Positions 1 to 64,000 of a DNA stretch of 64,000 bases are shown here, piece by piece. Where the stretch lies: the NCBI GenBank assembly GCA_016182655.1, contig JACPGB010000056.1, forward strand, positions 18,572-82,571. The letters run 5' to 3'. This stretch comes from Deltaproteobacteria bacterium (GTDB lineage: Bacteria > Desulfobacterota > GWC2-55-46). Positions within the stretch are counted from its first letter, which is position 1; each line of letters begins with the position of its first letter. The position numbers were made by a program, and so were the translations under genes. The notes under the pieces were generated by a model. It ran no database searches. It was not told the origin of the DNA and saw only the letters and a list, made by a program, of their open reading frames with translations.

Positions 1-777
1 ATCCCTTATGAGCCTCAGCATACCGGAGGGCTCCACGGAAGCGGCCTGGTCAGAGCCCCACATGGCTCTATCCAAAGTTATATGCCTTTCGATAAAAAAG
101 GCCCCAAGCGCGACAGCGGCACATGTCGTCTGTAAGCCGACCTCATGGCCTGAGTAGCCGACAGGGAACTCGTACAACGCCTGGAGAGTGTTTATCATGC
201 GCAAGTTCAACTCTTCAGGCTTGCATGGATATGTGCTGGTCGAATGGGCTATCAGAAGGTCCGATGAGGCCAGGACATTGACAGCCCTGTCTATCTCTTC
301 CATCGTAGACATGCCGGTGGACAAAATCACGGGACGCCCGGTCTTTTTCATGCGTCCAATCAGGCCCAGGTCTGTAATTGAAGCAGAAGCCAATTTATAG
401 CATGGCGCGTCGAATTGCTCAATAAAGTCCACTGAGGGCTCATCCCAGCATGAGGCAAACCAGCAGATATTCCTCTCCTTGCAGTAGCGGGATATTTCCC
501 GGAAATCCTCCTGGCCGAACTCGACCCTGTGGCGGTACTCCATATATGTCATCATCCCCCACGGCGTCTCCCTCATTACATTGCGCTGTTCAGGCGGCAC
601 GCATAATTCGGGCGTCCGTTTCTGGAATTTTACCGCGTCGAAACCGGCCATTATCGCGGCGTCAATAAGTTTCCTGGCTATCTCCAGACTCCCATTATGG
701 TTTAACCCGATCTCGGCTATGGTAAAGACCGGATTGCCTGGTCCGATTGTCTTGTTACCTATTTGGATCGTTTTCAT
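1..777 (-). CDS. neuB: Nonulosonate (N-acetylneuraminate-type) synthase, NeuB/PseI/LegI family; the C-terminus runs off the left edge
   Basis: Absent from the ORF track because the window edge truncates it. Reverse-strand translation from the ATG at 777 reads MKTIQIGNKTIGPGNPVFTIAEIGLNHNGSLEIARKLIDAA... The frame is still open at nt 1 (...WGSDQAASVEPSGMLRLIRD). AEIGxNHNG and WGSDxxAS are family hallmarks. Confidence 0.88.
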   Translation of the reverse strand, partial: MKTIQIGNKTIGPGNPVFTIAEIGLNHNGSLEIARKLIDAAIMAGFDAVKFQKRTPELCVPPEQRNVMRETPWGMMTYMEYRHRVEFGQEDFREISRYCKERNICWFASCWDEPSVDFIEQFDAPCYKLASASITDLGLIGRMKKTGRPVILSTGMSTMEEIDRAVNVLASSDLLIAHSTSTYPCKPEELNLRMINTLQALYEFPVGYSGHEVGLQTTCAAVALGAFFIERHITLDRAMWGSDQAASVEPSGMLRLIRD

Positions 778-795
778 CGAAATCCTCCTCGCGAG

Positions 796-1995
796 TCAAA
801 CTGCTTTAATTTTTTGGATCAAAAGATCGCATATCTCCCTGACAGCGCCACGCCCCCCTGAAGACCGGAGGACAATCCTTGCCGAAGACTTGATCTCGGG
901 ATAAGCGTCCGCCACCGCGACCCCGCACCCGACCGCTCTGAGACATTCAAGATCGTTGACATCATTGCCTACATAGACCACTTTTGAGAGGTCTATCCCT
1001 CGCTCCGCGGCCCAAGCCGTCATGGCGGCCAATTTATTATCCACGCCGTTTATGCACTCGACTCCCAGCTTTTGAGACCGGAACAGCACTATCGGCTTTT
1101 TCTCAGTGGACAGCGTCAATATCGGGACCCCGGCGACCTTAAGCAGCGAGATGCCGTGTCCGTCACTCCTGTTGCATAAAGCCGATTCGACCCCGTTCTC
1201 GTCTATGATCACGGAATTGTCGGTAAAGACTCCGTCGAAATCAAATATCGCCGCTTCGATCCTGTCCGGGAGTTTTTGAATATTATTATTCGCCTTTCTG
1301 TCAAGGAGGCGCGATTCAGCCAATACCAAATCGAACGGCTCGTCTATTTCAAGACATCTCTCGGCGGGCATAACATACATCGCTGTCTTTCCAAAAAACC
1401 TGAATTTAGCCTCTTTGAAGCCATTGGCCCTCATCGCGTATACCGCGCCTGTCTCAAGGAACTGCGCCTCCCTTTCCTGCCTGAGAGGCCGTACCTTTTT
1501 GTTGTGATTTATGCCTGCGCTGTCTCCATCCGGCTCTCTCTTCCACAGAAAATAATGGAAATGAGCCGCGGAAAAGGCGGAATCCGCTTTTTCATCGAGC
1601 AGGACCTGTATAGTGCCGTTTATATCTTCTGGAAGCGTCAGCGGAGACGTGCATTGAAGGAAAACGAGTATGTCAGGCACGAGAGAATTTTTTTCCTCAA
1701 TCTGTTTAAGAGCGTCCAAAAGGGCTTCTTCCGATGAGGAGCGGTCCCCACTTATCTCAGGCGGCCTTAAAATCACCTCGGCGCCATATGCCTTTGAAAT
1801 ACGTTCAATTTCAAGGCTATCAGTTGAAACAAAGACTCTTTCGATCAGGCCTGATCTTTTAGCGTTTTCTATAGTATAGGATATGAGCGGTTGCCCGCTT
1901 AATATTTTTATGTTTTTGTCAGGGATACCCTTTGAGCCTCCACGGGCTGGAATGATCGCCGCTATTTTCATCTCGGTCTTTGTCCTTTCAGACAA
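796..1995 (-). CDS. neuA: Acylneuraminate cytidylyltransferase (CMP-nonulosonate synthetase) fused to a HAD-IIIA (KdsC / sugar-9-phosphate phosphatase-like) domain
   Basis: The N-terminus MKIAAIIPARGGSKGIPDKNIK is the cytidylyltransferase motif. The C-terminal part carries the HAD motifs AAIFDFDGVFTDN...YVGNDVNDLECL. An alternative ATG at 1971 gives an ATGA overlap with the upstream stop. Confidence 0.85.
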   Translation of the reverse strand: MSERTKTEMKIAAIIPARGGSKGIPDKNIKILSGQPLISYTIENAKRSGLIERVFVSTDSLEIERISKAYGAEVILRPPEISGDRSSSEEALLDALKQIEEKNSLVPDILVFLQCTSPLTLPEDINGTIQVLLDEKADSAFSAAHFHYFLWKREPDGDSAGINHNKKVRPLRQEREAQFLETGAVYAMRANGFKEAKFRFFGKTAMYVMPAERCLEIDEPFDLVLAESRLLDRKANNNIQKLPDRIEAAIFDFDGVFTDNSVIIDENGVESALCNRSDGHGISLLKVAGVPILTLSTEKKPIVLFRSQKLGVECINGVDNKLAAMTAWAAERGIDLSKVVYVGNDVNDLECLRAVGCGVAVADAYPEIKSSARIVLRSSGGRGAVREICDLLIQKIKAV

Positions 1996-2930
1996 CCCTT
2001 CAATTTTCTGCTGACCTCAAGATAGTACAGATACAGGAGTACTTTATGATACTCATTTCCGGAGCTTTTATGAATCTTCTCTTTCTTTTTGAAAATGGCA
2101 CGCAATAGCTGGTCACCTTTAACAAGTTCAAACCCAGCCTCAGACAGGAGCGGTATCAGAGTCCCAAGGGTAAAATGATAAAGATGCGCATTTTGCAGAA
2201 ACATCAGGAGATCGCCTTTATAGGCGTTATGCACATTCAAAATGCCCGGCACCTCTATATAAAGATAACCGTAATCAGAGAGCAGCCCCCGTATGGACTT
2301 CAGGAATCCGAGCGGGTCCTTGATATGCTCCAGGACATGATTTAACAGCACCAAGTCCGCGGGGGCGTGCTCTGTAAGCGAAGCGGCCTCTCCGTGGACG
2401 AGCGCAAGCCCCTGGGCTTTGCCGAACTCCAGATACTTCCGCCCGAGGTCGCAACCAAAGGTCGTGAAACCAGCGTCCCTGAATGGAACGAGTATTCCTC
2501 CCGCGCCGCACCCAATATCAAAGACCTTGAGCGTACTCTTGAAGTCTATATTGCTTTTTATAAAAGAGAAAACCGAGGCGCCCCTTAATACCTGCTCCTT
2601 GAAAAATTCATCAGACGCCTTCTCATCACCCACATAGATCGCCCTGTAATCATCTTCATAAAACTTTTTCAGGCTCTCATCGGTAAGTTGGGGCGAGGTA
2701 CGCATCAAGCCGCATTTCCTGCATAACCAAGTATTCACATTGAGTGCGTACCTGTCACGCTTTGCGATCAGATAGCCGCCTGTATCCCCGCAGAGGCATG
2801 GCCTATCCTCAAATAAATATTCTCCCTGTTCTATCTTATTTCTGAAAGCAGAGAGTGCTTTTTCCTGTTTCAGACTCAATTTTAAAATAGGGGTACTAAT
2901 ATTATGAAGCCGTTCAAACATCTTTATCAC
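1968..2930 (-). CDS. Class I SAM-dependent methyltransferase with an N-terminal Cys-rich (CLCG...CRKCG) segment
   Basis: SAM motif I is VFDIGCGAGGILVPF, followed by LLNHVLEHI. The start overlaps the wzt stop by 17 nt. Confidence 0.75.
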   Translation of the reverse strand: MIKMFERLHNISTPILKLSLKQEKALSAFRNKIEQGEYLFEDRPCLCGDTGGYLIAKRDRYALNVNTWLCRKCGLMRTSPQLTDESLKKFYEDDYRAIYVGDEKASDEFFKEQVLRGASVFSFIKSNIDFKSTLKVFDIGCGAGGILVPFRDAGFTTFGCDLGRKYLEFGKAQGLALVHGEAASLTEHAPADLVLLNHVLEHIKDPLGFLKSIRGLLSDYGYLYIEVPGILNVHNAYKGDLLMFLQNAHLYHFTLGTLIPLLSEAGFELVKGDQLLRAIFKKKEKIHKSSGNEYHKVLLYLYYLEVSRKLKGCLKGQRPR

Positions 2931-4176
2931 CTATGGCGACATACTTCCATGGAATCTGCATCAACAAAAGGCCCTTTCTACGTGCGCCTTCTTTCATCGT
3001 CCCGAAGTCTCCGGTATCGTGAAGCGTAAAGGAGACCGTGTCATTACGGTCTATGCTCTCAACGCCGGGGATACCTATTCCGACCGATATGGTGTATTGC
3101 CCCACATTCAAGCTGTTCGTCGGAAGCTTCACCTGAACGCAATAAGCGCCCGGCAAGCGCTCGTTAAACAAACCGGAATCGGTATCCGTATCAGCAGTTG
3201 AAAAGACATGAACCCCATCGAATGTCGTCAATATGCACGCGACATGCAGCCCGCTCAGTCTTTCTCTGATAACAAAAGAGATCTCAACTATCGGATCCTC
3301 GCCACTTGTGAAGTCCGTTTTTTCATTTTCATCCTTATCTAACAGCCTTACTCCGGTTATCTGCGCCCTCTTACCTTCATGTGTCTCGAACTTTATTGAC
3401 GCGGCGTTACGATACGCCGAGGCCATGTATAATTGAATAATACCGTCCGTCGTGCCGGTTTCGACCAATTTTCCTGAAGCGAGGAGTACGGCCTTGGTGC
3501 AAAGCTGTCTCACCGCCCCCATGTTGTGGCTTACGAACAGCACCGTCCTCCCGCCCTTCGCCACCTCCCCCATCTTGCCGAGGCACTTCTTCTGGAAGAC
3601 GGCGTCGCCGACCGCAAGCACCTCGTCAATAACAAGTATCTCCGGCTCGAGGTGCGCGGCTACGGCAAAGGCGAGCCTGACGTACATGCCGCTTGAATAT
3701 CTTTTGACCGGGGTGTCCAGGAACTTCTCTATTTCGGAGAACGCGACTATCTCGTCGAACTTCGCCTTTATCTCCTTCGCGGTCATGCCGAGCAGCGCGC
3801 CGTTTAAAAAGATGTTCTCCCTGCCGGTGAGCTCCGGGTGGAAGCCGGTGCCGACTTCAAGCAATGACGCGATCCTCCCGCGCATTGTGATGCGCCCTTC
3901 GGTCGGCTCGGTTATGCGCGAGAGTATTTTAAGGAGGGTCGATTTTCCCGCGCCGTTCCTGCCGACGATGCCGACGATGTCGCCCTCGTTCACATCGAAC
4001 GAGACGTCCTTTATCGCCCAGACGGTCGGCTCCTCGCGCCTCGCCTCGCCTTTAAGGACACGCCTTAAGGGGGATGAGAGCGCGTCCATTACCTCCTCGC
4101 GGAGGCTACCGTAGAACGCCTTCTCTCCTATGGAGTAGCGCTTGGAAACGCCTTGTATGGAGATGATGGGTTTCAT
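2914..4176 (-). CDS. wzt: Polysaccharide/O-antigen ABC exporter ATP-binding protein (Wzt/TagH type) with a C-terminal extension
   Basis: Walker A is GRNGAGKST, the ABC signature is YSSGMYVRL and Walker B is LVIDEVLAVGD. About 170 extra C-terminal residues (IKFETHEGKRAQITGVRLLD...) match Wzt proteins that carry a glycan-binding domain. Confidence 0.9.
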   Translation of the reverse strand: MKPIISIQGVSKRYSIGEKAFYGSLREEVMDALSSPLRRVLKGEARREEPTVWAIKDVSFDVNEGDIVGIVGRNGAGKSTLLKILSRITEPTEGRITMRGRIASLLEVGTGFHPELTGRENIFLNGALLGMTAKEIKAKFDEIVAFSEIEKFLDTPVKRYSSGMYVRLAFAVAAHLEPEILVIDEVLAVGDAVFQKKCLGKMGEVAKGGRTVLFVSHNMGAVRQLCTKAVLLASGKLVETGTTDGIIQLYMASAYRNAASIKFETHEGKRAQITGVRLLDKDENEKTDFTSGEDPIVEISFVIRERLSGLHVACILTTFDGVHVFSTADTDTDSGLFNERLPGAYCVQVKLPTNSLNVGQYTISVGIGIPGVESIDRNDTVSFTLHDTGDFGTMKEGARRKGLLLMQIPWKYVAIGDKDV

Positions 4177-4195
4177 CTAAGATCCAAAATCCTTA

Positions 4196-4321
4196 TTGTC
4201 ATTGCGAGGAGCGGTCCTCGCCGGACCGGCAACCCCGTACCAAGCGGCGGGCGACGAAGCAATCTCAAGGCGTTGATATGCCATAAAAGATGAGATTGCT
4301 TCGCTCCGCTCGCAATGACAA
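4196..4321. repeat. REP-like element with nested inverted repeats, between wzt and wzm
   Basis: The outer arms are TTGTCATTGCGAG (4196-) and CTCGCAATGACAA (-4321). The inner arms are GAAGCAATCTCA and TGAGATTGCTTC. About 40 nt are inserted in the left half. Confidence 0.6.
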
Positions 4322-4333
4322 CACTTCACAACT

Positions 4334-5161
4334 CTAAATAATATCGGCAAAATGCCTCTCCACCTTTCTAAAATACGCCATGCCCGTGATGAACACGAAG
4401 AGCCCGACAGATATTGATATCGCGAGCCCTCCCCAGGGTATCTCGCGGTTGCCGAATAGCGCGGGACGGAACGCCTCGATGACGCCGCTCATTGGGTTCA
4501 AATATACGAGCCAGCCCCACTCTTCCCCCAAAAGGCTCCTTGGGTAGATGACCGGGGTCGCGAACATCCAGACCTGTATGAGGAACGGGACCGCGTACTG
4601 TATGTCCCTGTACCTGACGTTCAGGGCAGAGAGCCACGCGCCGAATCCCACGGCCGTCATCATGGTCAGGAGGACGAGTACCGGGATGAGGACTACGCCC
4701 GCGCTTATGGGCGTGCCGTACCATATCATCATAACGACAAGCACGAGGGACGCGATAACGAGGTCGATGAGCGCGGCCGAGGCAGAGCTTACCGGGATTA
4801 TGACGCGCGGAAAATATATCTTGCTGATGAGGTTGGCGTTCGCCACAAGGCTTAAGGTGGACAGGCCCAGGACCGAGGCGAAGTAATTCCACGGGAGCAA
4901 CCCGGCAAGGACGAATACCGGGTACGGCAAGCCGTCCGACGGAAGATTGGCAAGCCTTCCGAAGAGGACCGAAAAGATTATCATTGCGAGCGCGGGCTGA
5001 AGTACCGCCCACGCCACCCCGAGCGCGGTCTGCTTGTACTTGACCTTTACGTCCCTCCAGACGAGGAAGTAAAGTAGCTCCCTGTACCTCCAGAGGCCGC
5101 CGAGGCCCGTTGATACGGAGGACTTTCCCGGCTCTATTATTAGCTCGTCTCGTTCATCCAT
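4334..5161 (-). CDS. wzm: ABC-2 type polysaccharide exporter permease (Wzm)
   Basis: Multi-pass hydrophobic protein downstream of wzt. I moved the start to the ATG at 5161 (MDERDELIIEPGK...) because the 34 extra N-terminal codons of the track ORF read through an intergenic repeat copy. Confidence 0.85.
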   Translation of the reverse strand: MDERDELIIEPGKSSVSTGLGGLWRYRELLYFLVWRDVKVKYKQTALGVAWAVLQPALAMIIFSVLFGRLANLPSDGLPYPVFVLAGLLPWNYFASVLGLSTLSLVANANLISKIYFPRVIIPVSSASAALIDLVIASLVLVVMMIWYGTPISAGVVLIPVLVLLTMMTAVGFGAWLSALNVRYRDIQYAVPFLIQVWMFATPVIYPRSLLGEEWGWLVYLNPMSGVIEAFRPALFGNREIPWGGLAISISVGLFVFITGMAYFRKVERHFADII

Positions 5162-5205
5162 TATAGTTTTACCAATAATTCCCTTAAGCAAAAAGAAAAT
5201 TATTT

Positions 5206-5294
5206 GACCCTCCCTGCCTCCCCTTGTTAAGGGGAGGAGCCGCAAACATCCCCTCCTTAACAAGTAGGGGCTTGGGGAGGTCGTATTTCTTTCA
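5206..5294. repeat. Copy 1 of an 89-bp direct repeat with two 9-bp-stem hairpins
   Basis: It differs from 5406-5494 at 3 positions (5209, 5216, 5265), with an offset of exactly 200 bp. The hairpins are CCTCCCCTT-GTT-AAGGGGAGG (5217-5237) and CCCCTCCTT-AAC-AAGTAGGGG (5250-5270). Confidence 0.85.
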
Positions 5295-5405
5295 CCCTCT
5301 TCACCCTCTCCTTTATTCCCTACCGTCGAGGGAGGGGAAATACTGGATTCCCGCTTTAAACGCGCGGGAATGACAATAATTTCAGGAGAAGGAGCTTATT
5401 AATAC

Positions 5406-5494
5406 GACTCTCCCTACCTCCCCTTGTTAAGGGGAGGAGCCGCAAACATCCCCTCCTTAACAAGGAGGGGCTTGGGGAGGTCGTATTTCTTTCA
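5406..5494. repeat. Copy 2 of the 89-bp direct repeat
   Basis: See copy 1. Both copies are followed, at different distances, by a related CTTCACCCTC...GTC(G/A)AGGGAGGGGAAAT hairpin unit (5296-5339 and 5512-5557). Confidence 0.85.
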
Positions 5495-5629
5495 ATCACC
5501 GAAAGATGAAATCTTCACCCTCCCCTTCATCCCCTCCCGTCAAGGGAGGGGAAATTTTTGGCTATCCCCCTCCCCCTTGACGGGGGAGGTTGGGTGGGGG
5601 TGAACAAGTTTTTCCCTCTCCCTTATATT

Positions 5630-6262
5630 TCAAGCCCCTCGCGCGCTGATCCTGCCGAGCCACCCCGTGGCGTTCACGTCCGATATCTTCTTTTCATCAA
5701 TACCGGCCTCGATAAGGGCCATCTTCAACCGCTCCCCGTCCTGAAAGCTCGTTATGACAATGATGTCGAAGTCCGTGATAACGAGATCTCCTATCGGTAA
5801 GACCCTCTGGCCGAGGAAGGCGTCGCCCGAGCGCTTTTCGTCCGCGATGGCGACGAGCTCAAGCCCGGTCTCCTTTATAGAGAGATACGCTATCTCGGTT
5901 ATCTCGTCCGCGCCGCAGAAGACTACGCGCCTAGAGTGCGATGCCTCGATGGACCTGAAAAGCGCTGAAAAGTCCGCGCGCGCGGCCTTATATATGTTCG
6001 TGAGGTTCTGTAGGTGCTGGTATGTGAGACGGGCCTTCTCGGAAAAGCCGCTCGGCGTGAGATAATAGGTGCACCTTTTCCGGGGTATCCCGGAGACGGT
6101 CACATAACCTTTTGAGATGAGCGTCTTTATGTAGGAATTCACGAGGCCGAGCGCGACCCCGAGCCTGTCGCTCAGGTCCCTCTGCGTCAGGTCCTTGTTC
6201 CTCGATATCTCGTCGAGGAGGAGGAGCGAATTATGCTCGACTTTCTCGTCCCTGGTGTTCAT
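5630..6262 (-). CDS. Winged-helix (EPS-associated MarR-like) transcriptional regulator with a C-terminal Rossmann-like domain
   Basis: The wHTH pattern is LLLLDEISRNKDLTQRDLSDRLGVALGLVNSYIKTLISKGYV...YYLTPSGFSEKARL. The C-terminal half (RRVVFCGADEITEIAYLSIKETGLELVAIADEK...) has a Rex/CoA-binding-like layout but no clear GxGxxG. Confidence 0.7.
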   Translation of the reverse strand: MNTRDEKVEHNSLLLLDEISRNKDLTQRDLSDRLGVALGLVNSYIKTLISKGYVTVSGIPRKRCTYYLTPSGFSEKARLTYQHLQNLTNIYKAARADFSALFRSIEASHSRRVVFCGADEITEIAYLSIKETGLELVAIADEKRSGDAFLGQRVLPIGDLVITDFDIIVITSFQDGERLKMALIEAGIDEKKISDVNATGWLGRISARGA

Positions 6263-6437
6263 GAAATGAACAATAGCATACGAGCGATATGCAGGTCAAG
6301 GGGTTTGTTCATATTCTGAACAGTTCTTTTTCGAGCGACTTCAAGGGTGTCTCGCACCCCTACCCCGCCCTGTTCATAAATTGAACAAAACGCTTGACCG
6401 CCACTCTTCAATTATGTTAATGTTCATTTCGTGAACA
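6256..6437. promoter_or_regulatory. Four perfect TGTTCA-N5-TGAACA palindromes (candidate operators) in the divergent control region
   Basis: The sites are 6256-6272 (overlapping the regulator start codon), 6306-6322, 6371-6387 and 6421-6437. Centre-to-centre spacing is 50, 65 and 50 bp. Confidence 0.6.
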
Positions 6438-6559
6438 AACATTTCAAAAAGACCTCAATAACACCCGCCGGACGGACGAGATATATAAATCAGGGTTTTT
6501 GAATAAGGTACGGTCGCTTTACAGGCTCGATCGACTCTCAATTTGAGGCTATCCCGTTC

Positions 6560-7208
6560 ATGCAGGCGTTCTTGAAAAAATGGCTACTCCCCCCGGCCGT
6601 CTCCGGCATATTGGGGCAGTTTTTCCTCAAGCTCGGTCCTGGACGCGAAAAGATTACCCCCGGCCTTCAGGAGAAACTTGCCATCCTTGCGAAGAACAAT
6701 GAATTGAGGGACAGGCACAGGGGCCAGAGGTGCTTCATCTTAGGCGCAGGGTCGTCTATAAAGAAGTCAGGACCTTAAGAAGCTCAAGGGTGAGATTGTC
6801 ATGAGCGTAAGCAACACATTCGTCCACCACGATTTTCCGCTCTTCAGGCCCAGGTACCATGTACTGCCGTCTATATTCGGGCATAAGATGTACGAGACCG
6901 AAAAGTATGTCAATTGGCTGATGGAGATGGAGGAGAAGACCTTCGACGCCGAGCCGTTCTTCCACTACGGCGACAGAGGTCCGATAGAAAAAAACGGGCT
7001 TTCCAAGGGAAGAACGGTGCATTGGGTCGAGTACGCGGAGTGGGACGGAAGCCCTAATACACCCCTCGACCGTTCCAAAGTCCCCTCGGGCTGGTCGGTT
7101 TCGGAGCTCGCCATAACGGTCGCGCTCTTCTATGTCGATGTCTTCCCGAAGGTAGCTTACGACTCGCTCTTTGAAAACATGGAGCGCGCGCAGACCGGCA
7201 AGGTGTGA
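6560..7208 (+). pseudogene. DUF115/MptE-like (Maf or sialyltransferase-like) transferase candidate, split by a +1 frameshift and apparently short at the C-terminus
   Basis: ORF 6560-6778 ends ...RCFILGAGSSIKKSGP*. The +1 frame is open from 6762 and continues QDLKKLKGEIVMSVSNTFVHHD... into ORF 6801-7208. The hhGxGxS-x(n)-hhxxSN pattern resembles the nucleotide-binding start of Maf/CstII-type enzymes. Confidence 0.45.
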
Positions 7209-7212
7209 GACG

Positions 7213-8019
7213 ATGGCTTTTTGCAAGATATCGATGATATTCCGCTCGGCGGTCCGCTCCCTCCTCTTCTTCTATGACATCGAGCTCAAGAAGAGGCTGA
7301 TGGCCAGGCGGTTCCCGGAGGCCTCGTTCGCCGGCGGCGCGTACGCCGACGAAGACTCCTCAATCGGAGAAGGTGTCGAGACGGGCGACGGCGCGGTCGT
7401 GACCTCCTCGAAGATAGGAAGGCGGGGCAGGATCGGGGCAGGCTCCCGCATTCATGATTCAGAAGCCGGAGACGATACCGTCCTCCTCGACAAGGTCTCC
7501 CTCGCGTCAGTCAAGATAAAGGGCAGGAGCTACATCGCGCCGGGGGCGCGGATGCAGAACTGCTCCATCGGAAGATATTGCTCCATCGGCCCGGAGGTCA
7601 TGGCCGGTATGGGCTTTCACCCGAGCAGGGGTTTCGTCTCCACATATCCCGCCTTTTTCAGGAAGCTCAATTACGGGTGCACGAAGAGCTTCGTTAACGA
7701 GGACCTTTTTGACGAAGTCGCCCCTATTAACATAGGCAATGATGTCTGGATAGGGGCAAGGGCCGTGATACTCGACGGCGTGACCATCGGCAACGGCGCT
7801 ATAGTGGGCGCGGGCGCGGTAGTTACCAAGGATGTCCCCGATTACGCGGTGGTCGGAGGCGTTCCGGCAAGGCTCATCCGCTACAGGTACGAGCCCGCGG
7901 ATATAGAATTTCTCCTTAAGCTCGCGTGGTGGGACAGGAATGAAGCGTGGATAATCGAGAACGCGAGGGACTTTCGCGATATCGAGACGCTAAAAAAGAG
8001 GTTGGCTGAGGCAAAATGA
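7213..8019 (+). CDS. Hexapeptide-repeat O-acetyltransferase (CatB/Vat xenobiotic acetyltransferase-like)
   Basis: The motifs are [54 protein letters not shown] and the C-terminal LLKLAWWD. I chose the ATG at 7213, just after the upstream stop and preceded by AGGTG. Confidence 0.85.
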
Positions 8020-8837
8020 AGACCGTCCTCATCACAGGCGCAAGCGGTTATGTCGGCAAGGCCTTTCTCGCGGCCTTTGGCCGTAACTATAAGTTCAGGG
8101 TCTTCGGCAGAACGCCTGTCGAGGGCTTTGAGTTCTTCAAGGGCGACATAAAGAGTCTCGAAGACCTCGAGAGCGCGACGAAGGGGGCGGATGCCGTCCT
8201 CCACCTCGCCGCGGCCACGACCGACGGCACCGGCATAACCGACTACGAGTACTTCCAGACGAACACCGTGGGCACATTCAATCTGCTTGAAGCCGCCGCG
8301 AGGAACAAAGTCCCGAAGGTCGTCTACGGCAGTTCCGTCTGCGCAGTGGGATTCAGGGCCACCCCAAGGCTCGTCATGGAGACCGACAAGTGCTCTCCAT
8401 CCGACGGGATGTACGGCTACAGCAAATATCTCTCGGAACAACTCTGCGAGTGCTACGCCTCAACGCGCGGCATCAGGATAATCGCGCTACGAACGGCCAT
8501 GGTCGTGCCCCAGCACAAGATAACGGCACCGGCCAACCCGCTTGCAAGGCACTGGCTCGGCGCGGTCCACATAGAAGATGTACTGCAGGCCTTCAGGCTT
8601 GCCATCGACAACGACGGAATCGCCTACGGCGTCTACCATGTCGCGGCTGACAACCCGGCCTCGAAGTTCGACATATCGAAGGCGAGATCAGAGCTCGGCT
8701 ACAGGCCCGCGCACGACCTTAAAGAGTTGACCTCGCCCGGGGCGATCAAGGCCGCCCGCGCGCTCCTCGGCGCTGCGTTGTCCGTCCCGTGCAGGATAAT
8801 AAAAACGATAGCTACAAAGAGGAACGGAACAAGATGA
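8016..8837 (+). CDS. NAD-dependent sugar epimerase/dehydratase (extended SDR)
   Basis: The motifs are [17 protein letters not shown] (GxxGxxG) and YGYSKYLSE (YxxxK). There is an ATGA overlap with the acetyltransferase stop. Confidence 0.85.
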
Positions 8838-10702
8838 AGGTACTGCTCATAAACCCGCCCGGGTGGCAGAAGGGCTCGACGAACCTCGGGCTCTGTTATC
8901 TCGCCTCATCCCTCATCGCCAAGGGGCACAAGGCTCTGATACTCGATGTCAACGCGACTAACGCCTCGCCTGAATACATCGCCGAAAAGGCCCGCGAGTA
9001 CGCGCCGGACATCATAGGCTTCTCCCTCAAGACCTCCACGGCCAACGCCGCGTTCCTGCTTTCCCGCGCGATAAAGAACCGTTACCCGAACGCCGTCCAT
9101 GTCGCCGGGGGCGCGCACATAACGCTCGCCTACGGCGAAAGCCTTATTCAGAACCCGGACATCGAATACTGTTTCCTCGGAGAGGCCGAACGGAGCTTCA
9201 TAGAGTTCGTGGAAAAGAAAGAGAAGGGGCTACCGGTCGAAGATATCCCGGGCATAGCCTTCCGTAAGGGCGCGGAGGTCGTCACCACAAAACGCGAATA
9301 CATAGAAGAGCTCGACGCCATCCCCTTTCCGAGCATGGACGCCATAGAGGGCTTCAGCTTCAAGGACTTCAGATATCCGATGATAACGAGCAGGGGATGC
9401 CCTTATCCCTGCACCTATTGCTGCGTCGGTGTCGTGAGCAGTAAAAAATGGCGCGCCCGCTCGCCGGAGAACATTCTGGATGAGTTGAAGCGCGCAAAGG
9501 AGAAGTACGGCATAACGGCCTTCGAGATACTCGACGACAACTTCACCCTCAGGGTGGAGAGGGCCAAGGAGTTCTGCAGGCTCCTCATAGCGAGCAATCT
9601 CAACCTGAGCTGGTACTGCCACAACGGCATCCGGGCCGACAAGCTCGACATGGAGCTCGCCCGGCTCATGAAAGAGGCCGGTTGCACGAGCGTGGCCCTT
9701 GGCGTTGAGTCCGGCGACCCGGCGATATTCGACAGCATCAAGAAGGGCGAGCCGTTGGAGGCCATCGTCAACGCGGTCAAATGCATAAAGGCCGCGGGGA
9801 TGAAGGCCGTCGGGTACTTCATCATAGGACTTCCCGGAGACTCGCTCGACGGCATAAAGAAGACGATAGAGTTCCAGAAGAGCCTCGGCCTCGACCACTA
9901 CACCTACGGCGTCCTGAACCCCTACCCCTACACCGAGGTCTACGACATCGTAAAGCGCGAGGGCAGGATGCTCATGGACATAAAGGAGTCCTCGCACTTC
10001 TCTACCGATCTGACCATCCCCTTCGAGATGCCTGGGTTTTCGCGCAAAGACATGGAGAAGGCGTTTTATCTCGCCAAGTTCCAGCAACTCTACCAGGCTA
10101 TAGACTTTTACGAGAAAAAACACGGCAAGAAGCCCTCGCGCATCCTCTACTTCGACTTCTCGCCGGGCTCGCGCTTCACGGAGAACCTCTCAAAGCTCAT
10201 CGACAATTACGAGCTCGATGTCTTCTGCTTCCAGACGCGTAGCGACGACTACTTCAAGAACAAAACGAAATGGAAGCTAACCAACCTCCATGTCTATGTC
10301 GATACGCCGTATATATCCGGAAGGATAAAGTCGTTCCTCGGGTTCTTCAACGCCTTCCGGAAGCGTGACTACTCAATGGTCTTTTTCAACATAGGGACGC
10401 CTCAAATGCTCCTACCGCCGTTCCTCGCGGTCGTCAGGCCCCGGGTCTTCTACCTCGAGGCCGAGGACGGCGCGAAGCTCATGACCATGAAGGACCCGGA
10501 GATAGTGGCGCTCAAGCGCAAAAAGCTCAGGGAGCTATTCTTCATGCTCCCAAAGCTCTCCATTTCCGCCCTCGCCTATCCTTTCATGAGGCTCTCGGTC
10601 ATAGGCTTCGGGGCCTTCCTGCACTTCAAGAGAGACGGCAAAAGGGTCGAGTTCACGCGAGAAGGCCCGAAGCTTAAAGATATGAAGAAAGACAAGGAAT
10701 AA
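8834..10702 (+). CDS. B12-binding-domain radical SAM protein with a roughly 190-aa C-terminal extension
   Basis: The N-terminus [10 protein letters not shown]...CYLASSLIAKGHKALILDVN is B12-binding-like. TSRGCPYPCTYCC is the CxxxCxxC radical SAM motif. The start at 8834 gives an ATGA overlap with the upstream stop. A hydrophobic segment sits near the end (ISALAYPFMRLSVIGFGAFLHF). Confidence 0.85.
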   Translation: MKVLLINPPGWQKGSTNLGLCYLASSLIAKGHKALILDVNATNASPEYIAEKAREYAPDIIGFSLKTSTANAAFLLSRAIKNRYPNAVHVAGGAHITLAYGESLIQNPDIEYCFLGEAERSFIEFVEKKEKGLPVEDIPGIAFRKGAEVVTTKREYIEELDAIPFPSMDAIEGFSFKDFRYPMITSRGCPYPCTYCCVGVVSSKKWRARSPENILDELKRAKEKYGITAFEILDDNFTLRVERAKEFCRLLIASNLNLSWYCHNGIRADKLDMELARLMKEAGCTSVALGVESGDPAIFDSIKKGEPLEAIVNAVKCIKAAGMKAVGYFIIGLPGDSLDGIKKTIEFQKSLGLDHYTYGVLNPYPYTEVYDIVKREGRMLMDIKESSHFSTDLTIPFEMPGFSRKDMEKAFYLAKFQQLYQAIDFYEKKHGKKPSRILYFDFSPGSRFTENLSKLIDNYELDVFCFQTRSDDYFKNKTKWKLTNLHVYVDTPYISGRIKSFLGFFNAFRKRDYSMVFFNIGTPQMLLPPFLAVVRPRVFYLEAEDGAKLMTMKDPEIVALKRKKLRELFFMLPKLSISALAYPFMRLSVIGFGAFLHFKRDGKRVEFTREGPKLKDMKKDKE

Positions 10703-11940
10703 TGAAAGTCCTCCACCTCTGCGACCATTACCGCCCCATAGGAGGGGCCGAAAAACTCCTCTTCGACACGCTTGACGCGCTTGAAAGGAACGGCGTGGAA
10801 AATGTCGTCGCCACCCACGACTACCTTGAGAACAAGGCCACCGGCGACCGCAAGGAATACATCGTCCACGACCTCGACCTCCACCCGTTCTCGTGGAACT
10901 ACCTCGATTATTTCATAAGGAGCGCGCGCGCCGGAAAGGCCCTCCGAAAAGTAATAGAAGCTGAGCGGCCGGATTGCATACACATCCACAACCTCCAGAA
11001 CCCGTTCTCCATAAGCGAGGCGATAAAGGCCGCGCCGACCGTCCGCGCCATACACGACCCGAGGCTGTATTGCTTCAACAACTGGCGGATATTGAGAAAG
11101 ACGAAGGAGATATGCCCCTATCCGCTCGGGTACAAGTGCGTGACCGAAGGTTGCCTCTGGCCGGACCTCCTCGCCTTCACTACCGACGGCAGGTGCGCGA
11201 TCCCCAGATACGCCTCTTACCTCATGCACAGGCGGGTCGAGAAGCTCATCGTGGAGAGCGAGGCCATGCGCGCCTGCGTCCTCCAGAACGGGTACAGTGA
11301 GACCCAGATAGCGTTCCTTCCGAACTTCACCAAGACCTTCGCATTCGACGAGGTCATGAGGCGGATAGACGAATTGGACAGAAAAGAAGAGAACAGCATC
11401 CTCTTCGTCGGAAGGGCATCTTTTGAAAAGGGCGTCGATTATCTCCTCGAGGCCGCGACCCACATAAAGATCCCATTCAAGCTCTACCTCGTCACAGGCG
11501 GCCCGGAGACGGCCGCGATACACGGAAAGATAGAGAGGCTCGGCTTGAAGGGCAAGGTCGAGGTCCCGGGCGTACAGTCCTACGCGAAGACGAGGGACTA
11601 TTACGCGATGGCCGATGTGGTGGTCGTGCCCTCGGTCTGGATAGAGTCGTTCTGTCTCGTGGGAATCGAGGCGATGGCGAACGCGAAGCCTGTCGTGGCC
11701 TTCCGGACGGGCGGCATCCCCGACTGGCTTGAGGACGGAAAGACAGGTTATCTCGCCGAGTGCAGGAATGTAAAAGAGCTGGCCGAAAAAATAGAGCTGG
11801 TTTTAAAAGACAAGGAAGCGGCGAAGGTGATGGGGATAATGGGCTACAGGCGCGTGCAGGAGAACTACACGATGGAGGTCTATCTGCCGAGGCTCCTGAG
11901 GATCTACGAGAGCGCGATGGAGGCGAGGAAAAAACTATAA
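10702..11940 (+). CDS. Family 4 (GT-B) glycosyltransferase
   Basis: The E-x7-E region is VVVPSVWIESFCLVGIEAMANAKPVVAFRTGGIPDWLEDGKTGYL. There is a TAATG overlap with the radical SAM stop. Confidence 0.85.
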   Translation: MKVLHLCDHYRPIGGAEKLLFDTLDALERNGVENVVATHDYLENKATGDRKEYIVHDLDLHPFSWNYLDYFIRSARAGKALRKVIEAERPDCIHIHNLQNPFSISEAIKAAPTVRAIHDPRLYCFNNWRILRKTKEICPYPLGYKCVTEGCLWPDLLAFTTDGRCAIPRYASYLMHRRVEKLIVESEAMRACVLQNGYSETQIAFLPNFTKTFAFDEVMRRIDELDRKEENSILFVGRASFEKGVDYLLEAATHIKIPFKLYLVTGGPETAAIHGKIERLGLKGKVEVPGVQSYAKTRDYYAMADVVVVPSVWIESFCLVGIEAMANAKPVVAFRTGGIPDWLEDGKTGYLAECRNVKELAEKIELVLKDKEAAKVMGIMGYRRVQENYTMEVYLPRLLRIYESAMEARKKL

Positions 11941-12005
11941 ATCCTTGAAAACCCGCAAGGTGCGCTGAAAGACTCAAGATGAGTGAAACGGATCGTCAGG
12001 CGGCT

Positions 12006-12110
12006 CTAAAAAGCACCCGACGAGGCGTCGAAAATGGATGAGGCGTACTTTTTATGTACGCCTCAGTTATGAGCTTTGATGACAACAAAGCAGATGGGAC
12101 TTATTTAAAG
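12006..12110. repeat. Dispersed roughly 105-nt structured element, copy A
   Basis: It aligns by eye with 35513-35624 through shared blocks: AAAAAGC, GAGGCGTCGA, the hairpin GAGGCGTAC-T-rich loop-GTACGCC (12040-12064), CAGTTA.GAGC and GACAACAAAGCAGATGG.ACTTATTTAAA. The ends are partly complementary. Confidence 0.6.
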
Positions 12111-12117
12111 CCTGATA

Positions 12118-13869
12118 CTATTTTTTAAGCAACTTCTTGAAGATCCTTTTGAGTATCCCGGTCTTCTCCTTGACGTGCTCCGCTGCCGGTTCTTTCCGCT
12201 CAGCGTGCTGGGTCTTTGGCTTTTCCTCCGACCATGCAGTCACAGGCGCGGCCGTCTCCTTCCTGTGTTCTTCGGGTTTAGGCCTTTCGCGCCTCTCCCC
12301 CGGCCTCTGCCTTTCATTCCTGGGCCTGTCGGTCCTGTGCCTGTCAGTCCTATGCCTCTCGGGTCTCTGCCCTTCTGTCCTCTGCCCTTCCACCCTCTGT
12401 CTCTCGGGTCTCTGACCTTCCGGCTTAAGGCCTTCCTTCGGCCTCTCTCCCCCCTGCGCGCCCTCTTTTCTCTCCGGACGGCGCGGCCCCCTGTTCCTCG
12501 GCGGGCGGCCGGCTTTTTCACCCGCCGCCTTTTCCGGTACGGCCCGCTTTTCAGCCTCTATGGGTGCTTCCTTTTTTTCAGTATGCGGGCGGCCTTTTCT
12601 GTCGTCGCGGGGGCGGTTTCTACCGTCCCTTGAGGGTCTCCCGCCTTCGCGCCCTCCCTGAGGCCTTCTCTCCCCGTACTTCCCGCCCCTCCCCTCGCGC
12701 CTCCGTTCAGGCTCGGGCGCGGCGTCTTTCACGAGCTCGGAATCCTCTATCCACTCGTTCTCGATCTTCCGCTCGATGTATTTTTCTATCTCCGGGAGGT
12801 TAAGGACGTGGTCCTCGCAGGCGAGGCTGTAGGCCTTGCCGCTCTTTCCGGCCCTCGCGGTCCTGCCTATCCTGTGGACGTAGTTTGCGGCGTCGTCCGG
12901 CAGGTCGTAGTTGAAGACATGCGAGACGTCCTCTATGTGAAGGCCTCTTGCCGCGACGTCGGTCGCCACGACTATCCTCAGGTTCCCTGACTTGATACCG
13001 TCTATTATTTTCGACCTCTTCTCCTGGCTCACGTCCCCGGTAAGGACCTTCGCCTGCACGTTATTGGCGGAGAGCCTCTTGCCGAGGGACTCGGCGGTGG
13101 ACTTCATGTTCGTAAATATTATGGCGCGCTCGACGTCCGGCCTCCGGAGAAGCGTCAGCAACACCGGGTACTTCTCTTCGTTCGAGACGTAGATGATCTT
13201 CTGGTCTATTGAGTTTACGGTCACCTGCTCCGGCTCGATCTCGATCATGACCGGGTCGGGATTCATGTAGCGCGAGGCGAGCCTCCGCACGTTGGAGTCG
13301 ATGGTCGCGGAGAAGAGCATCGTCTGCCTCGGCTTATTCTTCGGCAGTTTCCCGGCGATGTACATTATGTCGGGAGCGAAACCCATGTCGAACATCCGGT
13401 CCGCCTCGTCGATCACGAATATTTCCATGTCGTCGAGGGAAAGGGTCTTCGATTTATAGAGGTCTATCATGCGTCCCGGGGTGGCCACGACAAGGTCGAC
13501 TCCGGTTTTAAGCGCGCCGACCTGCTTATCGTACTCGACCCCGCCGTAAATGGCGACCGACCTGAAAGGTATGTGTTTGCCGAGCTTCACCGCGTCGTCT
13601 ACTACCTGTGTGGCGAGCTCTCTCGTCGGGACCATTACGAGCGCCCTCGGCCGCTTCGAGGCGTTCGGCCCCGCGGCGAGGAGCCTGCTGAATATGGAGA
13701 GGAGGAAGACGGCGGTCTTTCCCGACCCCGTCTGCGACTGGGCTATCACGTCCTTCCCGGCGAGGCAGTCGGGGAGCGATTGCTCCTGGATGGGCGTGCA
13801 ATGCTCGAACCCCGCGTCCTGTATCCCCTTTAAAATATCCGGGCTTAAACCCAAACTATCAAATTTCAT
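12118..13869 (-). CDS. rhlB: DEAD-box ATP-dependent RNA helicase, RhlB-like, with a long Arg/Glu/Pro-rich C-terminal tail
   Basis: The motifs are AQSQTGSGKT, DEAD, SAT and HRIGRTARAG, with co-linear similarity to E. coli RhlB from memory. The last roughly 190 aa are low complexity (EGQRPERQRVEGQRTEGQRPERHRTDRHRTDRPR...). Confidence 0.88.
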   Translation of the reverse strand: MKFDSLGLSPDILKGIQDAGFEHCTPIQEQSLPDCLAGKDVIAQSQTGSGKTAVFLLSIFSRLLAAGPNASKRPRALVMVPTRELATQVVDDAVKLGKHIPFRSVAIYGGVEYDKQVGALKTGVDLVVATPGRMIDLYKSKTLSLDDMEIFVIDEADRMFDMGFAPDIMYIAGKLPKNKPRQTMLFSATIDSNVRRLASRYMNPDPVMIEIEPEQVTVNSIDQKIIYVSNEEKYPVLLTLLRRPDVERAIIFTNMKSTAESLGKRLSANNVQAKVLTGDVSQEKRSKIIDGIKSGNLRIVVATDVAARGLHIEDVSHVFNYDLPDDAANYVHRIGRTARAGKSGKAYSLACEDHVLNLPEIEKYIERKIENEWIEDSELVKDAAPEPERRREGRGGKYGERRPQGGREGGRPSRDGRNRPRDDRKGRPHTEKKEAPIEAEKRAVPEKAAGEKAGRPPRNRGPRRPERKEGAQGGERPKEGLKPEGQRPERQRVEGQRTEGQRPERHRTDRHRTDRPRNERQRPGERRERPKPEEHRKETAAPVTAWSEEKPKTQHAERKEPAAEHVKEKTGILKRIFKKLLKK

Positions 13870-14184
13870 CTTATCCTCATTTTTCCTTATTTTGCTTATT
13901 TATCATGGGCGCATGACCGTTCTGATCAAGAGAAGACCTGGAAATGCAACCCTGAAATTCATATATCACCCTTTAGTACACCACTTAAGACGCCCCGGAG
14001 TCAAGCACAACTTACCGCAATGAAATCGCAATTCCACGTTGCGACGGCTTTTTTTCGCAGCGTCTCTCTTAAGCCGATATATTAAATATAACATGAATAA
14101 CTGTTTTTTGCCCTAAAATAAATGAGTTGGGCGTACGGGTACGCTCCGCCCGGCGTGCGCGGCGCAAATCATTAAACCCGCGAT

Positions 14185-14212
14185 TTGCATTTGCAGTCAC
14201 CGCCTGTATAAT
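14185..14212 (+). promoter_or_regulatory. Sigma-70-like promoter candidate for the 14266 gene
   Basis: TTGCAT (14185-14190), then 16 nt, then TATAAT (14207-14212), about 55 nt upstream of the start. Confidence 0.4.
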
Positions 14213-14265
14213 CTTGACATGGGGCGGTAATCGATTGCCCTGTCCCCGTTTAAAGGAGAATATCC

Positions 14266-14832
14266 ATGGTCATGAAGAGCTTTACGTATTCGATCGACAG
14301 CCAGGACAGGCTCATCACGGCCAACAGCGAATGGGACGCCTTCGCGCTGGAGAACTACGCGCCGGAACTGGCGTTCGAGCGGATCAAGTACGCGTCTCTC
14401 TGGGACTTCATTTACGACACCGAGACGCGGCATATCTACAGGCTGATACTGGAGAAGGTGCGTAATTCCACGGTATCGGTCCGGCTCCCCTTCAGGTGCG
14501 ACTCCCCGGATCGCAGGCGCTTCATGGAGATGGAGATGCTCCCGCTTGAGGCGATGGCGGTGATGTTCAATACGTCGATCATCAGGGAGGAGAAAAGAGA
14601 GCCTGTAAAGCTCCTCGACGCCTTCACGGAGAGGAGCGAACAGTTCATAAGGATGTGCAGTTGGTGCAAATGCGTCATCCTCGATGACGGGAGTTGCATG
14701 GAGGTGGAGGAGGCGGTAAGGCGAAGGGAACTCTTCAACGAGCCAAAGCTTCCCCGGATAACCCACGGGGCGTGCGCGGTTTGCTCTAAAAAATGGTTTG
14801 ACGAGATAGGATCCAGGCGGTCGTCCGGTTAA
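14266..14832 (+). CDS. Hypothetical PAS-like protein with a C-terminal CxxC...HGxCxxC motif
   Basis: 188-aa ORF preceded by AAAGGAGAA. The C-terminus is RMCSWCKCVILDDGSCMEVEE...ITHGACAVCSKKW. The opposite-strand 213-aa ORF looks like a shadow. Confidence 0.6.
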   Translation: MVMKSFTYSIDSQDRLITANSEWDAFALENYAPELAFERIKYASLWDFIYDTETRHIYRLILEKVRNSTVSVRLPFRCDSPDRRRFMEMEMLPLEAMAVMFNTSIIREEKREPVKLLDAFTERSEQFIRMCSWCKCVILDDGSCMEVEEAVRRRELFNEPKLPRITHGACAVCSKKWFDEIGSRRSSG

Positions 14833-14931
14833 AACCAAAAACTACCCTTTCGCCGTCCTTCGTCCCTACGGGCAAAAACGGCACACCCTATCCTTTTTTC
14901 AACTCCACCGGAGCCTCCCGGCCCCTCTCCG

Positions 14932-15153
14932 TCAGACATGCCTTGATCTCCGCCTTAACCCTCTCGCAATCAGAACAGCGAGAGCGAAGGCCGCGAGCAC
15001 CGGCAGAAAGACGATCGTGAAGTCGAGCAGGATAACGAAAAGACCCCACATCGGGAGGACCAGCACGGCGGCCAGGAGCAATACCGTCAGGACAAAAAGC
15101 GCCCTTTCCCCTGAAGTCTCTTCTTTATGGATATGGCCGGAAACCCTTACCAT
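14932..15153 (-). CDS. Small two-helix membrane protein, hypothetical
   Basis: The ATG at 15153 follows AAGGGGGTG. The product is MVRVSGHIHKEETSGERALFVLTVLLLAAVLVLPMWGLFVILLDFTIVFLPVLAAFALAVLIARGLRRRSRHV. Confidence 0.5.
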   Translation of the reverse strand: MVRVSGHIHKEETSGERALFVLTVLLLAAVLVLPMWGLFVILLDFTIVFLPVLAAFALAVLIARGLRRRSRHV

Positions 15154-15314
15154 AAGCCCACCCCCTTTCGAGGTGAAAAACCGGCCTTTCACGGCTTTCC
15201 AACCTAATTATACACCTTTTGGAAGGCGGCTTTCCACGCGAATAACGGCCTTCACCGGGCCCAAATAATCCCGGATTCCGGCAAGTTGCGAGAGAGAGGC
15301 CATTCGCGTCAGAC

Positions 15315-15342
15315 TTGTCATGACAACTATTGTCTTGACAAT
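15315..15342. promoter_or_regulatory. Two adjacent palindromes overlapping a TTGACA box upstream of marR (candidate MarR operator)
   Basis: The palindromes are TTGTCATGACAA (15315-15326) and ATTGTCTTGACAAT (15329-15342). TTGACA lies at 15335-15340. Confidence 0.45.
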
Positions 15343-15413
15343 GATTTCAGCCTCGTGATTAAATCGTATCCGTACCCCAAAACTACCCGGTCCGCCGCGC
15401 AAATCGAGCAACC

Positions 15414-15881
15414 ATGAAGACGACGCATTACACGCTTAAAAACTACACCATGGACGAAAGCGTCGGCTTTCTCCTGAAACAGGCCGCTGGAGTCATAGAG
15501 AAAAGGCTCGCCGCCGAGCTCAGGAAGAAGTGCCCGGAGTCCACCACCGCCCAATGGGTCATACTCATGCTCGTGGGTAACGGGAAGTGCCGGACAGCGG
15601 CGGAGCTCTCGGAGGCGATGTCCACGGACATGGGCTCGGTTACGAGGATGCTCGACCGGCTGGAGACAAAAGGGCTCGTCAAAAGGACGCGCTCGACGAA
15701 AGACAGGCGGCTCGTGGATCTAAGCCTCACCGAGGCCGGGGAGGAGCTCTTCCCGCACCTGCCGGAGGCCTCCATAAACGCGCTGAACGCGCTCCTCGGA
15801 GGCTTTACGAAAGACGAGGTCGGGGAATTGAAGGCGCTCCTGCGGCGGTTGATAGAGGCGGGTAACTCCTGTGACGGTTAA
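15414..15881 (+). CDS. MarR family transcriptional regulator
   Basis: The wHTH region is QWVILMLVGNGKCRTAAELSEAMSTDMGSVTRMLDRLETKGLVKRTRSTKDRRLVDLSLTEAG. Confidence 0.85.
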   Translation: MKTTHYTLKNYTMDESVGFLLKQAAGVIEKRLAAELRKKCPESTTAQWVILMLVGNGKCRTAAELSEAMSTDMGSVTRMLDRLETKGLVKRTRSTKDRRLVDLSLTEAGEELFPHLPEASINALNALLGGFTKDEVGELKALLRRLIEAGNSCDG

Positions 15882-15971
15882 AGGGCCTGAGCCGCTCGCG
15901 GTTTTAAATGAAGAAAGCATTCGACATGGATAAAGGGTTTGATCGGGGTAATGAAGGGGCGGAAGAAAAGG

Positions 15972-16247
15972 TCACTTCTCTGACTTTATATCTTTCGACT
16001 CTCTCAAAAGTCGGTTACGGCTCCAGTTCTCGGCGTTTTCAGAATATGAATCCTCGACCTCGCTCCAGCTCATGGAGTCATTCCGGGGTTTTGTCTTGAG
16101 AGGCTCTTCTTTATTTTCAACGGCTTTTGCTGAATACTCTCCGGTTTCCGAAATTGACTCCTTTATGCCTGTATCGGCCAGGGAACTGCCGAAAAGCAAT
16201 GCCATAAAAACTACTGCCAGTAGTACGACAAGATCGGTCCTGCCCAT
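15972..16247 (-). CDS. Small secreted protein, hypothetical
   Basis: The ATG at 16247 follows AAGGGTG. The signal-peptide-like N-terminus is MGRTDLVVLLAVVFMALLFGSSLA, followed by an acidic, polar sequence. Confidence 0.45.
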   Translation of the reverse strand: MGRTDLVVLLAVVFMALLFGSSLADTGIKESISETGEYSAKAVENKEEPLKTKPRNDSMSWSEVEDSYSENAENWSRNRLLRESKDIKSEK

Positions 16248-16382
16248 ACGGCACCCTTGGGTAGATGTTTGAATGAACAACTGGTTGTGATTGTGACATT
16301 ATTATATAAAAGAGCACCTTTTATGTCAATCCCCTAATTTTAGGGGGTGTAGAAAATATCACTACAGAATATAGAGGGTACG

Positions 16383-16952
16383 ATGAGCATACCAGGTCAT
16401 GAGACCCAAAAAAGCACTACGGGATATACTCTAACGGCTATCGTTTTGCACTGGGGGACCGCCGCGCTCATAATCGCCGGTTTCGCGCTCGGTGAGTACA
16501 TGGGAGACCTCGCCGTCTCTCCAATGAAGCTCAGGCTCTACTCCTATCACAAATGGCTCGGCGTGACGGTCTTCACGCTCGCCGTAGTAAGGCTCGCCTG
16601 GAGGGCATTCCACGCGCCACCGCCCTTCCCGCAAAAGATGCCGTCATGGGAGAGGGCCGGGGCATTGGCCGCGCACGCGTTACTCTACGCGCTCCTCTTC
16701 GCCATACCCGTCGTCGGGTGGCTCGGAAGCTCGGCCCACGGCTTCCAGACTGTTTACCTCGGTGTCGTCCCCATACCAGACCTCCTCGCAAAAAATAAAG
16801 AGCTCGCCGAGCTCCTTGAAGAGGTCCACGAACAGCTCAACCACGCCCTCTTCCTTATTGTGGCGGCCCACATAGGGGCGGCGCTAAAACACCACTTTAT
16901 CGACAAAGACGATATACTGAGACGCATGATAGGCCTCGGGGGACGAAAGTGA
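16383..16952 (+). CDS. Cytochrome b561 family protein (CybB/YceJ-like)
   Basis: Four hydrophobic helices with conserved His positions (LHWGTAALII, YSYHKWLG, ...AAHIGAALKHHFIDKDDILRRM). Confidence 0.85.
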   Translation: MSIPGHETQKSTTGYTLTAIVLHWGTAALIIAGFALGEYMGDLAVSPMKLRLYSYHKWLGVTVFTLAVVRLAWRAFHAPPPFPQKMPSWERAGALAAHALLYALLFAIPVVGWLGSSAHGFQTVYLGVVPIPDLLAKNKELAELLEEVHEQLNHALFLIVAAHIGAALKHHFIDKDDILRRMIGLGGRK

Positions 16953-17506
16953 AAAGGCTGGCCGCGATCCTTTTATCGATGCTAATATTCATCCCCGGCG
17001 CGCTCTACGCCGCGCCAGTCGTCAGGGAGAAGAGCTCGATCTCCTTCCTGACGCGGCAGATGGGCGTCCCCGTTTCCGGGAGCTTCAGGAGGTTCGACGC
17101 CGACGTAAGCTATGACCCGAGGAACGCCGGAAAAAGCAGGGCCTCGATCACCATATACATGGACGATGTCGACGCGGGCTCCGACGACGGCACAATCGAA
17201 ATAAAGCGCAAGCCCTGGTTCGATGTGAAAAACCACCCCAGGGCCGAGTTCGTATCGTCATCCTTAAAGGACCTCGGCGCCGGGAGGTACGAGGTCGCCG
17301 GGAAGATGACCATCAAGGGCAGGACCCGCGATGTCTCGGCGCCTGTTGTTGTAAAAAAAGACGGCGGCCTCTGGCTCTTCGACGGCGGCTTCATTATCAA
17401 CCGTCTCGACTTCTCGATAGGCGAAGGCCCCTGGGCCGACACCGGAACGGTCGACGACAAGGTCGAGGTGCGCTTCAGGCTCTTCGCGCCGGCGGATAAA
17501 AAATAA
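16949..17506 (+). CDS. YceI family periplasmic protein
   Basis: Signal peptide plus the YceI pattern (SSISFLTRQMGVPVSGSFRRFDADVSYDP...FDVKNHPRAEFVS...GKMTIKGRTRDVS). Overlaps the b561 stop. Confidence 0.85.
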   Translation: MKRLAAILLSMLIFIPGALYAAPVVREKSSISFLTRQMGVPVSGSFRRFDADVSYDPRNAGKSRASITIYMDDVDAGSDDGTIEIKRKPWFDVKNHPRAEFVSSSLKDLGAGRYEVAGKMTIKGRTRDVSAPVVVKKDGGLWLFDGGFIINRLDFSIGEGPWADTGTVDDKVEVRFRLFAPADKK

Positions 17507-17523
17507 TTCAAAAGGAGATCCCA

Positions 17524-18108
17524 ATGAAGAAACTGCTTCTCTGTCTTATCGTTCTCTTACTCGCCGCGCCCGCCTTAGCCGAGGACTTCACAATCGACCC
17601 CCGGCACACCTTCCCGAGCTTCGAAGTGAACCACATGGGGCTCTCCACCCAGCGGGGCCGGTTCAACTCCACGAGCGGAAAAATAACCCTCGACCGCGCC
17701 GCTAAAAAAGGGACTGTGACCCTCGACATAGACGCAACAACCGTGAACACGGGACTTGCCGAGCTGGAAAAGCACTTAAGGGCCGAGGACTTCTTCAACG
17801 TGGAGAAGTTCCCGAAGATCTCGTTCAGATCGAGCAAGGTCGTATTCGAGGGAGAGAACCCCGGGAGCGTCGAAGGGGAGATAACCCTCCTCGGCGTAAC
17901 AAAGCCCCTGACCCTCACCGTCTCGTCGTTCAACTGCAGGATACACCCGATGACAAAGAAGTACGTCTGCGGCGCTGACGCCTCGGCCACGATCAAGAGG
18001 TCGGAGTTCGGGATGACCTACGCGATACCTGCCGTGAGCGACGAGGTAAGGCTCTTCATACAGGTGGAGGCAATAAGGGACGGGGACGCGGCGGCTTTAA
18101 AGCAGTAA
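17524..18108 (+). CDS. YceI family periplasmic protein (second copy)
   Basis: Signal peptide, then DFTIDPRHTFPSFEVNHMGLSTQRGRFNSTSGKITLD...FFNVEKFPKISFRS...GEITLLGVTKPLTL. Confidence 0.85.
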   Translation: MKKLLLCLIVLLLAAPALAEDFTIDPRHTFPSFEVNHMGLSTQRGRFNSTSGKITLDRAAKKGTVTLDIDATTVNTGLAELEKHLRAEDFFNVEKFPKISFRSSKVVFEGENPGSVEGEITLLGVTKPLTLTVSSFNCRIHPMTKKYVCGADASATIKRSEFGMTYAIPAVSDEVRLFIQVEAIRDGDAAALKQ

Positions 18109-18243
18109 AACGATGGGAAATAAACCCTGCCCAGCCTTTTAAGAAGCCCCCTTATAGGGCACCCGCCCCTTGAAAGGGGGCTTAATTACTTGGATTACTC
18201 CCCCCTTTTGTGATATAAGGTTTTTATAATACGGGATCACGAA

Positions 18244-18597
18244 ATGACCGACTTCTACAAAGGCTCGAATACGAGGGAGTGCTACAGGATAGAGTACCCC
18301 TCGAAGGACCGCCCGGTCTTGAAGACCGAGGACGCGGAATACACCCTCCTCAACTTAAGCGAAAAGGGGGCGAAATTCATCGACCTGAAGGAAAGGCCGG
18401 CAAAGGTCGGTCAGGAGCTCAGGGGGACGATCACTTTCAACTGCGGCATAACCGAGCGCATCGTGGGCGAGGTGATAATGTTGTTCGACAAGCCCGAGCC
18501 TGAGTTCATAGCCGTTTTCAAGACACGCGTCTCCTTCAAGTCCGTCATCTCCGAGCAGAGATTCCTGATAGAGAAGTACAAGCACGCCATATTCTGA
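18244..18597 (+). CDS. Single-domain PilZ protein (c-di-GMP receptor candidate)
   Basis: RxxxR (RECYR) and (D/N)xSxxG (NLSEKG) sit at the expected spacing. Confidence 0.75.
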   Translation: MTDFYKGSNTRECYRIEYPSKDRPVLKTEDAEYTLLNLSEKGAKFIDLKERPAKVGQELRGTITFNCGITERIVGEVIMLFDKPEPEFIAVFKTRVSFKSVISEQRFLIEKYKHAIF

Positions 18598-18717
18598 AAG
18601 CGCCGGGCCTTTTTAATTCTTCCTCCCCGTCTCGCCATTGACATCCTGTCTGAAAAAATGTAAAAATATCCAGCGTAGTCAGGACCATCCGCGGAGCCGG
18701 GGAGAGCGCATTACGCC

Positions 18718-20007
18718 TTGAAAGACAACAACTCCTCAAAATACAAACCTCACCACTTCCTCGCGATCACTCTCGCGTACATCATAGCGATAGAGTCGGT
18801 CCTCATGATCTTCGTCATGCCGCATCTGCCGGAGATGGGCCTGTATCTGAGCGCCGTCGTGGATTCGCTCCTCGTCGGCCTTCTCGTATTCCCGGTCCTG
18901 CACTTCTCCATCTTCAAGCCCCTCATAAAAGACATAAGGAAACGCAAGGAGGCGGAGGAGTCCCTCAAGGTCTCGAACGCCGAGCTCCTTAAGGCGATGG
19001 ACGAGCTCCAGGAAAAGAGCAGGGCGAGCGCGCTCCTCGCGGACATGGACGACCTCCTCCAGAGCTCGAGCGACTTCGAGGAGGCGTACGGGATAATCGG
19101 CAGGTCGTCCACGCTCCTCTTCCCCGGGTCTTCCGGCTCGCTCATGATACTCGCCCCTTCGAGGAACTTTTCGGAATCTTCCGTGAACTGGGGCGGCCGG
19201 GAGCCGTCCTGCAAACCGGAAGCCTGCAACCCCGAGGAGTGCTGGACATTACGACGGGGACAGGTGAACATACTCAAGCAGGACAAGACCGGTTTTCCGT
19301 GCAAGAGCCTCCTTGCGGCGGAAAGGGGCGACTACCTATGCGTGCCCCTGCAGGCGCACGGCGAGGCGCTCGGGGTCTACTTCCTCCAGTTCGAGAGCGA
19401 CAGGCTTACCGAATCCAAGCGACAGCTCGCGCTGACCGCCTCGAAACAGGTGGCTTTGGCGCTCGCCAACTTGAAGCTGACCGAGGCTCTCCGCGTCCAA
19501 TCGGTAAGGGACCCGCTGACGGGCCTCTTCAACAGGCGCTACATGGGAGTCACGCTCGAGAGGGAACTGCACAGGGCCGCGAGACGCGGAAACCCGCTCG
19601 GACTCGTGATGATAGACCTCGACCACTTCAAGAGCTTCAACGACACGTTCGGCCATGACGCGGGGGATTCGGTCCTCCGTGAGCTCGGCGTTTTTTTAAG
19701 GAACCAGACGCGGAAAGAGGACGTGGTATGCAGGTACGGCGGAGAGGAGTTCCTGATAATACTGCCGGACGCCTCGCTCGAGATGTCGAGGAGGAGGGCT
19801 GAAAAGATCAGGGACGAGGTCAAGTACCTGAATCTCCGCCATAACGGAGCGCCGCTCGGGCCCGTGACGTTATCGATGGGGGTCGCGGCCTTTCCTGAAA
19901 ACGGCCCATCTCCCGACGGGATAATAGAAGCGGCCGACAAGGCGCTCTACGTTGCCAAGACCGGCGGCAGAAACATGGTCGTCATCGCGGACTCGGAGCA
20001 GGTCTGA
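18718..20007 (+). CDS. Membrane-anchored GAF-GGDEF diguanylate cyclase
   Basis: Two N-terminal hydrophobic helices, a coiled coil and a GAF-like middle. The cyclase motifs are DPLTGLFNRRY and RKEDVVCRYGGEEF, which include an RxxD I-site five residues before GGEEF. The TTG start at 18718 is uncertain. Confidence 0.9.
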   Translation: MKDNNSSKYKPHHFLAITLAYIIAIESVLMIFVMPHLPEMGLYLSAVVDSLLVGLLVFPVLHFSIFKPLIKDIRKRKEAEESLKVSNAELLKAMDELQEKSRASALLADMDDLLQSSSDFEEAYGIIGRSSTLLFPGSSGSLMILAPSRNFSESSVNWGGREPSCKPEACNPEECWTLRRGQVNILKQDKTGFPCKSLLAAERGDYLCVPLQAHGEALGVYFLQFESDRLTESKRQLALTASKQVALALANLKLTEALRVQSVRDPLTGLFNRRYMGVTLERELHRAARRGNPLGLVMIDLDHFKSFNDTFGHDAGDSVLRELGVFLRNQTRKEDVVCRYGGEEFLIILPDASLEMSRRRAEKIRDEVKYLNLRHNGAPLGPVTLSMGVAAFPENGPSPDGIIEAADKALYVAKTGGRNMVVIADSEQV

Positions 20008-20035
20008 GGACGGAGCCCCTCCCCTCAAAGAGCGC

Positions 20036-20305
20036 TCAAGGCGACCAGCCGAAAAGATAAACGCCGGTCTTAAGCCCCTTTCTCAACACCACGGCAAGAC
20101 CCTTCTCCTCAGACCCTTTCTTTTCTTTCTCAGGCTGAAGCCCTTGCTTAAGCGCGCCTTCGGCCCCCATGCTCCTTGCTTTGACGGTCGACGCCATGGC
20201 AGTTTCCTTCCCGGCTTTCTTGACGGAAAGGTCCCTGTCTATGTGCCTTACGCAACCAATGATAAGAAACGCCGTAAATGCTATTGTAATAAGGACGGCT
20301 ATCAT
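20036..20305 (-). CDS. Small Lys-rich membrane- or lipid-anchored protein, hypothetical
   Basis: The N-terminus MIAVLITIAFTAFLIIGC resembles a lipobox. AAGAGG lies about 10 nt upstream of the ATG. No family was recognised. Confidence 0.35.
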   Translation of the reverse strand: MIAVLITIAFTAFLIIGCVRHIDRDLSVKKAGKETAMASTVKARSMGAEGALKQGLQPEKEKKGSEEKGLAVVLRKGLKTGVYLFGWSP

Positions 20306-20449
20306 TCTGACATGACCTCTTAAGATACGGGCGAGTGAAAGTTTTTGGAGCCTATAAAGTGTAATACGGTATCAGGCCATGTCAAGCCCAGTCACAACAA
20401 CACAGGCGCAACCATGCGATTTTCAAGGGTTTTTATTTAGAGCCGCATC

Positions 20450-20478
20450 CTGACTCATACCCTCTCATGTGTTATAAT
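20450..20478 (+). promoter_or_regulatory. Promoter candidate with an extended -10 for small ORF 1
   Basis: cTGACt (20450-20455), then 17 nt, then TGtTATAAT (20470-20478). The SD site GAAGGGGGTG lies at 20486-20495. Confidence 0.5.
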
Positions 20479-20498
20479 TATAAAAGAAGGGGGTGGCT

Positions 20499-20612
20499 AT
20501 GATGTTTGCCGAGTGGCACGATCCTGAGATAAGGCATCTGGACGAGTTTTATATCTCGTTCACCATCTTCCTGACGCTTGTGATACTTATAGGCGGTGCT
20601 ATCCTCCTGTAA
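20499..20612 (+). CDS. 37-aa membrane peptide, paralogue 1 (below the ORF-track size cut-off)
   Basis: The product is MMFAEWHDPEIRHLDEFYISFTIFLTLVILIGGAILL. It has a strong SD site, its own promoter-like signal, and a paralogue 295 nt downstream. Confidence 0.55.
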   Translation: MMFAEWHDPEIRHLDEFYISFTIFLTLVILIGGAILL

Positions 20613-20762
20613 GTATTCAGCGAGCGGAAGCGAGACAAGGTCGAAAAGCCCTAAAGGGTGAGAGGGTAGGTCTGCGCAATCTATCGCCTTCAATGCTTAC
20701 CTCGACTATTCATTTCCAAAAGGTTTTTTGCAAGCGCCCGCCCTCCTTCATACTTTGCGATG

Positions 20763-20771
20763 TGATACAAT
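20763..20771 (+). promoter_or_regulatory. Extended -10 candidate for small ORF 2
   Basis: TGaTACAAT lies at 20763-20771 and the SD site GAAGGGGGTG at 20778-20787. The -35 is weak. Confidence 0.4.
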
Positions 20772-20793
20772 TATTTTGAAGGGGGTGAAGACG

Positions 20794-20907
20794 ATGACAA
20801 CCGTCGATTGGCATGATCCTGAGATGAGGCACGCTTATGAATTTTATCTCGCAGTCTCCATTTTCATGACGCTTGCAATGATCATCGGAGGCGCGATCTT
20901 CTTTTAA
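20794..20907 (+). CDS. 37-aa membrane peptide, paralogue 2
   Basis: The product is MTTVDWHDPEMRHAYEFYLAVSIFMTLAMIIGGAIFF. It has the same length, the WHDPE(I/M)RH motif, a C-terminal helix with IGGAI, and the same SD site as paralogue 1. Confidence 0.55.
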   Translation: MTTVDWHDPEMRHAYEFYLAVSIFMTLAMIIGGAIFF

Positions 20908-20948
20908 GTAAGCCCTTCAGTTATCCCGAATAAGACTGAAAGGTGAGA

Positions 20949-20974
20949 GGAGGCGTATAGCCTCCCTTTTTTTT
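20949..20974 (+). terminator. Rho-independent terminator after small ORF 2
   Basis: The stem is GGAGGC-GTATA-GCCTCC, followed by C and then eight T residues (20967-20974). Confidence 0.7.
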
Positions 20975-21044
20975 ATTTCCCCTTCAAGCGGAAATCCCGG
21001 TTTTATGATATATTTACGCGAGGACAAACCTTTTGAGGCGACCA

Positions 21045-22094
21045 ATGGGCCCGGAAAATCTTTTGAAGGAAGACCTTAAAACCGAGAACGCCGGTTACGT
21101 GATCAGCCCCGTCGAGGCGGAGGCGAGGCGCTCGCGGGTAGACCGGGTCCTCAGCACCCTGGCCGAGGAGACCGCTCGCTCAACAGGGGTGGATTTTCTC
21201 AAGGTACTCGTCAGGCACCTTGCCGAGGCGGTGGGTTTCAAGTACGCCCTCGTAGGCGAGGTCTACGGAGAAAAAAAAGAAAATCTCAAGACCCTCGCCC
21301 TCTGGACGGACGGGAAGGAGAGCGACAATATAGCTTACGCGCTGTCAGGCACGCCATGCGGGAATGTGGCAGGCAAGACCGTCTGCGCGTACCTTAAAAA
21401 CACATGGAAGCTCTTCCCTGATGACGGGATGCTCAAGGACCTCAAGATCGAGAGCTACATCGGAGCGCCTATCTTCGACTCCTCCGGCTCTCCGTTGGGC
21501 GTCCTTGCCGCTTTTCACGACGAGCCCGCGGGCGACGCCTCGGACTTGAGGCTCATGCTCTCCACATTCGTCATAAGGGCGGGGATAGAGCTCAAGCGCA
21601 TCAAGGCGGGGGATGAAAAAAAGACGGCCGAGGAGGGGCTCCAAAGGATAGTACGGGAAAAGACCGTCGAGCTCGAAAGGGCGAACGAGGCGCTCCGGCA
21701 CGAGCTCGAAGCGCTCCGAAAATACAGGGACGAGAGCTCTATGCTCTACGGAGCCGTCACGGAATCCTCGGGGGACTTCATCTTTATAATAGGCGCCGAC
21801 CTCCGCGTCAGGTTCATAAACAGGACGGCGGCCGCCTTCCTCGGTTGCAGGCGAGATGATATGCAGGGCAGGCGTCTCGACGAGATCTTCCCTCCGTCCA
21901 TACACGGATTCATCATGCAAAACCTCGAAGAGGTCTTCCGCACCGGCAAACCCTACTTCAGGGAGGAAGACTTCTCCTCAAGGGGCAGGTCCCTCTGGCT
22001 CGGGACGAGGCTCTCGCCCGTGGCAGGCGAGGACGGAAAGGTAACGGCGGTCCTCGGCATCTCGCGCGAAATAACCTCCAGGTTCCGGAAATAA
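21045..22094 (+). CDS. GAF-PAS sensor protein without a recognisable output domain
   Basis: GAF-like region (YALVGEVYG...ESYIGAPIFDSSGSPLGVLAAFHDEP), a coiled coil, then PAS (SSMLYGAVTESSGDFIFIIGADLRVRFINRTAAAFLG...). The ATG at 21045 is preferred over the TTG at 21033. Confidence 0.8.
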   Translation: MGPENLLKEDLKTENAGYVISPVEAEARRSRVDRVLSTLAEETARSTGVDFLKVLVRHLAEAVGFKYALVGEVYGEKKENLKTLALWTDGKESDNIAYALSGTPCGNVAGKTVCAYLKNTWKLFPDDGMLKDLKIESYIGAPIFDSSGSPLGVLAAFHDEPAGDASDLRLMLSTFVIRAGIELKRIKAGDEKKTAEEGLQRIVREKTVELERANEALRHELEALRKYRDESSMLYGAVTESSGDFIFIIGADLRVRFINRTAAAFLGCRRDDMQGRRLDEIFPPSIHGFIMQNLEEVFRTGKPYFREEDFSSRGRSLWLGTRLSPVAGEDGKVTAVLGISREITSRFRK

Positions 22095-22246
22095 CCCGTA
22101 CGCCCCGGAAACCCGGCCCGCCTGTCTCCGTTCAGCCCGTAAAACCGACTCCTGCTTCTCCCTTGACAACGCCGCCTTTTAAGGTAGAGTCAAAGCATAG
22201 GGTTTGATTTCCTCCGAGTCAATGAACGCGCAAGGGGGTGAAAACA

Positions 22247-22657
22247 ATGTTGTTAAGGGAGATAATGCAGAAAAAGGTCGTGACGATCTCTCCTGACGCC
22301 ACGATAAGGGAAGCCGCCAAGAAGATGAAGGATTACAGGATAGGCTACCTCATGATCACGAACGGCGAGAGCCTGAAGGGTTGCTTGACCGACAGGGACC
22401 TCGTCCTCTGGCTCGCGAACGGCAAGAACCCGGACGACACAAGGATAGACACCATAATGCAGTCGAATGTCATCTCGGCGGCCCCTGATACCGATGTCTT
22501 CGACGCTTCCAAGCTCATGGCCAGAAAGAAGATACGGAGGCTCCCGATAATCGAGAACGGCAAGGTGGCGGGGCTCGTATCCGTCTCCGACATAGCCTCG
22601 GTCATCGAGGAAGAGGTCGACAACTTCTTCCACGTAGAGGAGGCTTACCAGCTCTAA
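22247..22657 (+). CDS. CBS-domain pair protein
   Basis: There are two CBS repeats: IMQKKVVTISPDATIREAAKKMKDYRIGYLMI and IMQSNVISAAPDTDVFDASKLMARKKIRRLPIIENGKVAGLVSVSDI. The ATG at 22247 follows AAGGGGGTG. Confidence 0.85.
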   Translation: MLLREIMQKKVVTISPDATIREAAKKMKDYRIGYLMITNGESLKGCLTDRDLVLWLANGKNPDDTRIDTIMQSNVISAAPDTDVFDASKLMARKKIRRLPIIENGKVAGLVSVSDIASVIEEEVDNFFHVEEAYQL

Positions 22658-22688
22658 AAGAGAATTGAACGACATGCCAGTATGAAGT

Positions 22689-22801
22689 CTGCCCCTCGGA
22701 TTGCATCAGGCCGGTAGATGAGAGGGGAGTAGCAGGGGAAACCCTGTTAGTCTCCTCCCGTCAAACGGTCTGAAAGATCCGAGGGGCAGTTGTGTTTTTG
22801 G
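22689..22801 (+). terminator. Long hairpin closed by a 13-bp stem with a T-rich tail (terminator or structured RNA)
   Basis: CTGCCCCTCGGAT (22689-22701) pairs with ATCCGAGGGGCAG (22777-22789) and is followed by TTGTGTTTTTGG. It lies in the convergent gap after the CBS gene. Confidence 0.45.
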
Positions 22802-22929
22802 GGAACGGCTTTTAAGCTTCTCCTCCCTCGACGGGAGACAGGGGCGGTAATACCGTTATCCCGCGTGCTTTAAGCTGGGATCCAGTGTCTGCCTTACAAA
22901 CTGGCGGGGCTTATATGGCGCGGAGCAAC

Positions 22930-23919
22930 TCACCTCGCTACCGCGCCAGCACAGCTCGACCCGGCGCCTGCCGTGCAACCGTAGCAATGCGCTCCGGTGA
23001 CTATCCTCCTTACCGAGAGCCTCTCGTGGTCGAAGTCCCTTATATGGTCCGGGGGACCTCCGCACTTCAATCCCAGCATCTGGTTGAAGTCGCAGTCGTA
23101 CAAAGACCCGTCCCACGCAACAGAGATCGTATTCCTGCACATTACATTTACCGCGGCCTCGGGGTTGTAGGAGGACTTAAGCCTCTCCATATATCCGATG
23201 AAGTTCCCCGAGACGTTCAGGAATTCGAGGAACCTGCCGACCGGCATGTTGGTTATTGTGAAGAGCCCGGTAAAGGATACGCCGTGCCTTTTCTTCAATT
23301 CGCGCCTAAAGTCCGCCTCTATCGATTTCTCCGGCGGCGGCAGGAACGCGCCGCACGGGTTGTAGACGAGGAAGAGCTTAAGGCCGCTCCCTTCCACACC
23401 GTAGCCGACTGAATTGAGTGCGCGGAGCGCCTCGATAGACGAAGCGAACACGCCCCCTCCCCTCTGCCTGTCGGTAGTCTCGGAGCTGAAATACGGCAGA
23501 GACGCGACGACCTCGACCCTGTTCCGCGCGAAGAACTCCGGAAGATCGGTGTAGCCGTCTTTGGTGAGTATCGTGAGGTTCGTCCTCGTCTTGATATTTA
23601 TTCCGAAAGACGACGCAGTTTCAACAAGCCTCCTGTAGTTCGCGTTCATCTCAGGGGCGCCGCCGGTTATGTCGAGCGTTGGGTATCTCTGCCGCTTGAT
23701 GACCCGGAGACACTCGTCCACGATGGATGCGTCCATCGCTTCGGTCCTGCCCGGCCCGGCGCCGACATGGCAGTGCCTGCAGGAGAGGTTGCAGACCCTG
23801 CCCAGGTTCATCTGGAATACCGAGATGGACTCGCTCATGAGCGGGAAGAGGTTTGATTCTCCGAGCGACCTCTCGAACGGGTTCCGCGCCTCCGCAGCCT
23901 CGCGTGCCGCCTCCGTCAC
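22930..23919 (-). CDS. arsS: Arsenosugar-biosynthesis-type radical SAM protein ArsS (Cys form)
   Basis: The motifs are CNLSCRHCH (CxxxCxxC), LDITGGAPE, VMCRNTISVAWDGSLYDCDFNQ and the C-terminal HCYGCTAGAGSSCAG. The GTG start at 23919 gives a GTGA overlap with the upstream stop. The 452-aa track ORF is an out-of-frame read-through of the upstream gene. Confidence 0.85.
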   Translation of the reverse strand: MTEAAREAAEARNPFERSLGESNLFPLMSESISVFQMNLGRVCNLSCRHCHVGAGPGRTEAMDASIVDECLRVIKRQRYPTLDITGGAPEMNANYRRLVETASSFGINIKTRTNLTILTKDGYTDLPEFFARNRVEVVASLPYFSSETTDRQRGGGVFASSIEALRALNSVGYGVEGSGLKLFLVYNPCGAFLPPPEKSIEADFRRELKKRHGVSFTGLFTITNMPVGRFLEFLNVSGNFIGYMERLKSSYNPEAAVNVMCRNTISVAWDGSLYDCDFNQMLGLKCGGPPDHIRDFDHERLSVRRIVTGAHCYGCTAGAGSSCAGAVAR

Positions 23920-24248
23920 ATCCCCACCTTGTCCGCGGCGTTCTTCATCTGCACGCCGTGCACGAGCGCGGCACCGCCTTTTATGGCGGCGGCTACGTGG
24001 ACCGCCTCTGTCATCTGGTCCTTGTTCGACCCCTTCTCGAGGCACGCCTGCGTGTAGGCGTCGATGCAGTACGGGCACTGCACGGCGTGGGCCACGGCGA
24101 GCGCGATAAGGGCCTTCTCCCTCTCCGTGAGCGCGCCCTCGGCAAAGACGGCCCCGTACCATTCGCTGAACTTCTTCCAGAGATGAGGGGCCCCTTCGGA
24201 GATGGTCGAGAACTTCTTGAGGTCTTCGGGATTGTAATAGGTCTCCAT
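23916..24248 (-). CDS. AhpD/carboxymuconolactone decarboxylase-like protein (arsenosugar-associated peroxidase-like family)
   Basis: LTEREKALIALAVAHAVQCPYCIDAYT carries the CxxC of the AhpD fold. It is translationally coupled to arsS. Confidence 0.8.
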   Translation of the reverse strand: METYYNPEDLKKFSTISEGAPHLWKKFSEWYGAVFAEGALTEREKALIALAVAHAVQCPYCIDAYTQACLEKGSNKDQMTEAVHVAAAIKGGAALVHGVQMKNAADKVGM

Positions 24249-24421
24249 GTTGCCTCCTGTGTAATATTTTTGGCATGACCCCGGGCATGGGGCGATAAAG
24301 CCCCTATGCCCGAAGGAGAGCGCAAACTGTCTGTGATTTGGCGCGATTTAAAAAGATTAGTATAGGCGTACCCGGCGTGTCAAGGGGTTTGGCCGGAGAG
24401 GACCGGTTTAGGGACGCCTCG

Positions 24422-25147
24422 TTACTTATTGCCGTTCTTCGCCCTCCTTATCCGCTCCTCGGCCTTTGTTATCCGCCGCATGAGCCTGTCCACGCGGGAA
24501 CCGATCCCGAAGACTTCGCCAAGGGGCTTGGCGAGCCTCACCCGAGCCTCAGGCCTTGAATACTTGACGTAGATCATCCCGATGAAGGCTATGACGAGCC
24601 CGCCTATGAGGTCGTCTATCAAGTCCATCATCGTGTCGTCGAGGCCGTCCTGGGTATGCTTGTGGAAGAGGACGTCGACCGAGTACTCGCCAATCTCCCA
24701 TAGCCCGCCGACACCCATGGCGAATATGATCGTAAAAAAGCCTATCATGGGTATGGAGAGGCGGACCTTCCTCGTGTAATGGAGCGTATAGACGATGACG
24801 AAACCGAGGAGCGCGACGACCCCGCCGCCGTAGAGGTGGAGGAGCTGGTCCCATATCTCGTACTTCTGGTAGAAGTCCATACCCTCGCCCACGAAGGTGT
24901 GGAGGAAGAGTGAGAGCGTTATGAGGAAATCGAGCTCAAAGGGGAGCGTTATGCGGTAGTTCTTCTGGACAATGGAGGGGACGAGCGAGACGCCGACGGC
25001 CATCATAGCGGCCACGGAAAAAAGGTACTGGCCGTAGTATATCTCGTGAGGTATGAGAACGACCATGAGGAGCTTCATGGACCAGGAGAGGGCCGTGGAG
25101 ACCGAAACGGTCCGCCAGTTCTTGAAGATCCCTTTCAGTTGAAGCAT
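24422..25147 (-). CDS. Integral membrane protein, possibly DUF2238/YjdF-like
   Basis: Six or seven hydrophobic segments. The motifs WDQLLHLYGG and WEIGEYSVD...TQDGLDDTMMDLIDDLIGG are present. The family assignment is tentative. Confidence 0.65.
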   Translation of the reverse strand: MLQLKGIFKNWRTVSVSTALSWSMKLLMVVLIPHEIYYGQYLFSVAAMMAVGVSLVPSIVQKNYRITLPFELDFLITLSLFLHTFVGEGMDFYQKYEIWDQLLHLYGGGVVALLGFVIVYTLHYTRKVRLSIPMIGFFTIIFAMGVGGLWEIGEYSVDVLFHKHTQDGLDDTMMDLIDDLIGGLVIAFIGMIYVKYSRPEARVRLAKPLGEVFGIGSRVDRLMRRITKAEERIRRAKNGNK

Positions 25148-25303
25148 ATCCCTCGCGGATTCTCCCTGGTTTTACTTTGACGCCTTCGACCCTCTCTTTA
25201 ATTATCCTTTAAAAAACAAAAAAGGCAACCCCTGATTTGCCCCCCGTTTACAGGACAACGGAAGGCGGCTATACTCTTCAAAAGACCATAAGGAGGTAAA
25301 AGC

Positions 25304-25477
25304 ATGGCAGGAAAGACGGATTCGACCCCCGGTGAAGAGGTCTGCGAGGTCTGCGGCAACCGCGTCGAAGACTGCGTATGCTGTCCCGAATGCGGCCACA
25401 CCTGCCTTCTTGAGAGCGGCGGCCTCCATTGCCCGGTCTGCGGGCCTCTTAAGCCGGTCCCCGATGAAAAGGAATAG
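25304..25477 (+). CDS. 57-aa Cys-rich zinc-ribbon-like protein (below the ORF-track cut-off)
   Basis: AAGGAGGT lies 6 nt upstream of the ATG. The product is MAGKTDSTPGEEVCEVCGNRVEDCVCCPECGHTCLLESGGLHCPVCGPLKPVPDEKE, with 9 Cys including CxxC pairs at both ends. Confidence 0.55.
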   Translation: MAGKTDSTPGEEVCEVCGNRVEDCVCCPECGHTCLLESGGLHCPVCGPLKPVPDEKE

Positions 25478-25479
25478 CG

Positions 25480-26064
25480 CTATGAGAGGGCCTTTTTCAC
25501 TTCAAGCAGGGCCTCTTTAAGCTCCTCTATCCCCTGTTCCATCCTCTTCCGCCTTCTGAGGATATAGGCCGGGTGATAGACCGGCATGACCTTCATGCCT
25601 CTGTACGACGCCCATCTGCCGGGGACGAACTCCCCAACCGGCAAAAGCGCGCGGAAGGCGGTCTTTCCGACGGCTATTATGACCTCGGGCGCGACAGCCT
25701 CTATCTCCTCTTCGAGGAACGGCAGGAAGAAAGCGCGCTCATCATCCGTGGGCGGCCTTGTTTTAAGCCTTTTCGTCTTAAGATGCGGCCATACCTTTAC
25801 GGCGTTGGTGATGTAGACGGCCTCCCGCTTAAACCCCGTAGCCTCCTCGAGCGCGGATATGAAAAACGTCCCGGCCTTGCCGACAAAGGGCCTGCCGAGC
25901 CTTGTCTCGTCCCTCCCCGGCGCCTCGCCTATTACCATCAAAGCGCGCTCCGCTCTCCCTTCGCCGAATACCGGGATGGAGTCGCTGAGCCGGGGATCAT
26001 CCAGCAAGGCCGCCCCGATCCGTTCGTTCAAGGCCTTAAGCCTCGCATCGGCCTTCATGGCCAT
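25480..26064 (-). CDS. Uracil-DNA glycosylase superfamily protein (family 4-like)
   Basis: The motifs are MVIGEAPGRDE...GRPFVGKAGTFF...ITNAVKVWP...VYHPAYILRR. I saw no N-terminal Cys cluster. Confidence 0.85.
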   Translation of the reverse strand: MAMKADARLKALNERIGAALLDDPRLSDSIPVFGEGRAERALMVIGEAPGRDETRLGRPFVGKAGTFFISALEEATGFKREAVYITNAVKVWPHLKTKRLKTRPPTDDERAFFLPFLEEEIEAVAPEVIIAVGKTAFRALLPVGEFVPGRWASYRGMKVMPVYHPAYILRRRKRMEQGIEELKEALLEVKKALS

Positions 26065-26165
26065 AAGGTATGGCGCGTTGGGACGGACCGCCTGAAAGTC
26101 ATTTTTATCATCTTATTGTATCGAAATGGCGAGCGGCCTGGAGGCCGGTGTGATTCAACGAAGCG

Positions 26166-27224
26166 CTAAAAAAGGCTCGGGATATCGTTCTTCCTGGAGC
26201 CGTCGCCCTTCTCCCCGGGCTTTTCGTCTTTTCTGTTATCGGGCTCCGCCGCCGCGGCCGGGGCGTCCTCGGGCCTGAACTCGCCCTTGAAGATATAGCG
26301 CTCGAAGATCCTCTGGTACGGGGACCAGTTGGAAGGGTCCCTCTCGTCCTCTATGAGGGTCTTTACCGCGTTTATCTTCGCGTCCATGTCGTCGAGGTAG
26401 TAAAGTATGATTGCCTCTATCGTCTTCGGCCTCTTGGGGGAGCCGAACTCAAGGTGGCCGTGGTGGCTCAAGAGCATGTGCTTAAGGAGTATCGCGAGTT
26501 CTCTCGGGAAGTCTTTAATGAGCCGTATCCGCTCATCGATCAGCTCTACACCTATGGTTATATGGCCGAGGAGCCTCCCCTCGTCGGTGTAGTCGAAGGA
26601 CCTCTTGTAGGAGAGCTCGTAGATCTTCCCTATGTCGTGGAGGATCGCGCCCGTTACAAGGAGGTCCCTGTTTATGCCTTCCCTGTAGTGGCCGACGACC
26701 TTATCGGCAAGGCCGCAGATGGAGAGGACGTGCTCAAGAAGGCCGCCGAGATAAGGGTGGTGCATGGCCTTGGCCGCCGGCGCGGTCATGAAACGGTCCC
26801 GGAGCTCCTTGTCGCTGAAAATGGAGAGGAGGAGGGCCTTAAGGTGCGCATCATTCATGCCGCCTATGATGGAGTCGAGCTCGGCGATCATCTCCGCCGG
26901 CCCCCTGCTCGATGCCGGGAGAAAGTCCCTTATGGAGTAGGCCCCTTCCGGGAGCGAGGAGACCGACGTTATATTCACTTGAAGCCCGCCCTGGTACGCG
27001 ACGGCGAACCCCTTTACGGCTACGATATCGTTTTTCTGGAAGACCTTGCCTATCTCCTCGGCGGCCTCCCAGACCCGTGCCTCGCATTCGCCGGTGGAGT
27101 CCATTATCCGCATGTTCAGATAGGGCTTCCCCGATTTGCTTACCCCGGACTCCTTCTTGGTGACGAGGAACGCGCCCGAGACAGGCTCTTTTTCCTTTAA
27201 GTCCTTTATGAAGGTCTTCTTCAC
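26166..27224 (-). CDS. yhaM: OB-fold plus HD-domain 3'-5' exoribonuclease, YhaM-like
   Basis: N-terminal OB fold (SKSGKPYLNMRIMDSTGECEARVWE) and the HD motifs HHPYLGGLLEH, AILHDIGK and LLSHHGHLEFGSPKRPKT. Confidence 0.82.
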   Translation of the reverse strand: MKKTFIKDLKEKEPVSGAFLVTKKESGVSKSGKPYLNMRIMDSTGECEARVWEAAEEIGKVFQKNDIVAVKGFAVAYQGGLQVNITSVSSLPEGAYSIRDFLPASSRGPAEMIAELDSIIGGMNDAHLKALLLSIFSDKELRDRFMTAPAAKAMHHPYLGGLLEHVLSICGLADKVVGHYREGINRDLLVTGAILHDIGKIYELSYKRSFDYTDEGRLLGHITIGVELIDERIRLIKDFPRELAILLKHMLLSHHGHLEFGSPKRPKTIEAIILYYLDDMDAKINAVKTLIEDERDPSNWSPYQRIFERYIFKGEFRPEDAPAAAAEPDNRKDEKPGEKGDGSRKNDIPSLF

Positions 27225-27236
27225 TCGATATACTCC

Positions 27237-28199
27237 TCAGGCGCTTATCGCGCCCTCCCTTTCCAGATACCAGCGCACGTATCTCGCGACTCCCTCGTCT
27301 ATCCGCACCTTCGGGGCGAACCCGAGAAGCCTCTTCGCCTTCGTGACGTCCGCGTAGGTAATTGGCACGTCGCCAGGGGCGGTCGCCGAATATTTTACGA
27401 CCGCCTTTTTCCCGAGGTTCTTCTCGATAAGGGAGATGAGGCCGTTAACGTCTATCATGTTCGCGCCGCCGATGTTCACGATCTCGTACCTCGAAGGCGT
27501 GTATATGGACCTCAATACGCCGTCGAGGATGTCGCCCACGTAGGTAAAGTCCCTTCTCGCGGTCCCGTCGCCGTATACCTCTATCTCTTGCCCCTCCCGG
27601 ACGGCCTTGGTGAACTTGGCGACGGCCATGTCGGGCCGCCCGCGCTCGCCGTAGACCGTAAAGAAACGGAGGCATGTGACGTTCATCCCGTAGAGGTGGG
27701 AGTAGGTATAGCTCATGAGCTCCCCGGCCCTCTTTGTCGAGGCGTAAGGGGAGATCGGGCATGTGATGGGGTCTTCTTCCGAGAACGGGACCTTGCTGTT
27801 GATGCCGTAGACGGATGACGAGGAGGCGAAGACGAAGTTTTTGACCAAGACCCTCCGCGCGGCATCGAGCAGGTTTAATGTGCCGAGGCAGTTGACCTCT
27901 TCATATAGGAACGGGTCTTGAATCGATGGTCTGACGCCTGCGCGCGCGGCCAGGTGGCAGACCGCGTCAGGGGCTTCGTCCCTGAAAACGGCCTCTACCC
28001 CGGCCCTGTCCCTTATGTCCATCTCGCAAAGCCTGAGGCGGGGCTCATTCCCGTACAGGGCCATGTTATCGCGCTTGAGCCTCGGGTCGTAGAAGTCGTT
28101 GAAATCGTCGATTACGACTACGCTTTCGCCCTTTTTAAGGAGCTCCCCTACTACATGGGAGCCTATGAAACCCGCGCCGCCAGTGACTAATATCTTCAT
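27237..28199 (-). CDS. UDP-glucuronate 4-epimerase-type NAD-dependent epimerase
   Basis: The motifs are MKILVTGGAGFIGSH, YASTKRAGE and RFFTVYGERGRPDMA, the last being typical of UDP-GlcA/GalA 4-epimerases. Confidence 0.82.
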   Translation of the reverse strand: MKILVTGGAGFIGSHVVGELLKKGESVVVIDDFNDFYDPRLKRDNMALYGNEPRLRLCEMDIRDRAGVEAVFRDEAPDAVCHLAARAGVRPSIQDPFLYEEVNCLGTLNLLDAARRVLVKNFVFASSSSVYGINSKVPFSEEDPITCPISPYASTKRAGELMSYTYSHLYGMNVTCLRFFTVYGERGRPDMAVAKFTKAVREGQEIEVYGDGTARRDFTYVGDILDGVLRSIYTPSRYEIVNIGGANMIDVNGLISLIEKNLGKKAVVKYSATAPGDVPITYADVTKAKRLLGFAPKVRIDEGVARYVRWYLEREGAISA

Positions 28200-28325
28200 G
28201 CGTAAAAGCTAACATACAAACCAATATGGGTCAAGAACAGTTGGCGGATTGACGGGAAAATGGATTCGAAAACCCATTAAATGTGAGAAGAAAATGGGAT
28301 CGGAAGGGGGCTATCCTTAAAAGGT

Positions 28326-28351
28326 CCGGGGGGCCTTTGAAAGCCCCCCGG
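28326..28351 (-). terminator. GC-rich hairpin downstream of the 28368 gene
   Basis: CCGGGGGGC-8 nt-GCCCCCCGG. On the minus strand it is followed by ACCTTTTAAGG. Confidence 0.5.
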
Positions 28352-28367
28352 GATCCCGACACACCGA

Positions 28368-28895
28368 TCAGTACCCGCCGCCCATGGTCCCGCGCCCGGT
28401 CTCAGGCGATGGCCTGGACTCGGGGGATTCCGGCCTGGACTCCTTCGGAAGGGCCGCGGTCTCGGCTTCGCCCAGGTCGCCCTTCAAAGCTGTCGAGATG
28501 TTTTCCATGTTGCTGGGGTTGTTGTCCGGGTGATAGGCTATCACGAGCGAGTCCCAGCTCTCGATCTCGCTTGAGGGGACGACGGCCGTATATTTGCCGT
28601 TTCCCTTGGCGTCGCTCTTGAAGGAGTAGTCGCCGGTGCCTACGCCCGACATGTCCTTGCCCGCCTTTTCGTTTACGAACCAGGCGGTGTATGTGGAGTC
28701 GGGTTTCAAATTCGACGCCTCGATGGTTATCTGTTTCTTGCCCTCGCCGGCGTCGCTGATCGTCGCCGTGCCCTTTACGTTTTCCCAGAGCCTGCCTTTA
28801 AGATCGACCTTCTCCTCGGCGGCGAACGCCGTGGTAATGAACGTTGCGAAAAGGAAGAAAAATACGGCCGCTATGACGCCTCTCGTCTTTGACAT
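28368..28895 (-). CDS. Secreted protein of unknown function (paralogue A)
   Basis: Signal peptide MSKTRGVIAAVFFFLFATFITTAFA. It shares ...IEASNLKPDSTYTAWF...GTGDYSFKSDAKGNGKY...IAYHPDNNPSNMENISTALKGDL with 29003-29455. The C-terminal tail is rich in Pro, Glu and Ser. Confidence 0.7.
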   Translation of the reverse strand: MSKTRGVIAAVFFFLFATFITTAFAAEEKVDLKGRLWENVKGTATISDAGEGKKQITIEASNLKPDSTYTAWFVNEKAGKDMSGVGTGDYSFKSDAKGNGKYTAVVPSSEIESWDSLVIAYHPDNNPSNMENISTALKGDLGEAETAALPKESRPESPESRPSPETGRGTMGGGY

Positions 28896-28955
28896 TGGTG
28901 CCTCCTTTGTTTCGGGGTGAAAGGTTGGGGAGAATTTCCGGAAGGTCTCCTGAAA

Positions 28956-28987
28956 TTAAGAGAAGGCCATGAATGGCCTTCTCTTAA
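28956..28987 (-). terminator. Perfect long palindrome downstream of the 29003 gene
   Basis: TTAAGAGAAGGCCAT-GA-ATGGCCTTCTCTTAA. On the minus strand it is followed by TTTCAGG. Confidence 0.55.
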
Positions 28988-29002
28988 TCCGTTCGAGCCT
29001 GC

Positions 29003-29455
29003 TTACCAGATCTTCTCAAGGTCTCCGGTAAGGGCCACAACCGCGTTGTCGAGATTCTCGGGGTTGTCGTCCGGGTGGAGCGCCACCTGCAGGTAGTCAT
29101 AACCCATGTAATCGTATGAATTGAGCGTAGTCACAAAACGCCCCTTGCCCTCGCCGTCGGTCTTGAAGGCGTGGTCGCCTATCCCGAGGCCTCTGAAGTC
29201 CCCGGCGGGCCTTTCCTTCGCGAGCCAAACGGTATAAACCGAGTAGGGCTCAAGCCCGCTCGCCTCGACGGAGATCTCTTTTATCTCGTAACCGCCCTCG
29301 AACACATCCGTGACCACCACCTCGCCCGCGGCCTTTTCAACCCCGGCCGCCGGCCTGAGATCGAAGTTCCCGACGGACGCCCCGGCCGGGAGCGCCGATA
29401 ACGCGACGATGGCGATGGCCAGGAGGGCTCCTCTGATCTTTGACATTGTACGCAC
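29003..29455 (-). CDS. Secreted protein of unknown function (paralogue B)
   Basis: Signal peptide MSKIRGALLAIAIVALSALPAGA. It shares ...VEASGLEPYSVYTVWL...GIGDHAFKTDGEGKGRF...VALHPDDNPENLDNAVVALTGDL with paralogue A. Confidence 0.7.
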   Translation of the reverse strand: MRTMSKIRGALLAIAIVALSALPAGASVGNFDLRPAAGVEKAAGEVVVTDVFEGGYEIKEISVEASGLEPYSVYTVWLAKERPAGDFRGLGIGDHAFKTDGEGKGRFVTTLNSYDYMGYDYLQVALHPDDNPENLDNAVVALTGDLEKIW

Positions 29456-29602
29456 CTCCTTATCACTTCAATCGGTGTTCGGCAGGCCTTGTTAAAGGGC
29501 CTGCCAAAGCTTCCATATATTAATTCTAATACCGGAGCGGCGGTTGTCAAATACCCATGCCGGTGATAGAATCGATTTAGTCTTATACTGCGAGGCCTCC
29601 TT

Positions 29603-30031
29603 ATGACGTACAGCTATCACGAGCACATATCCGACATAGGCATCAAGGCCGAGGCTCGCGACCTTAAGTCCGCCTTCAACGAGGGGGCCTCCGCTATGCT
29701 TAACGTCATGTTCGATCTTACGACGATAGATGAGAATGAGGCCCACGAGATCCGCGCCGAGGCCCCGGAGATAGAGACCCTGTTCGTGGAGGTCCTGAAC
29801 GAGGTGCTCTCGATCCAGGGGCTCCGCGAGCTCGCCTTCAAAAGGGTCGAGACAACGGCGATCGAGGAGACCGCCGAAGGGTACAGGTACTCAGGCAGGG
29901 CATTCGGCGAGAAGTTCGATAGATCGCGGCACGAGGCGAGGACAGAGGTCAAGGGCGCGACGTACTCGGGCCTCCGATACAACGGCGGGACAGGCGGCGT
30001 TCACGAGCTTGAATGCATACTCGATGTTTAA
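29603..30031 (+). CDS. Archease
   Basis: The archease pattern is YSYHEHISDIGIKAEARDLKSAFNEGASAM...VKGATYSGLRY...ECILDV. Confidence 0.85.
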   Translation: MTYSYHEHISDIGIKAEARDLKSAFNEGASAMLNVMFDLTTIDENEAHEIRAEAPEIETLFVEVLNEVLSIQGLRELAFKRVETTAIEETAEGYRYSGRAFGEKFDRSRHEARTEVKGATYSGLRYNGGTGGVHELECILDV

Positions 30032-30072
30032 CAGGCTGCCTGCAACAAGTTGAGGGGTATCGCCTTGTACCT

Positions 30073-30230
30073 CCCCTCCCTCGACGGGAGGGGACTGAGG
30101 GGAGGGTGACTTCGGCACGCCAATTTCAAATCGGGCGGCTCGGGGGATCATTGACGCAATGCCGTCCGTTGTGATTTTGACCCGCCCGGCACGCTTCACC
30201 CCCGCCCAACCTCCCCCGTCAAGGGGGAGG
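30073..30230. repeat. REP-like hairpin cluster between archease and rtcB
   Basis: The hairpins are CCCCTCCC-TCGAC-GGGAGGGG (30073-30093) and CCTCCCCC-GTCAA-GGGGGAGG (30210-30230). The same hairpin family occurs at 5531-5553, 5566-5590 and 22822-22842. Confidence 0.6.
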
Positions 30231-30282
30231 AGATTTAAAATGACGCGGCAAGCCGGGTGTTTGACCTAAGAGAGAATAAAAA

Positions 30283-31746
30283 ATGAAGATAGAGGTCAAA
30301 AAGGTCTCCGACTTTATCTGGGAAATACCCAAAACAGGCGACATGCTCGTGCCGGGGCGCGTCTACGCCGACGAAGAGACGATAGCCCCCCTTGTAAAAG
30401 AGGCCGTTGCCGGAAAGCCCGGCGGTCTCACCCCGGCGCTCGTTCAGGTGGCGAACGTCGCCACACTCCCCGGCATACAGAAGGCCTCGCTCGCAATGGC
30501 CGACATACACCCGGGCTACGGCTTCGCCATAGGCGGAGTAGCGGCGTTCGATTCCGACAAGGGCATCGTGAGTGTCGCGGGCGTAGGCTTCGACATAAAC
30601 TGCGGTGTGCGGATGCTGAAGACCCCGCTTACGAGAGGGGATATAGAGCCCATAAAGACCGAGCTCGCAAACCAGCTCTTCAGGGACGTCCCCTCGGGCG
30701 TGGGCTCTACTGGTGACATAAGACTCAAGGAATCCGAGATAGACGACCTCCTCGTCAAAGGCTCGCCGTTTATCGTCGAGCGCGGGTACGGCCTCTCCGA
30801 AGACCTCGAATATACGGAAGAGGGCGGGTGCATAAAAGGCGCGGACCCTCATAATGTAAGTACGAGGGCAAAGGAGAGGCAGTTCAAACAGGTAGGCACG
30901 CTCGGGTCGGGCAACCACTACCTCGAGGTCCAGTACATAGAGGAGATATACGATACGGAGGCCGCTCGGATCTACGGGCTTTCAAAGGACCAGGTCGTCA
31001 TCTCCATCCACTGCGGGAGCAGGGCTCTCGGCCACCAGATAGGGACCGATTATCTTAAGACCCTCGAGGCCGCAAGCAGAAAATACGGCATACCCATAAG
31101 GGACAGGGAGCTCGTATGCGCGCCTATCACGAGTCCGGAGGGAAAGAAATACATAAGCGCGGTGAACGCCGGGATGAACTGCGCCTTCGCGAACAGGCAG
31201 GCGATTGCGCACCTTGCGCGCGGCGCTTTCGCGCGTATCACGGGCATAAGGCCGGATTCCATCCGGATGCTCTATGATGTGGCCCACAACACCTGCAAGT
31301 TCGAGACCCACATTGTAAACGGCGTCGAAAAAAAACTCCTCATCCACAGAAAGGGCGCTACCCGCGCATTCGGCCCCGGAAGGGTCGAGGTCCCTCCGGC
31401 GTACCGGTCCGTCGGCCACCCGCTTCTCGTAGGCGGGACGATGGGCACGGCGTCATACATACTCCGGGGCACGGAAAAAGGCATGGCCGAGTGCTTCGGC
31501 TCCACGGTCCACGGGGCGGGCAGGTCGCTTTCGCGCGTGCAGTCGAAGCGGCAGTGGCGCGGCACCGAGCTCCTCAAAGACCTTGCGGCAAAGGGGATAA
31601 TAATAAGGTCCGGGTCGATGTCCGGGGTGGCCGAAGAGGCCCCGGGCGCGTACAAGGACATAGACAGGGTCGTCGAAATTATGCACATGGCCGGGGTCAA
31701 CAGGAAGGTCGCGCGGATGCGGCCGATGGTCTGCGTGAAGGGGTAA
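30283..31746 (+). CDS. rtcB: RNA 3'-phosphate/5'-OH ligase RtcB
   Basis: The motifs are GVGFDINCGVR, GSGNHYLEVQ, HCGSRALGHQ, HRKGATRA, GTMGTASYIL and STVHGAGR. Confidence 0.95.
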   Translation: MKIEVKKVSDFIWEIPKTGDMLVPGRVYADEETIAPLVKEAVAGKPGGLTPALVQVANVATLPGIQKASLAMADIHPGYGFAIGGVAAFDSDKGIVSVAGVGFDINCGVRMLKTPLTRGDIEPIKTELANQLFRDVPSGVGSTGDIRLKESEIDDLLVKGSPFIVERGYGLSEDLEYTEEGGCIKGADPHNVSTRAKERQFKQVGTLGSGNHYLEVQYIEEIYDTEAARIYGLSKDQVVISIHCGSRALGHQIGTDYLKTLEAASRKYGIPIRDRELVCAPITSPEGKKYISAVNAGMNCAFANRQAIAHLARGAFARITGIRPDSIRMLYDVAHNTCKFETHIVNGVEKKLLIHRKGATRAFGPGRVEVPPAYRSVGHPLLVGGTMGTASYILRGTEKGMAECFGSTVHGAGRSLSRVQSKRQWRGTELLKDLAAKGIIIRSGSMSGVAEEAPGAYKDIDRVVEIMHMAGVNRKVARMRPMVCVKG

Positions 31747-31764
31747 ATTTTCTTCTTAAAAAAA

Positions 31765-31793
31765 ACAGGAGGCCCGAAAGGGCCTCCTGTTTC
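31765..31793. terminator. Bidirectional intrinsic terminator after rtcB
   Basis: An A8 run, the stem ACAGGAGGCCC-GAAA-GGGCCTCCTGT, then TTTCTG. Confidence 0.75.
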
Positions 31794-31817
31794 TGTATAT
31801 AGAGGTCAGTCGCGTAG

Positions 31818-31843
31818 GTCGGGTTAGCGAAGCGTAACCCGAC
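31818..31843. repeat. REP-like hairpin GTCGGGTTA-8 nt-TAACCCGAC
   Basis: Perfect 9-bp stem in the gap between rtcB and the zinc-ribbon gene. Confidence 0.5.
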
Positions 31844-31911
31844 AAACCCGTATTATTCCCCCACGCGCTCTTCAAACCCGTCTTACCGGGTTACTACACA
31901 CCTGCGGAAGA

Positions 31912-32079
31912 TCAGTAGTCCTCTTCGAGATAAAGCTCATCTGTCTTTGTCTTCCTGAGCGCGAGCGGAGTCTGGCAATAAGGGCAATAGACCTGTTCGC
32001 CGACCTTCTCGTCCCCTGCCATAGGGACCTCGACATCGCACATCGGGCAGGTAAGATAGCTGTAGGAATTTTGCGCCAT
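31912..32079 (-). CDS. 55-aa zinc-ribbon protein, LysW-like fold
   Basis: The ATG at 32079 follows AAGGAGGGGGTG. The product is MAQNSYSYLTCPMCDVEVPMAGDEKVGEQVYCPYCQTPLALRKTKTDELYLEEDY, with two CPxC knuckles and an acidic tail. Confidence 0.6.
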   Translation of the reverse strand: MAQNSYSYLTCPMCDVEVPMAGDEKVGEQVYCPYCQTPLALRKTKTDELYLEEDY

Positions 32080-32235
32080 GAAGCACCCCCTCCTTACGGG
32101 CCTCTCCATTATCCGGTTTCCGCGTCCTCATGTCAAGGGCCTCCCGCCGCTAAAACAGTGGATATACGCGCCAAAAACGCCAATTACCACTTGACCGCGG
32201 GCCGGAAAACGGGGACAATATTAGAGGAGGGGAAT

Positions 32236-32460
32236 GTGTTCAGGGAGATTAGAAAACTCTACCTCTCGGCAGGCGAGGACGTAGTCCATCTCCGGCACCC
32301 GGAATGGGGTGTCGGGAAAGTGGTCGAGGAGATGAACTCCACCATACCCGGCGGAGCAAGCATGGTCAGGATCGAATTCAGGCACGGCGGCAACAAGACA
32401 TTCGACAACAACCTTGAGAGCCTGTGCTGTTGTTACCACGCGGGGGTGAGAAGGATCTGA
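32236..32460 (+). CDS. Small DUF3553-like protein
   Basis: The GTG at 32236 lies 5 nt after GGAGG. VHLRHPEWGVGKVVEE...MVRIEFRHGGNKTF fits the HPxWGxGxV...V.F pattern. Confidence 0.5.
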   Translation: MFREIRKLYLSAGEDVVHLRHPEWGVGKVVEEMNSTIPGGASMVRIEFRHGGNKTFDNNLESLCCCYHAGVRRI

Positions 32461-32564
32461 AGACTAAAAATTGTTGTTTTTAGAGGCGGCTTGAAAATTT
32501 AAAACTATAACGGGAATTTAAAAGGCGGGGTCTTTCGACCCCGCCTTCTTTGCATTCAGCCATC

Positions 32565-34094
32565 TCAGAATAGCGGCTCTCCCGTCATCTCAGGCGGAAT
32601 CTCGATTTCCATTAGCTTAAGGACCGTCGGCGCGATGTCCTTGAGCCCGCCGTGCTTTAGGCTTGCGCCCTTTCTGTCGTTATCGACGAGGATGAACGGG
32701 ACGAGGTTAGTCGTGTGCGCCGTGAAAGGCTCGCCTGTCGCCGGGTCTACCATCTGCTCGGCGTTGCCGTGGTCGGATGTTATTATGACGGCCCAGTCGC
32801 GCTCGCTTGCGGCCTTTGCGACAATGCCGACGGCGGCGTCGACGGCCTCGCATGCCTTTACGGCCGCCTCTATCACCCCGGTATGGCCCACCATATCGCC
32901 GTTCGCGAGGTTCATGAGCACAAACGAACATGTACCGGACCTTATCTTTTCAGCGGCGGTCTCTGCTATCTCGAGCGCGCGCATCTCGGGCTTAAGGTCG
33001 TATGTAGGCACGTCCTTGACCGACGGTATGAGGAGCCTGTCCTCGCCGGGGAAAGGTGTTTCCTTGCCCCCGTTGAAGAAGAAGGTCACGTGCGCGTACT
33101 TTTCCGTCTCGCTCACCCTGAACTGTTTCACTCCGGCGCGGGAGAGCATCTCCCCGAGTATGTTCTTTATGTCCTGGGGCTTGAAGAGCACAGGCAGGTT
33201 GAGCTTCTGGTCGTACTCTGTCATGCATATGAAGGATACGAGCGCGGGCCTCTGCCCCCGCTCGAAGCCGTCGAATTCCCGGTCGACAAAAGCCCTGGTC
33301 ATCTCCCTCGCCCTGTCGGCCCTGAAGTTGAAAAAAAAGACGGCGTCGTTCTCCTCGACATGTCCGACCGGCGAGTCGTTCTCGACGATTACCGTGGGTG
33401 TAACGAACTCGTCTGTCTCGCCGTTCGAGTACGCCTCTTTTATCGCGAGGACCGGGTCCTCAGAGAGCCTTCCGCTCCCTTTAACGACAGCGTCATACGC
33501 CTTCTCGACGCGCTCCCACCTGTTGTCCCTGTCCATCGCGTAGAAGCGGCCGGAGACCGTCGCCACCTTTCCGACGCCTGTCTTCCGTATCTCCTCGACA
33601 AGGCTTTCCATGTAATGCGCTCCGCTCGACGGAGGAGTGTCCCTGCCGTCGAGGAACGCGTGTATGAAGACCTTCGCAAGCCCGTTCCTTTTCGCGGCGT
33701 CGAGTATCGCGAAGAGGTGCGAGATGTGGCTGTGTACCCCGCCGTCGGAGAGGAGCCCCATGAGGTGGAGCGCCTTGCCCTTGTCCTTCAGGTACGAGAA
33801 TATCTCGGCGAGCATGGGGTTTCTCTCAAACTCCCCGTCCGTAGCGGCCTTTCCGATCCTCGTAAGCTCCTGGTATATGACCCTGCCGGCGCCCATGGTG
33901 AGGTGGCCGACCTCGGAGTTCCCCATCTGTCCTTCGGGAAGCCCCACGGAGAGCCCGGCGGTGTCGATTGCGCCCGACGGGTATTCGCTCGATAAGCGCG
34001 CGAGGTTCGGCAGTTTCGCGAGCTTCGTCGCGTTCCCGGCAACGGCAGGGTTAAGCCCCCATCCGTCCATGACGATAAGGCAGACTCGTTTCAT
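32565..34094 (-). CDS. gpmI: 2,3-bisphosphoglycerate-independent phosphoglycerate mutase
   Basis: The motifs are LIVMDGWGL, GNSEVGHLTMGAGRVIYQ and ITSDHGNAE, at full length (509 aa). Confidence 0.95.
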   Translation of the reverse strand: MKRVCLIVMDGWGLNPAVAGNATKLAKLPNLARLSSEYPSGAIDTAGLSVGLPEGQMGNSEVGHLTMGAGRVIYQELTRIGKAATDGEFERNPMLAEIFSYLKDKGKALHLMGLLSDGGVHSHISHLFAILDAAKRNGLAKVFIHAFLDGRDTPPSSGAHYMESLVEEIRKTGVGKVATVSGRFYAMDRDNRWERVEKAYDAVVKGSGRLSEDPVLAIKEAYSNGETDEFVTPTVIVENDSPVGHVEENDAVFFFNFRADRAREMTRAFVDREFDGFERGQRPALVSFICMTEYDQKLNLPVLFKPQDIKNILGEMLSRAGVKQFRVSETEKYAHVTFFFNGGKETPFPGEDRLLIPSVKDVPTYDLKPEMRALEIAETAAEKIRSGTCSFVLMNLANGDMVGHTGVIEAAVKACEAVDAAVGIVAKAASERDWAVIITSDHGNAEQMVDPATGEPFTAHTTNLVPFILVDNDRKGASLKHGGLKDIAPTVLKLMEIEIPPEMTGEPLF

Positions 34095-34118
34095 TCTCGG
34101 GTTTTCTCCTGCGGGGGA

Positions 34119-35471
34119 TTAACGGAGCAGGGGCAGTTGCGCCTGCGGCTTGGGCTGTTGTGCTTTAGCGGGCGGAGCGCTCATGGCAAGGGTGTTCCAT
34201 TCGCCGCAGGACGGGCATCTCGATGCCCATGACTTCGCGTCATGCGAGCAGTTCGCGCATGTGAAAGGCGGCAGGAACTCCTTATCAAGCCCGAGCGCCT
34301 TGTGGAAGAGGTGCGCGGCCCTGTTGTTCTGCTTTCTACGGAGCGACGCCTCGCCGAGCAGGACCTGCGGGTAATAGGAGTCCTCGCCTTCGAGGTGCAG
34401 TCTCTCCAGCTCCTCGATGGCGTTGTCTACCATCTCGAGCCTGAGATATAGCCTCGACAGGAGCAATCTTAAATTGGTGTCGTTGGGCCTTGCCATGATC
34501 TCGCGCTTGTACTTTTCGAGTATCATGTCGGGCGCGGATTCCTTTATGTATATATCCTCGAGTCTCAAAAGGAGCGGCTCGGAGTTCGGGTACTTCGCGT
34601 ACGCCTTTTCCCAGACCTTTATCGCGCCGCCGGGGTTTCCCTGCCTCCAAAGTATGTCGCCAAGGAGCATGTGCGCCGGCATGAATGAGTCGTCGGCCTT
34701 CAAGACCTCCTTGACCCTCAAAACTGCGTCGCTGAGCTTGCCCTCTGCCACGCACTGGTCGGCCGCCTCAAAGAGGAGCCCGGCAAGGAGTTTCTTCTCC
34801 TTCGCGTTTGCGTCATCGCGTTCGGAGTCCGCGACGGCCTTCTGGAGCGCGGCCGCTTCATTCCATCTTTTCTCCGAGACCCGGAGGTCGCGGAGCCTCT
34901 TTAACGCAAACGAGTTCCTGGGGTCTATCTTGATGACGTCCTCGTATGCGCGCGCCGCCCTGAACGCATCATTGGATTCGTTCGCGCACTTGGCTACTGC
35001 CATGAGTATGCCTATGGACGAAGGGTTTGCCGCCAGCCCGTTCTCGAGTATCGAGAGCGCCTCCTTGGGCTTCCTCTCCCGCGAGTACGTCTCGGCAAGA
35101 GCTATTGTCATGCCCGTGTCCGAGGGTCTCGCCTTAAGCGCCTTCTCGATCGAATCCCTCGCGCCGGAGGTGTCGCCCTTTACAAGCAACTCGTTGCCCT
35201 TCCTGAAGTTCTCCTCGGCCTGTAGCGTGATCTTCTTGTCACGCCTCGCGCTCATCTCGGTTATCGCCCTCTTCGCGTCCACGAGCAGAGAGTTCAAGAC
35301 CGCAAGGACGACACCCGCGAGAAAACCCGCGAAGAGCAGCATCGTGGCCGGGACCACATAGGTGTGCTCGGCGGTCACGACGAACGTCACCGTCCCCGGG
35401 TTCTGCGTGTGGAGGAAGAAGAACGCGCTCAGGATTATTATGACTACTACGAGGAGTATCTTAGTGTACAT
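34119..35471 (-). CDS. lapB: TPR protein with an N-terminal LapA-like membrane segment and a C-terminal rubredoxin-like zinc finger (LapB/YciM-like)
   Basis: N-terminal two-helix membrane part, multiple TPRs, and the C-terminus CANCSHDAKSWASRCPSCGEW. Confidence 0.78.
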   Translation of the reverse strand: MYTKILLVVVIIILSAFFFLHTQNPGTVTFVVTAEHTYVVPATMLLFAGFLAGVVLAVLNSLLVDAKRAITEMSARRDKKITLQAEENFRKGNELLVKGDTSGARDSIEKALKARPSDTGMTIALAETYSRERKPKEALSILENGLAANPSSIGILMAVAKCANESNDAFRAARAYEDVIKIDPRNSFALKRLRDLRVSEKRWNEAAALQKAVADSERDDANAKEKKLLAGLLFEAADQCVAEGKLSDAVLRVKEVLKADDSFMPAHMLLGDILWRQGNPGGAIKVWEKAYAKYPNSEPLLLRLEDIYIKESAPDMILEKYKREIMARPNDTNLRLLLSRLYLRLEMVDNAIEELERLHLEGEDSYYPQVLLGEASLRRKQNNRAAHLFHKALGLDKEFLPPFTCANCSHDAKSWASRCPSCGEWNTLAMSAPPAKAQQPKPQAQLPLLR

Positions 35472-35512
35472 CGGGTGTCCCCAAAGGTTATTAAAACCAC
35501 TAAAAGCAAGCT

Positions 35513-35624
35513 GCTCAAAAAGCTTCAGATGCGAGGCGTCGAGAAGCGAGGAACGAGGCGTACTTTTTTGTGTACGCCGCAGTTACGAGCGCCGAAGACA
35601 ACAAAGCAGATGGACTTATTTAAA
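35513..35624. repeat. Dispersed roughly 105-nt structured element, copy B
   Basis: See 12006-12110. The hairpin GAGGCGTAC...GTACGCCGC lies at 35555-35580. The flanking complementary ends are AGCAAGC and GCTTGCT. Confidence 0.6.
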
Positions 35625-35630
35625 TGCTTG

Positions 35631-36107
35631 CTAGTGGGAGTACGGCTCATTCCTTAAAATCGTAAACGCCCTGTATACCTGCTCGGCGAGAAAGAGCCTC
35701 GCCAGATCGTGCGGGAGCGTCATCCTGGATAGAGAGAGCACGAGGTCTGCCGCCTCCAGGACCTCTTTCGAGAGCCCGTAGGGGCCTCCGATGACAAACG
35801 CTATCCCTTTCTTCCCTGCCCTGCCTCCGATAATATCGCCTATCTTTATCGCGAAGGCCTCGGAGCTGAAGCCCGTCCCCTTGTCAGAGAGGACGATATT
35901 AAAGTCAGCCGGTTTGAGCTTTGCGAGTATCCGCTCGCCCTCGCGCTTCAAGACCTCCGCGCGAGGCGTCTTTACGGAATACTTCTCCTCTTTTATGTCG
36001 ATCGTCTCGATCTGCGCGTAACTTGCTATCCGCTTAAGGTACTCATTGAAGCCGTCCTTCGCGTATGGCTTCTTTATGGAGCCGACTGCGAGAAAGGTTA
36101 TCTTCAA
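35631..36107 (-). CDS. rlmH: 23S rRNA (pseudouridine1915-N3)-methyltransferase RlmH
   Basis: MKITFLAVGSIKKPY...FVIGGPYGLS...LSLSRMTLPHDLARLFLAEQVYRAFTILRNEPYSH. Confidence 0.9.
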   Translation of the reverse strand: MKITFLAVGSIKKPYAKDGFNEYLKRIASYAQIETIDIKEEKYSVKTPRAEVLKREGERILAKLKPADFNIVLSDKGTGFSSEAFAIKIGDIIGGRAGKKGIAFVIGGPYGLSKEVLEAADLVLSLSRMTLPHDLARLFLAEQVYRAFTILRNEPYSH

Positions 36108-36116
36108 CGGAGAGGG

Positions 36117-36599
36117 CTACTCCTCTCCCTTTTTCTTCCTCGGCGACCTCGGCTTTGCGGGCTTGGCGGGCTTAACAGGCCTGGTTGCCTTGGCGGCCTT
36201 TGCCTTCGGAGCAGTGGCCTTCGGGGTGGCGGCCTTCCGTGTCTTCAGCCTCGGCTTGTCCTTTACTTCAGTTACCGTGGCCTCCGCCCAGAGGCCTTCA
36301 AGGTCATAGAATACCCTTACCGGCTCCAAAAAGATGTGCGCTACGACATCATTGAAGTCGAGGAGCGCCCACCTGCCTTCGGTGACCCCTTCCCTGCCGA
36401 GCGGACGTTCGCCGTCATTCCTCAGCCCGTCTTCTATGGCGTCGGCTATGGCATGGACCTGCCTTTCGGACCCTGCGCTGCATACGAGCAGGTAATCAGA
36501 GACAGACGAGAGCTTTTTGATGTTAAGGATCACTACCTTTTCCGCCTGCTTTTCAAGGGCGAATTCAGCTATTTGCAGTGCCTTCTTCCTGGAATCCAG
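36117..36599 (-). CDS. rsfS: Ribosomal silencing factor RsfS with a Lys/Pro/Ala-rich C-terminal tail; start uncertain (CTG 36599 proposed, GTG 36533 is the first canonical start)
   Basis: The core is DYLLVCSAGSERQVHAIADAI...WALLDFNDVVAHIFLEPVRVFYDLEGLW. The conserved N-terminal helix (KKALQIAEFALEKQAEKVVIL) lies upstream of the GTG. The only SD-spaced codon is CTG at 36599-36597, which sits 7 nt after AGGAG. Confidence 0.8.
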   Translation of the reverse strand: MDSRKKALQIAEFALEKQAEKVVILNIKKLSSVSDYLLVCSAGSERQVHAIADAIEDGLRNDGERPLGREGVTEGRWALLDFNDVVAHIFLEPVRVFYDLEGLWAEATVTEVKDKPRLKTRKAATPKATAPKAKAAKATRPVKPAKPAKPRSPRKKKGEE

Positions 36600-36620
36600 T
36601 TTTTTTCTCCTGTTGGGGCG

Positions 36621-37259
36621 TTATTTGTATAAGCCCGTCTTTAGAATGTATTCTATTACCGGGTCGGGCAACAAGTATCTGACCGACGCGCCTTGCTTGA
36701 CCTTCTCCCTTACGTCCGACGATGCGATGTCCATAAGGGTCGTGGCGAGATAAGTAAGGGTTGTTCCAAAGGAATTAAGGAACTTCCCTTTATCCGCATC
36801 ATACCAGAACTTCCTGGCCAATTCAACCGGGAGGACCTCCCCCGGCTTTTTGACCGGATAGCCGGGCCTCTCGACGACGATGAAGCTTGCAGATTCGAAG
36901 AGGGACTCGTATTCGCACCATGTCGTGATGTCGTTGAACGAATCATTTCCTATTATAAGGCTTATATCGAGCGAACCGTCCTTTTGCTTGAGGGCGCGGA
37001 GCGTGTCAATGGTGAATGACCGCCCTCCCCTTTTTATCTCGATATCCGAGAGTTCGAATGAGGGGTTCCCGGCAATCGACAACCTTATCATCTCAAGGCG
37101 GGCATCGGTCGGGGCCGGTGACTCGACCTTGTGCGGGGCGATATTCGCGGGCATGAAGATAACCTTATCGAGCGAGAGGGCCTCCCTCGCCTCCTCTGCT
37201 ATCCTCAAGTGCCCGTAGTGTATGGGGTTGAATGTGCCGCCTATTATCGCTATCCGCAT
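36621..37259 (-). CDS. nadD: Nicotinate-nucleotide adenylyltransferase
   Basis: The motif is MRIAIIGGTFNPIHYGHLRIAEEA. The nadD-rsfS-rlmH order is conserved. Confidence 0.9.
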   Translation of the reverse strand: MRIAIIGGTFNPIHYGHLRIAEEAREALSLDKVIFMPANIAPHKVESPAPTDARLEMIRLSIAGNPSFELSDIEIKRGGRSFTIDTLRALKQKDGSLDISLIIGNDSFNDITTWCEYESLFESASFIVVERPGYPVKKPGEVLPVELARKFWYDADKGKFLNSFGTTLTYLATTLMDIASSDVREKVKQGASVRYLLPDPVIEYILKTGLYK

Positions 37260-37478
37260 CTATATGCCCCTCAATATTATATTGAAATCATGCTAACCAT
37301 AAGGAGGTGTAAAGTCAAGGAAGGTTTGCCTGACTACGAGAGAGGATTCCTATATTATAAACAGCCCTTTTTTTACAACCGGGCTTTAAATTTGTACTTC
37401 CTCAAAAATTGAGTGCTGCTAAAAGCCTTTTGCGCCCTGCCGCTTCCATTCACCTTTTTATTATAGTAAACTCTTTCT

Positions 37479-38786
37479 ATGGAGCTCTTTGAATTTGAAA
37501 AGGTAAAAACACCGGCCGCGCCGCTTGCCGAAAGGATGCGCCCGAGGACCATCGACGAATTCGAGGGACAGGGCCACCTCGTCGGCGAGGGCAAGTTCCT
37601 GAGGCGCGTCATCGCCAAAGGGGAGCTCCCCTCCCTCATACTCTGGGGGCCGCCGGGCTCCGGCAAGACGACACTCGCGCGCATCATAGCCGAATCCTCG
37701 AAGGCCGAGTTCGTACAGTTCTCTGCCGTGCTTTCGGGCGTCAAGGAAATACGCGAGGTCGAGAAGGAGGCAAGAGCGAACCTCAAGCGGGGCAAAAGGA
37801 CCGTCCTCTTTGTAGATGAGATACACAGGTTCAACAAGGCCCAGCAGGACGCCTTTCTCCATAGCGTCGAGGACGGGACGATCACGCTCATCGGCGCGAC
37901 GACCGAGAACCCGTCGTTCGAGGTAAACGCCCCGCTCCTTTCGAGATGCAAGGTGCTTGTGCTCGAATCCCTATCGGATGATTCCATCAAGAACATCCTT
38001 AACCGGGCATTATCCGACAAGGACCGGGGGCTCGGGTCAATGGAAGCGGACATAGGCCCCGGCGTAATCGATTTTCTCTCCGACGGCGCGGAGGGCGACG
38101 CAAGGAGCGCACTTAACGCCATAGAGACCGCGTACATGATAGCGGATATCGCCGAGGGCGGAAGGCGTCATATCACGATGGATGTGGCGGTCGAGGCGAT
38201 GCAGAGAAAGGCGCTACTCTATGACAAGGCAGGAGAAGAGCACTACAATGTCATCTCCGCCTTCATAAAGTCGATGCGCGGGAGCGACCCGGACGCCGCG
38301 CTCTACTGGCTCGCCCGCATGGTCGACGCAGGCGAGGACCCGCTTTTCATCGCGCGGCGAATGGTCATATTCGCTTCAGAAGACATCGGCAACGCCGACC
38401 CGAGGGCGTTGAGTGTGGCGATTTCAGTCAAGGACGCCGTCCACTTCGTCGGAATGCCCGAGGGGTGGATACCTCTCGCGCAGGGTGTCGCCTATCTCGC
38501 CACGGCCCCGAAATCGAACGCATCCTACATGGCCTATCTCGAAGCGTTAGCAGACATCAAAAAGACAGGGGCCCTGCCGGTCCCCAAGCACATAAGGAAC
38601 GCGCCGACCCGCCTCATGAAAGACCTCGGCTACGGCAAAGGCTACAAGTACCCACACAGCTACAAAGGCGCATATGTCGAAGAGGAATACTTGCCCGAGA
38701 GCCTCAAGGGAAAAAAATACTACAAGCCGTCCGACCGTGGATACGAGAAGGAAATAGACGAGCGGATGAAAAAGAAGAAGGGGTAG
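37479..38786 (+). CDS. rarA: Replication-associated recombination protein A (AAA+ ATPase RarA/MgsA)
   Basis: AERMRPRTIDEFEGQGHLVG...LILWGPPGSGKTTLARIIA...VLFVDEIHRFNKAQQD. Confidence 0.95.
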   Translation: MELFEFEKVKTPAAPLAERMRPRTIDEFEGQGHLVGEGKFLRRVIAKGELPSLILWGPPGSGKTTLARIIAESSKAEFVQFSAVLSGVKEIREVEKEARANLKRGKRTVLFVDEIHRFNKAQQDAFLHSVEDGTITLIGATTENPSFEVNAPLLSRCKVLVLESLSDDSIKNILNRALSDKDRGLGSMEADIGPGVIDFLSDGAEGDARSALNAIETAYMIADIAEGGRRHITMDVAVEAMQRKALLYDKAGEEHYNVISAFIKSMRGSDPDAALYWLARMVDAGEDPLFIARRMVIFASEDIGNADPRALSVAISVKDAVHFVGMPEGWIPLAQGVAYLATAPKSNASYMAYLEALADIKKTGALPVPKHIRNAPTRLMKDLGYGKGYKYPHSYKGAYVEEEYLPESLKGKKYYKPSDRGYEKEIDERMKKKKG

Positions 38787-38850
38787 AGGGCTTCCCTTAC
38801 ACCGTTAGTTATAATCCGATAGGCGGGACTTTCCTGTCTTGCCCCTTCAC

Positions 38851-38913
38851 GGGTTCAGGTTTGCAACTCTTGCGGGTTCAGATTTGCAATCTGAACCCTA
38901 TAATTCGTAACCC
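38851..38913. repeat. Hairpin-containing repeat, copy 1 (with a partial tandem duplication)
   Basis: ACTCTTGCGGGTTCAGATTTGCAATCTGAACCCTATAATTCGTAACCC lies at 38866-38913, with GGTTCAGAT-TTGCA-ATCTGAACC as a perfect hairpin. It is preceded by the partial copy GGGTTCAGGTTTGCA. Confidence 0.65.
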
Positions 38914-39240
38914 GAATAACACTTGTTGGGCCGTTTGGATTTTTTGCCAGAAGCCTTTTTGCGCGCTCCGCACGCTTTTGGCGATGGCTCCGAGCGCTTT
39001 CCGCCTCCCCCCGCTCGGCGCGGGGCCAATTTCAAATAGGGTCGCTTAAGTCTGCCTGAAGCATAGCCATCCGATACGGATTTGCCCGTCCGGCGAGGAC
39101 CGTTCGCTCGCCCCTGCGCGCTCATTTCTCTGTTGTTTGCGCGCCGAGCGCAAGCGTCTATCCTCCCCCTGCTCGCTCACCCCAGCCGCTCTTAGGCGCT
39201 CTCCGCCATGCGCCCGTGTGTTTATAAGACAGAACAAAAA

Positions 39241-39287
39241 ACTCTTGCGGGTTCGTGTTTGCAACCTGAACCTTATTTCGTAACCCC
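39241..39287. repeat. Hairpin-containing repeat, copy 2 (direct orientation)
   Basis: ACTCTTGCGGGTTCGTGTTTGCAACCTGAACCTTATTTCGTAACCCC. Related copies flank the AT-rich island at 45431-45712. Confidence 0.65.
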
Positions 39288-39329
39288 TTCAGCATCCCGC
39301 CATGTAGTTGAACAACCAAAAGACAGTAA

Positions 39330-39360
39330 TTGTCAACCCATCCATCATTTATGTTGACAA
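39330..39360. promoter_or_regulatory. Inverted repeat TTGTCAAC-N15-GTTGACAA upstream of bioB (BirA-type bio operator candidate) overlapping a TTGACA -35 box
   Basis: Read directly from the sequence. The right half-site contains TTGACA (39354-39359). It lies about 57 nt upstream of the bioB ATG. Confidence 0.45.
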
Positions 39361-39416
39361 GTCTCTTTTACCCATGTTATTCAACTATGTACAAGATTTT
39401 ACCAGGGGATGTCCAT

Positions 39417-40403
39417 ATGAGCATGGGGATACTTGAAAAAGCTCTTACAAAGGGCTTGAGCGGCGAAGGGCTGGGCCCTGACGACGCCCTTACCCTCGTC
39501 TCGCTACCTGACGAGGAGATATTCACTATCCTGGCGATAACCGAGGTGGTGAGAAGGACCCTCAAGGGGAACGAAGTCAACCTCTGCGCAATCGTGAACG
39601 CAAAGAGCGGCCTCTGCAAGGAGGACTGCTCGTTCTGCTCCCAGTCGGTCAAATACTCGACGGGCATAAACGAATATGCGATGAGGCCGCCGGAAGAGAT
39701 AGTAAGCGCCGCCAAAGAGGCCGCCGGGTTCGGCGCGCGGGAGTTCTCCATAGTAACGAGCGGCACGAGGGTAGAAAAAGAAAAGGATGTAGAGGCGCTC
39801 ATCGATGCCCTCGCCTCGATGAAAGACGGCGTTGCCATGGAGAGGTGCGCCTCACTCGGGATTCTGAAGCGCGAGACGTTGAAGAGGCTTAAGGACGCGG
39901 GTCTTGAGAGCTTCCACCACAACCTCGAGACCGGGAGGTCTTTCTTTCCCAATGTCTGCACGACCCACGCCTATGACGACGATGTCGAGGCTGTGCGCGC
40001 GGCTAAAGAGCTCGGCTTCCATGTCTGCTCCGGCGGGATATTCGGACTGGGTGAAGCATGGGAGGATAGAATAGAGCTCGCCTCTACATTAAGGGAGCTC
40101 GATGTCGATTCAGTCCCGGTCAATTTTTTAAACCCCAGGCCCGGCACGCCGCTTGAGAACGCAAAAAACCTCGCGCCGATCGAGTGCCTGAAGATCATCG
40201 CGCTCCTTCGCCTCATGCTCCCCAAAAAAGATATCGTCGTATGCGGCGGGAGACAGGTGAACCTACGCGACCTCCAGCCCCTGATATTTGCCGCTGGCGC
40301 GAACGGGATGATGGTCGGCAACTACCTCACCACACCCGGCAGGGACCCCAAAGACGACCTGCAGATGCTTACAGATCTCGGCCTCAAACCCAGGGGCCTC
40401 TGA
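39417..40403 (+). CDS. bioB: Biotin synthase
   Basis: The radical SAM motif is CKEDCSFCSQS, with the further motifs FSIVTSG and CSGGIFGLGE. The ATG at 39417 (MSMGILEKAL...) is preferred over the track start at 39330. Confidence 0.93.
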   Translation: MSMGILEKALTKGLSGEGLGPDDALTLVSLPDEEIFTILAITEVVRRTLKGNEVNLCAIVNAKSGLCKEDCSFCSQSVKYSTGINEYAMRPPEEIVSAAKEAAGFGAREFSIVTSGTRVEKEKDVEALIDALASMKDGVAMERCASLGILKRETLKRLKDAGLESFHHNLETGRSFFPNVCTTHAYDDDVEAVRAAKELGFHVCSGGIFGLGEAWEDRIELASTLRELDVDSVPVNFLNPRPGTPLENAKNLAPIECLKIIALLRLMLPKKDIVVCGGRQVNLRDLQPLIFAAGANGMMVGNYLTTPGRDPKDDLQMLTDLGLKPRGL

Positions 40404-40417
40404 TATCGGCCCTCGTA

Positions 40418-40453
40418 TGTCATCCCCGCGGACTTCAAACGGGGATCCAGTGT
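40418..40453. repeat. REP-like palindromic unit between bioB and bioF
   Basis: TGTCATCCCCGCG-GACTTCAAAC-GGGGATCCAGTGT. It belongs to the same family as 5342-5375 and 45313-45388. Confidence 0.6.
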
Positions 40454-40473
40454 CTTTTAAAACACATCCAATA

Positions 40474-41634
40474 ATGCCGATGCATACAGAACTCCTCGAA
40501 GAGCTCTCCAAGATAGAGGCCGCAGGCCTCAAGCGCGCGCTCAAGACCGTCGAAGGCCCGCAAGGGCCGCGCGTTGTCGTAAATGGACGCGAGGTCCTGC
40601 TTTTATGCTCGAACGATTATCTCGGGCTTGCGAATGACCCGAGGCTAAAAGACGCCGCAAAAAAGGCGATAGATGAATACGGCGTCGGCGCGGGCGCTTC
40701 GCGCCTGGTCTCCGGTAATATGAGTCTGCATGAGGCCCTTGAGGACCGGATAAGGCGGTTCAAGGGGACTCAAGCCGCGCTCGTCTTCAATTCCGGCTAC
40801 ACGGCGAACCTCGGCCTGATAACGGCGCTCTCAGACAGGCAGACCGAGATATTCTCGGACAGGCTCGATCATGCGTCCATAATCGACGCGTGCGCGCTTT
40901 CTCTGGCAAAGGTCAAAAGGTACAGGAACCGGGATGTCGGTTCGCTTGAAAGGCTCCTTAAGAAATCGACTGCCAGAAGGAAGCTCATCGTCACCGACGG
41001 CGTCTTCAGCATGGACGGGACGATCGCGCCCGTAAGGGAGATAGCCGGCCTGCTCGATAAATATAGCGCTACACTTATAATAGACGACGCGCACGGAACA
41101 GGCGTGCTCGGAGAGCACGGCAAAGGAACGCTCGAAGAGCTCGGCGTCTCTCACCCATCGATCATCCAGATGGGGACTTTGGGCAAGGCGCTCGGCTCTT
41201 TCGGCGCGTTCGTGGCAGGGCCAAAGGCGCTCATCGAACTTCTCATATCAAAGTCGCGGCCTTTCATATTCACGACGGCGCTCCCGCCTGCGATATGCGC
41301 GGCGTCGATTAAGGCTTTAGATATCGTAGAAGATGAGGCTGAAAGGCGCGCGAGACTTAAATCAAATTACGTGTATCTTAGAGCAGGGCTCAATGCCGCC
41401 GGTTTCGAGACGCCAGGCTCCACGCAGATAATACCTGTTATAGTCGGAGAGGCTGAAAAGGCTATAAAGGCGAGCGAGAGGCTCCTTGAGGCCGGCGTAT
41501 TCATTCAGTCGATAAGGCCGCCGACGGTGCCTGATGGTTCTTCGCGACTCCGGATAACCGCGATGGCCGCGCACACGAAAGAAGACCTCGACCTCGCCAT
41601 AGGCGCGATAAAGGACACACTCCTCAATGGCTGA
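40474..41634 (+). CDS. bioF: 8-amino-7-oxononanoate synthase
   Basis: LLCSNDYLGLANDPRL, ...DDAHGTGVLGEHGKG..., and a PLP lysine region (TLGKALGSFGA). The start at 40474 avoids reading through the REP unit. Confidence 0.9.
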   Translation: MPMHTELLEELSKIEAAGLKRALKTVEGPQGPRVVVNGREVLLLCSNDYLGLANDPRLKDAAKKAIDEYGVGAGASRLVSGNMSLHEALEDRIRRFKGTQAALVFNSGYTANLGLITALSDRQTEIFSDRLDHASIIDACALSLAKVKRYRNRDVGSLERLLKKSTARRKLIVTDGVFSMDGTIAPVREIAGLLDKYSATLIIDDAHGTGVLGEHGKGTLEELGVSHPSIIQMGTLGKALGSFGAFVAGPKALIELLISKSRPFIFTTALPPAICAASIKALDIVEDEAERRARLKSNYVYLRAGLNAAGFETPGSTQIIPVIVGEAEKAIKASERLLEAGVFIQSIRPPTVPDGSSRLRITAMAAHTKEDLDLAIGAIKDTLLNG

Positions 41635-42415
41635 CACTATCCTCTTCGTACACGGCTGGGCCACGGACAAGGCGGTCTGGGACGGGACGATCGATTCTCT
41701 CGAAGGCGCGCGAGCAATCAACCTGAACCTCCCTGCCCACGGCGGAAAACTCAAGTGGAGCGAGCCGTCGTTGAAGCCGGCAATCGACGAGATCGCGCTC
41801 CATGCCTCAGGGCTTGAAGACGGCTCCGTCGTCGGCGTCGGCTGGTCCTTGGGCGCGCAGGCGCTCCTATCGATGGCCGCAGAGGAAAAGAAAAAGTTCA
41901 AGGCCCTCGTGCTCGTGGGAGCCACCCCCTGCTTTCTTGAGAAGGAGGATTTTCAGTGGGGCCAGCCGAGAGCGCTCGTAAAAAGGATGATACTCGATAT
42001 GAAAAAGGACGCGGCCTCGACCGTCGAGAGGTTCTATTCGCTCAACTTTACGGAAGCTGAGGCAAAGACCACGGCGGCAACGGAATTCGAAAACCGCTAC
42101 AGGTTCCCCGGCCCGATCAACTGTGAAAATGAGGCCCCGGGGTGTTTCCCTGCCTTCGACTACGCGGGGATAACGTCGGCGCTCGAGGCCCTCTTCAATA
42201 CCGACTTGAGGGAGATATTGAAAGCCATAAGCGTGCCTGTCCTCCTCATCCACGGCGGGAAGGACACCGTCACGCCCGTCGGCGCGTCAAAATTTCTTGA
42301 GTCGAGCATGAAGGTGGCGTCCCTTACCGTTTTTGAAGATGCGGGCCACGCGCCTTTCATAACCGAGTCCGAGAGGTTCAACAATACGCTCAAGGGTTTT
42401 CTCGAAATTTTATGA
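41627..42415 (+). CDS. bioH: Pimeloyl-ACP methyl ester carboxylesterase (alpha/beta hydrolase)
   Basis: ILFVHGWATD, the nucleophile elbow GWSLGA, and a C-terminal GHAPF. It sits in the bio operon between bioF and bioC. Confidence 0.8.
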   Translation: MADTILFVHGWATDKAVWDGTIDSLEGARAINLNLPAHGGKLKWSEPSLKPAIDEIALHASGLEDGSVVGVGWSLGAQALLSMAAEEKKKFKALVLVGATPCFLEKEDFQWGQPRALVKRMILDMKKDAASTVERFYSLNFTEAEAKTTAATEFENRYRFPGPINCENEAPGCFPAFDYAGITSALEALFNTDLREILKAISVPVLLIHGGKDTVTPVGASKFLESSMKVASLTVFEDAGHAPFITESERFNNTLKGFLEIL

Positions 42416-43230
42416 TAGAGAAGTCTGCCATAAAAAAATCTTTCTCCCGCGCGGCCCGGACCTATGACGCATACGCCTCGCTCCAAAAGGAGGCGGCCGG
42501 GGTCGTCGCGTCTTTATTGTCGCGGTTTGCGAGGGAGGCAGTCCCGGTCACGGTGGAATCAGGTGTCGCGCCAAACGCGCCCTTGATGCCTCCCATGACC
42601 TTGCTCGACGCGGGCTCAGGCACCGGGGCGCTATCTGCATTTTTAAAGGACGAGGGCTGTCGCATATTCGGGGTCGATATCGCGCTCCCGATGCTCGAAT
42701 ACTCGCGGGCGTCTCTACCCTGGACAGGAGGGATGCTTGCAACAGGAGACCTCGAAGCCTTGCCCTTTAAAGATGCCTCATTCGACGCCGTCGCCTCTTC
42801 ACTCGCCCTGCAATGGACAGAGCCGGAGTTATCGTTTCGTGAAGCCGCGCGGGTATTGAAGCCGGGCGGGCTATTCGTCTTCTCCACGCTCGGCCCTGCG
42901 ACCCTCCATGAGCTCCGGGATTGCCTGGGCTCGGATGCGCTCGCGCGGTTCACCGGCATGATTGAGGCCCTTCGCCTCATCGAGGCCTCGGGGTTCGAGA
43001 CCGTCTTTTCCGAAGAGAGGCTGGTTACAAAAAAATATCCTACGCTCCGCGACCTGCTTATCACATTGAAGCAGATCGGGGCCTCGCCTATCTCAAAGGG
43101 GCGCATGGGGCCAGCGGCCTCGTCGTTAAAAAAAGCCGAGGCGGATTATTTGAAAAGGTTTGGCGCGGCAGGCTCTGGCGTAAGGGCCACATACGAGCTC
43201 ATATACATCGCCGCGAGAAAGAGGGTCTGA
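42412..43230 (+). CDS. bioC: Malonyl-ACP O-methyltransferase
   Basis: FSRAARTYDAYASLQKEAA, SAM motif LLDAGSGTGALS, and SSLALQW. There is an ATGA overlap with bioH. Confidence 0.85.
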   Translation: MIEKSAIKKSFSRAARTYDAYASLQKEAAGVVASLLSRFAREAVPVTVESGVAPNAPLMPPMTLLDAGSGTGALSAFLKDEGCRIFGVDIALPMLEYSRASLPWTGGMLATGDLEALPFKDASFDAVASSLALQWTEPELSFREAARVLKPGGLFVFSTLGPATLHELRDCLGSDALARFTGMIEALRLIEASGFETVFSEERLVTKKYPTLRDLLITLKQIGASPISKGRMGPAASSLKKAEADYLKRFGAAGSGVRATYELIYIAARKRV

Positions 43231-44594
43231 TGAAAAAAAGCGCGAGAGAAAAGCGGCTCGCCGGGTTTGACAAGCGCCATGTCTGGCACCCGTTCACGCA
43301 GATGAGCGAGTGGGAGGCGGGAGACCCCCTCATAATCGAGAAGGGGCGCGGCAATTACCTTATCGACATAAACGGGAGGCGATACCTCGACGGCGTCTCA
43401 TCCCTCTGGGTAAACCTGCACGGCCACGAAAACAGGAAGATAGACTCCGCCATAAAAAAACAGCTCGGAAATATCGCCCACTCGACCCTGCTCGGGTTGT
43501 CGAATGTACCCTCGATTGAATTGGCCGAAAGGCTCGTTCGTATCGCGCCCAGGGGCCTCTCCCGGGTCTTCTACTCGGACAACGGCTCGACGGCCGTGGA
43601 AATTGCCCTCAAGATGGCCTTCCAATACTGGGAACAGGCGAAGAAGGATTTTAACCGCCGCAAGTTCATCGCCTTTACCGGCGCGTACCACGGCGACACC
43701 TTCGGCTCGATGTCCGTAGGAGAGATAGACATATTCGTAAAGAAGTACAAGCCGCTACTCTTCGGGACGCTCCGCGCGCCTTACCCCTACTGCTACAGGT
43801 GCCCTGTGGGCAAGGACAAGGCCGACTGCAAGACCGAGTGCCTGAAAGCATTTGAGGAGATCTTAAAAAAACACTCGCATGAAATCGCCGCGTGCGTAAT
43901 AGAGCCCGTCATACAGGGCGCGGCAGGGATGATCGTCTCTCCTCCGGGGTTCCTTAAAGGGGTGCGTAGGCTAACGAGAAAGTACGGAGTCCTCCTCATA
44001 GCCGACGAAGTCGCCGTCGGCTTCGGCAGGACCGGGAAGATGTTCGCGTGCGATACCGAAAACGTATCACCTGACTTCCTCTGCCTCGCCAAGGGCATAA
44101 CGGGCGGGTACATGCCTCTTGCGGCGACCCTTACGACAGAAAAAATATACAGGGCCTTTCTCGGAAGGTACGATGAATACAGGTCCTTTTTCCACGGCCA
44201 CACCTACACGGGAAACCCGCTCGGGTGCGCGGCGGCGATCGCGAACCTCGATATATTCGAGAGCGGGCGCGTGCTCGACAGGATGAAGCCGAAGACGATC
44301 CTTTTCGGAGAGATACTTAAAAAGTTCGAGGCGCTCGCCCATGTCGGCGATGTCAGGCATAAGGGGCTTGTCGCCGGGATAGAGCTTGTGAAGGATAGAA
44401 AAACGAAAGAGCCGTTCGCCTCCAGCGAGAGCACGGGCCACCGGGTTGCAATGGAAGCGCGCGAGCGCGGCCTCATCATAAGGCCGTTGGGCGATGTCGT
44501 CGTAATCATGCCGCCCTTGAGCATAACTGAAGCAGAGATAAAAAAGATGATGAAGACCGTATTCGACAGCGTCAGGAAGGTGACTGAAGAGTGA
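43230..44594 (+). CDS. bioA: Adenosylmethionine-8-amino-7-oxononanoate aminotransferase
   Basis: HVWHPFTQM, ...LLIADEVAVGFGRTGKMFA..., at full length (454 aa). Confidence 0.93.
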   Translation: MKKSAREKRLAGFDKRHVWHPFTQMSEWEAGDPLIIEKGRGNYLIDINGRRYLDGVSSLWVNLHGHENRKIDSAIKKQLGNIAHSTLLGLSNVPSIELAERLVRIAPRGLSRVFYSDNGSTAVEIALKMAFQYWEQAKKDFNRRKFIAFTGAYHGDTFGSMSVGEIDIFVKKYKPLLFGTLRAPYPYCYRCPVGKDKADCKTECLKAFEEILKKHSHEIAACVIEPVIQGAAGMIVSPPGFLKGVRRLTRKYGVLLIADEVAVGFGRTGKMFACDTENVSPDFLCLAKGITGGYMPLAATLTTEKIYRAFLGRYDEYRSFFHGHTYTGNPLGCAAAIANLDIFESGRVLDRMKPKTILFGEILKKFEALAHVGDVRHKGLVAGIELVKDRKTKEPFASSESTGHRVAMEARERGLIIRPLGDVVVIMPPLSITEAEIKKMMKTVFDSVRKVTEE

Positions 44595-45271
44595 TGGCGC
44601 GCGCCTTCTTCATAACCGGGACAGATACGAATGTCGGCAAGACCTTTGTCGCCGCGCTCATCGCGCGGGCCTTGAAGGCAAGAGGGATTGACATCGGCGT
44701 AATGAAGCCCGTTGAGACAGGTTGCGCGGTGAAAGACGGCGCGCTCGTGCCAATGGACGCAGTAGCGTTGAAAGAGGCGGCCGAGTCGAATGCACCCATC
44801 GACCTCATAAACCCTTACAGGTTCGCGCCTCCCCTTTCGCCGAATGTCGCGGCACGGCTTTCGGGCGTTGAGATAGACCTGGACAGAATAGAGTCTGCCT
44901 TCAAAACGCTCTCAGCCGTTCACGAAATAATCCTCGTCGAAGGCGCAGGAGGCCTCCTTGTCCCATTGAACAATGACTCCACTATGGCAGACCTCGCCCT
45001 TCGCCTTGGTTCACAGCTTTTGATAGTCACGCCTTCCCGTCTCGGCGTCATAAACCACGCGCTTTTGACTTGCGAATGTGCGAGGGCGCGAGGGCTCGAT
45101 CTGGCTGGCGTGATACTCAATCACCCGGCTAACCGATCAAACGACGCGAGCATAAAGTATAACCGTTCGGAAATAGAACGGTACGCGCCGGTGCTCGCCG
45201 AGATACCGTACACGCCCGCCGGAGGGACTTTGCCGGAACTCCCCGAGACCATGCTCAAGGTCTTTCAATAA
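44591..45271 (+). CDS. bioD: Dethiobiotin synthetase
   Basis: The P-loop is FFITGTDTNVGKTFV, followed by ILVEGAGGLLVP. The start is either the GTG at 44591 or the ATG at 44594. Confidence 0.9.
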   Translation: MMARAFFITGTDTNVGKTFVAALIARALKARGIDIGVMKPVETGCAVKDGALVPMDAVALKEAAESNAPIDLINPYRFAPPLSPNVAARLSGVEIDLDRIESAFKTLSAVHEIILVEGAGGLLVPLNNDSTMADLALRLGSQLLIVTPSRLGVINHALLTCECARARGLDLAGVILNHPANRSNDASIKYNRSEIERYAPVLAEIPYTPAGGTLPELPETMLKVFQ

Positions 45272-45312
45272 GCAAATTTCTCCTCTCCTCTCGGAAGAGG
45301 CCTTTACGCAAG

Positions 45313-45388
45313 ACACTGGATCCCCGCTTTCGCGGGGATGACAATTTGTATTGTCTGTCATTCCCGAGGTTTTAATCGGGAATCCAGT
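45313..45388. repeat. Two inverted REP-like units forming a compound palindrome
   Basis: The units are ACACTGGATCCCCGC-TTTC-GCGGGGATGACA (45313-45343) and TGTCATTCCCGA-GGTTTTAA-TCGGGAATCCAGT (45356-45388). Confidence 0.65.
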
Positions 45389-45430
45389 TTTAAGCACCTA
45401 TCGATGGAAACTGCACGCCATGCATCATAC

Positions 45431-45712
45431 GGATTACGAATATTATGGTTCAGGTTACAAACCACTACTGTCCGGTTAAATTTTCAAGTTCATCGGTAGA
45501 GGCTTATCGAGAAAAATAAATTGCTTATTTTTCAAGAAGTTAGGTCTTGGCAAAATATGCTGTCCGGAAAAACCTTAATCTTAATCGCAAAGAGGCTTTA
45601 CATGCTGTCCGGCTAATAAAAGAGCCAGATAAGGCCCCATATTTTCAAAGAAATTTTCAATTTTTACCGGACACTACTGGTTACAAACCTGAACCCGCAT
45701 TTCTATCGTACG
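45431..45712. other. AT-rich, non-coding island bounded by imperfect inverted copies of the GGTTCAGGTT.CAAACC repeat and carrying four TGTCCGG motifs
   Basis: The left end is GGATTACGAATATTATGGTTCAGGTTACAAACCACTACTGTCCGG. The right end is CCGGACACTACTGGTTACAAACCTGAACCCGCATTTCTATCGTACG. TGTCCGG occurs at 45469, 45561 and 45606 and in reverse at 45667, twice in the form ATGCTGTCCGG. The interior is visibly AT-rich compared with its surroundings. Confidence 0.5.
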
Positions 45713-45750
45713 AAAAAAAGGGCTTCCGGTCTCCCGGAAGCCCTTTTTTT
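45713..45750. terminator. Bidirectional intrinsic terminator between bioD and aconitase
   Basis: An A7 run, the stem GGGCTTCCGG-TCTC-CCGGAAGCCC, then a T7 run. Confidence 0.8.
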
Positions 45751-45771
45751 CATTTCATATCGAGACGAAGC

Positions 45772-47706
45772 TTACTTCGCCTTTGCTGTAGTGTAGTTGA
45801 GCGTGCCGCCCGCGAGTATCGTCTCCACCTGCCTCGGGGAGTACCCGTGTTTGAGCTTTATCTCATTGCCCTTGGTGATGTTCTTCAAGGTCACGGTATC
45901 CGCCGTGGCGAGCCCGCCCTTCAAGTTCGTAAGCTCGAGCTCGTCCCCGTCGTCGATGCCGCTGTAGTCGGCGGCGTTCGCGAAGGTCAAGGGGAGTATG
46001 CCGAAGTTCACGAGGTTGTCCTTGTGTATGCGGGCGAAGCTCTTGGCGATTATCGCCTTTATCCCCAGGTACATGGGGCAGAGCGCCGCGTGCTCCCTGG
46101 ACGACCCCTGGCCGTAGTTCTCGCCTCCGAGGACGAAACCGCCGCCCGCGGCCTTCGCCTTCTCGTGGAACTTGGCGTCTATGGCCGAGAAGACCGACTC
46201 CGAATACTTGGGCACGTTCGACCTGTACTTGAGCCATGTGCCCGCGGGCGTGATGTCGTCGGTCGTGATGTTGTCGCCGAGCTTTATGAGGACCTTGCCC
46301 TTGAGTGTTTCGCCGAGCGCGCCCTGCTTGGGGAGTTCCTTGATGTTCGGCCCGCGGGCTATCGTCACCTTCGAGGGGTCCTTTGCCGGGGGCACGACCA
46401 TGGAGTCGTCGACGAGGAACTTCGACGGGAACTTTATCTTCGGGTACTTGCCGAGCTTCCTGGGGTCGGTGATGACGCCGTAGACCGCCGCGGCGACCGC
46501 CGTCTCGGGACTGCAGAGGAACACCTTGCCGTCCTTGGTGCCTGACCTCCCCTCGAAGTTTCTGTTGAAGGTGCGGAGCGATACTCCCGCGGACGGGGGA
46601 GACTGTCCGTTGCCGATGCACGGGCCGCATGTGGCTTCCAGTATCCTCGCGCCCGCCTCTATCATGTGCGAGAGGCCTTTATTCAGCGCGAGCATGTCGA
46701 GGACCTGCTTGGAGCCCGGGGATATCGTCATCGAGACCTCGGGGTGGACCTTGAAGCCGCCCTTCTTGAAAGTCTCGGATACGAGCATCAGGTCCCTGTA
46801 GGAAGAGTTGGTGCAGCTCCCGACGCATACCTGGTCGACCCTCATCCCCTCTATCTCGGAGACCTTGCAGACGTTATCCGGCATGTGGGGTCTCGCGATC
46901 ATCGGCTCGAGCCTGGCGAGGTCGATCTCGATCGTCTCGTCGTACTTCGCGTCCTCGTCGGCCTTAAGCTCTACCCAGTCGGCTTCCCTCCCCTGCGCGG
47001 CGAGGAACTCCTTCGTAGTATCGTCGCTCGGGAAGACGGAAGAGGTCGCGCCGAGCTCGGCGCCCATGTTCGTTATGGTCGCGCGGTCAGGGACCGACAG
47101 GCTCTTTACGCCCTCCCCGCCGTATTCTATTACCTTGCCGACGCCGCCCTTTACGGTCATGCGCCGGAGGAGCTCGAGTATTACATCCTTGGCCGATACC
47201 CAGGGCTTGAGCTTGCCCTTGAGCTTTACGAGTACGACCTTCGGGTATGTAAGGCTGAAAGGCCCGCCGCCCATGGCGACAGCGACGTCCAGGCCGCCCG
47301 CGCCTATGGCGAGCATGCCTATGCCGCCCGAGGTCGGGGTGTGGGAGTCCGACCCGAGGAGCGTCTGCCCCGGTTTCCCGAACCTCTCGAGATGCACCTG
47401 GTGACAGATGCCGTTACCCGGCCTTGAAAAATATATGCCGAACTTGGAGGCCAGCGTCTGCAGGAACCTGTGGTCGTCGGCGTTCTCGAACCCGCCGTAC
47501 TGGAGCGTGTTGTGGTCGACATAGCTGACCGAGAGCTTCGTCCTTACCTTGGGCACGCCCATGGCCTCGAACTGGAGGTACGCCATGGTGCCGGTCGCGT
47601 CCTGTGTGATAGTCTGGTCTATCCTGATATTTACCTCTTTACCCTGCTGAGCCTCCCCGGATACCAGGTGGCCGTCTATTAACTTCTGTGCTACGTTCTT
47701 TCCCAC
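45772..47706 (-). CDS. acn: Aconitate hydratase (roughly 640-aa single-chain type)
   Basis: The motifs are DQTITQDATG, GSDSHT, CVGSCTNSS, ATCGPCIGNGQ and GSSREHAA. Confidence 0.93.
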   Translation of the reverse strand: MGKNVAQKLIDGHLVSGEAQQGKEVNIRIDQTITQDATGTMAYLQFEAMGVPKVRTKLSVSYVDHNTLQYGGFENADDHRFLQTLASKFGIYFSRPGNGICHQVHLERFGKPGQTLLGSDSHTPTSGGIGMLAIGAGGLDVAVAMGGGPFSLTYPKVVLVKLKGKLKPWVSAKDVILELLRRMTVKGGVGKVIEYGGEGVKSLSVPDRATITNMGAELGATSSVFPSDDTTKEFLAAQGREADWVELKADEDAKYDETIEIDLARLEPMIARPHMPDNVCKVSEIEGMRVDQVCVGSCTNSSYRDLMLVSETFKKGGFKVHPEVSMTISPGSKQVLDMLALNKGLSHMIEAGARILEATCGPCIGNGQSPPSAGVSLRTFNRNFEGRSGTKDGKVFLCSPETAVAAAVYGVITDPRKLGKYPKIKFPSKFLVDDSMVVPPAKDPSKVTIARGPNIKELPKQGALGETLKGKVLIKLGDNITTDDITPAGTWLKYRSNVPKYSESVFSAIDAKFHEKAKAAGGGFVLGGENYGQGSSREHAALCPMYLGIKAIIAKSFARIHKDNLVNFGILPLTFANAADYSGIDDGDELELTNLKGGLATADTVTLKNITKGNEIKLKHGYSPRQVETILAGGTLNYTTAKAK

Positions 47707-47912
47707 TTTTGTCCTCCTTTAGGGGTCTGCGTAAAGCCATGCAGGCTCGATTTGGATAAGGATATTATACCGCCACAGCCCCGTTATATTCCATACAAAA
47801 CAAGGGGTTCCGGGGGCGCTACCCTGATGCAAGGCTAAATAGGATACCTGAACCGTGGCAGGATGTCAATATCTACGATTCCGTCCAAAAAGGACCTGGA
47901 GGGGCGTAAGAT

Positions 47913-50144
47913 TTACGGCGCGCCTTCGGCTGTCCTCGCGTTGGTGATCCTTATCGCCGAGCTGTCGTAGAGCTTTTTAAAGATGGCGACGACCTTGGGG
48001 TCGAACTGGGTCCCCGAGCAGCGTTCCAGCTCGGCCATTATATCGGAGAGAGACCTCCCCTTCCTGTACGGCCTGTCGGCGGCCATGGCGTCCACGGTAT
48101 CGGCGACCGTAAGGACGCGGGCGAATAGCGGGATGTTTTCGCCCTTGAGGCCGTCCGGGTACCCGGTCCCATTATAGTACTCGTGGTGGTGTTTTATGGC
48201 GGGCCTTATGTTCTTGAGGAGCTTTATCGGCTCGAGTATCGCCGCGCCCTTGACCGGGTGCTCGCGCATTATTGACATCTCCTCGTCGGTCAGCCTGCCG
48301 GGCTTGTCGAGTATGGTCTCGTATGTGCCGAGCTTCCCGATGTCGTGGAGAAGCCCGGCGAGCTCGAGGTCTTTAAGTTCCTTCTGGGAAAACCCCATCT
48401 CGGCGCCTATCGCAAGGGCGTAAGATGTGACCCGCTCGGAATGTCCGGCCGTCCATGGGGACTTCGTGTCTATCGCCGAGGAGAGCGATTTGACGGTCCC
48501 GAGGAAGAGCTCCTGGAGGTCGGTGACGAGCCTCGCGTTCTCGAGCGCGATGCTTATCTGGGATGAGAGCTTCTCGAGCGTCTGGAGGTCCTCGGGCGTG
48601 AACGCGGCCTTTCTCTTGGAGCCTACGTTCAGAACGCCTATCACCTCGCCCTTCACGACAAGAGGCACCCTGATGTGTGAGAGGAAGCCCTCCCTCAGGA
48701 ACTTCTGCTCAAGCGGAAGGAGCGGGCCCGACTCCGAAAGGTCCGGGACATACTGGGGACGCCCCGTGAAGACGACATCCGAGGCATCGGTATCGCAGAA
48801 AAGGATCAACGCCCCCTTTTGTATGGAGGCGATGCCGAAGCCCGATGCATACTTGAACCCCTGGCTCTCCCTGTCAACGAGCGCGACGGTTGCCCTGTCA
48901 GTGGCTATCAGCCTCGATACCATCCTCACCGCGGTCTCGAGTATCTCGCCCGGCTCGAGTGTTGAGAGTATCGAGCGGTCTATCTCGCTCATCACCTGTA
49001 TCGTCTCTATCTTGTGGGAGAGCTCCATCGCCTTGTCGACGGAATAGCGGTGGAGGCGGGCCTGCTCGAGCGCGGTCGAGACCTGATGGGCGATCCCCTT
49101 CATGACGCGGATGTCCCTTTCGGTGAACTCCCGCTCTGTCAGATAAACGGAGACGATGAGCCCGAGGTTGTGCCCCGCGCTCATGAGCGGGACGACTGCG
49201 ACGGTCTTCGCGTCCTTTACCCATTTGAGCGGCAGGCCCTGTACCGCGCGAGTGCCCTGAGGCGTCACCGCGGCCACCGGCTCGCCGGTCTCTATAGCCG
49301 TCTTTACGATGCCCTCGGCCCCGCTCAACGGCTCGGTCCTGAAAAAAGGCAGGAACGCGCGGTCGAGCCCGTATTCCTGCGAAGGCCTGAACACCCCGGA
49401 GGACGGGTCCCATAGGTAAGCCAGGCAGACGTCCGAGCGCATTATCCGGCAGTTGCAATGCGCCACGTCCTCCATGAGCTTGTCCATGTCGGCCGTCCTG
49501 GCCGTCGCCTCGGCTATCATAAGGAGGTGCGCGGTCACCTCCATCTCCTCCTTTATGGCTTCCTCCGCCCTCTTGGCCTCGGTGATATCCTCCATCACAT
49601 GGACGGCGTCATAACCTTCGGTCTCCCCGCTCTTTATGGAGTAGAACCTTACCTTGAAGACCCTGCCACACTCCGGCACGGCGACCTCGGCCTCGACGTC
49701 GGCATCGGCGCCCTCCTCCTTTTTCTGCCTCTCCTTGAACGAGGCGCATACAAGGTGCGGTCCGCCTGTCCTGGGAAAGACCTCGAAATAGGGCCTCCCT
49801 ATAATTTCTTTAAAAGGCATGTTCGCTATCTTCTGGTAAGCGGCATTCGCCCTCACGATCCTGAATCCATCGTCATGGATGAAGAGCGGCGAGGAGATGG
49901 CGTCGAAGGTCGCCTCCCATTCCTTCTGGGCAGTCTCTATCCTCGAGGTAGACTCGTTGATGTCCTCGAGCATGTAGATGATAGCCTTCCTCTCGTCCTC
50001 GAGCTCGCCTTCGCGCTCCTCGAACTTGCGGAGCGCCTCCTTCAGGCGCGCGATCTCGGAATCCTTGAGCGAAATATCGCGCTTGAGGAGGCTGATCTCC
50101 TTTTCGCGTTCCTGCGGGTTTTTTTCCGCCGCGTCATCCGGCAT
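47913..50144 (-). CDS. PAS-GAF-GAF-HD-GYP multi-sensor c-di-GMP phosphodiesterase candidate
   Basis: N-terminal coiled coil and PAS, then two GAF-like regions. The HD-GYP motifs are GLLHDIGKLG and HHEYYNGTGYPDGL. The start lies 10 nt after the upstream stop. Confidence 0.88.
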   Translation of the reverse strand: MPDDAAEKNPQEREKEISLLKRDISLKDSEIARLKEALRKFEEREGELEDERKAIIYMLEDINESTSRIETAQKEWEATFDAISSPLFIHDDGFRIVRANAAYQKIANMPFKEIIGRPYFEVFPRTGGPHLVCASFKERQKKEEGADADVEAEVAVPECGRVFKVRFYSIKSGETEGYDAVHVMEDITEAKRAEEAIKEEMEVTAHLLMIAEATARTADMDKLMEDVAHCNCRIMRSDVCLAYLWDPSSGVFRPSQEYGLDRAFLPFFRTEPLSGAEGIVKTAIETGEPVAAVTPQGTRAVQGLPLKWVKDAKTVAVVPLMSAGHNLGLIVSVYLTEREFTERDIRVMKGIAHQVSTALEQARLHRYSVDKAMELSHKIETIQVMSEIDRSILSTLEPGEILETAVRMVSRLIATDRATVALVDRESQGFKYASGFGIASIQKGALILFCDTDASDVVFTGRPQYVPDLSESGPLLPLEQKFLREGFLSHIRVPLVVKGEVIGVLNVGSKRKAAFTPEDLQTLEKLSSQISIALENARLVTDLQELFLGTVKSLSSAIDTKSPWTAGHSERVTSYALAIGAEMGFSQKELKDLELAGLLHDIGKLGTYETILDKPGRLTDEEMSIMREHPVKGAAILEPIKLLKNIRPAIKHHHEYYNGTGYPDGLKGENIPLFARVLTVADTVDAMAADRPYRKGRSLSDIMAELERCSGTQFDPKVVAIFKKLYDSSAIRITNARTAEGAP

Positions 50145-50154
50145 GGTCTCACCT

Positions 50155-51528
50155 TTATGCAGAGCCGTTCAGGCCCTTGCCTTTAAGATCCCTCTCAAGC
50201 GCCTCTATCCTGTCCTTCAGTTCCCGGAGCCGGAGTTCCCGCTTGAGCGTCAGCTTCCTGAACATCTCGAGCTCCTCGATGCGCTCCTTAAGCAAATCTT
50301 CGGACCTCTTCCTTTCGGTTACGTCTCGGGCTATGGAGAGGGCCATGGGAGCGCCCTTGAGCTCGAATACCCTTGTGCTTATCTCGACAGGTATCTCTCT
50401 GCCGTCCTTGGCGACATGGACCATCTCGAATACGGCGTGCCCCTCCTCGACGATGCCCTTTGCCGCGGCTTTTTGGGCCGCCTCGTGGCCCGGCGCGTCT
50501 ATGAGCAACGGAGACAGTCCCAGGAGCTCCTTGCGCGAGTACCCGAGCCTCCGGCAGGCGGCATCGTTCACGTCAATGAACCTGAAGGAGAGATCGTCCT
50601 TGCCCGGGACCGGATGCAGGAAAATGGCGTCGTTCGTCCCGTTAAAGAGGGTCCTGTAGCGCTCCTCCTTGTCCTTCATCTCCGAGTAGGCGTGGTTCAA
50701 CTCCCTCGTCCTCTCCTCGACCTTGCGCTCGAGGTCGCGGTACAGGGCAGAGAGCTCGGAGGACATCCTGTCCATCGCCTCCGAGAGGTCTTCGAGCTCA
50801 TCATTGGTCCTTAACCCGGCCTTTGACGCAAAGTCCCCGGAGGCTATCTTAAGGGAGTGCTCACGGAGGCGCTCTATGGGCGTTACAAAGACGCCCGAAT
50901 AGTAATACGCGAGGAACATGGTCAGGAGCGCGGTAGCCGCCACGCCCCCGCCCGTTATGAACCATGCGTTCCGCCACGCGGCCTCGGCATTTCGAAAGGC
51001 CTCGGCGTACTCCCTCTCGTCTATCCCGCGCCACCTGTCGAGGAGGGCGATGGCGTTGGAGCCCCACTTGTAATCCATCTCCTCCATGAGTTCGGCGGCG
51101 CCCCTGTTGCCAACGGGCTTTTGTATGGAGAATATCCTCGCTGAAATATCCCTTACGCTCCCCCAGGACTCTTTTAATTCCTTCAATATCCTTTTTTCTT
51201 CAGCCACGGTCTCGCCCGCGATTTCAAAGCCGTCGTGGATCGAATCGGCCTCCTTGAGCAGACGCTCCATCTCCTCCGAGTATTTCCTGAACTCGACCGC
51301 GTATCCGCCCTTGCCGGTTATGATGTAATCGTTCGAAGGCATGATCGCCCTGTCGAGCGCCTGCTGGAGATCGCTGACGAGCGCCGATTCGCGCGAGACG
51401 GCGTTCACCCTGACGGTTGCATTGTAGATCGACCTCTGGTTGTAGAGGCTTAAAACCGCGAGCGCGGCGAGCGGGATGAGCGCGAGCGACATTTTCTTGA
51501 GGAGCCTTGTCCTTATCCTCGAGCCCAT
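50155..51528 (-). CDS. Membrane sensor: CHASE3-like periplasmic domain, HAMP, PAS and a coiled-coil tail, with no catalytic output domain
   Basis: TM1 is LALIPLAALAVLSLYN, the sensor motif is AIMPSNDYIITG, and a TM2 follows. HAMP is TPIERLREHSLKIASGDFASKAGLRTNDELEDLSEAMDRM. PAS is EERYRTLFNGTNDAIFL... The tail is IEELEMFRKLTLKRELRLRELKDRIEALE. Confidence 0.85.
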   Translation of the reverse strand: MGSRIRTRLLKKMSLALIPLAALAVLSLYNQRSIYNATVRVNAVSRESALVSDLQQALDRAIMPSNDYIITGKGGYAVEFRKYSEEMERLLKEADSIHDGFEIAGETVAEEKRILKELKESWGSVRDISARIFSIQKPVGNRGAAELMEEMDYKWGSNAIALLDRWRGIDEREYAEAFRNAEAAWRNAWFITGGGVAATALLTMFLAYYYSGVFVTPIERLREHSLKIASGDFASKAGLRTNDELEDLSEAMDRMSSELSALYRDLERKVEERTRELNHAYSEMKDKEERYRTLFNGTNDAIFLHPVPGKDDLSFRFIDVNDAACRRLGYSRKELLGLSPLLIDAPGHEAAQKAAAKGIVEEGHAVFEMVHVAKDGREIPVEISTRVFELKGAPMALSIARDVTERKRSEDLLKERIEELEMFRKLTLKRELRLRELKDRIEALERDLKGKGLNGSA

Positions 51529-51529
51529 G

Positions 51530-52672
51530 CTATCTCCTCTTTTCGAGCTTTTCGATCTTTTCGCGGAGCTCTTTCATCCTGAGCTCCCGTTTTATCGTCG
51601 CACTTTTGAACCTCTCGAGCTCCTCTATCTTCTGCCGGAGCCTCTCCTCGGCGGCCTTGCGGGCGGATATGTCCCTGATGATGCCGGTAGAGTGCCACTT
51701 GCCCTTTATGTTCATGGCGGATATCGAGAGCTCGACCGGGAACTCGGTCCCGTCCTTGTTCAGGCCAGATAGTTCTAACGATTTGCCTACTATCGGCCCG
51801 GTCCCGGTCTGCATGAATCCGTTAAAAGCCGCCTTCGCCCTTTCCCTTAACTTCTCCGGCACTATGTAGTCGTGCATGTCCCTGCCTATTATCTCGGAGG
51901 CCTCAAAGCCGAACATCTCCTCGGCCTTCCTGTTCCAGAGGTACACGAGCCCGCGCTCGTCCACGCAGACGATCGCGTCGCTCGCGGTGTCGACCACCGA
52001 GCGGAACCTCTCTTCGTTCTCCTTTAGCGCGGTCTCGGCCTTTTTCCTGTCCGTCACCTCATTGGTGAGCTCGGCGGTCCTCTGCCGCACCTTCTCCTCG
52101 AGGAGGTCGTTCAAGGATTTGAGCTCCTCCTGCGCCCTGTTGAGATCCCTGTTCTGGAGTATCGCGTTCTCGTAGGTGCTGAGCAGAAGGTTCAGCGTCT
52201 GTCCCCTCCCCGATTGTATGGAGTACGCCTTGCCGTTGTACAGGACCTCGACCGACCTGTCCTCGCGGTTGTTCCTGCACTGCACCGGGGTATCGATGAG
52301 GGCCGCTATCCTATTAAGTAGGTAGCCCGGGTCGTAAGGCTTGATGACATAATTGTCGGCCCCCGCGTTCAAACCCTTTATGATGTCCTCGGTCTCCACA
52401 AGGGTGGTAAGGAGTATGAACGGGATATCTCTCAATGCTTCGTCGTTCTTTACGCGCTTGCACATCTCGTACCCGTCCATGACGGGCATGATTATGTCGC
52501 TGATGACGGCGACGGGCATCCTCTCCCTTATGGCATCGAGCCCCTCGGCGCCGTTCCCGGCCACCCTTGCCGAATAACCGTTTTCGAGGAGGAGTTTTTT
52601 GAGCATGAACGCCTGTACGTCACTGTCCTCTACTATGAGGACCTCTTTTTTATCCGCGGTTTCTTCCGTCAT
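51530..52672 (-). CDS. Response regulator: REC, coiled coil, PAS and a coiled-coil tail, with no catalytic or DNA-binding output
   Basis: REC is VLIVEDSDVQAFMLKKLL...VISDIIMPVMDGYEMCKRVK...PFILLTT. PAS is EERFRSVVDTASDAIVCVD... The tail is IEELERFKSATIKRELRMKELREKIEKLE. The stop is 1 nt from the next start. Confidence 0.85.
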   Translation of the reverse strand: MTEETADKKEVLIVEDSDVQAFMLKKLLLENGYSARVAGNGAEGLDAIRERMPVAVISDIIMPVMDGYEMCKRVKNDEALRDIPFILLTTLVETEDIIKGLNAGADNYVIKPYDPGYLLNRIAALIDTPVQCRNNREDRSVEVLYNGKAYSIQSGRGQTLNLLLSTYENAILQNRDLNRAQEELKSLNDLLEEKVRQRTAELTNEVTDRKKAETALKENEERFRSVVDTASDAIVCVDERGLVYLWNRKAEEMFGFEASEIIGRDMHDYIVPEKLRERAKAAFNGFMQTGTGPIVGKSLELSGLNKDGTEFPVELSISAMNIKGKWHSTGIIRDISARKAAEERLRQKIEELERFKSATIKRELRMKELREKIEKLEKRR

Positions 52673-52685
52673 GACTGCCTTTCTC

Positions 52686-53753
52686 TCAAGATACCCTGGA
52701 GAGTATCGAATGTGATATCTCGTATAACGGAAGGACCTCGGAGGCCCCGCCGAGCTCTATGGCCCTTCTGGGCATGCTGAATATTACGCTCGTAGCCTCG
52801 TCCTGGGCAATGGTGCCGCCCCCGGCCGAGGCAATCGAGCGCATGCCCTCGGCCCCGTCGGACCCCATGCCGGTCAGCAACACGCCGAGGACCCCTCCTC
52901 CGTAATATTCCGCGAGCGAGTTGAAGGTCACGGTAATGGAGGGCCTGTGCGGGTTGAAAGGCTCACGGGAGTATGCGAACCTGCCATCTTTGCCGACTAT
53001 GAGATGATAGCCCTCCTCCGGGAAATAGACGCGTCCGGGAACGGGCCTCTCTCCCTCGACGGCCTTGCGCACTTCGAGCGCGCAGGACCCTTTCAGCCAT
53101 TCCATGAGCCCGGCGAGGAAGCCGTCGCTTATGTGCTGGACGCACACGACCGGGACCGGGAAGTCGCGGGGCAGTCCCGATAGTATGAGGGAAAGGGCCT
53201 GCGGGCCGCCGGTCGAGGCCCCTATGGCGACTATCTCGGGCCTCCGTGAGCCGGGCCTCGATGCCGGGTTGGGCATCCTCCCGGGTCCGGGCCGCCTCGC
53301 GAACCTCCTGAATACATGCACCCCCGAAAGGACCCTTATTCTGCTCAAAAACTCGTCGGCGTGCGCCTTGAAGCCCGCCTCCATCTCTCCCCTGGGCTTC
53401 GAGAAGAGGTCCACCGCTCCGGCCTCTATGAGCTTGAAAGCGTTCTCTGACGACCTTTCGACGGATACGGACACGACGAGTATCGGCTTCGGGAACTTCT
53501 CCATCACCTGCCGCGTGAACTCCAGCCCGTCCATCTCCGGCATGTGAAGGTCGGTGCAGATCACATCCGGGTCTATCGAGGCGAGTTTTTCCAACGCCTC
53601 CTTCGCGGACCTGAACTCGGAGGCGACATCGATATCCGGGGACGAGGAGATTATCCTTTTCATGACGGCGAGCGCAAGCGGGGAGTCGTCTATGAGGAGG
53701 ACCCTTATCTTCTTGTTGTTATTTCCGTTGCTGATCATGATGCCCCTATCCAC
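52686..53753 (-). CDS. cheB: Chemotaxis response regulator protein-glutamate methylesterase
   Basis: REC is IRVLLIDDSPLALAVMKRII...DLHMPEMDG. The methylesterase motifs are IVAIGASTGGPQAL, VQHISDGF and LLTGMGSDGAEG. Confidence 0.9.
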   Translation of the reverse strand: MDRGIMISNGNNNKKIRVLLIDDSPLALAVMKRIISSSPDIDVASEFRSAKEALEKLASIDPDVICTDLHMPEMDGLEFTRQVMEKFPKPILVVSVSVERSSENAFKLIEAGAVDLFSKPRGEMEAGFKAHADEFLSRIRVLSGVHVFRRFARRPGPGRMPNPASRPGSRRPEIVAIGASTGGPQALSLILSGLPRDFPVPVVCVQHISDGFLAGLMEWLKGSCALEVRKAVEGERPVPGRVYFPEEGYHLIVGKDGRFAYSREPFNPHRPSITVTFNSLAEYYGGGVLGVLLTGMGSDGAEGMRSIASAGGGTIAQDEATSVIFSMPRRAIELGGASEVLPLYEISHSILSRVS

Positions 53754-53761
53754 CCCATGGG

Positions 53762-56011
53762 TCAGACGAGCCTGCCGAGCGTTTCAAGGAATACCTTCTG
53801 GTCGAAGGCCGGTTTAGCAAGGTACGCGTTCGCCCCGGCGTCGAGCCCGCGCTTCCTGTCGTCCTCTGACGACAGGGTGGTCACGAGTATGATGGGAAGC
53901 TCATTAAGCCTCTTGTCCTGCCGTATCCGGGCCGTTAGCGCGAGTCCGTCCATGTTCGGCATCATTATGTCCGAGACTACGGCGTCGAATGAGCGGGAGG
54001 AGAGCTTCTGGAGCGCGTCAAGCCCGTCGACCGCCGTCGTGACCTCGTAGCCGCCGCCTTCGAGGATGCGTTTTTCCTGCGTCCTCGTCGTTATGGAGTC
54101 CTCGACGAGGAGGACCGATTTTTTGCGCCCCTTCGCACGCGGCCCTGGCGCGGACGGATGCGCGGCCGCGCCCGGCTTCTTGAGGGTTTTCAGCATGTCG
54201 GCCGGGTTCAGTACCATCGCGACCTCGCCGCCTCCGAGGATCGTCGCCCCAGAGACATTCCGCACCCTTTTAAGGAGCGCGCTCTGCGGCTTCAATACGA
54301 CCTCCTCCTCGTCCAATAGACCGTCGACTACGACTCCGAATCTCTCGTCGTTCGACTGCATGAACACGCAGGCGAGCCCTTCCTTGTCCTTGCCTTTTTC
54401 GCTTCCGGGGCCGTCTTCATCGAGCCCGAGGACGGCTGAGAGCCGTGCCACCGTTACAGGGACCCCGTCGAGGAGGGCCGACTCCCTCCCCTCGACAGGG
54501 AAGACCTCTCCCGGCCTCAAGACCCTGCTCGAATGCACGGACTCTACCGGTATCGCGTACTTCCTCCCATTAAGAAGAGCTATTATTACTCTGGCCGTGG
54601 CAAGCGCCACCGGAAGAGTTATAATGGTCCTCATCCCCTTGCCGGGCTCGGACTCCACGCGGACAGCGCCCTTGAGCCTCTCGACATTCACCCTTACGAT
54701 ATCGAGGCCGACCCCCCTGCCGGAAGTCTCGGTCACTGCCCAGCTCGTGGTAAGCCCCGGGGCGAATATGAGTGAGCGCGCCTCGGCCTGCGTCATTGCC
54801 TGGACCTCTTGCTCCGCGACGAGCCCCATTTTTAACGCGGCCCTTTTGACCGCCTCTTCGTCAAGGCCCCTGCCGTCGTCCGAGACCTCGATGACTATGT
54901 TGGACTCGTTACGCAAGGCGCTTAAGGAGACCGTCCCTGTCGCAGGTTTCCCAGCCCTCTCGCGCTCGACAGCCCCCTCTATCCCGTGGTCTATCGAGTT
55001 CCTTATGGTGTGCATGAGCGGGTCCTTCATCTCTTCTATGACGCGCTTGTCCGCCCTTACATCGTTGCCCTCGACGAGAAACCTCACTTCCTTGCCCCTT
55101 TCGCGGGCAAGGTCCCGTATCATGCGGGGAAAGAGGTTGAAGAGCGTCGATAAAGGCAGTAGCCGCGCTTCCCCTATGCTCTCTCCCATCGAGCCCGAAA
55201 TGGACGAAAGGCGCGCCTCGTCGTCGTAGAGCGATGACCGGAGCCTCTCCAGGCCCGAGGAAAACGCCTGAAGCCCTTCGCTGAGGCGGCCGTCCGTTGA
55301 TACGGCGCGCCGCAACCGTTTTGAGAGCTCCTCCCACGAGTCGAAGAGCGTGTCGGCTTCCGATAACCTCTGTGACAGCCTTGTCCTCATGACGGCGAGC
55401 TCGCCGGCCCCTGTCATGAGCTCGTCGAGCTTTTTCGTCTCGATCCGTATGGTGTCTATCCTGTAACCCCCGTGCGCGTGAAGGCGGTCTTTGAGGCCTT
55501 CACCGTCGGCGGCGCCGGCCCCCTCGGAAGGATCCCCCGTCGGAGCCGCCCGGCTCACGCCGGCTTCGGAAGGACCCGCGCCTATTGCGCCGCGGTCCGC
55601 GGGCGGCTCTGCGCCTCCCCGCACGACGGCGCCCTTCTCGCCGGTGTCGAGGAGCCTTATTATATCGGTGACGACTACCCCGGCCTTTTCGCCGGTAGTC
55701 GCCTCTTTTACGAGCGAGCGCACGGCGTCTATCGCCCCGTATATGCGGTCTGCCAGCCCTGGAAAGAACTCCTTCTCGCCTTTCTTTACCGCGCCGAGGA
55801 TGTCCTCGACCCTGTGGGCGATGAGTTCTATGTCCTTGACGCCGACCATCCTCGCCGCGCCTTTGAGGCTGTGCGCATCCCTGAACGCCTCCTCCATGAT
55901 GGGTGAGTCCCCCGGCGTCTTTTCGAGCGCGAGCACGCCCCTCTCAAGATTTGAAAGGTGCTCTTCGCTCTCGGCCTTGAACAGGTCGCGCAGTTCCCTG
56001 TCTTCTATCAT
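53762..56011 (-). CDS. cheA: Hybrid chemotaxis histidine kinase CheA with a C-terminal receiver domain
   Basis: Hpt is FRDAHSLKGAARMVG and HATPase is IEVSDDGRGLD. A CheW-like domain follows, then the C-terminal REC VLLVEDSITTRTQEKRIL...VSDIMMPNMDGLALTARIR. Confidence 0.9.
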   Translation of the reverse strand: MIEDRELRDLFKAESEEHLSNLERGVLALEKTPGDSPIMEEAFRDAHSLKGAARMVGVKDIELIAHRVEDILGAVKKGEKEFFPGLADRIYGAIDAVRSLVKEATTGEKAGVVVTDIIRLLDTGEKGAVVRGGAEPPADRGAIGAGPSEAGVSRAAPTGDPSEGAGAADGEGLKDRLHAHGGYRIDTIRIETKKLDELMTGAGELAVMRTRLSQRLSEADTLFDSWEELSKRLRRAVSTDGRLSEGLQAFSSGLERLRSSLYDDEARLSSISGSMGESIGEARLLPLSTLFNLFPRMIRDLARERGKEVRFLVEGNDVRADKRVIEEMKDPLMHTIRNSIDHGIEGAVERERAGKPATGTVSLSALRNESNIVIEVSDDGRGLDEEAVKRAALKMGLVAEQEVQAMTQAEARSLIFAPGLTTSWAVTETSGRGVGLDIVRVNVERLKGAVRVESEPGKGMRTIITLPVALATARVIIALLNGRKYAIPVESVHSSRVLRPGEVFPVEGRESALLDGVPVTVARLSAVLGLDEDGPGSEKGKDKEGLACVFMQSNDERFGVVVDGLLDEEEVVLKPQSALLKRVRNVSGATILGGGEVAMVLNPADMLKTLKKPGAAAHPSAPGPRAKGRKKSVLLVEDSITTRTQEKRILEGGGYEVTTAVDGLDALQKLSSRSFDAVVSDIMMPNMDGLALTARIRQDKRLNELPIILVTTLSSEDDRKRGLDAGANAYLAKPAFDQKVFLETLGRLV

Positions 56012-56046
56012 AAGCGCGGTACTTCGGGCTGATTAAAGCGCCCGTC

Positions 56047-57492
56047 CTATACCATCTCGTTAAGGGCCTTTGCCCTCTCGTTTATCCTGTCTATCCCTAC
56101 CTTTGTCTGGGCTATGCCTGCGGCGGTCTCCTTCGAGCCGGCCGTTATGGCGTTCATCGCCTCCATGACCTGTTTTATCGCCGCGGCCTGCTGTGCTATG
56201 TTGAGCGAGATCTGCCTGAAGTTGTCGAACGCCCCGGTTATGGAGGCGTTCACGCCGCTGAAGGCCTCTGTCGTCCTCTCGGCGAGCCGGGCGCCTTCCT
56301 CCACGGTCTTGGCGCCTTCCTCGGTCGCCATTATCACGGCGTTCGTCGCCTTCTGTATGTCGGTCACAATATTGTTCACCCGCTCGGCGGATTTCCTCGC
56401 CTGGTCGGCGAGCTTCCTCACCTCCTGGGCTATGACATTGAAGCCCTTGCCGTGCTCTCCGGCCCTTACGGCCTCCACGGCCGCGTTCAGTGCGAGCATG
56501 TTTATCTGAGACGATATGTCGGTGACGAGGTTGGCTATCGCCCCTATCTGGGCCGTCTGCTCGCTCAACTTGAGTATCTCCCCGGCGATAGTCCCCGACC
56601 TTTCCTTTATCGTCGCCATCCCGTCTATAGTCTGCTCCACGGTCTTCAATCCCTCTTCCGCCAGAGAGAGCGCGTGCTTCGCCCCATCGGTGGCCGTCTC
56701 CGACTGCTCGGAGACCTTTCTGGAAGATGCCCCGAGCTCGTTCATCGTGGCGGCCGTCTCGGTGACCGATGCCGACTGCGCCGTGGCGGTCCTCTCGTGC
56801 TCGGCGACGGTCGAGGCTATCTCGGATGTGGCCGCCGAGACCGCGTTGGTGGACTCCTTGACCGACCTCGAAATCCACGAGGATACGAAAAGCGCCCCTG
56901 CTATCGCAAGCCCTATGGAGACGAGCGTTCCGGCTATTACCGCCGTGTAGAGCACCCTGGTGGCCGAGACCGCCGCATCCTCCATCTTCGCGAATATTTC
57001 CCCCTGATATTTCCGAATGTCATTCAATATCGGCTTTATCTCGCCCCAGATGGAGTGCGCCTCCTTCACGACCGGGGCCACCGCATCCGTAGTTTTGCCC
57101 CTGTCAGCGAGATCTATCACCTTTGACCCGAGCCCGTAATACTCCCTGCCGAGCGCCACGAGTTTCGCGAGGCGCTCCTTCTGGACCGGGTCGGTTATCG
57201 CTTCGGCCTTTCTCGCGACCTCCTCGAAGTTTCTCTTTCCGTTTTCAAAGGTCGCCTTAACGGAGGGGTCGCGCATTATGACATACCCCCTCGCCGACCT
57301 GACCATCTCGTTCATCGAGTCGTTAAGGTCGTTCACCATGCCGACCTCCCGCGCCGTCTCTATCATGCCTTCGACGGAGCTCGATACCTGGCGCGCCGTA
57401 ACGAGCACGATGATTGTCACTATTACGAAAAGCGCCGCACCGATGAGGTTCCCGAGGAGCATCCCCGTCCTGACCTTCATGCTTCCGCGCAT
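56047..57492 (-). CDS. Methyl-accepting chemotaxis protein with a CHASE3-like periplasmic domain
   Basis: Two TM segments. The sensor motif is [14 protein letters not shown]. The signalling hairpin is [36 protein letters not shown] saw no clear HAMP after TM2. Confidence 0.9.
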
Positions 57493-57514
57493 ATGATCCG
57501 TCTCCTTTTCATGT

Positions 57515-58513
57515 CTACACGGCCTCGTCGACGGAAAGGCCGCCTTTCGTGAGCATCCTTTTGAGGTCTATAACCGCGAGGACACCGTCGTTCCGCCTCG
57601 CCGCGCCCAGCATGTACTCCTCTTCCGCCGGTTTCGGAGAGAGCGGGGTGGATACGATCTCCTCAGGGCTCAAATAGACTATCTCCTCTATGGAGTCGGC
57701 AAGCACCCCGGCCCTTACGCCGCCGGCCTCCGCGACTACTACCTTTGAGCCGGGCCCGGGAACCGCCGGGGACATGCCAAGCGGCCCTCTTATGTCGATG
57801 ACGGTCAAGATGTCCCCCCGAAGATTCGTGTCTCCAAGTATGTGCGCCGGCGTGCACGGGACCGGCGTAATATCTTTCAGGTCCGCGAACTCCCGGATGC
57901 TTTCGCACCCTATGGCGAAGCTCTCGCTTCCGAGCGCGATCACCGCAAAGGGCGTTCCCCCTTTGCCGGGCCCGTCTGACGGCTCCATCAACCGCCTTGC
58001 CCTGTCTTTGAGGACCGACTTTTCCTCCTGTGACGCCTCGGGCCAGAACGCACGCAGGCCTTCCGCATTTACTTCCGGGCCTGTCCGGCGATCGATCAGG
58101 GCCTTAAGGTCCAGAAGCATCACTATGTCCCCGCCGCGCTTCGCCTCGCCCTCTATGAAGCGGTGGAGACCGCCTTCCTTCTGGATGGGTGAAAGCCCTT
58201 CGATCGCGGCCAGGGATATTTCCTCCACGGAGAGGATCTCGTTCGCTATTATCCCCAGCTCCGGGCCTTCCTCGACGATTATCACCGAGTCATCGACCGA
58301 ATACCCGTTGGAGGGGTGAGCGAACCTCATCTTCAGGTCCATGACCGGGATGATCGAGCCGCGAAGGTTGAAAAAACCGGGGATATAAAAAGGCGACTCC
58401 TCTATGGGGGTAAGCTCAGGGAGCTTGAGCATCTCCCTGACGCTTGCCGCCCGCACCCCGTAGAGCGAGCCCGAGAGACTGAATACCACAAAAGACGTGT
58501 CGGTATTTTCCAT
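57515..58513 (-). CDS. cheW: Tandem CheW-CheW coupling protein
   Basis: There are two CheW-like domains: [31 protein letters not shown]...[13 protein letters not shown] and [31 protein letters not shown]...[13 protein letters not shown]. The ATG at 58513 lies 8 nt after the cheR stop. The 80 extra codons in the track ORF overlap cheR. Confidence 0.85.
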
Positions 58514-58521
58514 AGGGCCCT

Positions 58522-59943
58522 CTATTTCTTCCTGCCTTCGGCCATCTTTCTGAGGTAGCCGGAGAGCTCCCCGGCATTGGTCCGTCCGTAATGCTCTATG
58601 GGCTCGTCCTGCGGCATGGAGGATAGGATCGAGAGCGCGCCGTCCCTCATCCTCTCCGCTCTCTCGATGAGCCCCTCGCTGTCGTAGATGGAGGCGAGCT
58701 CGAGATAGGCCGGAACGAAGGACGGGTTCAGATATATGGCCTTCTTGAGCCACTTCTTCGCGTCCTCGATCTCCCCGCTCTCCTCGGATATCCTGGCGAG
58801 TAGTAAATACGGCTCGATCGAGAGTTTGTCCGCGTCCAACGCCTTAAGGAGGCACTCGGAGGCCTTTTTGAGCTCCCCGGCGTCGGCGTATATGGAGGCG
58901 GCAAGGATCAGCGGCGCGGCATCGCCGGCTCCTTCGGCGCTCCGTACGGCTGACGGAGCGCGCATCCTCCCGTGGCGGGCCTTGGGCTTTGCCGCCGGGC
59001 CCGCAGGTAGTGAATGAATAAAAGGGATATCAGGCCTTAAGGCCATGTCCGCGTCATCTTCAAGGGACGCCTTTTGAAAGGCGCTCGATCCGGTGAAGGT
59101 CACGGTATTCAAGCCATTGACCTCGATGCCGCTCAGCTCTCCGTGGCCGGTGATGAGATACCCTCCCGGCGCGAGGGCCGATGCGAGCCTCCCGGCTATC
59201 TCGGAGACCGCCTTTCTCTTGTAATATATGAAGACATTCCTGCAGAGTATGAGGTCCATGCCGCCGGGGAGGCCGTCTCCCATGAGGTCGGCCTTTCTGA
59301 ACTCCACCATCTGCCTGATAGACGGGTCGACCTCCCGGTACGAGCCCGTTCTCCGGAACCAGGCACCCGTCTCATCCGGCTTCACCATGCGAAAGGACCA
59401 TTCACTGTAGAGACCCCTCCGTGCCTTTTCCAGGAGGTCGTCCCTTATATCGGTGCCGAGTATCGTGATATCCCAGGACTTGTAATCCGGCAGGGCCTCC
59501 CTTACGAGTATCGCAAGTGAATAAGGCTCCTCCCCGGAGGAACAGCCTGCGCTCCAGAGACTCAGGCGCTTTTCAGCGCGTCTTTTTTCTATTATCACGG
59601 GGAGTATGTTTGAACGGATGGTATCGAACTGCCCCTTGTCCCTGAAAAAAAAAGACTCGGGGACCGAAAGCAGGGCCTTCAAGGCCTCCGATTCCTTCCG
59701 GTCGAAAAGGGGGGAGCGGATAAGGCTCAGGTAATCCTCTACGGAGCGGCTTAAGTGCTTCGCCCTGACTGATGCGGCTTTCAAGAGGTCAGGGTAATCT
59801 TCAGGCCGGATGAGCAACCCTGTGGCCGCCGATACATCCGATATGAGTTTCAGCCTTTTTCCGTCCATTTCGAAGGTAAATGGGGCACTGCGCCATGTCC
59901 CATCCTCGTTTGAACCGGTCTCGCAGGATGCCGTTCCGCGCAT
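58522..59943 (-). CDS. cheR: CheR-type MCP methyltransferase with C-terminal TPR repeats
   Basis: FFRDKGQFD, LSLWSAGCSSGEEPYSLAIL and ILGTDI, then a roughly 130-aa TPR-like tail. An alternative start is at 59868. Confidence 0.85.
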   Translation of the reverse strand: MRGTASCETGSNEDGTWRSAPFTFEMDGKRLKLISDVSAATGLLIRPEDYPDLLKAASVRAKHLSRSVEDYLSLIRSPLFDRKESEALKALLSVPESFFFRDKGQFDTIRSNILPVIIEKRRAEKRLSLWSAGCSSGEEPYSLAILVREALPDYKSWDITILGTDIRDDLLEKARRGLYSEWSFRMVKPDETGAWFRRTGSYREVDPSIRQMVEFRKADLMGDGLPGGMDLILCRNVFIYYKRKAVSEIAGRLASALAPGGYLITGHGELSGIEVNGLNTVTFTGSSAFQKASLEDDADMALRPDIPFIHSLPAGPAAKPKARHGRMRAPSAVRSAEGAGDAAPLILAASIYADAGELKKASECLLKALDADKLSIEPYLLLARISEESGEIEDAKKWLKKAIYLNPSFVPAYLELASIYDSEGLIERAERMRDGALSILSSMPQDEPIEHYGRTNAGELSGYLRKMAEGRKK

Positions 59944-60120
59944 CCTGTCTCTTAGGCCCCGCCATCAGGGCCCTTTACGCCTGAAAGACGCCTTAAAGCA
60001 ATGTTTACAATAGTAATATCCTAAAACCCGTTTCACGTCAAGGCCTTATAGAGAGCATGTAAATCACGGATTGAGGCGGGTGATTTAAATATTTTAAATG
60101 GAGGATTGAGAGCCCGCGCC

Positions 60121-61443
60121 TCAGGCGCGCTCGGCCCGGTTCCTGCCCGCCTCCTTGGCCCTGTAAAGCGCGCCGTCCGCTTTTTTCACAAGCTCCGTGG
60201 GCGTAACGGCGTCCTCGGGGTATGAGGCTACCCCGAAACTCATGGTAAGGTCCCCTCCGGGCTGTTCCGATTCGTGCGGGAAGACCCTGTCCTTGACCAT
60301 CGCCCTGATCCTCTCGGCGAGAGAATGCGCCTCGTCTTTCCCGGTCTCCGGCAGTATTATCGAGAACTCCTCGCCCCCGTACCTCGCGAGCACGTCCTGG
60401 CCCCTTATGCCTTCCTTTAAACACGCGGACACTTCCGACAGGACCGCGTCTCCGGCCGGATGGCCGTTAAGGTCGTTATACTCCTTGAAATGGTCTATGT
60501 CGGACATTATGAGCGAGAGCCTTTTGCCGTACCGCTCGGCCCTCTTCAACTCCTCTTCAAGCCTCCCGGCGAAGTGCCTGTGATTATACGCGCCTGTAAG
60601 CCCGTCGGTTATGGAGAGCTCCTGCAGGCGTTCGTTGGCTTCATGAAGCTCCTTAGTCCTCTCGGCTATCTTTTTCTCAAGCTCCGCGTATGATTCCCCG
60701 AGCCTGCCCGCCATGCGGTTGAACTCCTCGGCGAGGAGGTTCATCTCGATCCCGTCCTTTATATCGACCCTGTGGTCGAGGTCGCCCTTGCCTATTATCG
60801 CCGCGCCTCTGGTGAGCTCATCTATTGGCCGGAGGATCGAGCGGAAGAGGTATAGAGCCACCATGGCGATGGCGATAAAAGACAGGAACGCGATGGTAAA
60901 GAGTATCGCGTCGACCTTGTGCCTCAAGGACGAGGCGGCATCCACCCTTGAGGACATCTCCTCCCTCTTCCCGAGATACACCCTGTCGAGGTGGTTGACA
61001 ATGATGTCGAGGGCGAGAGCGTCTATCTCCTCCATCTGAGCCGCCCTGCGCCCGTTACGCGCGGCCAGGGGGCTTGAGAAGATATTCATCGACTTCCGTT
61101 TAAGTACCTCGAACTTCCTTTCGGCCTCTCCTATCTCGCCGTCATACATGCCCGCGTCCTTAAGACGCTTGAACCTCTCCTCCACTTCCTTAACGAGATC
61201 GGCGAACCTCTCCTTCTCGGCCGGGTCGCCGGAGATGATATAGTCGTTCGCCGGCATCACGGCCATGTCAAGGGAGAGCTTCAGGTCGGAGATGTTTTTA
61301 AGCTCGCGGGAGGCGGTCTCCACTTCCATCATGCCGTCGTAGAGGAGATTCCTGTTATAAAGGGAGAGCAGTCCGAGAAATGAGAGCAGGGCGAAGACGA
61401 GGGAGAAGCTTGAGACTATCTTGGTCCTTAACGAAATGGCCAT
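60121..61443 (-). CDS. Membrane sensor diguanylate cyclase: CHASE3-like domain, HAMP and GGDEF
   Basis: TM1 is LLSFLGLLSLYN and the sensor motif is AVMPANDYIISG. HAMP is RPIDELTRGAAIIGKGDLDHRV. The cyclase motifs are DGLTGAYNHRHF and RGQDVLARYGGEEF, which include an RxxD I-site. Confidence 0.9.
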   Translation of the reverse strand: MAISLRTKIVSSFSLVFALLSFLGLLSLYNRNLLYDGMMEVETASRELKNISDLKLSLDMAVMPANDYIISGDPAEKERFADLVKEVEERFKRLKDAGMYDGEIGEAERKFEVLKRKSMNIFSSPLAARNGRRAAQMEEIDALALDIIVNHLDRVYLGKREEMSSRVDAASSLRHKVDAILFTIAFLSFIAIAMVALYLFRSILRPIDELTRGAAIIGKGDLDHRVDIKDGIEMNLLAEEFNRMAGRLGESYAELEKKIAERTKELHEANERLQELSITDGLTGAYNHRHFAGRLEEELKRAERYGKRLSLIMSDIDHFKEYNDLNGHPAGDAVLSEVSACLKEGIRGQDVLARYGGEEFSIILPETGKDEAHSLAERIRAMVKDRVFPHESEQPGGDLTMSFGVASYPEDAVTPTELVKKADGALYRAKEAGRNRAERA

Positions 61444-61582
61444 GAAAGGCCCCTGGTGAGTTGATTTTACCGACCAACGCCATGATAGCAGATTTCAGAT
61501 GTGGAATGAAAGGGAGATTTCAAAAAAATGGATGTTATCACGGAATGTTTACGAGGAAAGAAGGTCTAAGGAACGGCGTGGG

Positions 61583-62275
61583 TTATCTGCCGTTGAGGAC
61601 CGAGGAGACCGGCAGGGGCTCCGTAAGCTCAATGCCGGCGATTACCGTGCCTTCCGCGGAGCGGGACCATTTGACGCGCCCGGTCCTTTTAAGGTCGAGT
61701 CCCTTGATATAGACCCCGGCGGCCGCATCCGCGCCCTTCGGATCTCCAAGGTACTTTAGTTTGAGCCCGTTTTCAGAGATATCGAGGACCCGGGCCGAAA
61801 ACCTCCCTTCGGGACCTCCGAACTCGACAGTGCAGTCGGCGACGAAAGCGAACCTCTCGCGCCTCCTCTTAAGCGGCCCCCCAGAGTCGGAAAAGGCGGA
61901 CGGCTCAAGGCAGGCGTCTACCGCGTCGAGGAACTCCTTTACCTTGAAGGGCTTGGCTATCACCCTCTTGCCGAGCCCTTTCAGGACCGGCCCTTCCGTG
62001 CCTTCGGCCACGTCGCCCGTCATGAAGAAAAACCTGTCTTTCAGGTACGGAAACTCTCGCAATACCGAAAGAAATAGCCCGATGCCGTCAAGGAGCGGCA
62101 TATTTACGTCGGATATGACGAGGTCGTAGGCCGACGCGCCGAGACGCTCGATAGCCGCCATCCCGTTCGCGGCGGTGTCTACCGTATAGCCCCTGTTGGC
62201 GAGTAGCTCTATGCAACATTCGCGGATGAGCTCGTCGTCGTCCACGACCAGTATTTTCTTGGACCTTATTGCCAT
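61583..62275 (-). CDS. Response regulator with a C-terminal PilZ domain (REC-PilZ)
   Basis: REC is ILVVDDDELIRECCIELL...VISDVNMPLLDGIGLF. The PilZ motifs are RRRER (RxxxR) and DISENG (DxSxxG). Confidence 0.8.
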   Translation of the reverse strand: MAIRSKKILVVDDDELIRECCIELLANRGYTVDTAANGMAAIERLGASAYDLVISDVNMPLLDGIGLFLSVLREFPYLKDRFFFMTGDVAEGTEGPVLKGLGKRVIAKPFKVKEFLDAVDACLEPSAFSDSGGPLKRRRERFAFVADCTVEFGGPEGRFSARVLDISENGLKLKYLGDPKGADAAAGVYIKGLDLKRTGRVKWSRSAEGTVIAGIELTEPLPVSSVLNGR

Positions 62276-62350
62276 TGTAATTCCCCCGGGTCACCCTCCT
62301 GCTTTAGTATATCACTTTTCAGAAAAAAATCTCCTGGACCAGGAAAAAAA

Positions 62351-63694
62351 TCACGAGGTGAACGAAAAGCCGTTTATCAGGATGTAAGGGACCGAGACCG
62401 AGCCCAAAGGGAAGGAGCCGTTGGGATATACCGCCGTCTCCCTCGATACCGACTCGATCCTCCGGAAGGCCTCGAGGATGTTCTCGGTAAACCTCATGGG
62501 TCTGAGCGCGCATTTTACGGCGCCGCCGCGTACGAGGAACGTACCGTGCCTCGTCATCCCGGTCATCAGGGACTCCCTCGGGTTCAAAAGCCCGTTCACG
62601 TAATGGAAGGATTTGACCAGTATGCCTTCTCCTAAAAGGGAGAGCATGCCGGAAGCCGCCGCGTCCCCGCCCTCCATGAACAGGTGCTCGGGGAACGGCC
62701 CCTCGTTGTCCCCGGGGAATGGCCCGTGGCCGGTCGACTCGCCCCCGACTGACGATGCCGTGAGGCTGTCATAGGCTACCCCGGCGGCTACCCCCCTGTC
62801 TATGAGCGAGAGCCTCCTTTTGGGCGCACCCTCGAAATCGAAAGGGACTGCCATGCCGCCTCCGTCGAGCCCGTCGTCGTATATGGCGACCTTTTCTCCT
62901 GTTACGGCCTCTCCAAGCCTCTCGCTTAAAAAGCTCGTCCCGTCATGGAAGCCCTTTGCGCCGAAACCCGTGTAAGAGAGCCAATGGACGAGCTCGCTTA
63001 CGGCCGCGGGCTCCAGGAGCACGCGGTAGACGCCGGGAGGCGCCTCCTTTGGTGAAGAAGACTTGAGGCACGTCTCGGCGGAGGCGCGCATAAGACCCTT
63101 TATGTCGATCATAGTGAGGTCGTTCGATACGAAGGATCCAGACCCCGAGGCGTCGCCTGAGGAGGCTACGGAGCTTAAGTGCGCGGAGGTATACGGGTGG
63201 TAGGCCTTTAGCCCTTTGGAATTTACCACGGCTATCTCTCCGACCGAGGTAGCGAGCGCGCCGGAGTGGAGAACGCCCGAGGGAGCGCCCTCCTTAAACC
63301 CGGCGGATACGAGCGCCGCCTTCTCTTCGTTCGAGGCGCGGGCGGTCGAGGCATAAAAGGAACTCACATTAGAGTACCGGCACGGCCCGGGTATCCGTAA
63401 AAGGAAGGGCTCCTCCCTCGTCGTCCTTGCAATCGATAGCGCCTCGTCAAGGCACCTGTCCAACGCGGACCGTTCAATCGAATTCGTCGAGGCGACCCCG
63501 ATCTTCCTGCCAAGGGTCACCCTTATATGGAACGACGCGTCGGAGACGGATATGCCCTGGTGGAAGCGCGACGAGGAGAACCGCAAGGTGGATGACGAAT
63601 CATTGTTCGCTATGAACTCGATCGTGTCGGCCCTTTTGCTCCCCGCTACCCTCTCCCCTTCTTCAAGTAACCTGTCTTTGAGCAGTCCGTCCAT
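62351..63694 (-). CDS. pmbA: TldD/PmbA family metalloprotease component (PmbA-like)
   Basis: The family-typical segment is ...GGESTGHGPF...FHYVNGLLNPRESLMTGMTRHGTFLVRGG... The ATG at 63694 shares one base with the upstream stop (TGATG). The 45 extra codons in the track ORF overlap tldD. Confidence 0.82.
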   Translation of the reverse strand: MDGLLKDRLLEEGERVAGSKRADTIEFIANNDSSSTLRFSSSRFHQGISVSDASFHIRVTLGRKIGVASTNSIERSALDRCLDEALSIARTTREEPFLLRIPGPCRYSNVSSFYASTARASNEEKAALVSAGFKEGAPSGVLHSGALATSVGEIAVVNSKGLKAYHPYTSAHLSSVASSGDASGSGSFVSNDLTMIDIKGLMRASAETCLKSSSPKEAPPGVYRVLLEPAAVSELVHWLSYTGFGAKGFHDGTSFLSERLGEAVTGEKVAIYDDGLDGGGMAVPFDFEGAPKRRLSLIDRGVAAGVAYDSLTASSVGGESTGHGPFPGDNEGPFPEHLFMEGGDAAASGMLSLLGEGILVKSFHYVNGLLNPRESLMTGMTRHGTFLVRGGAVKCALRPMRFTENILEAFRRIESVSRETAVYPNGSFPLGSVSVPYILINGFSFTS

Positions 63695-64000
63695 CAGATC
63701 TTCCCCACCCCCACCTGCACGGACCTGAAGCGCGCGGGGGAAGCGCCGTGGCCGACGTGGGAGACCTGCATGGGCTCGCCCTTGGCGCAACTGTTGAGCC
63801 CCCATATCCGCCAATCGTCCTTGCCGCACACGGCGTCGCAGGAGGCCCAGAAGGCAGGTGTAGTGCCGTAATAGACAGGGTTCCTGAACGGCTGGCCAAG
63901 CTTACCGTTCCTTATCTCCCAGGCCATCTCTGTCCCGAACTGGAAGTTGAGCCTCTTGTCATCTATCGACCAGCTCCTGTTAACCGACATGAGGAGGCCG
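63694..64000 (-). CDS. tldD: TldD-like metalloprotease, C-terminal part only (the N-terminus runs off the right edge)
   Basis: ...NRSWSIDDKRLNFQFGTEMAWEIRNGKLGQPFRNPVYYGTTPAFWASCDAVCGKDDWRIWGLNSCAKGEPMQVSHVGHGASPARFRSVQVG. The frame stays open to nt 64000. Confidence 0.82.
   Translation of the reverse strand, partial: GLLMSVNRSWSIDDKRLNFQFGTEMAWEIRNGKLGQPFRNPVYYGTTPAFWASCDAVCGKDDWRIWGLNSCAKGEPMQVSHVGHGASPARFRSVQVGVGKI

Follow-up and report, generated by a model that had tools for sequence, protein, structure and literature searches.

A chemosensory gene cluster with a receiver-PAS regulator and an HD-GYP enzyme encoded by separate genes

Chemosensory pathways of the alternative-cellular-function (non-motility) class are recognized by a CheR-TPR protein, a hybrid of CheA and a receiver (CheA-REC), and a multidomain regulator encoded after cheB (PMC3447774). 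Pseudomonas Wsp, comprising WspA-F and WspR, belongs to this class and controls c-di-GMP (PMC8846402, PMC3447774), and in the Che3 system of Rhodospirillum centenum CheA3-REC has been shown experimentally to phosphorylate REC1 of CheS3, a REC-REC-PAS-HWE kinase (PMC3868531). A catalogue published in 2012 records REC-PAS and REC-HDc proteins as regulators in clusters with CheR-TPR (PMC3447774), among them the REC-HDc protein of Desulfatibacillum alkenivorans (Table S2 therein). Because regulators of the REC-PAS and REC-HD types are already on record in such surveys, the locus described here is not a new class of pathway, and the suggestion of a first-pass annotation that its architecture is undescribed was too strong. 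What is new, as judged by sequence comparison, is that the receiver and the HD-GYP enzyme are encoded by separate genes, whereas related clusters have a single fused gene; we found no description of this split arrangement in the literature, nor an experimental study of either the fused or the split form.

The locus lies in a window of 64,000 nucleotides from a Deltaproteobacteria bacterium (GCA_016182655.1, contig JACPGB010000056.1, positions 18,572 to 82,571), with the following features.

61583..62275, (-), REC-PilZ protein (Pfam Response_reg and PilZ; motifs)
60121..61443, (-), TM-sensor-HAMP-GGDEF diguanylate cyclase (Pfam HAMP and GGDEF; motifs)
60013..60041, (-), promoter-like element TTGACG-N17-TATTAC upstream of cheR (alignment of three loci; low confidence)
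58522..59943, alternative start 59868, (-), CheR-TPR methyltransferase (Pfam CheR and TPR families)
57515..58513, (-), CheW-CheW fusion (Pfam CheW, two stretches)
56047..57492, (-), transmembrane MCP with CHASE3/4HB-like sensor (Pfam MCPsignal and CHASE3)
53762..56011, (-), CheA-REC: Hpt, dimerisation, HATPase, CheW-like and C-terminal REC (Pfam)
52686..53753, (-), CheB methylesterase with receiver domain (Pfam and NCBIfam CheB)
51530..52672, (-), REC-coiled coil-PAS response regulator (Pfam and AlphaFold2 model)
51533..51652, (-), C-terminal tail helix of REC-PAS (common to HAMP-PAS)
50155..51528, (-), TM-sensor-HAMP-PAS protein (Pfam HAMP and PAS)
50158..50301, (-), C-terminal tail helix of HAMP-PAS (comparison with the REC-PAS tail)
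47913..50144, (-), coiled coil-PAS-GAF-GAF-HD-GYP phosphodiesterase (Pfam HD_5/HD)
49920..50099, (-), acidic N-terminal helix of the HD-GYP protein (present across orthologues)

The block from cheR to the HD-GYP gene (47913-59943) contains eight genes, not nine as first counted (the accompanying list itself names eight), with intergenic gaps of 1-35 nt in the ORF list. The HAMP-GGDEF gene is 177 nt upstream of the block and the REC-PilZ gene a further 139 nt upstream. Apart from the corrections given here, the genes, domains and spacings first reported agree with the ORF list and the Pfam scan, and there is indeed no stand-alone CheY, as the window has only four REC domains (CheA, CheB, REC-PAS and REC-PilZ). 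Scanning the remaining large ORFs with Pfam likewise turned up no flagellar, pilus or CheZ genes, with ORFs shorter than ~150 aa covered in part.

The cluster shows all three hallmarks of the alternative-cellular-function class (CheR-TPR, the CheA-REC hybrid and, after cheB, a multidomain regulator), and its assignment to that class stands. The CheR-TPR protein corresponds to WspC, CheA-REC to WspE, and the two CheW domains, fused here, to WspB and WspD; as in Wsp, CheB is followed by the output regulator in last place, and the locus is likewise c-di-GMP-related. The operon opens with a different gene order from Wsp, however, and its receptor combines a CHASE3-like sensor with a very short bundle and lacks a HAMP. 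GGDEF is missing from the output regulator, which is predicted to affect hydrolysis by an HD-GYP enzyme rather than synthesis, and to do so in trans, the enzyme being a separate protein. Wsp/Frz-like, the earlier description, is no more than an analogy, as there is no REC-GGDEF protein, FrzZ, or cytoplasmic FrzCD-type receptor.

Full-length homologues of the CheW-CheW protein are present in five relatives (L081, L002, L087, L170 and L171). The MCP has transmembrane segments at residues ~9-33 and 181-206, and its signalling bundle has a hairpin tip at E346 with arms of ~139 and ~135 residues, or roughly 19-20 heptads. CheA has H47 within HSLKG and intact receiver residues, with no P2 domain detected by Pfam; CheB has the GASTGG, H and D motifs and scores 346 bits against an NCBIfam CheB cut-off of 342.

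The closest relatives of the che core have histidine-kinase genes (REC-(PAS/GAF)-HisKA-HATPase) after cheB, which together with the CheA-REC hybrid and a REC-PAS protein encoded in the che cluster is reminiscent of Che3. The window REC-PAS protein aligns with these kinases across the REC, linker and PAS, but ends after the PAS with a conserved tail helix and has no kinase module; the cluster also differs from Che3 in having no stand-alone CheY and a phosphodiesterase as its likely effector.

The REC-PAS protein occupies the WspR position and has no enzymatic domain in the Pfam scan. An AlphaFold2 model (pLDDT 82.7) has REC at residues 10-127, a beta meander (132-153), a helix (156-229), PAS (233-334), and a final helix (336-379); the PAS is FixL-like, but Ala replaces the haem-binding His. 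Among the REC domains of the window, its receiver is closest to that of CheA (39% identity). The gene follows cheB in eight lineages, and the receiver quintet is intact in all six che-linked REC-PAS proteins; we propose that REC-PAS is the cognate output of CheA. Its tail helix (…EELERFKSATIKRELRMKELREKIEKLEKRR) is strongly basic, with a net charge of +6.

The HAMP-PAS protein has two transmembrane segments and also no enzymatic domain. Residues 1-286 are homologous to residues 1-275 of the cyclase (29% identity, E=1e-23), and residues 252-446 match REC-PAS 177-378 (34% identity, E=5e-26); by these alignments it is a mosaic, with a sensor like that of the cyclase and a PAS-tail like that of REC-PAS, including a basic C-terminal helix (…EELEMFRKLTLKRELRLRELKDRIEALERDL…) that is the counterpart of the REC-PAS tail. 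The alignments do not point to the linear relay first suggested (REC-PAS to HAMP-PAS to HD-GYP): REC-PAS and HAMP-PAS share the PAS-tail module and resemble two inputs working in parallel.

The HD-GYP protein has the HD and HHEYYNGTGYP motifs and a conserved downstream D, and together with the cyclase it looks active from its motifs. Its closest solved structures are V-cGAP3 (5z7c, 1e-45) and PmGH of Persephonella marina (4mcw, 6.5e-41), and it resembles PmGH, RpfG and other HD-GYP proteins in having a GAF followed by HD-GYP with conserved metal-binding and GYP motifs. It differs from PmGH and RpfG in adding a conserved N-terminal helix, a PAS and a second GAF and in being consistently encoded after a tail-bearing partner, and from RpfG in having no receiver of its own. 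The acidic N-terminal helix ends in ERKAIIYMLEDINES, has a net charge of about -6, and is kept in all orthologues, even those without the PAS. The charges of the tail and of this helix are complementary.

On balance we favor an alternative-cellular-function pathway in which CheA signals to REC-PAS, which acts in trans on the phosphodiesterase, the output being control of c-di-GMP breakdown. The transmembrane receptor, via CheW-CheW, would set CheA autophosphorylation, with adaptation from CheR-TPR and CheB, and the receiver of CheA would probably be a phosphate sink. CheA would phosphorylate the REC-PAS receiver, and REC-PAS, itself enzyme-less, would act on the PAS-GAF-GAF-HD-GYP enzyme encoded two genes downstream, with HAMP-PAS and the same PAS-tail module providing a second, parallel membrane input. 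The basic C-terminal helices of REC-PAS and HAMP-PAS would probably make contact with the acidic helix at the N-terminus of the HD-GYP protein. The c-di-GMP pool would be supplied and read by the HAMP-GGDEF cyclase, whose sensor is a paralogue of the HAMP-PAS sensor, together with REC-PilZ. The transfer of phosphate from CheA to REC-PAS, the sign of regulation, the helix-helix contact and the HD-GYP substrate are parts of this scheme that we infer.

Every relative is a MAG or a metagenome contig, and the gene contexts cover the sequenced contigs rather than whole genomes. At least seven lineages, belonging to two phyla, share the che–REC-PAS–(X-PAS)–HD-GYP block, with varying flanks. The order che core, REC-PAS, X-PAS-tail, HD-GYP is kept in L081/L090 (80% identical and syntenic with the window), L083 (56%, with different flanks), L171, L203, and L002, the last being a MAG of the Thermodesulfovibrionia, which belong to a different phylum; in L170 the HD-GYP and HAMP-PAS genes are swapped, with GGDEF and PilZ genes after them. 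In two related clusters the regulator after cheB is a fused REC-PAS-HD_5 protein: P0074 has CheR and CheB before it, and P0100/L252 has CheW, CheR-TPR, CheW, CheA-REC and CheB, with an unannotated gene of 493 aa between the second CheW and CheA-REC, where the receptor would be. These proteins share 38-39% identity with the window REC-PAS by alignment (40% and 45% by BLASTP) and resemble the window system in position after cheB, REC-linker-PAS module, and enzyme family. They are, however, single polypeptides with the PAS joined straight to HD-GYP, whereas the window enzyme is a separate gene product with its own N-helix-PAS-GAF-GAF sensor region, and the second tail-bearing input, HAMP-PAS, is inserted between the receiver and enzyme genes.

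Loss of che genes is seen in two genomes. L001 has lost most of cheR through cheB, leaving an in-frame cheR stub of ~60 codons of the N-terminal domain, and L086 has no che genes. The REC-PAS receiver has decayed only in these two (E12G and a 4-residue insertion in L001; D13G, T87D and K109M in L086), while the PAS and tail stay conserved. Identities to the window for REC and PAS are 61% and 84% in L001 and 39% and 69% in L086, compared with 76% and 82% in L081 and 55% and 58% in L083, where che genes are present.

Both che-less genomes keep the c-di-GMP genes intact, as might be expected if the locus were two neighbouring but separate modules, with che signalling to a REC-PAS that has another target, perhaps encoded elsewhere, HAMP-PAS and HD-GYP forming an independent pair, and co-transcription reflecting shared regulation or descent. 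REC-PAS occurs in L087 with che genes and no HD-GYP nearby and as orphans in L084/85, L088 and L089, and a HAMP-(PAS)-tail protein is the sole partner of most HD-GYP orthologues. We nevertheless consider this separation unlikely: related clusters have the fused REC-PAS-HD-GYP directly after cheB, the block recurs with other flanks in two phyla, REC-PAS remains next to HD-GYP even in the rearranged order, and in HD-GYP-linked lineages the tails of REC-PAS and HAMP-PAS are of one subtype (71-89% tail identity to the window versus 26-45% in orphans, with L170 at 42% and L171 at 34% as exceptions).

The pairing of tail and enzyme extends beyond the che clusters. A HAMP-PAS homologue lies directly upstream of most HD-GYP orthologues, and many have a HAMP-(PAS)-tail protein as sole partner, with no REC-PAS and no che genes, so the two-gene sensor/enzyme module works without chemosensory input. 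In L174-L177 the tail directly follows the HAMP with no PAS between them, which makes the tail the element that does not vary. The tail motif lies 11-27 residues from the C-terminus in all 59 ORFs bearing it and the N-helix motif at residues 21-79 in 37 of 38; a tail-ending gene is found within 3 kb upstream of an HD-GYP gene with N-terminal R.A...MLED.N at 21 metagenome loci, and the basic tail is almost always encoded upstream of the window-type HD-GYP family. No protein in the fetched loci has both motifs in one chain. A profile from the two window tails matches 5303 protein clusters (PAS proteins), and a domain scan of the best 80 of these >5,000 tail-bearing clusters found no output domain. 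The motif is widespread in PAS proteins without an adjacent HD-GYP, and in Bacteroidota tail-bearing proteins adjoin histidine kinases; it is thus not HD-GYP-specific, a point in favor of separate modules, and may be a general dimerisation helix or a binder of something else.

The cyclase has a GGEEF active site, an RGQD I-site five residues before it, and canonical N-D specificity residues rather than the Hypr variant. In REC-PilZ the PilZ motifs read RRRERF and DISENG and the receiver has the DD/D/T/K residues; with these it is a candidate receptor for c-di-GMP whose receiver could be phosphorylated. Both genes are found in the syntenic lineage and in L170 but are missing from the sequenced stretches of L171, L002 and L083. 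Of the proposed wiring to c-di-GMP enzymes, the REC-PAS/HD-GYP link is supported by three lines of evidence (conserved block, fusion after cheB, receiver decay upon che loss), and the link to the cyclase and REC-PilZ is looser.

With both its receiver and PilZ motifs intact, REC-PilZ could combine phosphorylation and c-di-GMP binding as the real output, or the CheA receiver could be that output, REC-PAS being a phosphate sink or feedback element like an auxiliary CheY. REC-PAS has no effector domain, its receiver is nearest that of CheA, and CheA-REC hybrids have documented phosphate-sink receivers (PMC3868531). This is improbable, as a sink has no need of the conserved 74-residue helix, PAS and tail, which are kept even after receiver decay, relatives fuse homologous REC-PAS to enzymes, and REC-PilZ is missing from three conserved clusters as sequenced. 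In L001 and L086, moreover, REC-PilZ adjoins the cyclase and its receiver is intact despite che loss, which argues against CheA as its donor.

Very unlikely, too, is that the wiring is as we propose and the HD-GYP substrate is 3'3'-cGAMP or another cyclic dinucleotide. The best structural match is the Vibrio cGAMP-specific phosphodiesterase V-cGAP3, but the c-di-GMP enzyme PmGH, with the same GAF-HD-GYP architecture, is nearly as good, the adjacent cyclase is canonical and not Hypr, a PilZ receptor gene lies alongside, and GGDEF and PilZ genes occur again in L170.

Two start sites and one upstream element merit comment. A possible cheR start is the second ATG (59868), the start called in L081, and the longest cheWW ORF runs to 58753, overlapping cheR, with homologues supporting the MENTD start at 58513. 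The TTGACG-N17-TATTAC element upstream of cheR received no call from a consensus promoter scanner. It is conserved in alignment in the window, L081 and L001, and in L001, with low confidence, the retained promoter-like element would drive the REC-PAS, HAMP-PAS and HD-GYP genes.

The chemosensory cluster in the window consists of eight leftwards-transcribed genes with intergenic gaps of 1–35 nt; the first-pass annotation had counted nine, although the architecture it described is confirmed by the ORF list and Pfam. The cluster is flanked by a PmbA/TldD protease gene and an aconitase gene (Pfam).

Genes and elements of the cluster (first eight genes from the ORF list and Pfam)
58522-59943, minus strand: CheR-TPR (Pfam CheR and several TPR families)
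57515-58513, minus strand: CheW-CheW
56047-57492, minus strand: MCP with a CHASE3/4HB-like sensor
53762-56011, minus strand: CheA (Hpt, dimerisation, HATPase, CheW-like) with REC
52686-53753, minus strand: CheB
51530-52672, minus strand: REC-PAS
50155-51528, minus strand: TM-HAMP-PAS
47913-50144, minus strand: PAS-GAF-GAF-HD-GYP
60013-60041, minus strand: conserved promoter-like element upstream of cheR
60121-61443, minus strand: HAMP-GGDEF, 177 nt upstream of the eight-gene block
61583-62275, minus strand: REC-PilZ, a further 139 nt upstream of HAMP-GGDEF

No terminators were called inside the block, and the promoter and terminator scan gave numbers not above shuffled expectation; it is consistent with one transcription unit and otherwise uninformative. 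The chemoreceptor has two transmembrane segments, no HAMP domain, and arms of only ~19–20 heptads. Four REC domains are present in the window (in CheA, CheB, REC-PAS and REC-PilZ), bearing out the absence of a stand-alone CheY, and no flagellar or pilus genes turned up when the remaining large ORFs of the 64 kb were scanned with Pfam.

CheA H47 and the CheB catalytic triad are intact, and all four receivers keep the acidic pocket, the Thr/Ser and the Lys. The cyclase (GGDEF domain, Pfam 2.7e-49) has a GG(D/E)EF site of the form GGEEF and, as originally proposed, an RxxD I-site, RGQD, five residues upstream (…IRGQDVLARYGGEEF…). A Hypr (cGAMP-making) GGDEF was considered for this protein and rejected, as its specificity position is the canonical Asp (N-D pair). 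REC-PilZ has the RxxxR motif as RRRERF and (D/N)xSxxG as DISENG, with a PilZ match (2.8e-7) over the Pfam cut-off. The HD-GYP protein (HD_5, 3.4e-40), when aligned to 4mcw and 5z7c, keeps GHSERV, HDIGK, HP, HHEYYNGTGYP and ADTVDA; its sequence matches enzymes specific for cGAMP about as well as those specific for c-di-GMP, and its predicted substrate is very probably c-di-GMP.

By the literature criteria of a CheR-TPR fusion and a multidomain regulator, the cluster is classed as an alternative cellular function (ACF)-type pathway: CheR fused to TPR repeats is a marker of ACF clusters (PMC3447774), and the REC-PAS gene after cheB replaces a single-domain CheY. NCBIfam gave only generic CheA, CheB and CheR matches, which are not class-specific. 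The cluster had been labelled Wsp/Frz-like, but it is neither Wsp nor Frz. The output of Wsp is the REC-GGDEF protein WspR, whereas in the window the regulator that follows cheB consists of REC and PAS alone, and the cyclase close by carries HAMP but lacks a receiver; the Wsp order (MCP-CheW-CheR-CheW-CheA/REC-CheB-regulator) differs from that of the window (CheR, CheW-CheW, MCP, CheA-REC, CheB, regulator) except in the last three positions, and a Wsp-like order is found in the related cluster at L252. With regard to Frz, the window receptor has two transmembrane segments whereas FrzCD is cytoplasmic, and there is no dual-receiver protein such as FrzZ.

The R. centenum Che3 system differs in that CheS3 bears a histidine-kinase module, whereas the window REC-PAS has no HisKA or HATPase (Pfam). 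A regulator with a kinase module follows the che genes in some relatives (L091, L094–L096, L098, L107 and L008), and across the wider family of the window che core, cheB is usually followed by a REC-(PAS/GAF)-kinase gene, the only point on which an alignment-based genome scan, swamped by the generic receiver pattern, was informative. These REC-kinase outputs agree with a 2012 survey of CheR-TPR clusters (PMC3447774) and with Che3, in which phosphotransfer from CheA3-REC to the receiver of a REC-PAS-kinase-type protein has been demonstrated (PMC3868531).

The well-studied chemosensory routes to c-di-GMP are only Wsp (REC-GGDEF, synthesis) and the pilus-type pathway (PMC8846402). The suggestion that the window architecture had not been described stands in part. 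Regulators of the REC-PAS and REC-HDc types were already catalogued in CheR-TPR clusters, without study (PMC3447774), but the split arrangement appears to be undescribed, in which REC-PAS has no output domain, the membrane input is its paralogue and the GAF-HD-GYP enzyme is a protein of its own. The architecture is found neither in the Geobacter che-cluster literature (PMC2577667) nor in a Campylobacterota signalling survey.

Distant homologues of REC-PAS end in an enzyme, either HD-GYP or HisKA-HATPase. Two HD-GYP fusions were placed in context and both lie directly after cheB, one (P0100, at L252) in the order CheW, CheR-TPR, CheW, then, at the receptor position, a 493-aa gene without annotation, followed by CheA-REC, CheB, REC-PAS-HD-GYP, and the other (P0074) in the order receptors, CheR, CheB, REC-PAS-HD-GYP. 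These fusions are the strongest single argument for placing the window REC-PAS and HD-GYP proteins in one signal path, and we consider it probable that the chemosensory pathway controls the HD-GYP enzyme. The cluster and its fused relatives raise the prospect that chemosensory arrays with adaptation machinery may also feed c-di-GMP degradation via HD-GYP. The regulation of HD-GYP enzymes is poorly understood, and the split form, which separates input from enzyme, is a natural system for studying how partner proteins might regulate them.

The REC-PAS and HAMP-PAS proteins are related through their C-terminal parts (residues 177–378 and 252–446, respectively; E=5e-26), including a nearly identical C-terminal helix, and HAMP-PAS residues 1–286 are homologous to the cyclase sensor (E=1e-23), making HAMP-PAS a mosaic of the cyclase sensor and the REC-PAS output module. 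An AlphaFold2 model of REC-PAS (pLDDT 82.7) has a receiver, a small beta meander, a 74-residue helix, a PAS domain, and a free 44-residue C-terminal helix. The meander, modelled at low confidence, corresponds to a conserved segment of ~45 residues that links the receiver to the long helix (residues 128–175 of the product of 51530-52672; …EVLYNGKAYSIQSGRGQTLNLLLSTYENA…), which has no Pfam or PDB match and in which G147, Q158, L163, Y167 and E168 are invariant even in kinase- and HD-GYP-fused relatives. A fold search with the model returned separate receiver and FixL PAS matches only, with none for the linker or the whole architecture. The PAS domain is FixL-like (8e-20), and haem binding was rejected since the proximal His is Ala.

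Two related genomes lack the che genes. L001, the closest relative in the genome collection and a sister of L081, has the order PmbA, REC-PilZ, GGDEF, a 657-bp gap, REC-PAS, HAMP-PAS, HD-GYP, aconitase. Its gap (9333-9988, corresponding to window 59713-59906) contains an in-frame cheR stub, ~60 codons long and belonging to the N-terminal domain, which matches window 59771-59906 at 76.6% identity over a 141-bp blastn segment. L001 also retains the promoter-like element that precedes cheR. A clean deletion has thus removed ~7 kb, beginning at cheR codon ~78 and including cheB. The gap is unlikely to be an assembly artefact, as the stub is in frame and diverged, with conserved sequence on either side. 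The second genome, L086, is a more distant syntenic relative; tblastn gave no match to a cheR stub there, with a faint alignment resemblance at best. REC-PAS, HAMP-PAS and HD-GYP are intact in both, and among the compared orthologues the REC-PAS receiver is altered in exactly these two.

Receivers of REC-PAS orthologues and presence of che genes (identities are to the window protein)
Six che-linked orthologues: che present; receiver quintet intact
L081: che present; quintet intact; REC 76%, PAS 82% identity
L001: che deleted; E12G and a 4-residue insertion; REC 61%, PAS 84% identity
L083: che present; quintet intact; REC 55%, PAS 58% identity
L086: che absent; D13G, T87D, K109M; REC 39%, PAS 69% identity

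Receiver decay of this kind is what would be predicted if CheA were the phosphodonor and the PAS domain and C-terminal helix (hereafter the tail) served the remaining genes. With a sample of two genomes, the pattern is no more than suggestive; overall, we think it highly likely that CheA phosphorylates REC-PAS. The REC-PilZ receiver is kept in both L001 and L086, and its donor is therefore probably not this CheA.

The relatives are all uncultured, mostly 'Deltaproteobacteria bacterium' MAGs from groundwater and sediment, and heterologous expression is thus needed for their study. The full block is syntenic and 80% identical in the GWB2_55_19-like L081, L082, L090, L172 and L173, and is present with other flanks in L083 (56%), L171 (53%, with PAS-PAS replacing HAMP-PAS) and L203. 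It is also present in another phylum, in the Thermodesulfovibrionia MAG L002, whose 256-aa REC protein gave no PAS match in Pfam. L170 has a rearranged cluster in the order REC-PAS, HD-GYP, HAMP-PAS, GGDEF, then PilZ; L087 has che genes and REC-PAS with no HD-GYP nearby; and REC-PAS is an orphan in L084/85, L088 and L089. Conservation of the block thus goes further than synteny alone, although some genomes have REC-PAS outside it. Beside the rearranged L170 cluster (15918-21194) are genes for GGDEF, PilZ-only, REC-GAF-HD-GYP and small REC proteins, together with fliS and fliD, which lie ~7 kb from the cluster and show that at least one carrier is flagellated. In L082 (GCA_003455015.1, 12929-14876) the HD-GYP gene is annotated in two parts, one of 76 aa and one of 560 aa, where the near-identical L081 has one 741-aa gene; the cause is a frameshift or else an error of assembly.

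Scanning metagenomes with the HD-GYP protein yielded ~40 full-length orthologues, and in 21 loci a tail-ending gene lies ≤3 kb upstream of HD-GYP; in L174–L177 this upstream gene is TM-HAMP-tail with no PAS. All HD-GYP orthologues, including those without the enzyme's PAS domain, have an N-terminal helix ending R.A...MLED.N. The net charge of this helix is about -4 to -6, and that of REC-PAS-type tails +4 to +8. A single chain carrying both motifs was sought by regular expression in all fetched loci, and none was seen among 59 tail ORFs and 38 N-terminal-motif ORFs; the one internal N-terminal motif, in the archaeal kinase at L049, has no tail before it. The tail was also considered as a degenerate DHp helix (F-x6-RELR versus F-x5-HELR), and this was rejected by hhalign (probability 0.2-2.5%, 42 tails against 17 HisKA regions). 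The paired helix motifs appear to be undescribed, and we tentatively suggest that HD-GYP might be controlled by direct contact between the tail and the N-terminal helix, a possibility we hold at rather less than even. The explanation as a whole, a chemosensory pathway whose output is control of c-di-GMP breakdown, we judge to have a somewhat better than even chance of being correct. Natural controls are at hand in the che-deleted, membrane-input-only, and single-chain-fusion lineages. In the metagenome contigs L182, L184, L185 and L187 an ORF ending …NWQSRFYDHIIRNEK…NPANLFM, which may encode a protein resembling an IS200/RayT-type transposase, separates the gene with the tail from HD-GYP downstream.

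The tail has the consensus ELERFxKxTVxRELRMxELKxxIxxLE (REC-PAS 51533-51652, HAMP-PAS 50158-50301), is covered by no Pfam family, and a literature search for the peptide gave nothing relevant. Run against 1.84 billion representatives, a profile built from the two window tails matched 5,303 clusters (E<=0.001; clustered at 50% identity), and the match ends ≤30 residues from the C-terminus in 119 of the 125 best matches of at least 150 aa. Pfam found PAS in 76 of the best 80 matches, receivers in 13, GAF in eight and HAMP in six; no kinase, cyclase, phosphodiesterase, DNA-binding or MCP output domain is among the 25 most frequent families in these 80. In these 80, PAS is joined to receiver, HAMP, GAF or Cache inputs; P0121–P0268 are among the tail-bearing proteins.

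It is conceivable, though we think it unlikely, that the tail is a portable docking element and marks out a large class of 'input-only' sensor proteins not described before. Such proteins would have a receiver, HAMP, Cache or solute-binding input, then PAS, and no output domain of their own, and would plug in trans into a separate enzyme (HD-GYP here, a histidine kinase in Bacteroidota) through a hetero-coiled coil between the tail and the enzyme's N-terminal helix. If true, the clearest example would be the operon in the window, with one enzyme and two interchangeable inputs, the chemosensory pathway and a membrane sensor, and many 'PAS domain S-box protein' annotations would gain a proposed role. 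The Bacteroidota loci L040 (8924-15102) and L080 (11760-18217) encode a MEDS-domain protein, PAS-PAS-tail, solute-binding-PAS-PAS-tail, and a histidine kinase that shares this solute-binding sensor, an order that parallels the window in having an output-less sensor beside an enzyme with a paralogous sensor.

The other large ORFs of the window (Pfam) code for polysaccharide export and biosynthesis, RtcB, phosphoglycerate mutase, and, ~30 kb from the cluster, a second GGDEF protein (18718-20007; 429 aa, with an N-terminal region lacking a Pfam match) and an output-less GAF-PAS protein (21033-22094). A cytochrome b561 gene and, after it, a tandem pair of YceI-like genes occupy 16383-18108. A complete-looking biotin operon (39330-45271; BioB, BioF, BioH-like hydrolase, BioC-like methyltransferase, BioA, BioD) is convergent to aconitase and is syntenic in L081 and L086.
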